Assembly (NCBI GenBank): GCA_002633005.1
Contig: NMRA01000209.1
Span: 1-64,000, forward strand
Direction: 5' to 3'
From: Phoronis australis
Lineage: Eukaryota; Animalia; Phoronida
DNA: 64,000 bases
Position 1 is the first letter of the stretch, and each line of letters opens with the position of its first letter. A model generated the notes under the pieces. It searched no databases. It was not told the origin of the DNA and was given only the letters and a program-made list of their open reading frames with translations. Positions 1 to 64,000 of this stretch are shown piece by piece. The translations under genes and the position numbers were made by a program.

Positions 1-183
1 AATAGAGGCTTGTACTCACTCCCCGTCCAAAAACCGGGAACTTTTGCTTTAGTCCACTTGAGCTTGTAAAAGAGGTTTCAGACTTGTTCCTTACTCGAAT
101 GAGGGGGGGATTTTCGGCAAACAATCGCCAGTTCGTTAACATTATTCCATGAGATTCGACTCCTAAAATTACATGCTCCGACA

Positions 184-326
184 AGCCAAATTAGAATGCC
201 CAGTCTCAACCAATAAACAATCCTGGAAGCAATCATGGGCGCATATCAACGCTTCGCGTTGCTCTTGCTATCTTTCGGACAATCTGGGTAAATTGCAGCC
301 AAATTAGAATGCCCAGTCTCAACCAA
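184..326. repeat. 30-bp direct repeat
   Basis: agccaaattagaatgcccagtctcaaccaa occurs at 184-213 and 297-326. Confidence 0.85.
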
Positions 327-1853
327 AAACGAACTATAAAACCTTCCGAAGCCCTGAAATCCCCTCTAATTCGAGAACAATTTCATAACGGTCAGTTTTC
401 TTAGCAATTTTTGTGATGGAAGTCGTGTTTACAGCCGCCTTTCCCTTCTGAGCTACTGAATGAAACTTACATGTCTAATGAATACCTTGCCAATATCAGA
501 GAAGTTTCGCAAAGCCACGTGAACGTGAATTATCACGCTCGCATATATAATTTCCACGCCATACTTGTACATGCCATTGTTGGCTGTGACGTATTCCGTT
601 AGTGTTCGCGTATTTTACGCGAATACAGGGAGATTCACGTCGCTTTAAACGCAAAATTGTGGCCCCTTTTTATTTCTTATTTGGCAAGACATCGAAATGA
701 TTTTTATTTTTATAGGGTTTTCAATCTTTCTTCGTTGTTTCAGGATAAAGTGAGAGCTATTTTTGTCTATAAATGTCCAGCTGAAGGAAGGCCTTTTTCC
801 AAAATCTTTATTCTGTTGGGGTTCGCTGGATATCATAGAACTGGAATTATAGATTTTGACAGATATGATTTTGTGTTCATAGTTAATTTTATTATGCTTA
901 ATTTAAATGCGTCTATTTATTTTAAACTGCAAATAAATTGCGCATTATAAGAGTTGGTCATTTTTCAAGTGTCGGAGTTTGTAGAAACGACTTTTTTCAC
1001 ATTCAACATATATTCCCTTGCATACCTGTAGCAGATTGGAGTACAGTAAAATACAATACAATTAAACAAAACATATTTCATTCAAAATTCTGTAAAACGT
1101 ACATGTACAGATTGATCTCCCATAGGCTTTCTCAAAGTAAAACATGGTGCAGAGCTGGAACGGGAAAAGTTTGGAATTTTTGTTCATAATAGAATCATGA
1201 GCGATTAGATGGCAAAATATTTCAGAAATATGGATGAAAAGTGTTCGGAAGAACTTTTCAGTGATAACAGCTCCCTGCGCGTATACGCGGGGTATTGGAA
1301 CTTCGAAGTTGGCCTTCCAATCCAAGAGTTCTGTATTTTTCAAAGACTAAAATAATGTTCACTGCATAGACATCTAAAAGTACCTGTCTATGGTCCGCTG
1401 ACTTTCACTTTAGCACGTGCACGCTGAGCGGGCTGACAAGCATTTTTTTCAAATTCTCCCACTACGTTAAGTGTAGAAAATGGTGGCTGAATAAACGAAC
1501 GAGTTATCAACATACGACCCATACCCTACTTCCGTGAATTACATGGCTGATGTTATATAATAAAAAATTATTGGCTTTCACAATCGGTCAATATGTGGGT
1601 TTTCAGATGCCAAAATCTTATAATGTCCTTGGGCTCCGCCACGGTCATCTTCACATTTTTGAGGTCTGAAAACTAAAATTCTGACCAATAGTTGTATAAT
1701 ATTGGACTTAAGAATCACCTTCACGAACTGCGTGCAAGTTAAAGTGGAAAATACGACAGTCTCGAATTTTGTTTTGTCGTAGATTTCCTTGTACATGTAC
1801 CTCTGCTGACGGTGCTTTGAGTAAATGTTTGATGACAACAACTTTGTATTCAG

Positions 1854-2063
1854 AGTGTAGATTCAAAGTGGGATTTAGCCAGCGAAGGACCTTCAAACAA
1901 TACTGACGAACTTGGGTATGACGTCTACGCAAAGGCATTCAAAGATTTGGTACGGGACGAGCGTATTTCAAACGGCACTACGATAGGGGTCTACGGAAGT
2001 TGGGGCGCAGGAAAGACATTCCTACTGAACCGCTTGAGTGAAAAATGCAAGAAGAATAAGAAG
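1854..2063 (+). CDS. KAP-family NTPase-OTU gene, exon carrying Walker A (no start codon; upstream exon needed)
   Basis: Acceptor ttgtattcag|. Manual translation gives SVDSKWDLASEGPSNNTDELGYDVYAKAFKDLVRDERISNGTTIGVYGSWGAGKTFLLNRLSEKCKKNKK, with the KAP-type D-x-LG-Y motif and Walker A GxWGxGKT. The exon is 210 nt, phase 0-0, and ends at donor AAG|GCAAGT. Confidence 0.88.
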
Positions 2064-3687
2064 GCAAGTGATATCTGCCGAGCTGCGTAAGGTCGCCAAT
2101 TGTTTTAGTTCCACAAATAACCATTACGCCTGTAGGTGCCTCATAGCAGTTTTTTCCACATGCCACCCGCGATGACAGAGGTGTTAATTTATTACCGGTG
2201 CCTTGTCAATTTCTATGGCTACAATCTTTCACATTGCTACTTTTCGTAGCACTGTTGAATGTTGTATTTGTTTAACATGGCTTCTTATTATAAGGTAATG
2301 AACACAACATCATAGCATTTAGTCATTCTCATTGGTTGAAAGTTGGGAAACCCCTTTCAGTTTACCACGTATGGCCACCACCTTTGACTTGGGTAGTTAC
2401 AGTTTATTAAAACCGGCAGTGACCAAAGTAAACAAAATCAAGGGAAGCCCGATCCAGTGGTTTAAGAACAAACAAGTACGGTGCATAAAGGCGTGTGCAA
2501 GTGGTGGCGATGTGGTCGGTTTACTTACGACCAAGACATGCCTACTGATTCCCACACACGGATTTCCGTGTGTCGTTCATCATGTTTCCACAGGGTCACT
2601 TTTCACGATAGGTAGAGCTAGAGCTCTGTCAGAGGGTATTTCCTTTGCCTACATATTGAATTGAACCGGTATTACTCTAGAAATCGTGGATGTCTCTGAA
2701 CGACCTTATAGGTGAATATGGCGAATTCGAATACCCACCCCAGTGGACGTAGCCGCCTTGATTTCTTTCATCTTCAGTACATCTCGACTTTACACAGTTT
2801 TCTGTTCTGAAAGACAACACGATGCTAGGCGTGGACTTCCTCTCAGGGTTATGTACTCTCATGTTACAAATCGATCTTGCATCTCTCCACTGAAAAGTTG
2901 TTCCTGCTTTTTTGTGTTACCGTTGGATGAATTAGTCTTTATTGCAAATAAATTTATCCATAATTCGTTCTTGAAATATCAAAATTGTCCAACTGACAGT
3001 GATTACAACTTGTACATGGTTTATATCCCGAGACTCGTATAGAAATAACTTGCTTGCGCTACCATCTTGATTAAGAAATGCCACATGTTTCTTCATTCAC
3101 GATCATGTTCATTCGATTCACAGTTCCTCCATTTCCGTTTTTCATTATTATGTACATAACTAGCCTATATGTAATATACACGTTATAACGCCGTATGGAA
3201 AATGCCGAGTACTGTATCGCATGAGTGTATTCGCGATAGAGTTTGAGATACGCTGATGTACCTGTACTTAATGACTCGCAGATCTTCCAATGATTACATT
3301 CCATGTACTTTCGCCTAACACTCCTCTAATTGTTAGATAATAGTAACTCTTATTAATTGCATAAGCAAGTGTCAAATTTATAATGATTCCCAACAATGAA
3401 CAACTAGTTATTGTCAGTTTAAACTAATTGCCTACGTGAAGTCCCCACCAACCATCAATTCAATTAATTGCCATTCTCAACCCATAGATGAACGAAACAT
3501 CTGAATTCATGTAATAAGGTGCTCGTCATCACGTGACCGAAGTTTTTGAATGGTGTCGATTTTGAATGAAACAAGAAATCGTTTAAAAACAATCCTACAA
3601 GTTCATGTATAAACTGCATCTTTTACGACCTAAACGCAGGCCACTCTGACTCAGATTATTCACGTCCTAATTACTTTCTGTCAACAG

Positions 3688-5770
3688 GAATCGCAAGCCT
3701 CAAGCTGTTGCCAAATGAAGACAAAATTGTGCAGGCTTTTCTCGTGTGACGTACCTGTATGTGCCTATTTAACATTGCTTCTGTTCGTGTTACTGCCCGG
3801 TGCAGTCGCAGCTGCCGGAGGTTCGCTTTTTGGATATTGTGACAAAAACAACACAACAGGAAATGCAAGCGCGACAATCTCACAAAAACTTTCATGTGAA
3901 ATATGTGTCATTTCGATTTCCGCCGGAATTGTCGGTATAGTTATCCTAATCGCGTTGGTTATGCGTTGTTATGACGGTGGATGCAAAATGTTTTATGAAT
4001 TTCAAAAAGTCCTGTTACTCGTGTTTTTCAAACGACCATATCATCAACGACGCACCACGGACATCAAATCAACCCCAAGCAACTTAAAAGTGATTGAAGC
4101 TCGTTTCAACGCTTGGGAGTTCGCTGGTTCTGACCTTCTGTGGGCTGGCATTGTTACAAACATTTGTAATGTTGTAGAACAAGAATTCGGTTTCTGGAAA
4201 ACTAGATTGTTCCGTTTCGTTGAAGGCGAAGCCACCGAGGACATTGAGGTTTTCGTTGAAGGCGAAGCCACCGAGGACACTGAGCCTGAAAACAGCGGAG
4301 TCGCAGACAAGTCTTGCTTCAGGTCATGCTGTGGGGGGTATAACCCGGTAACCCAGGAAGAAAACAAGACACCCGGATCACAACCAAATCTTGTGCTGGA
4401 TGAGCGGCAATGCTGTCTAGGGATACCCTATTCCTTTACCATTTTCATGATAATCTTCATATTTATTTTTTCAGTAATGGTAATGTTTAAATTTGCCCAA
4501 ACAACACCCCCAGCCACGCGCGAGCAACTCCTATTTGGCGTAGCGCTTGTGGGATTGGTTACAGCGCTAATACCGATAATTAAAACAACCGCGGGTTTGA
4601 TTATTTCCCTATGCCAATCTGAGGCGGAACGTGTACTGCGGATGAAAAGGCATTTGACTCGTTCAAATTTTGACGTGGAATTAGGATTTATGAACAGAGT
4701 CAAGTTAGAAGTATACTTTCTCAAGGATTTTATTAGATATATGGAGTTCATATACCAAACACATTATCGCTTACTTATAATCATTGACGATCTAGACAGA
4801 GTAGAAAAACACAAAATTCACAAGATTCTGGAAGCAGTTAATATATTGTTCTCCGATAACACTCTGCCCTTCATTTCGTTAGTTGCCATTGATCCACAAA
4901 TTGTCGTGAAAGCTATCGAGCAATCATTCCCCGAAGTGCTGTTGAATGCTAATATTAACGGTCACGAGTATTTAAAGAAAATCATTCACCTGCCTTTTTG
5001 CATCCCTTTGCCTACGGACAAGCGAGTTAAGCAGTATGTTAACGCCTTGGTGAAAACAGAAAAGTCCAGTAATGACGTCCGTAATGACAGTAATGTTGAA
5101 CCTAAACACTTTGAACGTGGAACCGTACATGATATCCAAATGAATGAGCGAAAGGCGGACGGTGATACGCCGTCAAAAAGTGATGAGCAAAGAGAAGTTG
5201 AGAATGCCTCGTTAAGAACAGCGATGGATGGTTTGAGAGAAATGAGTGAATTCCTCGCACCTAACGCGCGAAATATCAAACGTATTCGTAACATACTGAT
5301 GGCAACATTTAAACTTGTGATGAGAGGGGAAAAGATGAGCGACAATGAAATTCACGAGCTGGCGCGATGGGTGCTTTTCACAGAGCAGTGGCCATATAGA
5401 GCGAGTTGGTTGATACATGTATGCGAAAAGAGCGAGTACGATTCGGAGAAACAGCTATTCACGCTATACGAAGAATGCGAGAAAGAATTGGCCAACCCGT
5501 CCGACTGGAAAGCGCTACTTAGCCTTGATCACAATCCAAGGCTGTTCAAATTATTCCTAGAGAGATATGAGTTTAAAATGAGTGACGTGAAAACCTTTTT
5601 GCCATTAACTGTAAACCTTGACTACTCAATCAGGACAATAATAGTGAATGCTGAGTCGGAGAAAACTGCAAAAATGTATCGCGAACAGTTGAAATCGAAG
5701 GAAGTTGGAAAAGCTGGAGAAAATGCAGTGGAAACGAAAACACCAGGATACAACAGAGATACCAATGAAG
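3688..5770 (+). CDS. KAP-family P-loop NTPase (NKPD1/Kidins220-like), main exon with four predicted TM segments
   Basis: Acceptor ttactttctgtcaacag| is in frame with the 703-aa ORF. Motifs: FNAWEFAGSDLLWAGIV, Walker B LLIIIDDLDR, NGHEYLKKIIHLPFCIP, PNARNIKRIRN, WVLFTEQWPYRASWL. Four hydrophobic stretches. Phase-1 donor GAAG|GTACTA. Confidence 0.92.
4215..4286 (+). repeat. In-frame 36-bp tandem duplication inside the KAP exon
   Basis: tttcgttgaaggcgaagccaccgaggaca at 4215 and 4251, encoding FVEGEATEDIEV/FVEGEATEDTEP. Confidence 0.95.
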
Positions 5771-7762
5771 GTACTATTAAATTAATGTTTATAATTTTTC
5801 AAATCAGAATATTTTGTTGTATCTAACTGCGTCAAACTGTCTAATAGCCGTCTTTCAGTGGTGCAGTTCAGAGGCACGCCATTCTGCAAACCTACATTTC
5901 GTGAGAGACAAAAACATCGCCGAATATCCGTTTAACAGCAAATCACAATGGGGACGACCCAATGTTTCCCCATCAGTAACCGAATATTACCATTGCGTTG
6001 AAAGCGGTCAAAATTGTTTGCTGCACAAATTCAGAGGTCACTTTCGCCATTGTCATCACTGTCGTTACGGCACATATGAAATGATGCTAATGTCTTTCTG
6101 CGTTTCAAGGGCGCGCCCCTATTTTTATGTAAAGACACTCTTAACGCTTAAACTCATGTCGCATTTTGGGAAACTGTCTAGTTCCTTAGAAAACGGTTTT
6201 CCTGTAGCATTTACCCGAAACGTTGTAAATTTACAAGCACTCAACGTATCGATATTTTTGCAAGATTTGTTGTAAGTTTGTATAGTTTAGTACATAAATG
6301 AAATACAAATGCAAAACAATGGTCACTTCAATGTCTCGGATTTTGAGAACCATTTTGATCATAGACAATAGATTTCACCAATGGAGTGCACTGCTTTCCA
6401 AGAGGAAAAACTTTGACAAGGCAATAAATTTTAAAAAATACATTTGCTCATGCTTTTATAAAAAACAAAAATTTACACTCAATGTTAAAAGTAGAATTTT
6501 TAGCAAACAGTTTGATATAAAATCATTAATATCGGTTCAGTTACGGCCATTTAGCAGCTGAAGGTTTATCCTCAAAGTATAAGACACAAGAATTTACCAG
6601 TGAGTGACAAATGTCGTATAACTTCGATATTTAAAAATATTCATTTATACTCCACTTTGTTGTAATAGATATCAAAAGAAAGAAAGTTTAAATTTTGCGC
6701 TATATTTCTTGTTTTCCACTACTTTGCACGTTAATAGATATGAGCTTGTAAAAATCATGAAAAGGGGCAAAATTTTGCTCTTACTGAATTTTGGCCACAT
6801 TGGTTTGCTATGTACATGTATTGTAGACGTAGTTAGATGAGAAACTACTACATGTAGGTCGATCCAAAATTCCTACAAAATCTCAAAATTCAAACTAAAT
6901 TTCACCCTAAACGACTGCAAATTCAACCAGATGAAAAGCTTTATCCAATTGACTCAACCTTTTTCTTGGACCAAAAGTCTCGATTTTCGTGTTCAACTGT
7001 AGCAGTATTCGGGCCCATCAACAGACAGCTTGTCAGGTCAGTTCTGGAGTGTTTCGTTGCGAAAATCCGACTTGTGTGGCTAGCATACGCAATTTAGTTT
7101 GCATAAAATACAGAAAGTTAATTTCAAACACAAAAATTTTTCCTCGAAATGCGCAAAATAAAAACGAAAGTTTACCTTCGCTCCTACATGAAACCAAGAG
7201 AACGGAAGTTATGAATCCTCCTCACGTAGATCGCGTTAGACCGCGAGATATGACGGAGTCGCGAATCTTTTAACGATTATCTATGGTTTGATGTTCGTCA
7301 TTCAGTGGGAGAAACTGGTTCTCGAAATGCGTGACCCTTTAAGTGACCATTACCCAAATCGCACACACTCGTTTAACAGTTCAGTCTCTCTGGAATAGTG
7401 AGCAATCAAATTTGTTTTAAAATCTTTGAAATTGCGTGTGAACAAAACTCATATACTACATATGAACTTATGGTTGCTGAATGTTTCGGGGGTAAAACTT
7501 GCCCGCCTGGAAACAGTAAGCATATGATGTCAAAGTTGGTGTACCATCTGTCAATCCAGCCCATTTCCTTTTCTCGTTACATAACGCTTTGTTACTTTTC
7601 AAACACTTCTCATTGCGTTCACATTAATGGATGACACCCTACATCAGTTGGACAGGTTTTTCTCTACTCACTTCTTAACAGCTTTTTATTTCATGATTTT
7701 TATGTATTAAAATCGTTTATTCGTTTTTCTTCATATCTGTGACGTGTTCCTTTCCTTTCCAG

Positions 7763-7938
7763 CGCCACGTGAACGACTCGAGAAAAACGTCGAAGCCAGT
7801 GGCATGACGTCTCGCCGTCAAACGCCACGTGATGGCAATTGCTTCTTCCATGCCATGGTAGCTCAGTGTCAGCGAACGAAAACTCACCCTTGTATCACAC
7901 ATAAAGAACTTCGACAAAGAACCGTTGCCTATATGACT
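7763..7938 (+). CDS. Exon encoding the N-terminal half of an OTU-like cysteine protease domain (Cys loop)
   Basis: Acceptor tttcctttccag| in phase 1, matching the 5770 donor. Translation PRERLEKNVEASGMTSRRQTPRDGNCFFHAMVAQCQRTKTHPCITHKELRQRTVAYMT contains the OTU D-G-N-C-x-F motif. Phase-0 donor |GTAAGT. Confidence 0.88.
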
Positions 7939-8269
7939 GTAAGTGTTTTGAAAGTAATCAGGATCCATGTCAATTGTATCGCCTCCGACATGGAATGTTC
8001 TAAATACATCAATTTCATAAATTAATTCCATAGCCAATGATCAATGATTCAGGACAATGTGGTTATAAACGCTAGAAAAATTCTTTCGGTATTATTTGAA
8101 GCAAACAGATCGCGTATGGGTACCGCACTGTTGCTCAGAATGGTTTGTTGTCACTTTTATGCTCCTGCATATTAATTTGTGGACTCATTATGCCGTCTTC
8201 CTCGTCCCTCTGGTGTGCAGCATCCAGGGTCCTCTGCTCTATTTCCAAAACCTTTTGATATATGTACAT

Positions 8270-11200
8270 GAAATTTTGTGCATTTTTCTTTTATGAATGG
8301 GACGGCATGAGCGGATCCGACCACTGGTGTGCCCCTTTGTGGCAATTTTAGTTTTTAAGATTCCCTCTGTATCTTCAAAGGTCCTCAACATATTTTCATA
8401 AAATTTGGCAGATAGGCTTTTATTGGTGATATGACGCTATCCTTCCTGTTTTCGAATGAATTCAAGGTATTTTGCGTCACCCAGTGGCCATTTTGTTTTC
8501 GAATCTGTTTTTTTGGCGTCCGCACCTCTGTCAACCAAACCACTCTGAGCATGATTATGAAAATTGGAATATATGGTCCTACTAACAATTTTAAGACGAT
8601 TTCGACTACAATGGCGCCTTTGGTGGCAGTTTTGGTTTGTTTTTGCACTCCTGGCTGTATCTCCTAAACCCTCGGCAGGATCTTTGTTAAATTCAGAATA
8701 TGTATTTACATGAAGCTGACAAGGGACCGCCACAGCTTTGAAACGGATGCGACGAACGCGGTGTCCGCTAATGGCAATTTCCTTTTTTTCCGTTTTCTTC
8801 TGTTTCTTTGAAATTTCTTGACAGATTTTTGTGATATTTGGTAATTGGGTTTCTATTAAAGAAATGGTATCAAGACCAACTTTTAGGGTGATTCGACGTA
8901 TGTTGCTTCCAGTGGCCATTTTTTACTGTTTTCTAGTCTATTTCTGAAGTCCGCTCTAGATTGTTCTAAAAACCCCTCGACCCCCTCGATCGAGTCTACA
9001 CAAGCTCGACTCCATCTGAACATACATGTAGACCAAGCGTTGACCTACAGGACCAACGAGTCGGGCCGTGTGCTCGGCTGGCTTTTTCCCCTTCACTTTT
9101 TGGAATTAAGAGAGTGTTCGGCAAGTTACAAAGCCAAAAAGAGAAAAAACATCGCCACCAATTTAGATCTAAGACCTACCAACGTTACAAATGTTGTTTC
9201 CAGCAGAGCGTAATCGTCTCGTCTTCTCTTCAGTACATGACAGGTTTAAGCTTTTTGGGAGAGTACCGAAGATTAATTTCTGCGGTAAATACAGCTGGAA
9301 AAAAACAAATTTGTTAACTAAAATAAATATTTCAACGTTATGTGGAGTATAATGTAAACGAGTGTACAGCAGAAAGCAAGTTATAAAAATGTGAAATTAT
9401 GTGCATTCACATTAACGTACTCTCTCCCCAAGTTTAGTGGAGCTGGGTCATTGGTAGCCGCTTGTGGAACTATTTCCATGTCGACAATAGCGCGCTCACA
9501 ATTGCTATTTCAGATCACGTTCTCACGACACTTTCTGTTTTTAACCACCTGACTTGAGCCAGAGCAGATTCAAGTGCGGGGTGTCTTACGACAGTCATTC
9601 AGCGACGAAATGTGCTTATGAAATGTGTAAAAAGCGCGAAGATAAATCTATTGCCGCATGTCGTGGGTAGAGGGTGTTGTGAATAGTGGGTCGTTAGGGT
9701 TGGGGGCTGAGGGGTCGTGGGCCGACGGGGTGTGGGGGTCGAGGGGTTTTGGAACAATCTGTCCGCCCCTCTATCAACCAAACCAATCTCAGAGTGATTT
9801 TAAAAACTGGCACCGACTCTCGTGGGACACATTGACAGTATGCGTCGGCTTTTTGGGAAGCTTTTTGTGCTTTGACCGCAAATTTGTTGGGAACTCACTA
9901 GAGCAGGACACCGTAAATGGTATCAAAAGAAAGAACAACTATTCATGGTTTGTTGTTGAACCTCTAATTTATGTATTGAGTTTTGTACTGGATAAAGACC
10001 GCTGAAGTGAAGCACCTGTGGAATACATGTATCTAGACCCAAGTGTCACACCTTGTAGTACATATAATTGTGACGGGACGCTCGTAACTATGCTTATTGT
10101 TATTCTTACTTAGTTGCAAATGTTCAGTTATTCTTATGCTAATGTCTTTGTTGCGTCTCAGTGCACATAATGTAATGGAGACGATCAAAAGCTAAGATTG
10201 CCTGTGGGCTGATGATGATTTCCGGACCATACGAACTACTGTGACTCCTCGCAATGGCAGTTTTTTGCGTCTTTGGCTGTATCTCCCAAACCCTCTGCAG
10301 GATCGTCATTAAATTTGGCAATTTATATCAAAGGTGACAACGGACAAAGAGGACATTTGGATGGATCCGATTACTGATATGCCCTCATAGTGGCAATTTA
10401 TTTTTTCGTTCTTTGTGTCTTTGAAACTCCCTGGTTGATTTTTATGAAATTTAACAATTACGTATTTATTACTGAGTCGAAAAAGTTTCCGTTTTGGGAT
10501 AGATTCAACTTATAGCGACTGTTTTACTGTCATGAAATTTTGCAAATAGTTTTCCTATTAAGGAGACGACGACACTTACTCATTTTCAGGCTGATTTGAC
10601 GTATTTTATGCCACTTGGTGGCAATTTTAATTTTTTTAATGAGTTTTTGACATCACCTTCCCTATTCGCCAAATCACTTGAAGGATCCTTATTAAAATTT
10701 GGAGATGTGTTCCTGACGAGAAGACTGAGGCTTACGTTGGTTTTCAGGCGTGTTCAACTACTCTGCCACCCCCATCCTCTGCCTCCAGTGGTATTTTTTG
10801 CGTTCACGGTTGTATCTTATTTACCTGTTAAAAGATTTTTAGCAGATATTTTCCTATGAAGATGGCAACAGATGACGATTATTGATTAGCCGTATTTTGC
10901 ACCAACTAGTGGCCATTTGAATTATTTTTAGTTAATTTTTCGTCGTTTACTTCTGTATCTGCCAAACCATGCAGAGGATTATTATGAAAATTGGCAAATG
11001 TGTTCCTACTTACAAGAGCATGACTGACGTGGTTTTCAAACAGGTCCAACGTCTGTGGTGCCCCTTAGTGACGTTTTTTCGCATCAACGGCTGTATCTGC
11101 TAAACCCCTTGCAAAGTGTTTTTGAAATTTTGCAATTTATTGTATTCCTATTAACTTGAGAGCGGATGGATGGATTCGACTACTGCTGCGATTCCTAATT

Positions 11201-11380
11201 ATGGTTGTTTGTTTTTTTTTCATAAAATCTGGCGAATAATTTGAGAGACGACGACACCTTCCACTTTTTGGATGGGTTCAATGTATTATGAGTCATCTAA
11301 TGGCCATTTTCAAGAAACAAATAAACTCCCCTAGAAGCACACCATTTGCGGTGCCGTCGTGGGCATGCTTAAAATCAGTT
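8270..11380. repeat. Intronic array of degenerate subrepeats (possibly a Helitron/Helentron-type non-autonomous element), interrupted by a MITE
   Basis: Recurring motifs gcc..tagtggc(a/c)atttt, ggctgtatct..aaaccc and gattttatgaaatttggc in 8270-8945 and about 10200-11380. The family assignment is inference. Confidence 0.55.
8958..9760. mobile_element. MITE with ~27-bp TIRs and an imperfect TSD
   Basis: Left end agattgttctaaaaacccctcgacccc; right end ggggtcgaggggttttggaacaatct. Flanks gtccgctct / gtccgcccc. Confidence 0.75.
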
Positions 11381-11870
11381 TCGGGATGTTTCTCATACTA
11401 TTTGTTGTCAAGTATCACATGTCAAGTGTCAAAAGCGTCTCAATTGTAGGTCATTTTGACCATCTGAAGACACGACTTCATGTACATGTATATCACAGTG
11501 TTGAAACAATATTTTTTTACCAACAAATGTGATTTTTTTAAAGTCCATGATGGTTCTTTATAGTTTAATCATTAGATAGAAACATATATTTACAAACAAC
11601 TGTGAATTTTTAGATGTCAAGCGATGGTTCTTTATAGTTTAGCCAATGAACAGAAAACTGACTATTTTCCCTCTAAAACAATGCCAAGGAATGAGTTTAT
11701 GTGATAAAAAGTTGGTTTTGTTCATGCTCGGGTAACCTATGGAGAATCGTATGACAAAAATATTCCCAAAATACTCATTTCTTGTGATTTTTATCAAACC
11801 ATTGTTCGTGATATGTCATTAGGCGCAGTTGTTGCTTAGAGTGTAATATGTTCTTGTTTGATTTGTCCAG

Positions 11871-12149
11871 AAACATCAAGAAAAATACGAATCGTATGTT
11901 GTGGGCAAAAGCTGGAAAACCTATATCGCCGACATGTCAAGAGATACAACTTGGGTTGATCACCCTGCCGTAGAGGCTGCAGCAGAGGTCCTCGATGTGA
12001 AACTACACATACTGCAAATTTCTTCAGATGATGACAAAAAGCCAACTGAATTAATCATCAACAAAGAAGCTAAAGGTCCTACGTTTCAACTTAGTCACGA
12101 AGACGAAGTTCATTATGAGAGTCGTACATGTATGCCAGTGTCGCACTGA
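11871..12149 (+). CDS. Probable terminal exon: C-terminal half of the OTU-like domain (His loop) and stop codon
   Basis: Acceptor tttgatttgtccag| in phase 0. Translation KHQEKYESYVVGKSWKTYIADMSRDTTWVDHPAVEAAAEVLDVKLHILQISS...TFQLSHEDEVHYESRTCMPVSH* has the OTU Y..M....W helix and the HY catalytic motif. Confidence 0.87.
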   Translation, partial: KHQEKYESYVVGKSWKTYIADMSRDTTWVDHPAVEAAAEVLDVKLHILQISSDDDKKPTELIINKEAKGPTFQLSHEDEVHYESRTCMPVSH

Positions 12150-12924
12150 AACCAGTGTACGGTTTGCACACATTGGAATGAATCATACCGGGCACGTTTA
12201 TTAGGCATTCAAATACATGAAGGCAGGGCAGTGTCTTTGGTACTACATGGGCAACATGTTGGTTAGAACCTACCAGACGAGTTCATTATGTCAGATTAAC
12301 GAAGGTGATAAAGGAAGGTTTATCTAAAGTTTTGCTGGACCTTATTGACAAGTTTGTGTACTTAGTCAAATATCTATAAAACTGGTAATTTTTGACACGG
12401 TGACAGAGAATCTTCTGAAAATAGAAAGCTTGTAAAATTTGATTTCATACTTTTTCCAGTGTAACATTAGTTGGGTCAAGTGATCACGAATTTCAATAGA
12501 ATGTAGCAAAAAACAAAGGTACATTTAGAGCAAAATGGCAGTATCAACATTATAACCAAATTTTAGTTGATGTAAATATTCAATATGAAATCTAAAAAAG
12601 GCTGTTACTGTTTTCTCCATTATCGTTTTCGTTTCATCCAATTTTCATTGTTTCAAAGAAATCGTAACAGCCCTATTATTGACAGTTCCTCATGCAAATG
12701 TGGAATATTTTAAATCCAACTGTCAACAGCTTTTTGGAGAACAGTGTATAAGGCACACTATCTGAGGGCACTCTTGGAAAGCAAAGCTGACTCCGAACAA
12801 GCCATCCTAGTTTTTAAAAAAATATGAAACTCGCATAGGAATCCGACTGCCAGTCGAGATACAGGATATTCCGAAGTTAGCCAAAGTTTTCTAGGGTACA
12901 ATAAAACCTTCTTACAATGACTTG

Positions 12925-13685
12925 AATACATACACAAAGCGTATCCATAGTGGCGTGCGTGAAGTAATATCCCACGAAACATTATTCCACGTATCGACTG
13001 AGACCGAAGGTCGAGGTGGATATGTGGAATAATGTCGAGTGGGATATTACTTTATGTACGCCAATCGAGGTGCGTTTTGTATTTATCCCATACGTTTAGA
13101 ATTCGAAAGTTTCTTTCAATTTTCCTCAGATTTTCTAAATACTTCTCTCAGACTGTTCACGCTGTGGATCACATCCTATATGTGTGTACTTACGCCGCTA
13201 GGTTGCAAGTTTTCTGCAGTAAAAGAAACAGTTTTAAATGTAGCGATCTATTACTTGAAAAGAGACAACAGAGAAAAAAAACAACGGCAACTCAGCACTG
13301 CACTTGTAACATCTTCTGAAAATAGTTAAATAACAACAATATATGGTATTGTAGTTACCGTGGAATCGGCGCCTGAGTTGCAGTCGATATAATATTTAGC
13401 AATTGAAAACAGAGAGAACTGTCATATAATTAACAGTCCTGTTCCGGATGTTACGGTGGAAACTTGATTGCATGTTGAGTGTTACTCACACTGTTGCAAT
13501 TGCATTATTTAAACTATTTTCTTAAAGTTTGATGATCGAACCGGCTATCAACGTCGAATCGACATTGACTTTCCTTTTGAACTTTCCGTTTCACAGGTCG
13601 CTGTTAAAGTAGTGCTGGAAGTGAATACGGAAACATTATTACATGGCCGTATTTCCCTTTACTGATTCAACGCGTATGGGATAAA
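12925..13685. mobile_element. Interspersed non-autonomous element with a ~110-bp internal hairpin (Crypton-like?), copy 1
   Basis: Colinear homology with 46787-47533. Hairpin 12951-13063 centred on gaccgaaggtc. ttatcccatacg (13083) is inverted to cgtatgggataa (~13673). Confidence 0.75.
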
Positions 13686-13784
13686 GGTTATTACAGTGGA
13701 TCTTTTCTTTATATTGATATTGCGCGTGTGCAACTAGAATGACTATTGACTGTAGGATTGTATATAAAACTGAGACACGCCTCC

Positions 13785-14290
13785 CGTTCAGTAACGCTAG
13801 GACCTCGCTAAAAAGCAAGACTACGTGAGATGACGTGAGACCCTGACCTGTACTTCAAATGAAAGCACGTAACGTTAGCTAGATTTTAGCTAGGTAGTAG
13901 CGTAGGTCCTAGCGGTTACTGAACGTACGCCCGTTCCTTTTCGCGATTGCGTGACATGCATAGCCAAATGTCACGAAGACTTGCATGATCTCGTTTTTAT
14001 CGCTAGACACTTGTTTTACGGAATAAAATCACGACCATGGCTTTTCCCGTAACCCCAAGACATTTGCCAACCTTTTGCACGAAATCTTGGTTTATCCTAT
14101 AATTCAACATTTCAACCTCGCATTTAGTGGCCGCCACATTGCTAGGTTACATTAGTCATGGTAGAGTTCAGCAAGGTTAGGACATGGTTAAAAGAAAGTA
14201 TTCGCGAGATTACGTGGAACATTGTCGTGTATTTTAAATTAGTACGCATGATTTTGGCTAGATTTTAGCAAGGTGCTAGCGTTACTGAAC
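13785..14290. mobile_element. Small inverted-repeat element
   Basis: cgttcagtaacgctaggacct (13785) is inverted at 13904-13925 and again at about 14270-14290. Confidence 0.6.
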
Positions 14291-16194
14291 TCTATCCAGG
14301 TCTTGAGAATAGTTGAAAAGCAATAGCCCTTCACTTACTTGATTTTGCGTGATTTTGTTTTTTGGTGAGATTCTTCGATCTACAAAACACAGCCCGCCTA
14401 TGTTGCCAGTTGTTTACTACCTTATCGGATTCGCTCGTCTTCTGGGTGCAGGCTACATGTTTACCTTCCAGTGAAAATTTTTCGTCTGCAAATTGAAAGA
14501 TGGACATTTTAACACATTGCATTGTGGAAAAAACACGATTTTTGTGGCTTGTCATGTTCCCAGAATATTTCATTTTGCCTGATCTTATCAGGTATGATTC
14601 TCTCATAGGTAAAATCCAACTTTTTGAAACTTTGAAATATTTGGTGGAGTCCCAAGTGCTCTGACCTTCAACTATTTTTAATGTCAAAACACTAGTTTAG
14701 GGTTCTGGGAAAAGCGGGAGGCTCTTTTTGGTGTAGATTGAACACCATACAAAGAAATTGATATGGATACTAGATTTAGCATATAAACCGAATTCGATTT
14801 GACAATCAGCTCAGTATTCATTGACTCGTTCCGTGTCCGAAAGCTATATGCTCGTTACTTAAATAATTTCAAGACATTTCGAATGGGACAAAGAGCACTT
14901 AAAAAGTAAAGCTTAACTTTGGGGAAAATGGTACAGACTTAGTTTATGGTGTGCTGTTTAAGTTTATGTTATGGTGTGCTTTAGATAACTGTTTTGATTT
15001 GTAATGACAGGATTTTAGCAATCATAATTATTCATTGTCCAGTTCAGATTAGCGGAGGGCTGGAGTTATATACAGCTCTACCAAGCAGAGACGGTCTTTT
15101 AATGAGATTGCAAGGCTAACATGTCTGTTGCTATTGTATCGGTTTAGGGTGTACATGTAGTTGGTGTGAATGAAAATGATTAGTATAGTCAGTGTGGGGT
15201 TTTTTGAATAAATATATACATGTAGCAATTGAAGAATATACTATAATCTATGTTGTATCGGGTGGGACCGTTGAGTTCTGTACAAAGCGAACTTCAGAGA
15301 ATGATTTGTCTTGCATGAAATTCGATCAGCCCCGTCTATAAGATCGCTGGATGTCATTTTCGAAAAATCAAATCAACGAAATTCCAAAGCGGAAAGATAA
15401 CTTTACACTATTCATCGCTTAGCGTTACTCTTCGTTTTTGTCCCCTTGGTTGAGGTGTCCCCGTGCGTTTGTGATTGGATTTGCTCAAAGGTAAACGAAT
15501 TTGATCATCGCTGCGCTGGCCCAAATTGTCACAACAGCTCAACTTGACACATCTTTGGAATTTTAATAATTTGACTCAGCACTCATAGCTCCAATCTCAC
15601 AATTTGCCAAAATTGTTTCCGACAGTCTTGCGTGTGAAAATATGTGCCTGTACTATGCAACTGAGGCAGCCACCACAGTTACCGAACGTGTCACTAAAAG
15701 GCTGCGCCCTCCTCATGGCAAGCTACATGTACATGTATAGCTTGTGGACAAGGTGGGGTGAGGTGGAGCTTGGGTCCTTTATTTTTCAAAACGTTCTTGG
15801 TAAATTTAACTAGAATTGCATATACAACCGGCGTGCAAAATGCTGTTAGAAAAATACTCCAATTAGACATGTTTTCAAATTTATTCACAACTCAGCTGAA
15901 CCCTCGCATACTTCCTGGGCTGTATAGTATCAACTAATTGCTTAATCTTAAAAACTAAGAACCAAAGGGGCCCATCTGTCGTCAAATCTCGTGTAGTGGC
16001 AATTTCTATAGAATATATATTTTCCCATCTGCCAAACTTTGAAACCCAGTTGTTCTTAAAACGAGTGATTACGGCCCGGCCACAGCATACCCTGGCGGAA
16101 GTATTTATTAGGACAATGACTTGACATTATTATTCATCGGTTTGTATTTCTGCGTGTTACTAAAATTCCTCATAGGTATGGAAATTGGAAAAGC

Positions 16195-17064
16195 TTATTA
16201 CTCCAAAGGTTCATTACTCCGAAGTTTGACTACTTCGAAGGTTCACTACTCTGAAAGTTCACTACTCTGAACGGCCACTACTCCAAAAATATATGACATT
16301 TCGGTTTCGGGAATAATTATATACTGGCAGCAAAAATATGCGATACTTCGGTTATTAGACACAGTGATGTACCTACACTGTATACCGATAACAAGGCTCA
16401 TTTACTAAAACACTTTGTATGGGCTTAATTTCTTTTCCATGCAAAACCTGGCTCCAAAGCATGTCTTATAAATACGAAAAAAGGAGTAGGTACTTGGATT
16501 TTTATGAGAATATGGAGTGGAAATATTGAACTATCAATAACAATACAAACACCAAGTCCGTGTCAAGATCCCAACATTTCATTCAGCGCCATTGAAATGT
16601 TTAACCGTTGCGCCTCAATCTCACCCAAAGCGTCTAATCCACGAGAATAACTAAATATAGTAGACTACACTGTCCCTGCAAGTCTTCATCAATACATAGA
16701 GTCCTACCCAATATTTTCCAAATTAAAGACGCCCGTAGGTCCCAGTAGCCGTGAAATAATATACATGTATTCCAGTGTCCTGTTGTTGTCCCTGTTCAGT
16801 GAAAATGAGTCGTTTTACTGAAGAATTACGACTGTTGGTGATTGCCGTGGAATGTAGCTCATTTACACAATATTTAAGGAGACATCAAAAATTTATACAC
16901 ACTTTTTTAATGGTTATTAAACGCGCACAGATACAATATTTTTGTATGTCAGTTCTACCTGATTTACAGACATTGAGAGTAGTAAACTGTTGGAGTTATG
17001 AGCTTGCTTTCGGAGTATTAAGCATTCGGGGGGTAATGAACCTTCGGAGTAGTGACATGTAACC
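16195..17064. mobile_element. Non-autonomous DNA element bounded by inverted arrays of a 16-bp unit
   Basis: About 6 copies of tca(t/c)tactccgaaggt at 16195-16290 and about 4 reverse-complement copies (accttcggagtagtga) at 16990-17055. Confidence 0.7.
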
Positions 17065-17392
17065 TTTGAAGTATATGCCATCAAGTTTGTTTCTCGTATT
17101 AAGTCTGCGAGGTTGTGCATAAATGACAATAGTTACAAGGGAAGATTGAATAAAGATTTTTAATAGGTCTAAGTCCCCTTTTCCGAATAACACGAGCATT
17201 CGTGTCAGGATTTTCTCAGTGCTAAAGTCTGTAGTTAAATGGTTTTTAAACAAGGACGGAGGACTGCCTAGTTCTGAATTTAAAAGAAATGATGAAAACT
17301 CAAACACGTGTGAACATAGGGATATCAGTCCATCAATTCAAAACCAGAGCGTGCACTGGATGAACGACGTACTCGACAGTCACTCTATTCAA

Positions 17393-18841
17393 GGGGAAAG
17401 CAACCTTTTGCGTATCATTCTTAATAAAAATAAGGTTATTTGATTATCCCAAACGCATGCTTCAGTTAATTACAGCTCTTCATGATTTTATTAATTAGCC
17501 GTGCGCTATTCCGGAAGTGTCATTTAGGGGTTAAGAATTTCTCGAATTTTCGTTTCTAGTGCGTTCGAGTAACTGTGAGAATCTTTTCTAGTGTTGTTTT
17601 TTGCTGGTCTCCTAAAATTGTCGTCACCACTTCCCATCTACGAGTATTCTACGACAAGCTAGGATGCTAGATAACTCAATTACGCTGTATCTAGGAATAT
17701 TTTTGTTTGTAATAGAAGTGGGTGGATATATGCATGTTTCAGCCCGAGTATAGCGCGTCAGAATACAGGCAACTGTTGAGAGGGATGAGGCAGATACTCA
17801 GGACAGACGTGGTGGGACGTCTTGGTCCAAAGGCAAGGTGTGCACTGTAATGCCGCCGACCTCAATGGAATGCCAATGCTGTTCCCACTGAGCATCCAGA
17901 CTGCTTACAACCAGCCGTGTGACTCCCTTGACACATACTTGAACCTTCTAAATTGCTCCAACGAATACTTAAGTCAAATCCACAATAAACTTATCAAAGT
18001 TTGTCTCACTGGCCTTACCACTGGACGATGAACTGTCTTCCCCACTGGGTGTCGAACTTGGTCAGTACTGACTGCCACTATTCAATATCGCTGCAGGGTT
18101 GCTTACAGGCTCTGGGATGGAGACAACATCAGCACAGGTCGAATCATTGCTAGTGCCCGGAATGACACGCTCTAGAGTACAGTCGGAGGTGCGGATGACA
18201 GTAGATGAAGCGCCCCCAGTTACTGTAGAGGTCACAGATCGCGAGGCTCCTCGCTTCGAAAATGCACTTCTCCGGGGCGGCGACGAGGCACTATCTGGAA
18301 TCAACAGCGACAGTGTGGCACCCTTCTTCAGCGGTTGTTTTGCAGGAAGGTTCATCAAGTCTGCGCATGTATCTCTTTCGTAATCCAACGGCAGAAAATT
18401 CTTGCCACACACTCAGTAATTCTCCACTGCTCTGGGCGTTGCACGGAAAGTAACGCTGCGCTCTTCACGCCAACCCCCCCAAGTATGGCAGAGCGTGTCA
18501 TTGTTTGGAAAGCGTTATAATGGCATACCCAAATTGCGCGAAAAGATAATGAGTACACCTCGGTTCGCAGCAACCGTGCGGCGTGTTGATTGACTCGTAA
18601 ACAAACGCAAACGGCAACCAAATTTATCACAACAGTGGTAAAACAAGGAGTGACTCGACGGGTCACACAATCAGAAGACGAAATGTCGGGAAATTCTTAA
18701 CTCCCTAAACTTCACTTCCGAAGTAAGGCACGACTTATTAACAAAATTATGCGAAGCCTTTGTTAACAGTAACAAATGTCAAGGATAATCAAAGAACCGC
18801 ATTTTTTGCTAAAAATGACATGAAAGAAGTTGCCGTTTCCT
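17393..18841 (-). mobile_element. Kolobok-like DNA transposon relic with ~165-bp imperfect TIRs and a THAP-domain remnant
   Basis: 17393-17557 aligns to the reverse complement of 18675-18841 (e.g. cggaagtg..tttaggg..ttaagaattt). Flanks TCAA / TTAA. The minus-strand peptide VCGKNFLPLDYERDTCADLMNLPAKQPLKKGATLSL resembles a THAP C-terminus. Confidence 0.7.
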
Positions 18842-19059
18842 TTAACTAAAAGTGTTCTCTAATCGTCTGCGTGATCCTATCTCCTGCGCGCACTCCACTT
18901 CGCGAAGTTGACTGCCGGAGTACGACCCGACGGTGATTACGTAAAGCGCTTTGAATCAGAAGCAAATTCGAAATTATTACAGATTGTTTGGTAATAGATT
19001 CGCTGAATCTGCTTCTGTACATGCTCACAGGCAAAGTTGATTCCATTTGCTCTCAGGAA

Positions 19060-20790
19060 CAAGAGATGTCTCCTGTGGGTTTGAAGAAATGTCCAGTCAG
19101 TCCCCTGGTCCTACATTTGCGAACTAGAAATTTGGTTTATTTTGGATAATGATGCTTCTGATGTAGGCATACGTGGTAATCTGTTATAGATTTAGGAGGG
19201 GAAGGAGAAGGTTTTTGCATATGCTAGTGTCTCCCTGACTTCAGAATAGCGTCGTTATTGTACTACGCGTCAGGAACTTTTGGCTTGGCTATAAGACCTA
19301 TCCGTTTTACTAGACAGTTTCGTCAAATCTTGCTGGGTAAACCATTTCGGGTGCACATAGATCGCAGTCATCTGCAATGGCTGATTTTGAAAATCATAAG
19401 AGTCAGTTAGCCAGCCAATATGAAATGTTAATTGAGAACCGCCAGGGTTGTCATCATGGTAGGCCTACTTCTCATGCTTTGTCTCGTTTGGATTATCCTA
19501 GTAGTTGTTGGGAATACCGTCATAGAGTATAGAGTAAGATTGGAGGATTTACCTTGCAGTGGATGTTCGTATTGTACTCGCTTGCACGGTGCCTAGAAAA
19601 AGTTTATAGTTGAGGCGGAAGATGTTCAACAATTGTTTAAACGTAGGCGGATAGCACTTGTAAAGAGGCTTAAGCGTCAAGCTAGTACTGAGAGGGAGCC
19701 GATATGGGAGGCGTCCAAGGAATTGTAAGCAAGTTGCAAGATTGATTGTGTAACCGCTGGAAAGGATACTGTTTCGGAACAGCGTGAAGAACCCCATTTA
19801 TTATTGTTGTTGTCCTGGCTGGAACAGGGGGTATCGCCTGATAAAGGAGATTTATTTTTAGCTAGCAAGGAGTCAAAGACTTTGTGGGTCAATCGTTTTC
19901 GGTTTTTGCTTAAGTGGGTTGTGTTTGGTCTAAGCGATAGGAGGATGATGAGCTGGTTTGTTTTATTCCCTCCTCATTACGACAAGAGGAACATGCTCTT
20001 AATATTTATATTCCCTGTTCGGGACATCAAGGTGTAGCTCGTACTACTAAGGATATGAAATCAAAGTGTTTTGGCCTGGTATGACCTCGCGATTAAGCAG
20101 TATTATAGCACATGTGACAGGTGTGGTCTGTGTAAGAAATCCAATTTATAACGTAAGAAGCCCTTATATTATATTCATGCATTTTTGCCTATGGAGCAGG
20201 TGTATTTAGACTTGTTGATACATTGCCTTTGACACTCCCAGGAAAAGAGCACGTTTTAGTCAAGGTTGATCAGTTCATACAGTGGGTTAATTGCATCCAA
20301 CAAGTCCCAGACAGCAGTGGTTACCGCTCAGGCTGTAGTGGAACGTTTCTATTCCCCGTTTTGGATTTCCGCTACAGATCTTTACAGATACGGGAATAAC
20401 TTTGATAGCAAACTATTCGTGCACTCAACTATGCACTTAAACAAGGGTGCACAAATCTAGTACGACCGCTTATTGACCTAGTGCTAATGGAGAATTTGAG
20501 CGATTTATTAGCACTCTAATGGATGCAGTGCGATGCTTTGTGGATCTGCAGCAATCGGATTGGGACCTTACATTCTGCAGATAGCTTGCACCTTGTGATC
20601 ATGTGTTAATAGGAATACTGGGTTTAGTTTTAATCACCTCAGGTTTGGTCGTGAAATTGTGGTGCCAGCCACCGGAGCTTGTTTATACTGTTCCTAAAGA
20701 GACAACACTATCAACTCAGTATCTAGCCAGTTCGATTGAAGTTATTGGGGTGTCTTATGAGACTGCGGGAGAAGTCCTACAAGTATCCCA
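19060..20790 (+). mobile_element. Degenerate Ty3/Gypsy LTR retrotransposon pol fragment (RNase H and integrase)
   Basis: ILDNDASDVGI...EGKEKVFAYAS.SLT.E*RRYCTTRQELLA (RNase H); FRQILLGKPFRVHID; GHQGVART...TCDRCGLCK (integrase HHCC); STTAY*PSANGEFERF (integrase core). Many stops and frameshifts. Confidence 0.9.
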
Positions 20791-21459
20791 GGCTTATAAC
20801 GTTGAATGGGGCTATTCGGAGAATTCTCCTCGCGGTGTCGCTGCTGTACTAGTGGGGATTGAATTGCGCATGCGTGGCTGTCTGCATGTAAACAACTGGT
20901 AAAAGATGGAATTTTTATCAAAATACGTCGTCGCGCTAAGCATTATTACTGCTAATTTCCCTGGCGCATGTCTTCGACGGGTGGCCACAAATTCCCAAAA
21001 GACCTAAGGTTACTATATTCGTGGACAACTGCGGTCAACAGGGTCAACTAACTGACAAAAAGTGTGTGGATGCTGAAGCCCCGTGTGTGCTCTATGTCTA
21101 TGACTATGCAGTTCCATTCGGGGACTACACAACATTACTTGGTAAGTTTTTAGCAATCAGTTTCTATCAACATCGTTCGGTGATGTTATCCCCACCAGTT
21201 ACCCCACTGAATAACAGTTTTATTGAGTGGAACTAAGTGTTTCTTTTTGGAAACTCACCCGATGCCGGGTAGGCTAGCAGCACATATTCATATTGTCCTG
21301 GGTGGGAGTGCTCCCAAAATAAGAGGTGTATGGTACGTGATGCACAGAAGTCAAGAGTGACTTTTTCACAGCAGTTTCTCTTCAAAACTATGCTGTTTCC
21401 AATAAAATTCTCTAGATGAGTGAGTTTCCTTATTTTATCGTGGACCCCACCCCCAGGAC

Positions 21460-22214
21460 NNNNNNNNNNNNNNNNNNNNNNNNNNNNNNNNNNNNNNNNN
21501 NNNNNNNNNNNNNNNNNNNNNNNNNNNNNNNNNNNNNNNNNNNNNNNNNNNNNNNNNNNNNNNNNNNNNNNNNNNNNNNNNNNNNNNNNNNNNNNNNNNN
21601 NNNNNNNNNNNNNNNNNNNNNNNNNNNNNNNNNNNNNNNNNNNNNNNNNNNNNNNNNNNNNNNNNNNNNNNNNNNNNNNNNNNNNNNNNNNNNNNNNNNN
21701 NNNNNNNNNNNNNNNNNNNNNNNNNNNNNNNNNNNNNNNNNNNNNNNNNNNNNNNNNNNNNNNNNNNNNNNNNNNNNNNNNNNNNNNNNNNNNNNNNNNN
21801 NNNNNNNNNNNNNNNNNNNNNNNNNNNNNNNNNNNNNNNNNNNNNNNNNNNNNNNNNNNNNNNNNNNNNNNNNNNNNNNNNNNNNNNNNNNNNNNNNNNN
21901 NNNNNNNNNNNNNNNNNNNNNNNNNNNNNNNNNNNNNNNNNNNNNNNNNNNNNNNNNNNNNNNNNNNNNNNNNNNNNNNNNNNNNNNNNNNNNNNNNNNN
22001 NNNNNNNNNNNNNNNNNNNNNNNNNNNNNNNNNNNNNNNNNNNNNNNNNNNNNNNNNNNNNNNNNNNNNNNNNNNNNNNNNNNNNNNNNNNNNNNNNNNN
22101 NNNNNNNNNNNNNNNNNNNNNNNNNNNNNNNNNNNNNNNNNNNNNNNNNNNNNNNNNNNNNNNNNNNNNNNNNNNNNNNNNNNNNNNNNNNNNNNNNNNN
22201 NNNNNNNNNNNNNN
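21460..22214. other. Assembly gap (N run)
   Basis: Run of N; the overlapping poly-X ORFs are artefacts. Confidence 1.
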
Positions 22215-22973
22215 ACTCAAATCAACTTTAAGAAACTCCTGAATACCATTCGAGGAAACCACTCCCAATTTAGTCCACAAAACTGCCGTCAAACGTGACC
22301 CACCCCGTTTTCTTCAGTTTTAGGGGAGCTACAGTACAAACGCCCGAACCGTGGTCTTAGATCATAACACACCGCCTCATTTCAGTGATGGCCATTGATT
22401 TTGCAAGTGTTCTAAAGGAGACACCTGCTGCAGTACTGTTCTCATTGGATTTTGCCTGGCAGTGCATGGTTACAACTTTGATTCTGTTAAAAACTGCATG
22501 GACAAAATGAGCGGCGGATCCAGGGGTGTGAAGGGGGTCCGAACGCCCCCGTTTCACTTGATTTTAGTGATATCAAATCTAAAATTTTCAATTTGTTGAC
22601 TTGGATCCCCCTCTTAAAAAAATCTTATATCCTCTACTGAAATGTTGCGAGTCGAGTGCACCTTAATGCGCCGCTATAAATGACCCCGGACTTTTTATTC
22701 CATTTTATGTTTTTGACACTTTTGGTTCCAGCGAAATGAAAGCTGGACTCAGAAAAATGTGGCAAAAACGCAAAATTTACACTTTTTCTCCCAAAGCCAC
22801 CATTTAGGCACTTCCAACGCTACACAATAACCAATACCTGATTCTGTTACATGTAGCAAGTTTACAACGAAATCTACAATCGTTAAAATCCACAAGTGCT
22901 GCTTTTAGACATTATAGACGGAATTGACTGACGGCTACCTGAAATCGCTTTTGAGCGTTTTACTCAAATAAAT

Positions 22974-23422
22974 ATGATGGGCCGTTGAAGGGAAGTGTCG
23001 CCGGAAAATACTAGCATAATGATGTTCATTACACCGTTATTTACGCCGTTAATTACGCCGTAAAATAACGAGCGTAATTTAGTTTAAACTCTTAGCCAAT
23101 GACGTTCGGTTTTACAACTCACGGTCGCGCACGCTCTTGTAAATACTTTTTTACTGACGGGATCATGGCGGATCAAATCGGTGCTGCAATGTAAGCGATT
23201 GTGCAGGAACGAGCTGCCCAGCAACAGTTGTGCATGTTAGGTTAACACTGATTGGTTTAAATTTGGAACGTTCTTAAGGTATTTTACGAGCGTAATTTAC
23301 GGCGGCATTTCCCCCATTCAACGCACCGGCGTAATTTTACTGCAGCACTTGTGCAATTTAATTTACGCTCGTAATTACGAGCGTAATTTTACGGCGACAC
23401 TGTCCCCTCAACAGCCCACCAT
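22974..23422. mobile_element. MITE with ~40-bp TIRs and internal ttacgagcgtaa repeats
   Basis: atgatgggccgttgaagggaagtgtcgccggaaaa versus ttttacggcgacactgtcccctcaacagcccaccat. Confidence 0.75.
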
Positions 23423-25817
23423 AAATACATGTAAAACCAATCACACAATATTACTACTAGTAATCGTAGAAGGATTATAACCCCGTTGCCATCAAGAAGA
23501 TCAAAGACAACGATTTGGAGTTTATTGGGATTAGACAACCCTTAAATTATGAATTCCACGAAAAAGGTGCGTGAAGATCTATGCATTGTCTAGTGTGACT
23601 TGAGTTGCCAGTTCATTCGGCAACAATTCAGGGTCGCTAGACGAATGTTTTCAGACTCCAAAGCGCGGTTAGAAATCAACATTGATATCGTAAGCCTGTC
23701 ATCGAGGAGATACATGTACACGATGTATTCGTTTGTGATCAAATGTATCTCGGAAATAATAATGTCGCCATTCCTTCAATAGTTGATGAAGTATAAGAAA
23801 AAACCTTACCCCTCAAACCAAGGCTTTCGTCGTCTTATAGCAGACCAGTCCCAGCCATGAAAGTCGCAGTCGAGGAAACTTCTTAAATTCCAGTTTTTAC
23901 TACAAAAGATTTGATCAAAATCTTATTTCAATGTATTCCAGTTAACAGTTCAAGGCGTGTTTCCATGCGTGTACATATATGGAGTTATATCATTTCATGA
24001 TATTATTTTCAGGCAAGTGTTGAACTAAATCATACAAAGTCAGAAGACGTGCAATTTTTCAAAGATTTTTTCACCTTCCTTAACATTGAAGGGTGTACTA
24101 TTTCAGAAAACAGGGAAAGGATCAGGCAATTGACTCCGTCATTAAAGAACCCTAAGTGAGTGACTACTAAAAGAAACTTATCATTGTATTCCCTAAAAAT
24201 GTGTCTTTTTGAATTAAAAAAATGAATTAATTTGCTTTTTCGAAGAATGTATGAAAATTTTCAAAAACTTTAGTCCCGCAAACGAAAATGTCCTTACCAG
24301 GGCTCCAATAATTGTCCCTCTTCTACGTGTTTTCCGATGTTCTTTTTTCTCGACTGTCCCCAGACCCTCCCTACGTCTATCGTAACAAAGGTTTCACCCG
24401 CTCGTCTCAATTTAATGTGAGCACGTACCCTCTCGCCCCCGCATCCTGCTTTGTGAGGGGCGCTGCCCCCTATAACTTCACCGCCCCCGATGCCCCCCAT
24501 CAACCTACATGTATGCTATGTCACGAATCTGATCTAGAATGGAATTGGAATAATTCAAATTTTGCAAATTTATACAAATGTGGGAAAGTACTGTTTTCAA
24601 GACCGCCCATACGATAATAGTACGAGAGCGGACTAAATAGCCCCGCGACGAAAAGTTGTGACACGAATGACCAACGTTAGGGGTTGTCTCCGTAAGGTTT
24701 AAACCATGTCCGAAAGTTCTAAGAAAGGTAATATAAAACAGTAACACTTGCGTGTGCCAGTCGCCATGACGACATGGGAAGAAACTGTCGGGAAATATAA
24801 AGCTTTCAACCCCGCCTCCGAACAGCCACATTACGCAGAGCACCACAAAAAGTTGAACAGCCTTCCCACACAACATCGTGCAATTCGACTACAACTGTCG
24901 CGTCTAGAACTTTCTACACAATTTATGTAAGTCAAGTTACACTCAAAAGCAGGATGTTAATGATAAAATCGAAAACACGTGGGTATGAGTCACCGAGAAA
25001 CTCAAACCGTTCAATTAAGGGGGGGCAACGATTCTGAACTGGTGAGTTCACAGACACTTTGTAACGCTTTTTTTCTACATGGGATTATATAAAAGCTGCA
25101 GTTTGCCCTGTTTTCCAGAGCTGAATCGATGTAGGTCCTTTCCTCTTACGAAATAGGTCTCAGAACATGCTTCTATTACCAACTCAAGTGACACTGAGGC
25201 AATGCGCTCCCCAATTTCGATTTACCAATTCTAAAGTTGGTCAGCTCCAATGAACTCTGAAACATTTTCTTGAGTCGCTAATGGCTTCCGGTGTAGGCTA
25301 CTTGTTGGTAAAGGGACAAGTGAAATTATGAGACCGATTCTAGGCCTATACTGAGGGAAAGGGCTTTAGTTCAATTTTCATTCATTGCCAGCTAATTTGG
25401 GTGAAATGCAGTCCTAGCTGTTACTACCAGTTGAAGCCCAAATGCACTCGGTAATATGCAACGTATAAACTATTCTTGAGACATCAAACGTCCAGGTGTA
25501 AATGCTGCGGAAATCCTTCTAGAGCAAACTTGGAAAACGCGGCTGAACCTTTGGCCTTCCCGGTTTCCCATGAAATATCACAAGCCGTAACTAAACCGAA
25601 ATTTCAATCGCTGTCTACTAGCTAGACCTGGGGACATTTCAACTGATCATGAAAATGATAATTTATTGCTGTGCCTGTGCTCTGATCTTTCTTGCAAACG
25701 GAACACCTCGTGTGTGTTCGCAGTCCCAGATATCTGCTCGGAGGCAAAGATTTTACACCATAGTATCTTTGTCGGAGGTGTGAACTTCAGACATACGGTC
25801 AATCATCCTAGCTCCAG

Positions 25818-27430
25818 TGACTTGACGCACGTACGTGACGCTAGGTGGTAGAGAACAAGCGGGTATCATTTGATTTTCCTCGGGAATATTTTTTACTCTT
25901 GCGTTTCTGATTGGCTTGTCGAAATCTCAACAGGTAACGCTTTACACAAACTGGCATGACTGATGTAGGAAGTGTAAACGTGCTTTAATTAATTTAGTTC
26001 AAGAATGAATGCCAGAAAATTGTGTTTGCGCCTTTTCGGAGTGCATCTTTCTACTGTCGCTGACTTTTGTTTACATTGCTGTCCTGTATTCACACATTAT
26101 GAATAACACACCGGTCAAATGGGCCAGATGTGTGTTTATTGTACGTGGTTCAAGCACGCGGCTATTAAACATTACTGCAGATACGAAATAGTTGCTGTTC
26201 GACCAGGGGCGAATCCAGGATTTTGAGTTGGGAGGATAGGGCAGAGTATTAGCCAGAATTTTGCAAATCAGACATTTGCACCCCCCAACTACCAAATAGA
26301 ATCTGGCCCCCCTCTAAATCCGCCACTCAGTTACACCACGTGCATGTAGAAGACGGAAAATCGTTCATAGTCCGCCATTTTATTTCTTTGTTGTAAAGCT
26401 AACCAAAGACTGCCGAGGTTACATCAACCAGTGATAAAGCGAGTGTCATTGAATGATACACTCCGGGAACCAGCGAGTACGTATGCCTAAGTCCGCAAAT
26501 GCGCGGATTACTTTCAACTTCCAGAGGTAATTTGAGTCTTATGACTTGACGTACATGTACGTGACGCTAGGTGATAGAGAACAAGCAGGTATCACTTGAT
26601 TTTCCTCGGGAATCTTTTTTACACTGGCGTTTCTGATTGGCTTGTCGAATTCGCAACAGGCAGCGTTCTACGCAAACAAACTGGCATGACTGATTGACTG
26701 AAGTGTAAATGTGGTCTGTCATACAGACAAATCGGTGCTTAAAATTTATGTTCAGGAAAGTGTGAAGCCTAGAAATTGTGATTGCGCCTTTTCGGAATGC
26801 ATCTTTCTACTGTCGATGACTTTTGTTTACGATAGTGTCCTGTATTCATACAGTATGAATAACACACCGGTTAAATCGGCCAGATTGTACATGTATGTGC
26901 TTCAAGCACGCGGCTATTAAACATCACTGCAGAAACGAAATAGTTGCTGCGACGCCACTTGCATGACAAGGCTAAAAATCGTTCACAGTCCGCCATGTTT
27001 TCACGGTGTTGTAAAGCTTACCAATGACTGCCGAGGTTACATCAACCAATGCTAAAGCGCGTGCCACTGCGTGATACCTGCTTGCTGGCAGGGCTAAGCA
27101 CTCGCTGGTTCCCTGCGTGCCGCTAGGTGGGGCGGTAGCCGCGCCAGCACGCAGGTATCACTTAAATTTCCTCTGTAAATTTTTTTACACCGGCGTTTCT
27201 GATTGGCTAGTCGATTCGTCAACAGGCAGCGCTTTGCGCAAACAAACTGGCATGGCTGATGGACTGAAGTGTAAATGTGGTCTGTACAGGCAAACCGGTG
27301 CTTAAAATTATGTTCAGGAAATGTGAAGCCTAGAAATTGTGATTGAGCCTTTTCGGAATGCATCTTTCTACTGTCGATGACTTTTGTTTACGATAGTGTC
27401 TTTATACAGTATGAATAACACACCGTAATA
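25818..27430 (+). repeat. Three head-to-tail copies of a ~550-bp interspersed element; the third runs into the gap
   Basis: The blocks gcgtttctgattggct, gccttttcgga.tgcatctttctactgtcg and gaataacacaccg recur near 25.9, 26.6 and 27.2 kb. Confidence 0.9.
26203..26327. mobile_element. Short CAGGGGCG(G/A)ATCC-type MITE nested in repeat copy 1
   Basis: caggggcgaatccagg...ctaaatccgccact. It is absent at the homologous position of copy 2 and homologous to 51058-51217. Confidence 0.75.
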
Positions 27431-28369
27431 NNNNNNNNNNNNNNNNNNNNNNNNNNNNNNNNNNNNNNNNNNNNNNNNNNNNNNNNNNNNNNNNNNNNNN
27501 NNNNNNNNNNNNNNNNNNNNNNNNNNNNNNNNNNNNNNNNNNNNNNNNNNNNNNNNNNNNNNNNNNNNNNNNNNNNNNNNNNNNNNNNNNNNNNNNNNNN
27601 NNNNNNNNNNNNNNNNNNNNNNNNNNNNNNNNNNNNNNNNNNNNNNNNNNNNNNNNNNNNNNNNNNNNNNNNNNNNNNNNNNNNNNNNNNNNNNNNNNNN
27701 NNNNNNNNNNNNNNNNNNNNNNNNNNNNNNNNNNNNNNNNNNNNNNNNNNNNNNNNNNNNNNNNNNNNNNNNNNNNNNNNNNNNNNNNNNNNNNNNNNNN
27801 NNNNNNNNNNNNNNNNNNNNNNNNNNNNNNNNNNNNNNNNNNNNNNNNNNNNNNNNNNNNNNNNNNNNNNNNNNNNNNNNNNNNNNNNNNNNNNNNNNNN
27901 NNNNNNNNNNNNNNNNNNNNNNNNNNNNNNNNNNNNNNNNNNNNNNNNNNNNNNNNNNNNNNNNNNNNNNNNNNNNNNNNNNNNNNNNNNNNNNNNNNNN
28001 NNNNNNNNNNNNNNNNNNNNNNNNNNNNNNNNNNNNNNNNNNNNNNNNNNNNNNNNNNNNNNNNNNNNNNNNNNNNNNNNNNNNNNNNNNNNNNNNNNNN
28101 NNNNNNNNNNNNNNNNNNNNNNNNNNNNNNNNNNNNNNNNNNNNNNNNNNNNNNNNNNNNNNNNNNNNNNNNNNNNNNNNNNNNNNNNNNNNNNNNNNNN
28201 NNNNNNNNNNNNNNNNNNNNNNNNNNNNNNNNNNNNNNNNNNNNNNNNNNNNNNNNNNNNNNNNNNNNNNNNNNNNNNNNNNNNNNNNNNNNNNNNNNNN
28301 NNNNNNNNNNNNNNNNNNNNNNNNNNNNNNNNNNNNNNNNNNNNNNNNNNNNNNNNNNNNNNNNNNNNN
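27431..28369. other. Assembly gap (N run)
   Basis: Run of N. Confidence 1.
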
Positions 28370-28842
28370 TCAGGTCCAATTTCAAGTGTCAAATTTGGAA
28401 GACGGCGCAATCGTAACGGAACTATGGCTAAGTATAGGCTCTCTCGCGATATCCCGTCGTCTGCTCCACTGTGCAATAAAGAAAATTACTTCATTTTTTT
28501 AAAGAAAATGGAACCTGAGTGACAATGAAAAAACAGAAGCTGCTGGTAAGATGCGAATTTTAATCGAAGCCTTAGTGAATCACTTAGAAACTCATAATTT
28601 TCTCTTTGTCGAACCTTAACTTAAGACGATTTCCAAAGCAATCCCGTCATTATTGCCAACACGAAAAACGGATTTGGTCTTTTGGGCAATTGAAGACTAT
28701 TTTAAATACAACAAATTTGTTACGAACCGATTGCACAAAATATAAAACGTGTAATAAGCATTACAAAAAGAAGTAGGTTTCGCGCGCAAACGCTGTGGAC
28801 CATAAACAAGTAGGTCTCTTAGTATCAAAGTTGGAGTTAAAT

Positions 28843-28903
28843 CGTGGTGGTGTAGTGGTAAAGCATGCGCGCTCTATCCAACGGGTCGTGAGTTCGAGTC
28901 TGT
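28843..28903 (+). mobile_element. tRNA-derived SINE head or tRNA-like relic
   Basis: A-box-like tggtgtagtggt and B-box-like gagttcgagtc at tRNA spacing. No convincing cloverleaf. Confidence 0.5.
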
Positions 28904-29975
28904 GGTATTTTCAGTTTTTCCTGATTGACACGTTTTCCGTGTTTTTATTTTGTCTTTTTTTCTGGGATAATACTTCAGGAATCAAGGAAAATGCTTGATT
29001 TTTAAAGGAAAAAACAGAAAAATTTCCTGGGCGGGAGGAGGGCAAACCCCCTTCCGACCTCCTCCCATTCGGTGCTATGCGCATCTACAATCGTGGTTTG
29101 CGCAAATGCTTAAAGACAAACTGTTGCTCCCCTTGTGATATCCTAGATCCTCCACTGACTTTACAGCACTTAAAGGGATATTGAGCCCTGTTTTGGTGAT
29201 TTGAACCAATCCTCGTTCTGTCACTCGCCATTGCATCACTGGGTCATCTTGAAAGATAAATGCAAGAATTAACTAAAAACGCACACACCCAATCTCACAA
29301 ACTGGACATTGTGCTCCTTGGTGGGTGGTCTCTTCCCAAAATTGCCGTGTAATTCAGAGTGTCGTGCTTGCCCGTTTAGCGGACTTTGGAAGAAGCTTGG
29401 GGGCTATCGAGGGTTGTTTCAGAGAACTGGATGGGAAAATCGTTTTCAGTATCTGTTATAGGGCAAAACCAGTTTTGGTATCCTTTTAATTCACTGTAGG
29501 AGCTTTGATCAACTTTCGTGATATCATGGGGAGTTAGCGACACCGCGTTTCCCGATTGATATCGAGAAGCATTGTCCAACTACAACGCTACGGTGAAACC
29601 TCATTAATTCTAGTACATGTATTTCGAAAGTCGAAATGTGTGTTCGAAGCTTAAAGCTAAGCGTACATCGACAAGGCAACTTGCAGACTCCGCATATGTC
29701 AGTTTCTAACAACGCGTACACCAGTAATTTAGCGATTGTGAGAAACTAGGCAGTCCCAGTTAACCCCCAGTCACGTATGCGCACTCATCGAAAGCGACTG
29801 GCAGTGACTGGGTCAGTGTAACCATTGAAAAGTACGGTAGAAGGCGCTTGTAATCATGTGACTTACATGCTGACTTTTGTGTATTTGCCACTGTAACTTA
29901 GATATTTGGGTAGATATATACTTTCCACCAGTATTCCTTTTTATGCAATAGACCATCTGTTCATACAATCCTAAA

Positions 29976-31640
29976 AGGAGAATGCCACCCAAAAACAACC
30001 TATTTTGTATCAATTTATATCGAGTAATTTTACTCGATAACGGAACGTTCGGTTGCGTTACCTGACACCTGACGGCAGACGGAGGTGTTGAAATTATCCA
30101 ATGACGTCATTGGTTTCACACGCAGTCTGTTCAGCAGTTTACAACACGGGTTACTGGTGTTAGCTCATGGGTTGAATTCATCGTTTAACACAAATAAATC
30201 ATCAAACTTCGATGTAAATCTCTTAAAAATACATCGAGTTCTTATAAAAACGTGTTGTTTTATTTCGCTGTTACGGATTTATTGGTATTTGGACACACTG
30301 TAGCCTACAAAATTCGGCAGGCCAATTTACTAAGGTCCGGGGTAGGAGCTTGGGGTCTGGAGATAAATTCGAAGTATTCTTGCGTGAAATACAGACAAGA
30401 GAACCTAGATCTGTGTGGTTTAGACTTGTGATTTTTTGAGTTCTAAACACACAAAACGCTCGTTATCCCGGCCAGTGGCTCGGAACCAGATCAGGCCCGT
30501 TACTGCCGCCGGGACTGGCACGAACATAAACCAGCTTGAGTTGGAAACTAATCCTCCAGTCACGAAAAGACTATAGTGAGCCAAAGAAATAATGTGCACG
30601 TAAGTATTTATGTGAACTAGCCACGAAAGTGAAAATCTACTTGCTTGTCGGGGGCCGCGCCGAAGTCTGGTTCCTCTTCCACAGACAAAGGTTGTACAGT
30701 AACAATGATTTGAATAATGTATTTGTATTTCTAAATAAAGGTTCCCCTAACACGTGACCATAGCATATCATATCATATGAAAATCGAGTAATTGTTTCAC
30801 AAGAGCTTTCTGTCAGCTAACACTGAATTAGCATGCGCTCACACGGCCTCGGTGCCCGGTCAAATACCTTTATTGCCGGCTTCAAAAGCCGGTAACGCAG
30901 TGGCTTCTCAACATTTTCACTCACGAATACTGCAAAGGCATTACAAATTGTATCTAATGAGACAGACTTTGTTTCAGTTTTATATAAGTATTGGTTAGGA
31001 TGAGAATAATTCATTTCGAAACACAGCGCAGAAAATATACGTCTACATGGCAACTCGCCCGTCGCTAATCCCGACTTAATCAAGAGCTCATCCAACGAAG
31101 ACTTCACGAGTCGGATCGTATACATGTAGGTTTCACAGGCTATCTGTTCCATGCGAACCAGAATACACTGATCAAGAAATACTAGACTGGTGCCGTGAAC
31201 ATGCACAGGCAGTGGAATATATGGATAGTTCTTTGGTATGCCGGAATTCGTCAGAGAAATCACTGTCGACGAAATGCTGGCCACAGACACGGAGATGTTT
31301 CACGGCCTCATACTTGCTATTAATAGCGTACCTTTCATTCTTCACTACTGCGAGACACTTTCTAAGCATTTCGGGCTCTCGATGAAGTCGAAAAAACGAT
31401 ATACCCGCTTTCTTCGCAGCTTCATAGTTTGGACAAGCTGGAACGATGCACGGCCGCAATATAACGGCATTCACTCTGCAGACGAACCACTGACGTCGCT
31501 GCGTCGTTTCTCACCTTCATGAAAGCGTTGACGCGACACCTCTCGCCAATTAAGGTGAGGTCGACCGTATAAGAGGCGATGTGGATATAGACCGATTAAG
31601 AACGGTAAAAAAGACTAATTAAATCGGGTGGCATTCTCCT
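29976..31640 (-). mobile_element. Kolobok-like non-autonomous DNA transposon with a THAP domain
   Basis: Perfect 15-bp TIRs aggagaatgccaccc / gggtggcattctcct. Flanks TAAA / TTAA. Internal THAP ORF at 31172-31474. Confidence 0.82.
31172..31474 (-). pseudogene. THAP zinc-finger domain (transposase N-terminal remnant)
   Basis: CIVPAC...GISFFRL...LRVCGQHF.DSDF keeps all four C2CH ligands. The conserved Pro and Trp are substituted. Confidence 0.8.
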
Positions 31641-31939
31641 TTAAGATCACGTTTTGAGTAAACATCCATTTCATCGAGTGCATCGTCCGCAAAATCGGTC
31701 CAAGCCATAGACATCACATTATGATGAAGTCTTTGGTCCAAGCATTCACCATTTTGTTGTGTTTTAGTGTAAAATTAGGTCATGTGACCATCACATGGTC
31801 GTTAAAAGGCGTCCACTAGTTGCAATGAGGCGTACATCAGGGTAGACCAGAGAAACTGAGTGGAATCAGTGATAAGAAAGTAGAACATGTGCAACTGACG
31901 ACAACCGAGCGATCAGCTGTACGCTGTCAAAGGTATGAA

Positions 31940-32335
31940 GACGCACACCAGACTCGCAAACTGACCAGTTTCCGTCCATTGCTCTCAGTTGTCGGGTGTA
32001 ACGCAATCTACCATAAAGGTATTTTGCTGTGGAACTCATTGTGATCAGTAATGAGACAATGTACTGCCTTAAATAAATTCGCCACTCATGCTCATGATTT
32101 TTTCTCTGAGACCTGCTCTTGCGAAAACTGCTACGGATGTATACCGTAACTTTTGTATTTATATTTATGTTTAAGTTCTGTATATTCTCTGTACTGTAGA
32201 ATTAGCTTGTATTTTAGTTCTGTATTTTCATTTTATAGATTTTAAATTTGTCGGATAATAGCAGTTGTGCTAACGGTTTATTTTTAAATCTCACCGACTT
32301 TTAATTAAATAATAATTCTTACTACTACTACTAAC
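31940..32335 (+). mobile_element. 5'-truncated CR1/L2-type LINE 3' end
   Basis: HQTR...IYHKGILLWNSL resembles the ORF2 C-terminus of CR1/L2 elements. It is followed by an AT-rich UTR and a (tac)n tail. Confidence 0.55.
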
Positions 32336-35300
32336 CTATTTACAGCTGGCAGTGTTCAGTTTTTAGGCCGATTTACGCTAGGCTAGAACACTATGCTCAT
32401 CAACGTATTTATCCTCAGTAACAGTCAGTGTTCAGCGTCCGCTATCTAAATGCCCACTTGCCTTTTTACTGTAACACGGGTCCGAATGATTTTTTTTTCT
32501 AAAAAATTTACGGTATTGCTAAAATATTGCTAAAAACTCAAGTACCATTCTTTTCCAAAAAATTGCCGACTTCACCCTTTAACACTAATTTAAAGCCCCT
32601 ATAACTGACCATTTCATTCAGGACAATGACTTGTATGTGGATCCTTTACCCGGAAATACCCCCGGGCCCCTTTGAAACCCTAATCGACCCCTGATTAACT
32701 TTTATGTATTATGCAGCCCTCAGGTAGTATGCCAAGGAAACTGGCGACAGGGATAATAAATCAACTCAAATGAATCACGAGGCAATGCGTCGTAACCACG
32801 TGTCAACAAACATTTGTTACGTCGATTACTTTGCCAAACCTGGTTTTGACAGTGGGATATTTACGTTTCGTAATGCATTCGTGCATTGGTTTAAGCACTG
32901 TCAAACTGGTGTGTATGATAATATGTTATGACACAGCGACGTGATTAGTTCTTGGAATTGTTTACGGACGATTAACATGTCGCGTGTTGTTGCCAACGGT
33001 TTCACACCAAGTTCTTCCGCTCTTGAGTCACTATTGATAAAAATCATCTCAAAATATCTGGCCAGGCTTTATGTGCAAGCTTTGTGGTACATGTACATGT
33101 ATAAGTAAGTTCGGTCGTCACATTATAGGGATCTGGGGCTTCACAAAAATCTCCTTGAGAGGCTCCGTTTAGACTATTGGTAAATATTGTGAAGCTAGGC
33201 CATTTTTGGTGAAAACGAGTCTTGTTTTTTATCAAAATCTGTTTAAGAACGAGTGACTCGTTATTGTCAAGACCAAACTAAGGGACTATTTAGAAAGAAT
33301 GCCGATACTAAGCCCAAACATGTACAGTGCATAGAAAGCGTTGCTTTCCGTCTGTGTATCGCGTTTGGGTGCGAGTAGCCTACTAGTTAGGAAACCAAGC
33401 TTTTAGGAGTCCTAACACGTATTTCCGCTGATTCATTGCCTGGGTGCCCTTCGTTGCCACGGATGCTCATGTGAGCGAAATTGAATCTGAAAAATGAGGT
33501 TGACTTAACTCTCAGTAATTATCATATGTACATGTACAAGCATTTCCATCATGAACTAATTCGCTCCTAATCCAAACTGTGCAGACATTGTCTCAAGAAC
33601 ATAATTTTCACTAGTTGAACATGGCAATTAAAAACACACATGTATCATAAATGCTCTTTGTTTTTTATATTTGCACATATCCCATCTTCTGCCTCTCCCA
33701 AAAATATCAAAATAAGATTCACTTACTTGTCAAAACATTAGGCGGTTCTTGTATTGCTTTCGGTCAATACACGCAGACCAGGGAATTGCCAGCTACAGTA
33801 CGCTTGGTCAGGTTGTTTACGAACGCCACGCATCAGAAATCCTGCTTAGCCCTCTAACCACCTCATTACGGTCACCAATATTGTGCAGTATGCCTCTCAT
33901 GTGGATCTTGGTAAAGCTAGCTTTAGGAGAATATATTGCGAGTACTTTCCCCCGGCAATAATCTTTTTTTCTTGCATATCTAAATTAGTATTTTAAGCTA
34001 TTCCTTAATCATTTTCCACGTTTTAAGTTGCACATTTTCTTAAAAATGATGTTTTATGTATTGGACTGATACAAAATTTGAGCAGTGAATGGTGCTATGA
34101 ACAACATTATTAGCCGATCAGACATGAGACACTGGATAAGTGCGCGGTAGATGTAGATTATATCAGGGAAACGCGGGATAATTATAACTCGTGAAAACAT
34201 AATTTTGCTTATTTCTCTAATGTTAAAAGGGATATGGTAATAATTGAGCAACACCAAGAGGGGAAATAACACACTTAAATCAAGACAACAACAAAATAAA
34301 AAAAAAAAAAAACTATAAGAGGATTCCGAGAATTTTCGCTATGTTAAACCACGTTTCAATTTAGGTCAAAGTAAATGCGGAAAAATGCAAATCATAATTT
34401 CTGGAATTCACTGCAGAATTTTTTTCACGATATTTGCCTTGCTGGCTTTCTACTATGAATTGACGAGTGACTGGTTAGCAGCCTCTGCTGGTGTTCTTGT
34501 ACTGCAATGCCCTGAACCATGAGTCAGACAACCTAAATCAGATCCCTGTGTGTCTATTCAAAATAACAAAACGGTGATCTCTGACAACAAGTTCACTAAA
34601 CCAAGAACTCCCTCTTTCCCAAGTAACCTCACGTCTCGAACGAGACGGCCAGTGCGGAGAATGAACAGTTGATATTTGGTGTTTTGAAAAACAGTGGTTT
34701 GCCTGGTTGAGCTACTTAAAAAGTGCTATACGCTCGTCCCAATAGCCTGTTGCAATCTTGTCTCCCGGACACATTCCTTAGCGTCGTGTTGTACATGTGC
34801 ATATATTGTTCTGCTGATAAGACTTCCAGTGGAGTATCAGTTATACTATGGTGTGCTTGTAATATAATCAGAACGTTGTATTTCCCCATATTTTGCATCG
34901 ATCATACATTTAGTTGCTTAGTTATCCACGCCGTTTGAACAAGTTTTCATAGGTATAATTTTCCCGGTGACTTATAGATGGCGCTGTAAGGTCCCTACTT
35001 GACTCGAATGGCGAGTCAAAATGCGCCAAATCCTCAGTTTTCACCCCAAAGATACCATTTGCATGCATTTAGTACGAGCTGAGAGACAATGAATATAGTG
35101 TAGAAACTCTCCAGATTCGAGAAATCACTGGTGAAAAGTGGGCTTCGACCTGCCACATTTTTCACAAATCCAAACATTCTGAAAAGTATTTGAATTTCCT
35201 GCTCAATTTCAACATCCCGCTTGCAAGAGATAAAGGCTTAAGAAAAAGCACAGTTGAGCAAAAAGTGGGCCAAGGGGACAACAGCTGACAATCTTTCACT

Positions 35301-35559
35301 TAGAACAGATAAAAAATCAGGCAAATGACATTCGCAGCCTTTACGTGCAGCACAGAACTTGAAATGCCCAGCCAACACAGCAGCTGCCAATTTTGGGCGA
35401 GCTAAATTCAACTGTGGCTAAAAATACTAAGGAGTGTCACCTTATATGCGCGGTGACGTTTGTCTATCTTACTCTGCCAGGGCTCAAGCGTAAGCATAGG
35501 TTATAGCTTTTTAGTTTTTGAACAAATAAGACGTCAGCGACAGGTTCCCAACTTTAGAG

Positions 35560-35985
35560 ACAGAAAACACGCATTAATTCAATTATTCCCACTAATCGTT
35601 GCGCCACCAGCGTGAATTTGCACCAAACACGCATTTAAACTAATTCACCCATTCCCTCTAATCGCTGCGCCACCTACAGGCGAGCCATTGACTCTCAGTT
35701 CTTTCATTCTCACAATGCCAGTACAACTTCAGATGGCGCTACAATTGGTAGAATTAGTTAAATTAGTTGAACAGATCATATGTGGATCAGTTGAAATAAC
35801 TTGGGATTAGTTAGATTCAATTAAAATCAACTAATTCAACTAATCCCAGTAATCGCTGCGCCACCTGCGGGAAGGTAGATAACGTACATGATGTCATCAA
35901 CCGGCTCACAATTTCAGAGACACCAAACACACATTTCAACTAATTTAACTATGCCCATTTATCGCCTAGCCACCTGCGGGACAAG
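35560..35985. repeat. Degenerate tandem subrepeats containing gcgccacc
   Basis: ccc..taatcgctgcgccacc-like units near 35588, 35655, 35845 and 35955. Confidence 0.75.
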
Positions 35986-38589
35986 CTGACAACAATCATG
36001 ATGTCAACAACAGGCGTTTATGGTGATGGCAGAATACGTTGAGAAACAGGGATTAGTTGGGTACAACAACTCTGACACGTATGCCTGCTTCAATAACTGT
36101 CGGAAAAGAAAAGGCAAGGACCTCAAACATCGAACTGAACCTCGGCCGGCTATTTCGAAATTTACAACTGTTAACAGCTCCTTCATTACTTCAGAATACA
36201 GAAAAATCACCTATCGAAAGTTATTGCAAAAATAACAATTTGAAAAATGTAGTCCTACATGTGTTTTTACTTGCGAATCATACAAATTCCATTCAATGCC
36301 AACTAACTGTACGTGTGGCGGCCACTTTGTTGTTGCACCACAAGTGATTTCCAATCATTTTTGAAAATTTTGCTTCTTTTGAAACTTATGACTATTTCTT
36401 GTAAGGTACATTGTAATAATTTAGGAATTAGAAGTACATGTAGGTCTGCGGTAGTTTTCTTTTCTCGTGACTATTTTTTTCTGGAAAAACAGGGGTCTGT
36501 TAAATAAAAAGTAACTTAGGACTGAAGTCAGGAAATGGATTTTACCTTTCACCCAACCATTTCTCAAAATTAACTCAATCTCACCTCTTGAAATGTACAA
36601 ATTACCTGAGAGCAAACATTGAAATAATTTCTAAACAAAGTGTCTTGTACATGTATATGCAGTCTGACTGCAATGCGCTAAACCTTCTTAAGCAGTTGCA
36701 AAGTGGGAGCGTATGACCAAATTTCTGTTCGAAGTGTTATGTCACTGCCGTAAATCAGATCAAAGGCGTCAGAAGTTTGTCTAGCTGTTTTTGTGGGTTG
36801 AAGTGCCAAGACACAAAATTCCAGCTCGGAGTCATCATGCGTGCTCGACCGTCTCGACCGACCTTTTTCCGGTTTTCTCCGCCTGTCCTTCGCAGACTTG
36901 TAAGTGTAACTTCAGTAATTATTTTAAAGTCAGCTCAAAATCAATCGCTGTGTTCGCTGTTTGTGTTATTAGACACCCAGGTGAATGTTTATGCCCGGAA
37001 ATTTATGTATGACTTATTCACTGCATTGAGTGGAGATACTTTTAATGTTCAAAAATCGATTTAAACTAGTTGCCTGAAGGCTTTGAAGATAAAATCAAAA
37101 GCAGTCCAACTCAGCTTGATTTTGTATACACCTACAAGACTACTAGCTGCCAGTGACATTTTAAGCCGTTTAAATTGAAGCAGAAAACTGCTTTTATTCA
37201 ATCAACTAGTTCAACTTTGTTTCAGGCCACGAGACCAAAGTACATGTACTATCTCTGGAAACCGATTTATTAAATGCTGCAAGCCCAGTCGAATAAAACA
37301 AACGGCTATGGCAGAAGCAACGAAATTTTGAACACTGCGTTTCTTTCCATAAGTTAAAACAACTACATAGGAAACTTGCAGGATGAAAATTCGATTGTTC
37401 ACACTGAAAATTTACAGTTCGTACTAACACTAAATGGCTACCTTCATGAATAAGCTAATTGAATTAGTTGCTTGCAAAATTTGCAATACACGTTATACAC
37501 GTTCCTTAACTAATTCTGGTGCGTGAACTCTACAAACGCACAAGGAAATATATATATATCCTTCTTTTGCGCATATGACTTTAGTGTCTACATGAACAAT
37601 AAGAACATGACATAATTATCTAGTTAATCTTAGGAACATGATAATTTTCTCTGATATCAACATTACGGTAAATTGTCTTACTCTTTATCGTATGTGTATT
37701 CTAGTCCCTGGTCTTAAAATAGGCGTCTTTCATTCCAATGGTACCAGGCTTAAATGAGTACGCCTTGCAATGATACGGTGTATCTTGTACCGGTGCATGT
37801 ATTGAATAAGCAGCAACTACAGTCAAACAACTTTTGATTCTGGTCACCTTTTTGTTTGTAGAGCAACAAATGAACGGGTAAGCAGGCCACTCAATCTTCT
37901 GTCATTTGAAAACCATGTGATCACCGACGCATTTTGGTTACAATGTCCTTTTTTCTATTTTAATTCGAAGTAGCTATTCGCGTTGCTAAATTGCGTTGGG
38001 TTTGCCAGTACCAATATGGCGACTCCTCGTTAGAAGGTCTTACTTGCTTCCTTATTTTTCAATGGAGTTTCTGGGCCAGGTGTTTAACCTTAATACACCA
38101 AATGGAACTTGATATTTTTGTTGTCATTTTCCATTTTACTTTTGGAACTAAAGACAAGTGCTTCATATTCTCCGCTCGAGTGCATAATGGTTTACGTGGA
38201 AGACCGTCTGTTCCTTGCATACACATGATGACCTCAGCATTAAAGCTATACATTTGAGCTCATAGCTCGAACTTAGTTACCATCAAGTGGAAACGAGGAC
38301 AAGGAACTCGTAAGGCTAAACAATAATGCACTCGAGGGTAGAATAATATATTCGAACTTACACAAAAGTAGGACGAAAATTGTCATGAAACATTTCGAGT
38401 ACAAGGATTACACCCCGGAATCCGATCAGCAGTTATCGAAACATTCGTGCACATTGATCTGCTGTAATAACAACGCAAGGATTTTTCAAAGTTGCTTTTA
38501 CGTAAACAAGTCAATTAACACGTCACTCTATATCTTTATCGCTCATAACTTCATTTTGTGCATGTAGAACAACAACTGAACGGAACTGC

Positions 38590-40565
38590 AGATCATTCTA
38601 TCTTCAGCCACTTAAAAGCAATAATATCACTCTTGGAGCAAAGTTTTACTGTTCTGTTTAAAGTTGAATTAGTATTCACTTTCCACATAAATCAAACGTT
38701 TACCTGCTTTCATATCTGGTGGGGGTCAAATGATATAATTTCCTGTGTCCTGGCAAGTTTCAGAAAAAAAATGCTACGTTTGACAATCGAGATACATAAT
38801 TGCATAAATGAAAGGGGAGGTTTTAATGTTTATTCGTGGATTACAAGAAAGCATTTGATTGGTTTGAAGGACTGGCTTAAAATAAAAGCTTATATAATAC
38901 GATGTAATTGGAATAACTATTGTATAAAATATAAGAGAATATGTTTGATGAAAGTGCATAATCACGAGGTACAAGTCTGGAAATGTCATGGTTTAATTTT
39001 TCTGTACACTTAGAGGAAAACAAGGTTGCCAGTTATCTGCATGTTGTACACATTATTTATCACTCATGTAGAAACGCATATGGTGAAGGACCTAGTTTCT
39101 ATTGTCACTGGTAGTATGTTAAACTTGTATTCTTTGTTGTTTGCTCACAGCTATCAACTTAGAAATAGCGATAAATCATTTAGCATAGTTTTGCTGAATG
39201 GACCTGCAATTGTCAGCAAATTTGCCAATTCTGCATATCAAATTTGCCAAAGAGAAATATTATTGTATCCATTGGGTCACACATTATGAAAAGTCAATGG
39301 TTTCTTAAACGAAATACAATTGAAGTCACACCAGACTATTATTTGATATTAATCTTACCCCTAATGGGATATAAGGACAGGTGCTGAAACAGTGTATCAG
39401 AACAATTATTGAAAACACTATTTTCTGCTAAATTCGTTTATGTCAAAATGTACTAACATACGACTTGAGATGTGGCTCAAATTATTTGACTCTAAGATAG
39501 CACCTATTGTTCTCTGTGCACTACAAATTTTTGGTCACCAAATGGATGACGATACTGAAGTTATGCATAACAAATTTTGTAAACTTGTGTTGCATTTAGG
39601 AAGAATGGCACCCAACTTTGACCAGCAGTGAATTGGGAAGAACAAATGTGAGAACACATAGATTATTAAAAATGATAAAATATTGCTTTAAAATTTTGAA
39701 ATTTTCGGTAGATAAGTATGTTCAGGTATGCCATTCTTATAAATACGAGACGGCTAAGTTAGGTAAAGACTGCAGGGCACTTAGTTTAAAATATTTTCAG
39801 ATGCTTTTAGTGTTGGCTCGTGCTCTCATGGGAATGGAAGTGAGGCTGCATTTTTTGTCTAAAGCCCGGATATAATGCTCACTACGGTTTCCGGGCTGAA
39901 TTTTATTGCATTATGTTTTTGCTTATGTCTTAAAAAACTGCATTTAAACGTTAACTTTTTAAACAGCTTTGTAATGACATTGAACATCAGATGTCGTAGG
40001 AAAGTGTATCATAAAGCAGTTAGATGTACTCATGTATATAGATTATTCAAGTCTACTCTGACGTTAGAACATTAAGTTTCAAACATAAAATGAACTGCTC
40101 ACAGAAAAATGCCGCGTTGATTTCAATGTTTTAATCAGTTTAGAGAGAGGAGAATATGTCATTGTTGTGAAATGAGATTTATTGAGAGTGAATGCCGTTT
40201 TTTTGTTAAGTATGCCCTTTGTACTTGGACCATCAAGGAAAATTTGCCATTCCAAATTCTGTAAAACGTGTACCACTTGCTTTAGGGTCGCTTGATGAGT
40301 TCACATTCATACATTAATGATATGATCAATGCAACAAACTTCCTAGTGAATGCAGAGAAACGGAGATGCTGTGTATTACATGCAGATTTGATTTGTATTT
40401 TTTTTCGTCTGTGCATTTTGTGTGTACGTTGTGCAGTATGTTTATTTCTGTGAAATAGGCCGGTGACCTACCTGGATGCAACTGCGTACTTCTATGACAT
40501 ATTATGTTATAAAAGTCCATGATAAAACCATTTTATGGAAAGATTGAATAAATAACAAAACGAAA
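38590..40565 (+). mobile_element. Highly degenerate L2/Crack-type LINE (ORF2 3' part)
   Basis: WLKLFDSKIAPIVL...MHNKFCKLVL...ELGR...KMIKYCFKIL and YRLFKSTLTLEH match the post-RT region of L2-group LINEs. It ends in gaataaataacaaaa. The 5' boundary is approximate. Confidence 0.7.
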
Positions 40566-42499
40566 GAGCCCCTCCTAGTTGCTAGCTGATCTAGGATATT
40601 ACATAGAATGCCCAGCGGCAAAATCTGAAGAAACCATTAATCTCGTTAACCCTACAAACAAAATGTCGGTGATGAATTCTTCTGTGTTTGTTTTCTTAAA
40701 AGTTGTTTACTGCATATGTTACTACTTTGTGACCTTATTCATGACAAGGGCATATGGCCTCGTGGCATCAATGCAAAAAGGCGGCCAATGAGGTTGTTTG
40801 ATGAGACCATGTGATTTTTTTAGCCAATGGTTCTTTAACAGAATTATCATGATTTAGCCAGCAATTTAAGAAAATTTCAGATGGAATTTGGCAGTGTTGC
40901 TCGTAGGATTTGCTTCAGTATACTGAAAAATTAGTAGCCTACAAGGCATCATAGAAGGTTGCGAAACGTCAACTTATAGGAAGGTCGATGAATACATACA
41001 TGTACATGTATGAGCGTTGATCGAGTTTGTATGGGTAACGGGATACCACCGACACCACCGTTTTGCGTCTCGAAAGATTGTGACCACCAAGGTATATTGT
41101 GTATACATTGGACTGTCGTGGAAGCCTGTGAACAATTAGTTCTAGAGGTGGCCAGCAGGGTCGTCGCGAAAAAAATCCGAACCAGAGCTTAAATTTGTTA
41201 ATGGTGATTCATTTGAAGTGTTCTCTATAGAGGGCGCCAGAGTAGTTACGTGTCGTTGTTAGTGCTATAATTTTGCAATAACGATTATTTTAATTAGTGT
41301 GTTTTACATAATAAAATGGTAACCGGATCTCGTCTTTCCTTTCCATCCACTCACAATCACAAATCATAAGCTACGTGTACCTTTTAAAAAGATCCACTCA
41401 GTCCAGTCTGCCCAGTCGCGTCCGCAGGGAGGACCTGAACCCTTAGGCCATCCTAAGTCCGCTTGTGAGTTCAAACATGGTCTGAGTCAATTTTTGTGGG
41501 AAAATGTTATCTACAATTCTCAAAAAAACACTATGTCCACATGAACAAAAAATTACACTTTTCCTTCTGTAGCATACCCCTTTCTGTCGCTGTCTTGAAT
41601 AAGTTATGGTTAGTCCACTTGTTGGGTATGGAATAGCTGTAATATATCCAAATGATTAAGTTCAGGCCCACTCTGTTCATTACTTAAGATGTCCACAAAC
41701 CTACCTGGAACTTCGGGTGACAAATGTGAAATAAGTGGTGTACATTATTTCGTGACCGTAGTTTTGTGGCCCGCGAGGCTTCGAAGTCAATCGTAATACG
41801 CTACAAAATTTGTATGAGAGTAAAAGGTCTACATTGGTTTTCTTTTCCAGCCAGCTAAACACGACAAAAAGGTGCCAACATAATCTGTTACATGTGAATA
41901 AACTTTAAACAGGGTATTGAACTTGACGCTTTGTCTATCAAACGTTTCGTGTATGTGCGCATGCGCCTAACTCACAGCCACCCGGGCTGACATTCAGGGT
42001 CACGGAGTTGACACATACACGTACGGTGTAAATTGAAGAAAAATGTCTTTTGGAAATGTTCGCTAAGTAATCGAAACTAAATTTTTTTTCCAAGCTTTCC
42101 CCAAACCGAAACTGCACATGAATTCACCAATATTTAAACCTGTATATTGTAGAATCGCCGTCTTCGTTGCTAATTTCTATAGTCATTCATTAGTACCTGG
42201 ATTCGATTGTGTGGTGAATATTTCTTGAGAGTTTCTGGAAGAGTAAAACATCGCTGTGTAAGAAATTCAAAACCAGGTGGTTTTAGTTAAACGCGCCAGA
42301 GTCGGATTCGGAAATCGAACAGCGACAGCCATAGTCCGACGACGATACAGACCAAAGTGACGGTGAAATCTCTTTCCACTGAGTTGCTGTAGCAGGCTAT
42401 CAGTTCGAACACACAGAAAAAGGAAAATAACTCTATTCAAGTTGAGAATGACGCCGTGAGGGAGCTTGGTATGTTTGCCTGACTGCGTCATACGCTTTA

Positions 42500-42673
42500 T
42501 CCGACCAGACCTCCAAATGAGGCATTCACAACAATACAACATTTTCTGATTTTCACTTGACATGCTCTTCTTCATGCATTGACCCTAGGGAATCGATGGC
42601 ATGGTACTCCGATCGAGCGTGGGTCTCTGTAACAAGTGCAGCCGGGAATGCAACAAATCGAGACATGACTCAT
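42500..42673 (-). pseudogene. Third THAP-domain relic, with an internal stop (not in the ORF track)
   Basis: Manual translation MSHVSICCIPGCTCYRDPRSIGVPCHRFPRVNA*RRACQVKIRK shows the C-x4-C and HRFP motifs. Confidence 0.65.
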
Positions 42674-44025
42674 ATTATACGAAATCAGACTCAGTACGTT
42701 CGAGGACTCCGTGCTTCCGCGCATTGGTCTCAGGAGCGTCAATGACCGATTCGATCTGTCGTTGGATTACAAATACCTGTATAACAATTTCCAGTTTGAA
42801 GAACGTCCACGAATTATTCACCTTGATTTCAAATACACAAGTTGAATGGCGAACGATTTGGCTACGAAGACGGCGAATTTGCAAGATAGGGTTGAGACCA
42901 GAGATCGATTGGCTGGTCTTGTCGAAATCATGAATTCAACAAAAACCTTTGCTACCACTCTGGCTCAGGACACCTGACAAAACAGCATAACTTTCAGAAT
43001 GAAATTCAGTGAAGCCATAACTTGGTACACCCATCGTAAAAATAAGGTACCAAAAATGACCAAAAAAATACAAATTTTGAATGTATCTCCCCAAAATCAT
43101 AAATTCACGACTGACCCGGTTCCAGAGAGTAGACAAGAATTCAAACACCCTTGACCTCTAGACTCCGGAAAGCTTGCATATGTCTTTACCAACCGATTTT
43201 TTCCAGTTCCCATTTGTCAGTAGGGTAGTAGGCCTACCTGTATTTGTAGGAAATGATACCACTTGAAGATAAAAGTGATTTAAACAAAATCGCAGAACTT
43301 CCATATCCACGTAAGACACAGCAAAAGTTAAATGTGTGCACTTTTTTGCTCAACATAACTCGAAAGAACTATGGACCATTCGCGGAAATCATTGCCAATT
43401 TACTACACATAATTGCCATAAAACTTGGACCATCCCATTTTTAAAATGTTGATGAAACTATAATGGCCCGAAGCTACACAGTCCCGAAACGTGGCTTGGA
43501 GCTGCAGAATATAAAATGGCGGTGGATTCATTTCCGGTTTTAGAAAAGCTTGAATTTCGACAAGTTTTACGGAGAGCGGTGTCCATTTACTTATAAGAAG
43601 TCATTTTATATCCTATTATTTACCCAAAGCGTCCAATACTATACCAGAATTCTCTTTTAAATTATAATAACACCATGCAGTTGATAGCAATATAGTCCTT
43701 TCGCCTTGCGTCGCGCCCCAGGCCAAATCCTGCAATAAACACCCCAGTCTGTGAGAGATGCGAACTAAGGGGCATTGCAACAATAGGAAGACTAAGTTGC
43801 AATAACGGTCGCTCTTGCTGGCAGGTATCAAGCTCAGTGGCGGATTAATTGCTGGCCCTAAGCTGTAAGGTTTGGAAGATATCATCAATGCATGAAAGAC
43901 GTGTTTGTAACTGTGCCCGTATAATGGTATTATTTTGCTAAAAACTGTACATTCGGCCTATGGCATTGGGTAGGTCTGTTTCAAACAATTAGAAACTAGC
44001 CTATAGGTCTAGCAAACGGACTTTG

Positions 44026-45018
44026 CATGGCATAAAAACAACGACGGATTTAAACGGGATTGACGTGTTTTGGCGTTTTCCATAAAACACCATCTTCAGA
44101 ACCAAAAACAGCAGCCACCTTGCTAGGCCCAACAAGTAATGATACACAGACACAGTCAGTTACAAGGGAGCAACAATAGACTAGACTAACAATGAAAACC
44201 TGTGGTGTGCCAGTTGCCTATTAAGACTGGGCCTCACGAATTTTCAGCTCCTTTGTTGTTTCTGCTTGGTCTATCAGAGCAAAATCTTTGAGAGAGCATT
44301 GCCCCTTACAATGATTGGATCTCTGCAGACGAATGTAAAGTAAACCTGATGGTATTCATCCTGTAGACAAAACTAACTACAAATACAATAAAATACATGT
44401 ATCCTATGTTGGTTTTTACGCCAAGATTGTTCAACAAGAACTCAACAAATTGGTGAATTATTACTGTGTTAACTTAAGAGTTGTATATTCAAGTCTCAAA
44501 AACTGTCCAATTTATTTTACCCTAAGGACAAAATTCTCATGGATTTACGGCCTAGGTTAGTGTACAAATTTATCTGTGCTAGTTGTGGCTTCAGCTATAT
44601 AGGCGAAACTGTGGCCATCTGAAAACGCGGACAAGAGAACATCTAAATTCTTACAGAGGTTCACATATTAATATTTACTTGCGGAGCTTCAATCACTGTT
44701 TTCAGCAATGCTCTTTCAATGACTTTGACTTGATAGGGCAAGAAGAAACAACAAAGGAGCTATACATTCGTGAGGCTCTACACAACAAGCCCAGCCTCAA
44801 TAGGCAACTGGCACTCCACAGGATGTCAATGGTGGTAGTCTAGTCTATTGTTAACTCTCCTGAACAACTGACTTTATCTGTGTACCATTACTTGTTGCTG
44901 GCGCTAGCTAGGTGGCCACTGTTTTTTCTTCTGATGATGGTGTTTTAATAAACGTCGAAACATGTCAAGCGTGTTTAAATCCTTCGTTGTTGAACATATG
45001 TTGCTTTTTGCTGTCATG
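44026..45018 (+). mobile_element. Penelope-like retroelement relic: GIY-YIG endonuclease with inverted pseudo-LTR
   Basis: KDKILMDLRPRLVYKFICASCGFSYIGET..LKTRTREHL (GIY-YIG, frameshifted). 44030-44305 is an inverted copy of about 44705-44995. Confidence 0.88.
44928..44969 (+). ncRNA. Minimal type I hammerhead ribozyme motif in the Penelope pLTR
   Basis: ctt-CTGATGA-tggtgttttaataaacgtc-GAAA-catg-TC-aag. The inverted copy at about 44059-44101 reads CTGAAGA-t-ggtgtttt-atgg-aaaacgcc-AAAA-cacg-TC. Confidence 0.7.
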
Positions 45019-45430
45019 GAGATACGTTGCATGACACCGTTCCAACAAGGACTCCACTTTGTTCCTAAATGTTTAGCTTTGGCTTTACCCAGTGATGCAT
45101 TTTTCTGTCACTTCAGCTTTTACTTGTGACATTCGAATCATTTTTCCGAAACTTAAGCCCTTAATTGTAAATAAATAGGGAACTTTTCGTGCAACGCCCA
45201 AAGTTTACTTTCGGTAAGCATCTACATGTACTCTAAAGCGTGACGTACACCATTGAGCAACGCCGATAACATAGTAGAAGAATGAACAATCAATCCACAA
45301 ATGCGTTTGAAATTTGGGGAACGTTGGCTGCTCCCCATTTGAAGTGTTTCATGCAACCTGCAGCAAGAGCCGTTATGCCAAAATTCTTAATTTTCGAGTA
45401 AGTTTGTTTAGCCGTTCACCCAATACTCTG

Positions 45431-46019
45431 TATGAAACGCCAAGGGTTCTCAAACGAGAAACCTTTCTGTGCGTTGAATTGTATTTAAACAACGAGTAGT
45501 TTAGCTTAATCAACGAGCTGAATTAGCTCTTAAAAGATCGTCGTTCTTCTCTAATACAACGCGGACGTTTGATCAATCAACGCGTAGTTTTGCTCATCCA
45601 ACGCGTAGTTATGCTTCATCAACGCGTTGAATTAGTTCTTAAACGATCATAGTTTTGCTCTTATTCAACGCGCAATTTTGCTTAATCAACGCGTAAGATT
45701 GTTTAATCATCGCACTTAATTGGTTATTCGTTACATTGTATGTCTTATCAAAGCTTAGAATCAGTACGTAACGGCGCCGTCATTTACTTGGTCACTTCAT
45801 AACAATCTGCAACATTCTTCAAAAGTTACCTTGCACCCATGTAAAAAGTCTTCTGCCATTTTGAGAGTTGAGGGCACGGGTGCGATTGGACTATATGACC
45901 AATTATAAATACGGGTTGAATAAGCAATAGTGCGCGTTGATTAAGCAAAACTGTGCGTTGGTTAATCACAATTTGACGCACAGAGACGTACTGGATTATG
46001 AACCCTTTGGCGCTCCATA
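45431..46019. mobile_element. IS3EU-like non-autonomous DNA transposon with a 6-bp TSD
   Basis: TIRs tatgaaacgccaagggttc / gaaccctttggcgctccata. Exact ACTCTG duplication on both flanks. Inverted subterminal ttaatcaacgcg arrays. Confidence 0.8.
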
Positions 46020-46180
46020 ACTCTGCAAACATGGCGTCTTTAAAATATTTCACTGGCTACAGGTGTTGGTGAGCCAGAGCCACCTTCGTCCATAATTAAC
46101 CTTCTAACCTCTCATACCCCCACTTGTTGCCTGTTCTTAACGACATTCTATCACCGTAGAACGTACTTTTACAGATTAAT

Positions 46181-46293
46181 ACGGGTTATCCCACATACAT
46201 AAGAACACTACTGTCTCGTTGGGACAGTCCCAGGTGAAATGCATTCGAGATAGGATATCGCAGTAGTATTCCTATGTATTTGGGATAACCTGT
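46181..46293. repeat. Short foldback with a 33-bp inverted repeat
   Basis: acgggttatcccacatacataagaacactactg versus cagtagtattcctatgtatttgggataacctgt. Confidence 0.85.
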
Positions 46294-46786
46294 TTATCAC
46301 ATATATATGGACTTGTTTGCATCATCGTGGCAATAACTTGTTGCCGTGTGACCCGGCTTGTTGTTCTACGACGTCATGTGTACATGTCAAGTACGGCGCC
46401 CAAGCCGTTAAGCGACAAGACAATCTGTGAAAGTGTTGAATAACCAGAAAAATTGTGTTTCATAATAAATTGATCAGAATTTTTAGTTTGTGAAATATAC
46501 AAGTTAAAGCACTGAATCATTCAATAATACCAAAAGTTTGTCGGAAACTTAGAAACAAGCCATCCGGGAATATAAAACTTGAAACATTCCCTGAACCGAG
46601 TTGTCTACAACAGTGTGTCGTTTTAGGTTCGAGGAATTTCTTTGGCGTTGCACACGCGAATTTACTCGACGAGGAGACCGCTCACCAACCGTGAAATACG
46701 ACCTCTACCGTCGTATACCATTGGCTCTACTTTCCCGTATTTCATAGTTGATAACGTGACGTATACAACCTCCGTCTTTTGACGTA

Positions 46787-47533
46787 TATGGAATAAATGC
46801 ACAAAACGTAAGGAGAGTGGCGTACATGAAGTAATATCCTATGAGACATTATTCCGCGTGTCGACCGAGACCCGACCGAAGAATAATCTCGAGTGGGGAC
46901 TTCATGTACGCCAATCGAGGTACGTTTCATATTTATCCCATGTGCTTCGAATTCCTATCTTTCATTTTTTTTCGGCAGATTTTAAATACTTCACTCAGAC
47001 TTTTCACATCGCAGATCACATCCGATATGTATGTACTTGCGAGGTAGGTTGCAAGTTTTCTGAAGTAAAAGAAACAGTTCTAAATATAACGATCTATTAC
47101 TTGACAAGAGATTACAGCGATGAAAACAATGGTAACTGTACATTGAACTTGTAAATCTCCTGAAATTAGTTGAATAACAAAAATATTTGATGCTGCAGTT
47201 ACCGAGGATTCGTCACCTAAGTTGCAGACGATACAATATTTAGCAATTGAAAACAGAGGCAGAAGTGTCATAAAATTAACAGCTTTGTACCAGATGTTAC
47301 GTTTGGGGCCTGATTGCATGTCGAGTGTTATTTATACTGCTGCAACTGTATTACTGTAATACATTCGTAAAGTTTGATGATCGAACCGGCTAAAGACGTC
47401 AAGTCGACATTGACCTACCTTTTGAACTTCCATGTCAGAGGTCACTGTTGAAGTAGTGCGGGAGGTAAATACAAGAAACATTTATTTATTACATGGCCGT
47501 ATTGCACTCGACAGTTTCAATGCGTATGGGATA
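46787..47533. mobile_element. Copy 2 of the 12925-13685 element
   Basis: Colinear similarity (e.g. aaagtttgatgatcgaaccggct, gcgtatgggataa). The hairpin apex is partly deleted. Confidence 0.8.
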
Positions 47534-49568
47534 ATACGCAATGATGTGAAAAGGGTTTCTGAGAATTTAACTGAATTACTTTTACATGAACGTCAAATTA
47601 TTAGTCAGAATCTAACTTTTCTGTTGATTATACTTATTTGCAACTTATGAAAATGTCAATTTTCGTGAATATTTTCAAAAATTATCGTTATGGTTGGAAG
47701 TAATAAGTAAGTTTTGTTTTGTTTTGTTTTTCATAACTACCCTTGGCAATACTAATATTAAAACTGCTTTTGCCTGCCAAGCGATTTCAACTACGTGGCA
47801 AATCTTGATCGCTCATTTCCAGACCTTTGTATTTTTGATACAAAATTTGCAAATTTGTTTTACTTTCTTTAGCGCTTAGTAGATTTGGAAAAGTGCGAAT
47901 TTAGACTCATAGCCTATGACCGGGGGAAGCGTGTCTTGGGTTTGCTACAAGAGTTTGCCATGATATAACGGGGTTATCAGCTGTTCTCAAATGCATGGAG
48001 ATGGTTTCTAAAATACGTTTTGATTCTGACATTTCCGTTGGATGAGGTTACACAAGTCCTTTTTTACAAATCATTATTGACTGAGAGAGCCGGACGTACA
48101 TGTACACATGCAAAGTTTCAATTCACTGACGAAGTTGTCATCGAGATAAGTTTAACACTATTTATATGCAAGTGAATGTAGTGTAGGTTTTTTGTACATT
48201 CAAGAAAGTTTAGTAAAGTAATGTCTTAGAAGGATCATTGTGAACAGCTGCCTAGGCATACGCAAGTTCACATCAAGAGCGTCTAATACGGGCATGAAAA
48301 AAGTAACCCGTAAAACTTGTTTCCCAGAAAAACAATTCTTCAACAACGTCAACTGCGTTAGTAAGTTTCACTATTTTGTTTCATATGCGGTTACTTTTTA
48401 CATGTATCTCGGTCATCCCAATCATTTGGTTTCAATCAACGTAGTCTCACATTTTCTAAATAAAACATTACTTTGGGGCCCCGTGACTGCAAGGAAAGGC
48501 TCGATTGTATTTTGTACCGGGAACTATACTTTATGATGCTTCAACAATAGCTATACGAAAAAAAAACCTCGCCACGTTTCACACCAAGATAGCAGCTGCA
48601 CCCAAACACACAAGAAAGATCACACACACCCTGGTATAATTTTAAAAGTGCGCCCCGCGTCATTGGGATGAAAATATTTTCTTTGGAGCACTGGGATTGC
48701 ATAACTCGAACCAAGCGACGAAATAAAATTGGAAACGAAAGAGGACAAACAACTAATACAGCTCACAGGTATCTCAAATTGGCCCGTAGACTTAATTGAG
48801 GCTGTGTGGGTTAATTCACCTATATCCTCGTTTTTCTTAAATGATCACTGCACACCCAACCAACCTTCAGAAGAATTTTACAAAAATTTAACAATACAGG
48901 CACATGCTCTCGCCTGGGTGCCCTAACCTAAAGTAAACAATGATCCTTCGAATGCACTCACGATATGTCTGTTATGTTCGCACTCGCATTTTGTTATTCT
49001 GGGCATGCCCATTGTGAATGTGAGCAGATAATTTTCATAGATTTTCTGTTTATTAGGCATTTTGTTTGTGCGTTTAAAGTCAGGTGTAGGTCTTATTAAC
49101 ATTATACATATGTCTCAATCTGTTAACGACATTACATGTATAAGTCGAGCCGACAGTGAACAGGATATAACGTTTACGTTTATCTTCCTACGGGATGTTA
49201 AAGCGACCAAAGGGCTGGGGCAGATGGAAAACTGTTGTGTCGTGGGGTATCACTGCTATCACCAGGCGTGCAGGTGGAGATGAAAATAGTGTCAACGGTG
49301 GATGGATAGGAGTGAAACTAGTAATTAGACCTCAGTCAAGGCCCAACTGCGTGGTGACGGAGGCAAACTTCATTAGAGTCTACCCGGGTGGGGGGAGTCG
49401 AGTTTACATTTGCTCCCTCACCAAAGCAACCCTTTCATCACCATCGTAGCACTAGGTGTAGTTCCACTGGTTGTGGTATGTCATAGTAATGGTACTCGCA
49501 ACGGTAGTCTTTGGAAAATCATTCCGTTTCACCTTACCTTGTTCTTTTGTCGCAGCTGTGAACAAAGG

Positions 49569-49815
49569 CACGCGTGCACCCAGCCTTTAATATGAGGGCC
49601 TCGACTTTCCGACGATGTGGACCTTTTACTGATAAAAAAGCGGGAGGACTAAAATACGGGGTACCACGGTCAGTGCTGTGAATTGTGTGTTGCGCCTTTT
49701 TAGTGGACTTTTGTCTCGTTTTATCGGACTTTTTGTTTCTCTGAGGCGGACCTTTGCTTCGCCAAATGGGCGGACTCGTTCGAGCCCCCCGAGCACCTCC
49801 CTGGGTGCGCACATG
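49569..49815. mobile_element. MITE with 15-bp imperfect TIRs
   Basis: cacgcgtgcacccag / ctgggtgcgcacatg, with internal ggac(c/t)ttt repeats. A related sequence lies at about 51400-51680 in the opposite orientation. Confidence 0.65.
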
Positions 49816-50544
49816 AAAGATCACCTGCCTAGTATACAGTATAAGAACAAGGCTCCGAAGCTCAAGTTTTGCTCCAAATCCAAACATTTGCTGGATGCCT
49901 TTTGCCACAGGATTTTGACTTCATTTCATGACAAATCGCACCGTTTAGCTCAATAATTAAAGACTACTAGTGCAAGAAATCTGTGTTTGTTTGCCGTGCG
50001 CTATAGACCCTATTCACGCCGACATGAGGCGCGTTCCAAAACGAGGCTCGCCACGATAGCTCTGGTGGCTTATCCGCGTAGTTGTAGTCCGCGTTGCTCG
50101 AACAGCTAGAAACAATACGGACAATCTGTTTTACAATCCCTAAGGACTTTGGGATTCGGAAGCGTTGGGTCCTTGCCATACGCCGCGACGAAGGAAAATA
50201 TGTCCGTGTAAAATTTATAACTGTTTTCGAATCATAATTTGTCGCATCTTGGACTGGATGCCGCCATATAGCAACGAGGACCGGAGAATCTTCGACCAGC
50301 CAGGCTGTGTTTTCATGACTATGGGTTGAAGAGCGATGCATTTTTCTTTACAAAAAGGACAGGGCCCTCAATCCTTCAATTTTGGGGCCTATATATCGGC
50401 CCTATTCCCCTTTCAAAAATATTGAAAAAACACGCGAAATTCCCGGCCACGAGGCCTAAAAATCCCCTTTGTGATTGAAAATTTCTCTCCAACGGTTCAA
50501 ATCACCTGTGACAACAGAGGTGACAATTTGAACATGTACTAAAT

Positions 50545-50860
50545 CATAGGCGGATTTAGGGAGGGTGGACACAGGCCCGCCCCCAACCCCTTGACTGCCG
50601 CAAGCAAAATAAATCAGCAAAACGTGAAGCCGGACGACTTGTACTGAGTTCGAGCTAGGAATGGTAGCGGACGAGGGGGGAAACACGTTCCGTTTTATTT
50701 TTTTAGTCCAACGACAGATTTCCTGAGCAGAAGGTATTCATCCTCGGCGCCCGCAACTTCCGGGCCACCTACGTGCATACAATCGCGCTTTGCCCGCTTC
50801 TCCGAGGATGTCGGCCGCCTCCCCTCACTAGGCCTATATGGTATCCTAGATCAGCCACTG
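50545..50860. mobile_element. MITE (CA.GGCGGAT-type TIRs)
   Basis: cataggcggatttagg ... cctagatcagccactg. Confidence 0.55.
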
Positions 50861-51057
50861 AAAATGCTACTTGAGACAGAGCTATGAGAGTTTGCAAAAG
50901 GGCGGGGTGCTATTGATGGTGAGATCGGGAGGTCAGTAGTTTTCACTGACCCGTCACTAGGCGAAACGTTCCCCTCTCAGAAGGCCGCGCACACGAGGCA
51001 CCTTTCCCCTCGGATATGAACGAGACCGCTGAAGAAGCATGATAACTGTGCTTGTTC

Positions 51058-51217
51058 CAGGGGGATCCAGGACTTTGAGTTAGGGGGGCAAGGCAGAGTA
51101 TTAGCCAGGATTTTGTCCGTCAGAAATTTGCGCCCCTGAACTGCCAAACGGAATCTGGGAGAATTTTAGGGGGGGGGTGGGGCATAGCCCCGTGGCTCCC
51201 CTCTAAATCCGCCACTG
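51058..51217. mobile_element. MITE, same family as 26203-26327
   Basis: Shares ggcagagtattagccag.attttg and ctctaaatccgccact with the 26.2 kb copy. Confidence 0.75.
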
Positions 51218-52089
51218 TGCTCTGTCCAGTTAACTGAAATTGAGCTCTAAAATGAGGTTATTCTTTGGACGAAAGAATTAGTGTTTCAATTTTAGAATTC
51301 AACTTGGTCGAGATTGATATTTGAAAAATATAACACGTGAAAAAGACGTAATTATTAAAACTAAGAAAGCAGAATTGATGGTCATATCATTTTTATTTTC
51401 AATTGCGGGCTCGGGGGGAGGCTCGTTCAACCCCCCCCCCTCCAATTTGGAGAATTGGGCAAAAAGGTCCGCCCCACCGAAACAAAATGTCCGAGTAAAG
51501 GAGAAAAAAGTCCACAAATCCCACAGGAATTCGGCATTCGACGCTGATGCACAGTTCGTAGGCCTGTACATAGTGGTCCCGTTTTTTTATTTCTCGTTGA
51601 TTTTTTTTTCAGTAAAAGGTCCAAAGGTCCGCACAGAGAAAATTCGAGCCGCCCTATGTTTTAGGCTGGGTGCTCGCATGAAAGGGTACGCAGTGTGACA
51701 CTTCATCAAAGGGATACAAATCTTAGACCCGTGTTTTTTATTCACAGGTTTATCACGAGCACCAAAAGCAAATTAAATCTGCCCCTTGATCAACAAGTGA
51801 CATTCTGGTTAACGAAATGAGACCCGCACCTGTGTAGGCCTACCGCAATCATCGAGCTAATAGCCGGGTCAGAAACAAAACAGGGGACTGAATCGCCAAT
51901 ACTTTGACCAGGCCGCTAAGCCCAGTGTCTGGGTCCTTGTAGCTAAACAGTGGCATCATCAGGGTCAGTGGTAGATCGTGGTGATGCTACTGTTTGTATT
52001 AGTAGTAGCAATCGCAGCGATAGTGGTGGTAAATGTAGCGGTAGAGGAAGAGTTTATGGTAGTGGTACTAGCAACCGTTGTGACAATGG

Positions 52090-52455
52090 TATACATATAC
52101 ATGTGCCTATACATGTGTACATACATGCATACATACTTGTACGTATGCAGATACAGACCTACCTTTATACACACATAAAAACATTCAAAAGTTGTGCATC
52201 TGTGAATACTTGTACATACAAGCATACATACATAGGCCTACATGTGCATACGTATTTTTTTAAATGGGCACAGCCCTAGAAATTGCGTTCGCACATATTC
52301 CAGGTTCCCATTCATTCTCTTGCTTACATTCACTAGTAAGACCGAGCTCGGAGGAGTAGGAGACACCTTTGTGCAATACTCAGTAAGGTCGGTATTCGAA
52401 CCTGGGTCTCCCAAACGGGAGTCCGGAGCTCAGACCATTGAGCCACACTGTCTCC
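52090..52455 (-). mobile_element. tRNA-derived SINE with a (TATG)n-like tail
   Basis: The minus strand reads ggagacagtgTGGCTCAATGGtctgagc...ccaGGTTCGAATACCgacc (A and B boxes), then a body and a tatg/tgta microsatellite. Confidence 0.7.
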
Positions 52456-54040
52456 TAGCATACACGCGTACCATCATTTACGGGTAATGTTCGTCCACAA
52501 ACGGCCCTCAGCGACTCTTTCGCAAAAGAGATGGGTTCTATCGGAAACTTTTATTTGCCGACCGAAATACCAACTGGGGTTGTCTACATTTTAACAACTA
52601 AACGACCACGCCTTCTTTCATAAGCTTTGGAAAATTTAGGAAAAGTGCTCGTGCATAGGCCCCGTATTCCAAAGAGCTCCTCTTGTTATTGCAACTTTCG
52701 GAAAACTTCTGGATAAATAAAATTGGCATATATGTTAGACATTATACACTTAAGGGAAACCAGTGAACACGAAACCACAACCCATACATACATGCACTAT
52801 TATATAAAATGCATCGTTTGCACAAACTCCGTCTCCCCCGCTAAACTACAGACGTTCGTTACATGTACGTCCATGTCGGCACCGCCTTGGACCCAAGTAT
52901 TGCACCGGCATCCTATTTGGATTCGTGATGTTCTATTTTTTCTCTAGGGCCGTTTTTTAGTGGACACGGAGGGAGGGTGGCCAGTTTCGTACTGGCCTTG
53001 GTGACGTTAGTCGGTCGGCTCAACGGCCTGGGTGACGTCACTTCGTCGGCTTGATTTCACTTCCTCCGGCTTCTGTCGCGTATATAATTCATCGGGCCTG
53101 TCGCCGCCAAAATTAATGATGCCTCATTAAAATTTTTACTCTTCCTTGAGTAAACTAAATTATTTACCCGAGAGTTGAAAAATTGGCGTTCTTCAGTTAC
53201 TCTGCTACATTTGGGCGCCATTGCGTCACCTATTGGCCAATTTCCATGTTCTTCAATCAACGTTGCGTACATGTCGTAAAGATCGGAAGTGATTTCATTT
53301 CGTTACAAGTTTTTACTATTTTAATACCAGAAATCCCAATTTCAGAACAAACTCTCGAAAGATGTCGCAAAATTTTAGAAAATGACACGTACGTGCGCGT
53401 GTCACGATCATGCACTGTTTTCAAAACGACGACAGATTTCCCTTTGTTACAAAAGGCGGAGAATTACGAAAAATAACGTTAATAAGATTTTTTTACTTTT
53501 TTACTTCCATCAACGGGTTTAACAGGATTGGTGACTTTCGGGTCATTCCCAGATTCTGCATGCACCCATGCAGGTTGTTAGCTATAAGGTTCACGCCGAG
53601 GTGACGAGCTGAGCACCTGGGTTGTGTGAAATTTCGGTTTCCGACGGAGCAGTCTACACAAGGCTACGTAGCTGTAATAATGTTAACGATAGTCTTCATA
53701 CATCTACATGTAGCTGGCTTTCTACCTCACTATGTACATTTATGATGCAACTTTACATCTATATACTTTGTGTGCTGTACGATAGTTTAAAGGTATTCTT
53801 AGTTTTCATTTTAAAAGAATAATATCTGATTACCGTACTTTGTGTTACGGCGGGTTCAAATGTTCTCAGTGGAAAGAAATTTGTACTGCCTGGGGAAAGA
53901 ATCCCGCAGTCGCACACCTTGCCTACTAAAATCTGACAGTGACAGAAATTTTGCTTGGGTCTCTTTAAGAAGTATTCCTGTCTCTTGCAATGAACACTCG
54001 GTTCACTCTTAGATGTAACTATTTCCCCTCGGCGTTTCCC

Positions 54041-54080
54041 ACTAGCTGTTACCCGTGCCAAAGCACGGGTAACAGCTAGT
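54041..54080. repeat. Perfect 18-bp-arm hairpin resembling a Helitron 3' terminus
   Basis: actagctgttacccgtgc-caaa-gcacgggtaacagctagt. Confidence 0.9.
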
Positions 54081-55232
54081 TACATTTAACTATTAAATTG
54101 TTAGTGAGCGCCCCTCGCACCTCTACGGAAATTGGAGGCCTTAAGCCCCAGTCCCCCACCTATGGGCAAAACAAAGGAACCAATATTTCCTCATCCGCTT
54201 TGCAGACGTAGGTTTTATGTCTCCTGCCTACTTTGTGCGCAAAAATGCGTTCTCAACGGAAATACAAAAATGGTAATTCAAAAATATAAATCGCTCTGCA
54301 GAGGGAAATTTACGAAACGTAAGAAGGAGGAGGGCTCTCCCCCACTTATGATGTGGCCCCCTCTCCTCTCGATGCAATTTTCGCTTCATTTATCTATTTG
54401 AAAAACCAAAAAATCCTTACAGTTAACATTGCAACGTTAATGTATGCGTATGCGTCATTTTAAGACGCGCCATTTCTTTAGACGTTTGATAGCACACGTG
54501 TATATTCTTGTCATTAATGATTGAACACCTGAGTCCTGGACGCGGATACTCCAAATGAATAAACTCTCAGAACTTAAAGCCTATCTTGAACGGTAACACC
54601 TGTAAATCTGGTTCCTACAGCATGTTAAGAGCATCGCTCTGAGCCAATAGGGGTCATAAATTGCCAAATGTAACGAACTGTTAGGCGTATTGCCGGACTT
54701 GCTTTTGTCTACGTCACCGCGAGAATCACCTTTTAATTCAAACAGATGCGAATAACACCCGCACGCAGTGGTGTTCTATTCAGACCCCAATTCAATACAA
54801 CTGTTATCGGCCTTTTGTTGTTTGTGCTGGGATCTCGCGGTGACGCAACATGGCACGAAAAGGCAACTTCACTTATCATTTGACAGGCTTACATTTGCGC
54901 AATTTAACTCGCGTTTTCTTATTTTACTAAGATTTCGCTAGGACTATCTGGTTAGCCAAATAAATCTAAAATAAAAAAGTTCAGTTGAAGTTAGGCTTTA
55001 AGCAAATGCAAAAATGACAACTTACTATTGACAACTAAATTCTCGAAATATAAAAGGTTATTTCAGACCAATCTCATTTCGGTGCTAAATTGGAAGATGT
55101 TCGAATTCCCGGATGATCTCCACCACTAAATGATAAATTCTTTAATTTTTGGTCCAGCAAAAATATCCCGCTTGCTGTGGCATTGTTTTAGTAAAAGGAT
55201 TTTTTTCACAAACTGACATGCGCTGTAGTCCT

Positions 55233-55839
55233 GCTAAGATTAGATTCTCGCTGGTTCCCTAGGTGCCTAGCCAGCACGCAGATATCACGCAGTGGCACGC
55301 GCTTTAGCAGTGGTTGATGTAACCTCAGCAGTCATTGGTTAGCTTTACAACACCGTGAATAAATGGCGGACTGTGAACGATTTTTAGCCTTGTCATGCAA
55401 GTGGCGTCGCAGCAACTATTTCGTTTCTGCAGTGATGGATGTTGTTTAATAGCCGCGTGCTTGAAGCACATACGTGTACAAACAACACATATCTGGCCGA
55501 TTTAACGGTGTGTTATTCATACTGTATGAATACAGGACAGTATCATAAACAAAAGTCATCGACAGTAGAAAGATGCACTCCGAAAAGGCCCAACCACAAT
55601 TTCTAGGATTCACATTTCCTGAACATAAATTTTAAGCACCGATTTGTCTGCTCAACAAATCACATTTACACTTCTGTCCATCAGTCATGCCAGTTTGTTT
55701 ACGTTAAGTGCTGCCTGTTGAGAATTCGACTAGCCAATCAGAAACGCCGGTGTAAAAAAATTTCCCGACGAAAACTGAGTGATACCGGCGTGCTGGCTAC
55801 CGACCACCTAGCGGCACGCAGAGAAACAGTGAAGCTTAG
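55233..55839 (-). mobile_element. Solo inverted copy of the 25.8-27.4 kb repeat unit, with imperfect TIRs
   Basis: Reverse-complement match to 26545-27430. Ends are ctaag..ctcgctggttccct / agagaaacagtgaagcttag. Confidence 0.85.
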
Positions 55840-58800
55840 ATTTGCATATGTAAATGATAATAACAAAATACGTGTTTTAGTGCAATTGCAGCCATCTTTT
55901 AAAGAAACGCTGAAAGATACTACAAATTATCAAAAATACAATTACTATTTAAATGAAAACAGGTGGAAAAATATCCAAGCACTTTTAAGTCTGCTCGGCA
56001 CAGTTTGTCACGAAACCGTAAAGTAGTCGTTTTTACGACATTGACTAGTTTGCGAAGCATTTGTAAATTGCTTTTGATTTCAAATAACAGATTAATAAAT
56101 TTTTAAAATGGCGATTTTGCATTGAGCTTGTTACTAGGGCTTTAAATAATAGCGTTCAAAAGTTCACAATGAAACAATGTTAAACATGAAAATGAAAGGT
56201 ATAAATATAAGTGTAGACGTCATGTGGCTTAATTTGTGGCAAAGCGGCACATTTGAATTTGTTGAAGAGGAAACGTCTCATTTTAGTTTATTCACATCAA
56301 CAAAACGTCTTTGGCAATCTCATTAGAGCGTACATGTAACATACAGCGGTGTAATCGCGATCTCATTGGCGCGCTTTCATTCCTCCCGTACGTTGCTTAC
56401 TACAATTTTCCGGTCAGTATTGTTCTGTAGCTACAGATGACCCATGCGCAGCTGGACAGGAGTGTCCCAAGGGGTCTTACTGTTCTGTCAACAGCTCATA
56501 TTCAACACCTTGCCCAGCTGGGAAATACACAGAGAAAATTTTGTCCAAAAATCATTTTTGTTAGTTACGGTCATCTCATTCCGAGGAAATCTCGAACTAG
56601 CTGATCGGTCCGTCACGTGACTACAAACGCCCAGGCAACATTCTTGTAAAAAATATTTTGTGAACATGTACTGGATTTAAAAAAGCTCATATTCTCAGTT
56701 GCACAATAAAGACAACGAAATTCTATACTTGGTCGACAGTATGAAGGTTCTTAGTTCCCAAGCACTTCACCGCTTCTTTGGCCTACATTTTTCACTATAA
56801 AACATCTTATGAGCTTCACTTTATTGCCAGTTTAATATTAGTGTCGCTAAGCCAACTATGACGTGGCTGAGTCCTTCAAGTCGACTCCATGAAAGGCAAA
56901 GCGATATTATTTATCTCATCTACCTGCAGCACATGTACCGGGAATCAGTATATTATACTAACGGGTCAAATGTCTGCTTCCCGTTGACCCGATACATTAG
57001 CTATGCACATGAGACGAGAGATCTTCGGTTATGTACCGGATATAGTGAATTCTATTTCATAATTTACCATTCCGAACCTCACTGAAAACTCTTCTAAAAT
57101 GAGTATACGGGACGCGCCACTGAGATGTCCGACTTTTCAAGGCCATTTCCTCTAAGAAAGCAAGACTTTCCGCCAAAATCACTCAGCAATTTAAAGGGTG
57201 CTTCTTTCCATTCAATGTCCTAAGTGGGGTTCGCCTTGGGAGTTCGATAGTTTACAGAGAGTCTCTTTTTCAACTGCAAAAATTTACTAGTGGGTTAATA
57301 TATTTAACAGTATGGTTACAAAACATGTGCTCATTTGACGTCTGTTTTTGTATCGTTTCATGCTCAATTGTTTAAAAAGAAAGCGGCGATCAAAGTTTCT
57401 TCAAAAGGGTTAGGTTTGTGGAATTAATCTCTAAAAAAGAGTGACGAACAAAACTTTATGAAGGGGTGAGTTGTCAAGACAGCGCCCTGCGACTCTGTCT
57501 CCTTTTTCGAACCCATTCTCTGAATGAGTAAGTAGTAATATTATATTAATACTAATTTTCAGGTGCACCCTGCCCAAAGTGTATTCGAGTACTCCCAACA
57601 ATCATCGCTGTCTCAATACTCAAGTCGATGTTTTGTTCCCTCAGCATACCTCAGCCCTAAGAACATGTCTAGTCGATTCACGCCGTGTGCACCACATTAC
57701 GTCTTTGTTAGATACAGGTGGCTGGCCTATTGACTAAAACAAGTCGTAATCGCTGTGGGAATATGCAATCAAATAAGGGGTCGTGGTTCTAGTGTTGTAT
57801 TACCTAAATAGTCTGTAACAGAACAAACATACAATATAACTTCATCAGAAATTATGAAACATGTACAAAACATCCCAAACATCTAACAAATCGATCTACA
57901 GCACTTGATGCCGTGCACTATGAACATCTAAATGTAATACAGCACATATTGTAGCGACTGGCAGCAAACATTGTACTTTAGGAGAATCCCCTTGAAGTAA
58001 TTTTCGTGAGAACACCAATTTCAAAATGGGTTTGTTACATAACATGAATAGCGGATATAAATAATAATTATACATTGATAGCGCTCAAAATTCAACAAAA
58101 TTATCGTTTGACCGCACGTCTCTTCCACACACACAGAACAGGTCGCAATGATATGTCCATTGTCTAGCATGGCAAGGCATCAGAGCTCGTCCGCCGAAAG
58201 ACAGGTGTCTCGTTCTTTTGTCATCCCGGGACGCGATTTGGGCACCGTTTTGAACAATTTCCTGAGCAGATGTGTTGCTTCCTGACGAGAAACTGAAGCC
58301 GTTGGTGCCTGTGATTAGCTTATCTGTGCAAACACCGTGAACAGTTCAAACACACGCTCGTATCGCTTTGGATTCTTATCAATACGGTCATTATTCAACA
58401 ATCGGGTCGGCGATTAAACAACCGGCAGGTGGAAGCTTCGTATTGACCAATCACAAACAGGCTGAGGTGATTTAATATCACTCGGCACGCGTCTGACTCC
58501 GCCTACTAGAGGTCTTCTTTCAGACGTCCTGGGATAGCACGTGCGTGTCAAATTGTCCAATGACCGTCTCATCCAGAATACTTCTGATACGAGACTCACC
58601 CACACATATGAATGTGTTAAAATATAATACATGCACGCTATCGATTAACATTTGAAAGATGTTAATATAACCCCGTATATACAATCATTCCCTTGAACAG
58701 ACAAAATAAAACGTGTTACTCGTAAAACGACCCGTGTTACCCTGCCCGCTACTATTTAAATCGAAGTTTTTGAGTGTACTGTTGTAACATCAATGGATAT

Positions 58801-60110
58801 GTGAAATGCACAAAAAATCACTCGTTTGTAAATCGCATGGAGCTCCCTGCGGTGTAGCAGTTCCGAGGTTTGTAATTCGATATCTACCGTATGAAGTGAC
58901 TGGCCCAATAATGGATACCATTAGTTACACAGCTATTGTGTTGTGGTACTCAAAAAGAGTCATCGGTGAGCGAACACCAAGAAGTGGTATATGTGTACTG
59001 TAGGCGTCGGCCCAGCACAGCGATCAATTAATACCTGCTAACCGTGATAAGCCATCACTTGTAATTGCATGTAACATATGGAGAACAAAAATACTACAAA
59101 TTACTCAGATCGCTGGCAAATAAAAAAGGAATTTCAAATTCCCTCGCGCAGCGAAAAATTATGTCACGGAGTTTCGTGAACATTCACCTCTTCAAATTTT
59201 GAAGTGAAGTGTTTTTTTATATTGAACAGTTGGTATTTCTCATGCGCAATTTTCCGTAAAGCTACTATGAAGTTACGTCGCATAGACAAAATTAGGCAAA
59301 AATAGGACATAATGTTATAACCAGTTGTCCATTTAAAAGACTTTGAAGCCAACTATTAAAGGTGTACTGGTATAATCGATCTGAAGTGTGACAATTACGA
59401 TATCCAATTTTAACTCAGACAGGATAGCCAACATGTAAACAATTAAGTAAACCGGTGATGTCTGACAAGCGATAGAGGTTAAGTTTTCGCAAGCAAATCA
59501 AATCTTAAGTTACAGTTGATGACTGACTCCAAAATCTGAACCTAAATCGATATTTTGTAGCAACATATTAGAAGTCCATGAAAGATCAATGTCATTACAC
59601 TACGAGTAATTGATACTGGTATATAAACTTCAAGAAAACTTTAACTGTTTATTTAATTCAGTTAATTTTTGATAACTGAATATTTGTTATCTGCCAAGCC
59701 GATTTTTTCTGTAAATTATCCACTTTTTTCTCTCCAGGCAATGTCCTAACGTTATTTTCTGTTTAACTTGTACTCACGTAATTCCGTCATATATACGACA
59801 ATATTTTAGTAATAACACCACAGTGAACATATCATGAACAGTTGTATATCTCATTGTTCGATTTCGAATATTAATTACATAAAGTTCTCGTTATGAATAT
59901 GAAATTTAACTCTGACAGAACAACATATGCTTGTAATCACAAACAGCAAAACTACACGTAATTGTTTTTGCATCGGTGACTTGTAACCGAGCAAAAACTG
60001 TTTTGCATTTTGTAGAAATTAACGCCGTTTGTCAAAGATCATATGCCCAGCGGGAGTCTCTTCCTTGACTGTGTCACAAAGATCCCGATATCCTCTTCTC
60101 CAACGGTGAT

Positions 60111-60143
60111 GTTACCATGGCAACAAACATTGAAACGGAAGTG
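60111..60143. promoter_or_regulatory. RFX X-box with an adjacent ETS-like site
   Basis: GTTACCATGGCAAC (60111-60124) matches the RFX consensus. acggaagtg lies at about 60135-60143. Confidence 0.55.
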
Positions 60144-60226
60144 CTTGACAAGAGCATAGTTCATGAGGTCGATCTCTTTGTTTCGAAATTTCGCTTTGTT
60201 TCTGAATATTTCTTGAATTTACTCAC

Positions 60227-60325
60227 CTATCGTGGAAGTCACTTTCTTCCTCTTCTGGTTTGATTTAAAACTGTCTCGTAGTATTGTATACAATGGTGTG
60301 GGCATTCTTAAACCAGTTTGTGGTT
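60227..60325 (-). CDS. Candidate orphan 99-nt exon, product unknown
   Basis: Minus-strand acceptor ttgtatttttcag| and donor AG|GTGAGT. One open frame, PQTGLRMPTPLYTILRDSFKSNQKRKKVTSTI, phase 1-1. Confidence 0.4.
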
Positions 60326-60515
60326 CTGAAAAATACAACAAAAGCGTCATTTCTGAAGTGTTTTTCCAAATCCTGCTACAACAACACAAACATCGTAGGT
60401 GAAATGCTGTAGTTGTTTTTAATTACCACACATCAAAGAAACAGTTAGATACGGCCACTCGAAGAGGAATTAACTATCGCCTGTCGTGACCTGGGCAATA
60501 TTGTTTCAGTCAAAC

Positions 60516-60539
60516 ATGGCGGGCCGGGAGCCAGACGAG
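60516..60539 (+). CDS. Candidate initial coding micro-exon (MAGREPDE)
   Basis: caaacATGGCG start context, a GC-rich stretch and donor GAG|GTAAAT. No downstream exon identified. Confidence 0.3.
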
Positions 60540-62221
60540 GTAAATTGTTACAAGCCAGCGCGCTGGCCACGGTAAATGTCAGATAACGGCTAATAACGGG
60601 CGTTAAAAATCAATATCCTTCAATGGGTCACCACAGATTTAATACAGCAAGCAAACCGGGACGCACCGGCTTCCTAACATAACATATCGATTTTGTAATT
60701 TCGTGTTCTCTGGTTCTTTCTTCGGTTGAATTTGTCTATCCGCCATCGTGGCACAGCCATGAACATGAAATATGCGGGTTGTTGTCTGAACCAGGCTCAA
60801 ACTAAAAAAATGGAGCGCCCCAGGTGTACACTCTGTGACTAGCTTATTTATGAGTTGAATCGTATTGATTTAGATGGAACTCGTTGACAATAAATGACAG
60901 GGTTGATTTTCACAGCTCGGCGAATTTCAAGTGTTATCATACGCTTTATCAATTATGTATCCATATTTATATTGACTGCTATCTGTTTACAAGTCTCTGT
61001 TCCATTTTGTTACACAATTGAAAAATATACTGAAAAGCACGAGTCCGTCTTTTGCCAAAAACAAATTTTGATTTAAGATGCTCACTTTTACCGTAAGTTT
61101 ATCATTGCTCTTGCCTTCGGAAGAGTTGACTGCTGTTAATAGTTCGAGATCAGGTACAATAAGTTGGCTTGACATAGCGGGTCTTTTTACGCGCCAAGCA
61201 TCATCTTTAGCGGCATTAACTTCTCCAACCCTTAAATCAAATACAAATGCAAGCTGAGACTAACGGTATCAAGCAAAAGCTATTCATTTGGAAGATGTCT
61301 CGTGCCAGCTTTATTTCACGAAGGTTCGAAACCCCGATATGATAAATGCCTCGTGAACCGTACAATATTAACCCCCGTGTACTTTATTTTGAGACATTGA
61401 TTTCTAGTAATAAAATACCAATTGGAAGCGCAAAGCTGAACGTTCACCGTCGCGATACCGAATGACATCTACAGAGCTTAGTAAAAATACATTTCATCAC
61501 ACAATATTCATAGATGTCCTGTCTAAATTTCGACAACGAAACAGTATTTTAAACATTATTTCAAATATAACAACAAGTTATCATTAAACACGCTTGTTTG
61601 TTTGCTCACTTTTTACTCCGCTGTTTAAAACACAACAGTCACGGTACTAATTATCGGTTAAATACACGGGCATGAGAACTCAGTATACGCGAACCCAGGT
61701 GTTCAAACACGCGTATCCAAATATACTCTCTATTCATAACTTTTGGTAGCCGGGCTTTTAAATTCAACGCAGTCCACCTTTTTATTCCCAGGACTTGAAC
61801 CATAGCGCAAAATGTTTTCCTTCAGAACATTTTTTATTTCCATCTTCAGTTGTTTGTGCGACATTTAGAATGACATAAAATTGTGACTTCCCAGTGTCAC
61901 ACACATGTGCAGAACAAAAATAGTCACGCTTTTATTCGACAAATGCAAATTAAGACACTAACAGGTGACATTTCCTAGTTCCCATCCTCGTTTTACTTCA
62001 AATGCCAAACAAATTTATTGTTTTTCCGACAGCAAACATTCGTCAGCGGGCGTGAATCACATCACAAGGTCCTGGGATACGGGAGCGTCTTTTGTCAACA
62101 ACAATCAACTTTCTCTCGGCAAAGTATTCATTGTTGTTCGAGATAAGCAATTACTTATAGGGAGCCATACGACGAATGTCACGATAAACGTAAAATGTTT
62201 CTCCCAGTGGTGGAATGAATC

Positions 62222-62862
62222 ATTCGGGAACACCTAGGGTATTTCCGTAGCCTCAAATGATCCCTTGACGGCGTTTCTCTACGCACATGCGAACTCCATT
62301 GTTAACAGCAAATGATTTGATGACGGTTAAATATCATGGCTATCAGCCTAGAAGTTTTTAGAAGTCGTACGCGACGTCAGTCACGATATTTAGTCTGCCT
62401 CTTATAATAGGGGTACCTGGCAAATTCCGCGGCATTCTCCATTTTGAGGGTCACCTGACTTGCTTACGTGATTGTCTTTTTGACAGAGCCGGCAAAACAT
62501 CCAAGGCCCTAGCAGCACTCGGTGAGAATTTCAGCCAAAGCATTAGGAATTTTGTCTGTGCAATGGCTTATATGATCGTGTAAGCAATGCGTGGGTCACT
62601 ACAAAACACGGGTTACATTGCTTTATGTTGCTAATATTTTGAAACTTCGTTAGTACTTAAAATTTCCCGGCTTCCATAAGAGTGCTTTTGTTTATATTTC
62701 TTCTCATTACCGATATGGAGGACCTCGTGGCACGCGCTGTCTGGCTTGCGAGCAGTGTCGTGTTGTCTCCATATAGCTTATTGAGGTTTGCACATGCGCA
62801 TATACTGAGACGCCTCCCATGATTAATTTGAGGCTACGAAAATACCCGAGGTGTTCCAGGTG
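62222..62862. repeat. Inverted repeat pair, probably a decayed DNA element
   Basis: gggaacacctagggtatttccgtagcctcaaat (62226) versus atttgaggctacgaaaatacccgaggtgttcc (~62827). Confidence 0.65.
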
Positions 62863-64000
62863 TGAACAAAAATGCACTCCCAACTTGTCGCCGAGCGCGT
62901 GCATTTATTAACTTTGTCTTAATGATTGTAGTTCTTTTGCTACGGGATTTCTCTATCGTGCAAGAGGACACTTGGTACTAACGGTGTAACCACGATCGCG
63001 AAATGAGTCCCAAGTCAAATCTCAAAATTTGAGTTATGATGAAGAGTATAATATAGGTTGTTTATGTTATTTGGTAAAGGCGAAGAGCACGAGTAGACTG
63101 TCTGCACGAATGCTTCAGTTGAGAGACTGGGAAAAGAGAATATTTGTTTCGGAACAAGGGACTGTTACAGCATAACAATACATGTATGTTCAAAGCCGTT
63201 GGTAAGGAAAGAACTGGGTTAGTGGGAATTGAATTTTTGTAGATTAGAAAAATACATCTCGTAAAAAGAAACGAGGAAAGGAAGTTGTTAACGAAAACGC
63301 CTGTGTGTACCGTGAGGGTGGAAGATTGTCTCCCCTGTTTACCCAATGTCATGTTACACAGTAGTCAGAAAACTGTGTTTTAGACTATCGTTGGTGTCGG
63401 AATGCCCTAATACTGCATGCATTGATAACTCTGGTAGTCAACGACTGTTACCTCTCGAAATTACCAAATATCAACAAAATGATCAAGGTTAGTTCTTATA
63501 TCCGGTGTAGATTTAATAACGTGTCCTCGTTTCAGGAAACTTTCAGGAACATCCGACAACTTATTAGACAGGAAATGTGACCACAGCCCCATTTTTGCTT
63601 ATCTTCACAAGAAAACTATCGCGCATACAAATACTTTTCAACGCTTTATGTATTTCACTATGTTAAGCCGTCATTGTTGAATTCTGAACCGAAGCGCTTT
63701 GGGGTTTTAAACAAATTATCACTCTCATCCGGTCTAAAATAATATTGGCGAATGAGCCGACATCTAAGGCAATGCGTGCCGTGGACGCCTATATTGAATC
63801 CGCATTTTTAGGGTTGGCTAGCACCAATAAACCATAAAGCATTTCCCTGAGTTGTCGATAGTGACGATGTTCTTGTTGTTCGTGGAAACGGAATCCTACC
63901 ACGGTAAAAATAGTATGAGACCGATTTCATCACGGTATAAGACAGTTTTCGTTTTTAGCCAATTAAACATGGCGAAATGCTACTCTAAATGATTAATGAC

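Follow-up and report, generated by a model that had tools for sequence, protein, structure and literature searches.

A Phoronis australis gene model likely joining a membrane KAP NTPase to an OTU protease-like domain

The phoronid Phoronis australis (Phoronida) carries a gene in which a membrane KAP-family NTPase is likely spliced to a complete and probably active OTU deubiquitinase-like domain. We analysed a window of 64,000 nucleotides (GenBank assembly GCA_002633005.1, contig NMRA01000209.1, positions 1-64,000, forward strand). Four exons on the + strand (1854-2063, 3688-5770, 7763-7938 and 11871-12149) account for 2748 nt and 915 aa. Joining them confirmed the open frame proposed by the first-pass annotation, with phases 0/1/0 and a single stop at its terminus. 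The gene model has the following features.

1854-2063, + strand: exon 1 of the model; start of the KAP NTPase (Pfam KAP profile 1-54, E 1.6e-11)
1986-2018, + strand: Walker A, GVYGSWGAGKT, residue 45; fits GxxxxGK[ST]
2064-3687, + strand: intron 1, GC-AG, phase 0; best-scoring among 12 in-frame joins tried
3688-5770, + strand: exon 2; four membrane segments, remaining KAP core, helical lid and charged linker
3757-3957 (3757-3813, 3901-3957), + strand: membrane hairpin 1, predicted from hydropathy
4432-4581 (4432-4488, 4525-4581), + strand: membrane hairpin 2, predicted from hydropathy
4777-4800, + strand: Walker B, IIIDDLDR, residue 434; fits hhhDDLDR
5644-5770, + strand: charged linker, following the final conserved KAP motif
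5771-5826, + strand: continuation of the frame past donor 5770 as far as a stop (ORF 3634-5826); T-rich, intron-like
5771-7762, + strand: inferred intron 2, GT-AG, phase 1; the KAP-to-OTU join
7763-7938, + strand: exon 3; first OTU half, with Asp codon 7831 and catalytic Cys codon 7840
7939-11870, + strand: inferred intron 3, GT-AG, phase 0; filled by degenerate repeat
11871-12149, + strand: exon 4; second OTU half, with Trp (11952), His (12111) and Glu (12117) codons and the stop

By profile and motif, exons 1 and 2 encode a KAP family P-loop NTPase. Both exceeded the Pfam KAP cut-off of 20 bits (PF07693), exon 1 over profile positions 1-54 (44.5 bits) and exon 2 over positions 49-289 (94.8 bits, E 7.6e-27). 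The Walker A pattern also occurs in 91 fetched relatives and Walker B is kept across 162 aligned relatives. Membrane segments inside or next to the NTPase core belong to the definition of the KAP family. Here, hydropathy placed four hydrophobic 19-mers at residues 94, 142, 319 and 350, all between Walker A and Walker B; a four-helix membrane part has been described for KAP proteins (10.64898/2026.03.01.708804). The loop of hairpin 1 holds three N-glycosylation sequons (N124, N125 and N129), and this region has low pLDDT in an AlphaFold model of exon 2 (pLDDT 74), in which hairpin 2 corresponds to helices 248-272 and 279-309. Structure comparison placed RdrA in the top row (Z 10.7), tied with Cdc6/Orc1. 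Foldseek gave no match at E 0.001 and a PDB search by sequence gave none for exon 2. The Pfam SAM-like domain (PF23307) had no match in any of the four exons.

The gene appears to extend upstream of the model. Exon 1 lacks a start codon, and its 5' acceptor is weak, with 27% of AG sites scoring equally well; from these signals the gene starts further upstream, and the 915 aa represent a 5'-incomplete protein. In positions 1-1853, neither tblastn with 192 relatives nor donor scanning nor Pfam found an upstream exon, such as one for the N-terminal ankyrin repeats of Kidins220/ARMS; such exons may lie outside the window. The GC donor of intron 1, at 2063, falls within the best 0.07% of 2683 GC sites. 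Two GT donors at the end of the exon-1 ORF (2067 and 2086) were rejected, as the acceptors they required were poorer than with the GC donor. Rfam returned no match within 1-21000.

The OTU domain is divided between exons 3 and 4. Pfam OTU (PF02338, cut-off 23.3 bits) recognized exon 4 above cut-off (profile 40-101, 29.3 bits, E 1.3e-6), but exon 3 by itself scored below it (profile 2-38, 20.4 bits); the two profile halves are colinear and meet without a gap. In the Atlas, exon 4 falls in OTU clusters (score 0.95). Against P0191, an amphioxus OTU-Neuralized-PUB protein that matches OTUD1, OTUD3 and OTUD5 structures, the joined domain scored 85.5 bits versus 49.3 and 43.5 for the separate halves, with 35% identity over 139 residues for the whole and 43% for exon 3. 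Related OTUs belong to OTU-Neuralized-PUB and OTU-Mab-21 proteins. Searching the PDB by sequence gave nothing beyond weak OTU rows for exons 3 and 4, and a further PDB sequence search gave only EF-hand proteins among the matches listed. A word-indexed search of exon 4 against longer proteins, a weak test, scored none of its 27 candidates, and exon 4 had no relative in viral contigs.

Is the OTU domain intact, as first annotated? Both Pfam halves are present and the key residues are kept (DGNC at 788-791, including Cys791; Trp851; His904), but two neighbouring positions depart from the usual pattern: Val852 makes a Trp-Val pair and Glu906, two residues past the His, makes His-Tyr-Glu. In the three closest OTUs the corresponding residues read Trp-Gly and His-Tyr-Val. 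OTU domains usually, though not invariably, carry Gly after the conserved Trp and Asp or Asn two residues past the His. Because the Cys and His are retained while both departures are present, we regard protease activity as probable, not certain. These same departures could instead indicate a fusion whose OTU is weak or inactive: a tail that binds ubiquitin or acts as a scaffold on a Kidins220-like membrane platform, lacking switch-like control and any particular role in immunity. A position sister to the Kidins220 group, which our tree did not reject (AU p 0.47), would suit such a platform. Against it stand the retained Cys, His and DGNC loop, the lack of a SAM match in the exons, and the existence of an active human OTU with Val after Trp; we consider a weak or inactive tail rather improbable.

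We next consider the join itself. Splicing from 5770 to 7763 is likely on the basis of sequence signals, and probably occurs in at least one isoform. Acceptor 7763, which scores among the best 0.1% of AG sites, requires a phase-1 donor. Donor 5770 is of moderate strength (top 10%) and is the first of three phase-1 sites among 10 GT sites in the tail; across it, T content changes from 0.10 to 0.47. Among consensus-like donors within intron 2, only one of nine has an open-frame Met able to start a separate gene. Both OTU exons are stop-free despite 3.9 kb of intervening repeats (families D1-D3 and D5), and the signals of intron 3 are good (donor in the top 3%, acceptor in the top 2.3%). It is the very strong acceptor, the sharp composition change at 5770 and the absence of transposon signs that make the fusion likely.

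RNA reads complicate this picture. Across three runs (~35 million records, matched at a 90% threshold), exon 2 had thin cover of ~40 read-equivalents, in one direction only. Exon 3 had no reads where about 3-5 (3.4) read-equivalents were expected, an outcome with a chance of 0.006-0.018 under even cover, and exon 4 had 1.7 against 5.4 expected. Reads at 12151-12600 run in both directions and were not taken as 3' UTR. None of the 15 joints listed, from 74 in all, corresponds to a proposed intron, so the 5770/7763 and 7938/11871 joins put forward in the first-pass annotation were not recovered there; its exon model and domain assignments hold and its fusion is likely, but the join was not seen in RNA. 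An indexed search listed no RNA dataset with a match.

Such cover raises the prospect that the working gene is KAP only. It would end at the 5826 stop, read-through past 5770 yielding a KAP-only protein, or splice to a different exon; the OTU exons would then serve only rarely as a tail, be left over from a neighbouring gene, or vary between individuals. Transcription of exon 2 with a readless exon 3 fits this, as do 2 read-equivalents in intron 2 beyond the stop (5851-6300) and the many KAP relatives that terminate shortly after the KAP helical part. However, the past-stop reads are far below exon 2 (2.0 versus 12.8) and absent from two of the three runs, and the sequence directly after 5770 is intron-like in composition with a very strong acceptor downstream. 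Exon 2 is just as depleted in its 5' portion, with 0.8 against 7.0 read-equivalents. One read contig differs from the locus at 27 of 284 bases, so the reads may stem from diverged alleles or paralogues below the 90% threshold. We judge a KAP-only gene unlikely.

OTU domains also travel in mobile elements. Ginger1 transposases have C-terminal OTU domains and introns (PMC2836005) and OTU domains occur in Helitrons (PMC9741609). The OTU exons could be a leftover of a Ginger1, Helitron or TIR element behind the KAP gene, matching in phase by chance. Yet no transposase or helicase family was found in 65 flanking ORFs, and no terminal inverted repeat with target duplication surrounds the OTU exons, although very old decayed ends would escape this search. 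The 11 short inverted matches there, none with a target duplication of at least 4, are no different from control blocks (4-15), and the nearest OTUs found belong to cellular multidomain proteins. We consider a transposon leftover very improbable; an ancient transposon origin followed by capture of the OTU exons may have occurred.

A complete KAP-OTU pair was absent from the other KAP proteins surveyed. Among 178 scanned relatives, 177 lack an OTU, which counts against the fused reading. The exception is a predicted 'Kidins220-like' gene model from the amphioxus Branchiostoma belcheri (XP_019624206.1, P0130), whose OTU piece takes over from KAP at a point in register with the first residue of exon 4. 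This model looks imperfect because it holds only the second OTU half, lacks the Cys loop, adds EF-hands and skips the KAP tail. Its KAP belongs to an amphioxus clade distinct from the present gene (AU p 3.5e-5 and 0.005), and its close kin P0018, P0157 and P0198 have no OTU. The shared register supports our explanation, yet the missing Cys half, the perhaps faulty model and the other clade count against it. Searching with the P0130 OTU piece gave three matches among 109 candidates, with KAP in P0130 alone. A metagenome scan found no OTU in 80 loci kept of 182, most of them short, distant contigs; the best tblastn E was 0.036 and the Cys-loop motif was absent. The nearest aligned row is Lingula P0001 (37% over 397 columns). 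In the tree, the gene lay outside the ankyrin-KAP-SAM clade, though a position as its sister was not rejected (AU p 0.47), and grouping with NKPD1-type KAP-SAM proteins was rejected (AU p 0.013 and 0.027) in a quick LG+G4 tree with groups named after an earlier tree had been seen.

Knowledge of animal KAPs centres on the scaffold Kidins220 and on NKPD1, the latter little studied, and the first-pass annotation named only these two. The set proved more varied, with KAP-NACHT-LRR, C2-ankyrin-KAP, PAW-ankyrin-KAP and tunicate proteins; NACHT-LRR, C2, ankyrin or PAW domains accompany KAP in other invertebrates. The suggested novelty of KAP plus OTU is real but not absolute, since an amphioxus database model already pairs KAP with half an OTU; literature searches did not find a KAP-OTU protein described.

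Our preferred explanation is a membrane KAP ATPase with an OTU spliced on, a cytosolic and probably active deubiquitinase; taken whole, it has about an equal chance of being right or wrong. Beyond the exons, frames, motifs and domain matches observed, we infer the following. An even count of membrane passes would place NTPase and OTU both in the cytosol. Given the fusion, a triad of Cys791, His904 and Glu906 would quite probably cleave ubiquitin chains. On the analogy of bacterial KAP-effector proteins, assembly of the KAP core driven by nucleotide could cluster or free the OTU at the membrane, where it would trim ubiquitin from membrane or signalling proteins close by; these two steps together are somewhat doubtful even if the fusion is made. 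The OTU may have arrived as a shuffled two-exon module entering in phase 1, one among several domains acquired by invertebrate KAPs. Defence would be the most likely setting; both this immune role and a protease governed by the NTPase are proposed by analogy with bacterial KAP-effector fusions, which defend against phage (PMC13552941). A broader and unlikely proposal is that an undescribed, lineage-diversified class of invertebrate membrane KAP switches swaps effector domains in the manner of NLRs and of KAP defence proteins in bacteria, with an ATP-driven switch controlling an active OTU here, and KAP and OTU brought together on at least two occasions, in this gene and in amphioxus. If the fusion is true, a membrane switch would bear its own deubiquitinase, giving an animal KAP member with an assayable enzymatic output; the KAP nucleotide cycle as an effector switch would therefore be directly testable in animals. 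The amphioxus KAP-NACHT-LRR and KAP-OTU models suggest a wider, unstudied invertebrate set.

Compared with known systems, XP_019624206.1 shares the order of KAP NTPase then OTU piece in exon-4 register, but differs in its half OTU without Cys loop, its EF-hands, its skipped KAP tail and its clade. Invertebrate non-Kidins220 KAPs (Lingula P0001; amphioxus XP_066275097.1, KAP-NACHT-LRR; XP_066286223.1, C2-ankyrin-KAP; hemichordate XP_070579626.1, PAW-ankyrin-KAP; tunicate KAPs) have the same membrane KAP core with variable flanking domains; none has a complete OTU, and all are database predictions for which functional studies were not found. Kidins220/ARMS and NKPD1 are likewise KAP NTPases of animals whose core contains membrane segments. 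Proteins related to these types have a SAM-like domain, joined by ankyrins in Kidins220, whereas the P. australis gene has no SAM match and an OTU tail. Bacterial EF_KAP and PifA combine a KAP core with a fused region, as here, and are anti-phage; defence depends on Walker B as well as on the fused region, and in the sections consulted a ubiquitin-directed domain is not described (PMC13552941). RdrA is similar as the tied top structural row. OTUs of the OTUD1/OTUD3/OTUD5 type and P0191 share the DGNC Cys loop, Trp helix and His-Tyr loop, from which the domain here is distinguished by its membrane-NTPase tether and its Trp-Val and His-Tyr-Glu variants.

A KAP NTPase of the membrane, joined by splicing to an intact OTU domain, had been proposed in the first-pass annotation. 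We re-obtained its four-exon frame of 2748 nt (915 aa; phases 0, 1, 0), and profile checks placed Pfam KAP on exons 1 and 2 and OTU on exons 3 and 4.

1854-2063, + strand: exon 1, Pfam KAP profile positions 1-54
3688-5770, + strand: exon 2, Pfam KAP profile positions 49-289
7763-7938, + strand: exon 3, Pfam OTU profile positions 2-38
11871-12149, + strand: exon 4, Pfam OTU profile positions 40-101

Halves of KAP and OTU that are colinear, ordered, in frame and on one strand cannot be put down to chance, and from sequence we consider a KAP-OTU fusion by splicing reasonably likely. The model required two corrections: intron 1 is of GC-AG type, and the joined frame lacks a start codon, so the gene should begin further 5'; an upstream exon sought in 1-1853 was not found. 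Exon 2 has an in-frame 36-nt tandem duplication (4215-4284) within its acidic cytosolic loop.

Splice sites were ranked against all window sites using a generic matrix not trained on P. australis. On that scale the acceptors fall in the top 0.1% (7763), 0.7% (3688), 2.3% (11871) and 27% (1854), and the donors in the top 0.07% (2063, GC), 3% (7938) and 10% (5770). Three of the 10 GT sites in 5640-5830 are phase 1, with 5770 first among them; base composition shifts across this site, with T going up from 0.10 to 0.47 and GC down from 0.42 to 0.20. Nine donors in intron 2 resemble the consensus, and one of these, 7515, comes with a Met in an open frame. Amphioxus P0191 scores 85.5 bits against exons 3 and 4 joined, versus 49.3 and 43.5 apart; joining the two exons restores a normal OTU.

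We aligned three stranded raw-read runs labelled as the same species (~35 million records, 18-19% per run) and one contig set to 1-13500 at 90% likeness. Exon 2 drew ~40 read-equivalents, every one oriented as a + strand transcript would be if the libraries follow the usual convention. The proposed introns were absent from the 15 listed of 74 RNA joints, each needing three reads. Against even cover, read-equivalents were 1.3 versus 4.0 expected for exon 1, 0.8 versus 7.0 for the first 363 nt of exon 2, 0 versus 3.4 for exon 3 in the three runs at 90% likeness, and 1.7 versus 5.4 for exon 4; 5851-6300 drew 2.0, from one run alone. The RNA thus speaks against KAP-OTU as the dominant transcript of these samples. 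This case is weakened because undoubted coding parts were covered equally thinly, and because one RNA contig differs from the window at 27 of 284 bases, indicating diverged alleles or paralogues. The RNA neither demonstrates nor rules out the 5770/7763 join. Relatives of a degenerate repeat family in intron 3 (8240-11330) are strongly transcribed, to a depth of ~150 and mainly in one direction. In both X1 and X2, opposite-direction reads with many fixed differences cover 1-450 at depth 33; run X3 has none.

Its introns, repeats, assembly gaps and a THAP domain mark the window as animal-type DNA. On a rival reading, the OTU exons might derive from a transposon: OTU domains occur in Ginger1 transposases (PMC2836005) and Helitrons (PMC9741609). 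Among 85 ORFs of at least 55 aa in 1-16000, we scanned 65 (the other 20 overlap coding exons), and the OTU of exon 3 was the sole Pfam match. None of 11 short inverted matches around the OTU exons had a target duplication of at least 4; controls gave 4-15 matches. A recent transposon source is unlikely; an old one is conceivable. Elsewhere, a dispersed repeat (12924-13684 and 46791-47534, 78.5% alike) has a hairpin at 12934-13080, and an element at 17426-18806 lies between inverted arms of 104 nt, its ORF (18062-18412) without a Pfam match. The THAP domain (31175-31510, - strand, E 1.5e-8) is probably a DNA transposon remnant, and 19000-20900 resembles, on visual inspection, the decayed pol region of an LTR retrotransposon.

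AlphaFold modelling of exon 2 alone (82 sequences) gave pLDDT 74 and pTM 0.68, with core and lid confident and the first hairpin of low confidence. Foldseek found no match to this model at E 0.001 (best RdrA, 0.022), and VIA-align tied RdrA (Z 10.7, rmsd 5.0, 297 aligned) with Cdc6/Orc1; the predicted fold supports an AAA+-like core and nothing further. Given four hydrophobic segments and sequons in the first loop, NTPase and OTU are both predicted to face the cytosol. The OTU retains Asp788, Cys791 and His904, and its activity as a deubiquitinase, given the fusion, is rather likely. Val852 follows Trp and Glu906 follows His-Tyr, positions at which Trp-Gly and His-Tyr-Val occur in the three nearest OTUs; the closest found include an OTU-Neuralized-PUB protein (B. 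lanceolatum, P0191) and an OTU-Mab-21 protein (P0192).

The most likely reading, which we favour, is a membrane KAP switch bearing a deubiquitinase: nucleotide-driven KAP assembly would either gather the OTU into clusters or set it free, so that it would trim ubiquitin off nearby proteins. Given the fusion, nucleotide control is a tentative proposal, and an immune role would be more doubtful still. The mechanism is proposed by analogy: bacterial KAP fusions depend on Walker B as well as on the region fused to them (PMC13552941), KAP proteins frequently carry accessory sensor or effector domains (10.64898/2026.03.01.708804), and immune genes of amphioxus are characterised by domain shuffling (PMC2575513).

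A word-indexed search matched exon 2 to 44 proteins, the nearest relatives coming from marine invertebrates; against representatives, 3125 matched at E 0.001, and the best 150 of 3125 were used. Pfam scans took in 178 proteins (22 + 141 + 15). The supposed novelty of KAP-OTU survives in that 177 of 178 lack OTU, but it is partly anticipated by one amphioxus database model with a partial version, B. belcheri XP_019624206.1 (P0130). The count of one understates fusions, because several of the nearest relatives were called as single ORFs on ENA contigs, begin past Walker A and cannot show spliced tails. Full-text literature spanning few subscription journals yielded no account of a KAP-OTU protein, although supplementary domain-architecture tables could list such fusions; in the sole paper with both terms (PMC12808166), OTU means taxonomic unit. 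Other named invertebrate KAPs bear NACHT-LRR, C2-ankyrin or PAW-ankyrin. B. lanceolatum XP_066275097.1 (P0046) places a membrane KAP NTPase ahead of an NLR (NACHT plus leucine-rich repeats) and could be a fused gene model; P0045, P0049, P0050 and P0193 are amphioxus C2-ankyrin-KAP and hemichordate PAW-ankyrin-KAP proteins. Relatives among P0065-P0181 carry N-terminal TIR, caspase, C39 peptidase, lipase, M23, GH25, kinase or Roc-COR.

In a quick LG+G4 tree (46 rows chosen from 162, 436 columns), the window KAP forms a long branch next to Lingula, four ENA proteins and P0047 (SH-aLRT 89, unstarred). Among groupings named after sight of an earlier tree, those with XP_019624206.1 (p 3.5e-5), all seven amphioxus rows (p 0.005) and NKPD1-type rows (p 0.013, 0.027) were rejected; placement beside the Kidins220 group was not (p 0.47). 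In XP_019624206.1, KAP is followed by OTU (profile 28-126, 30.3 bits) and EF-hands. Set against its close KAP kin P0018 and P0157, it departs the KAP tail and enters OTU in register with exon 4's first residue, suggesting the same intron position as in the window gene. It may be a faulty gene model and, unlike the window gene, lacks the OTU Cys loop; if both pairings are real, they are probably separate in origin.
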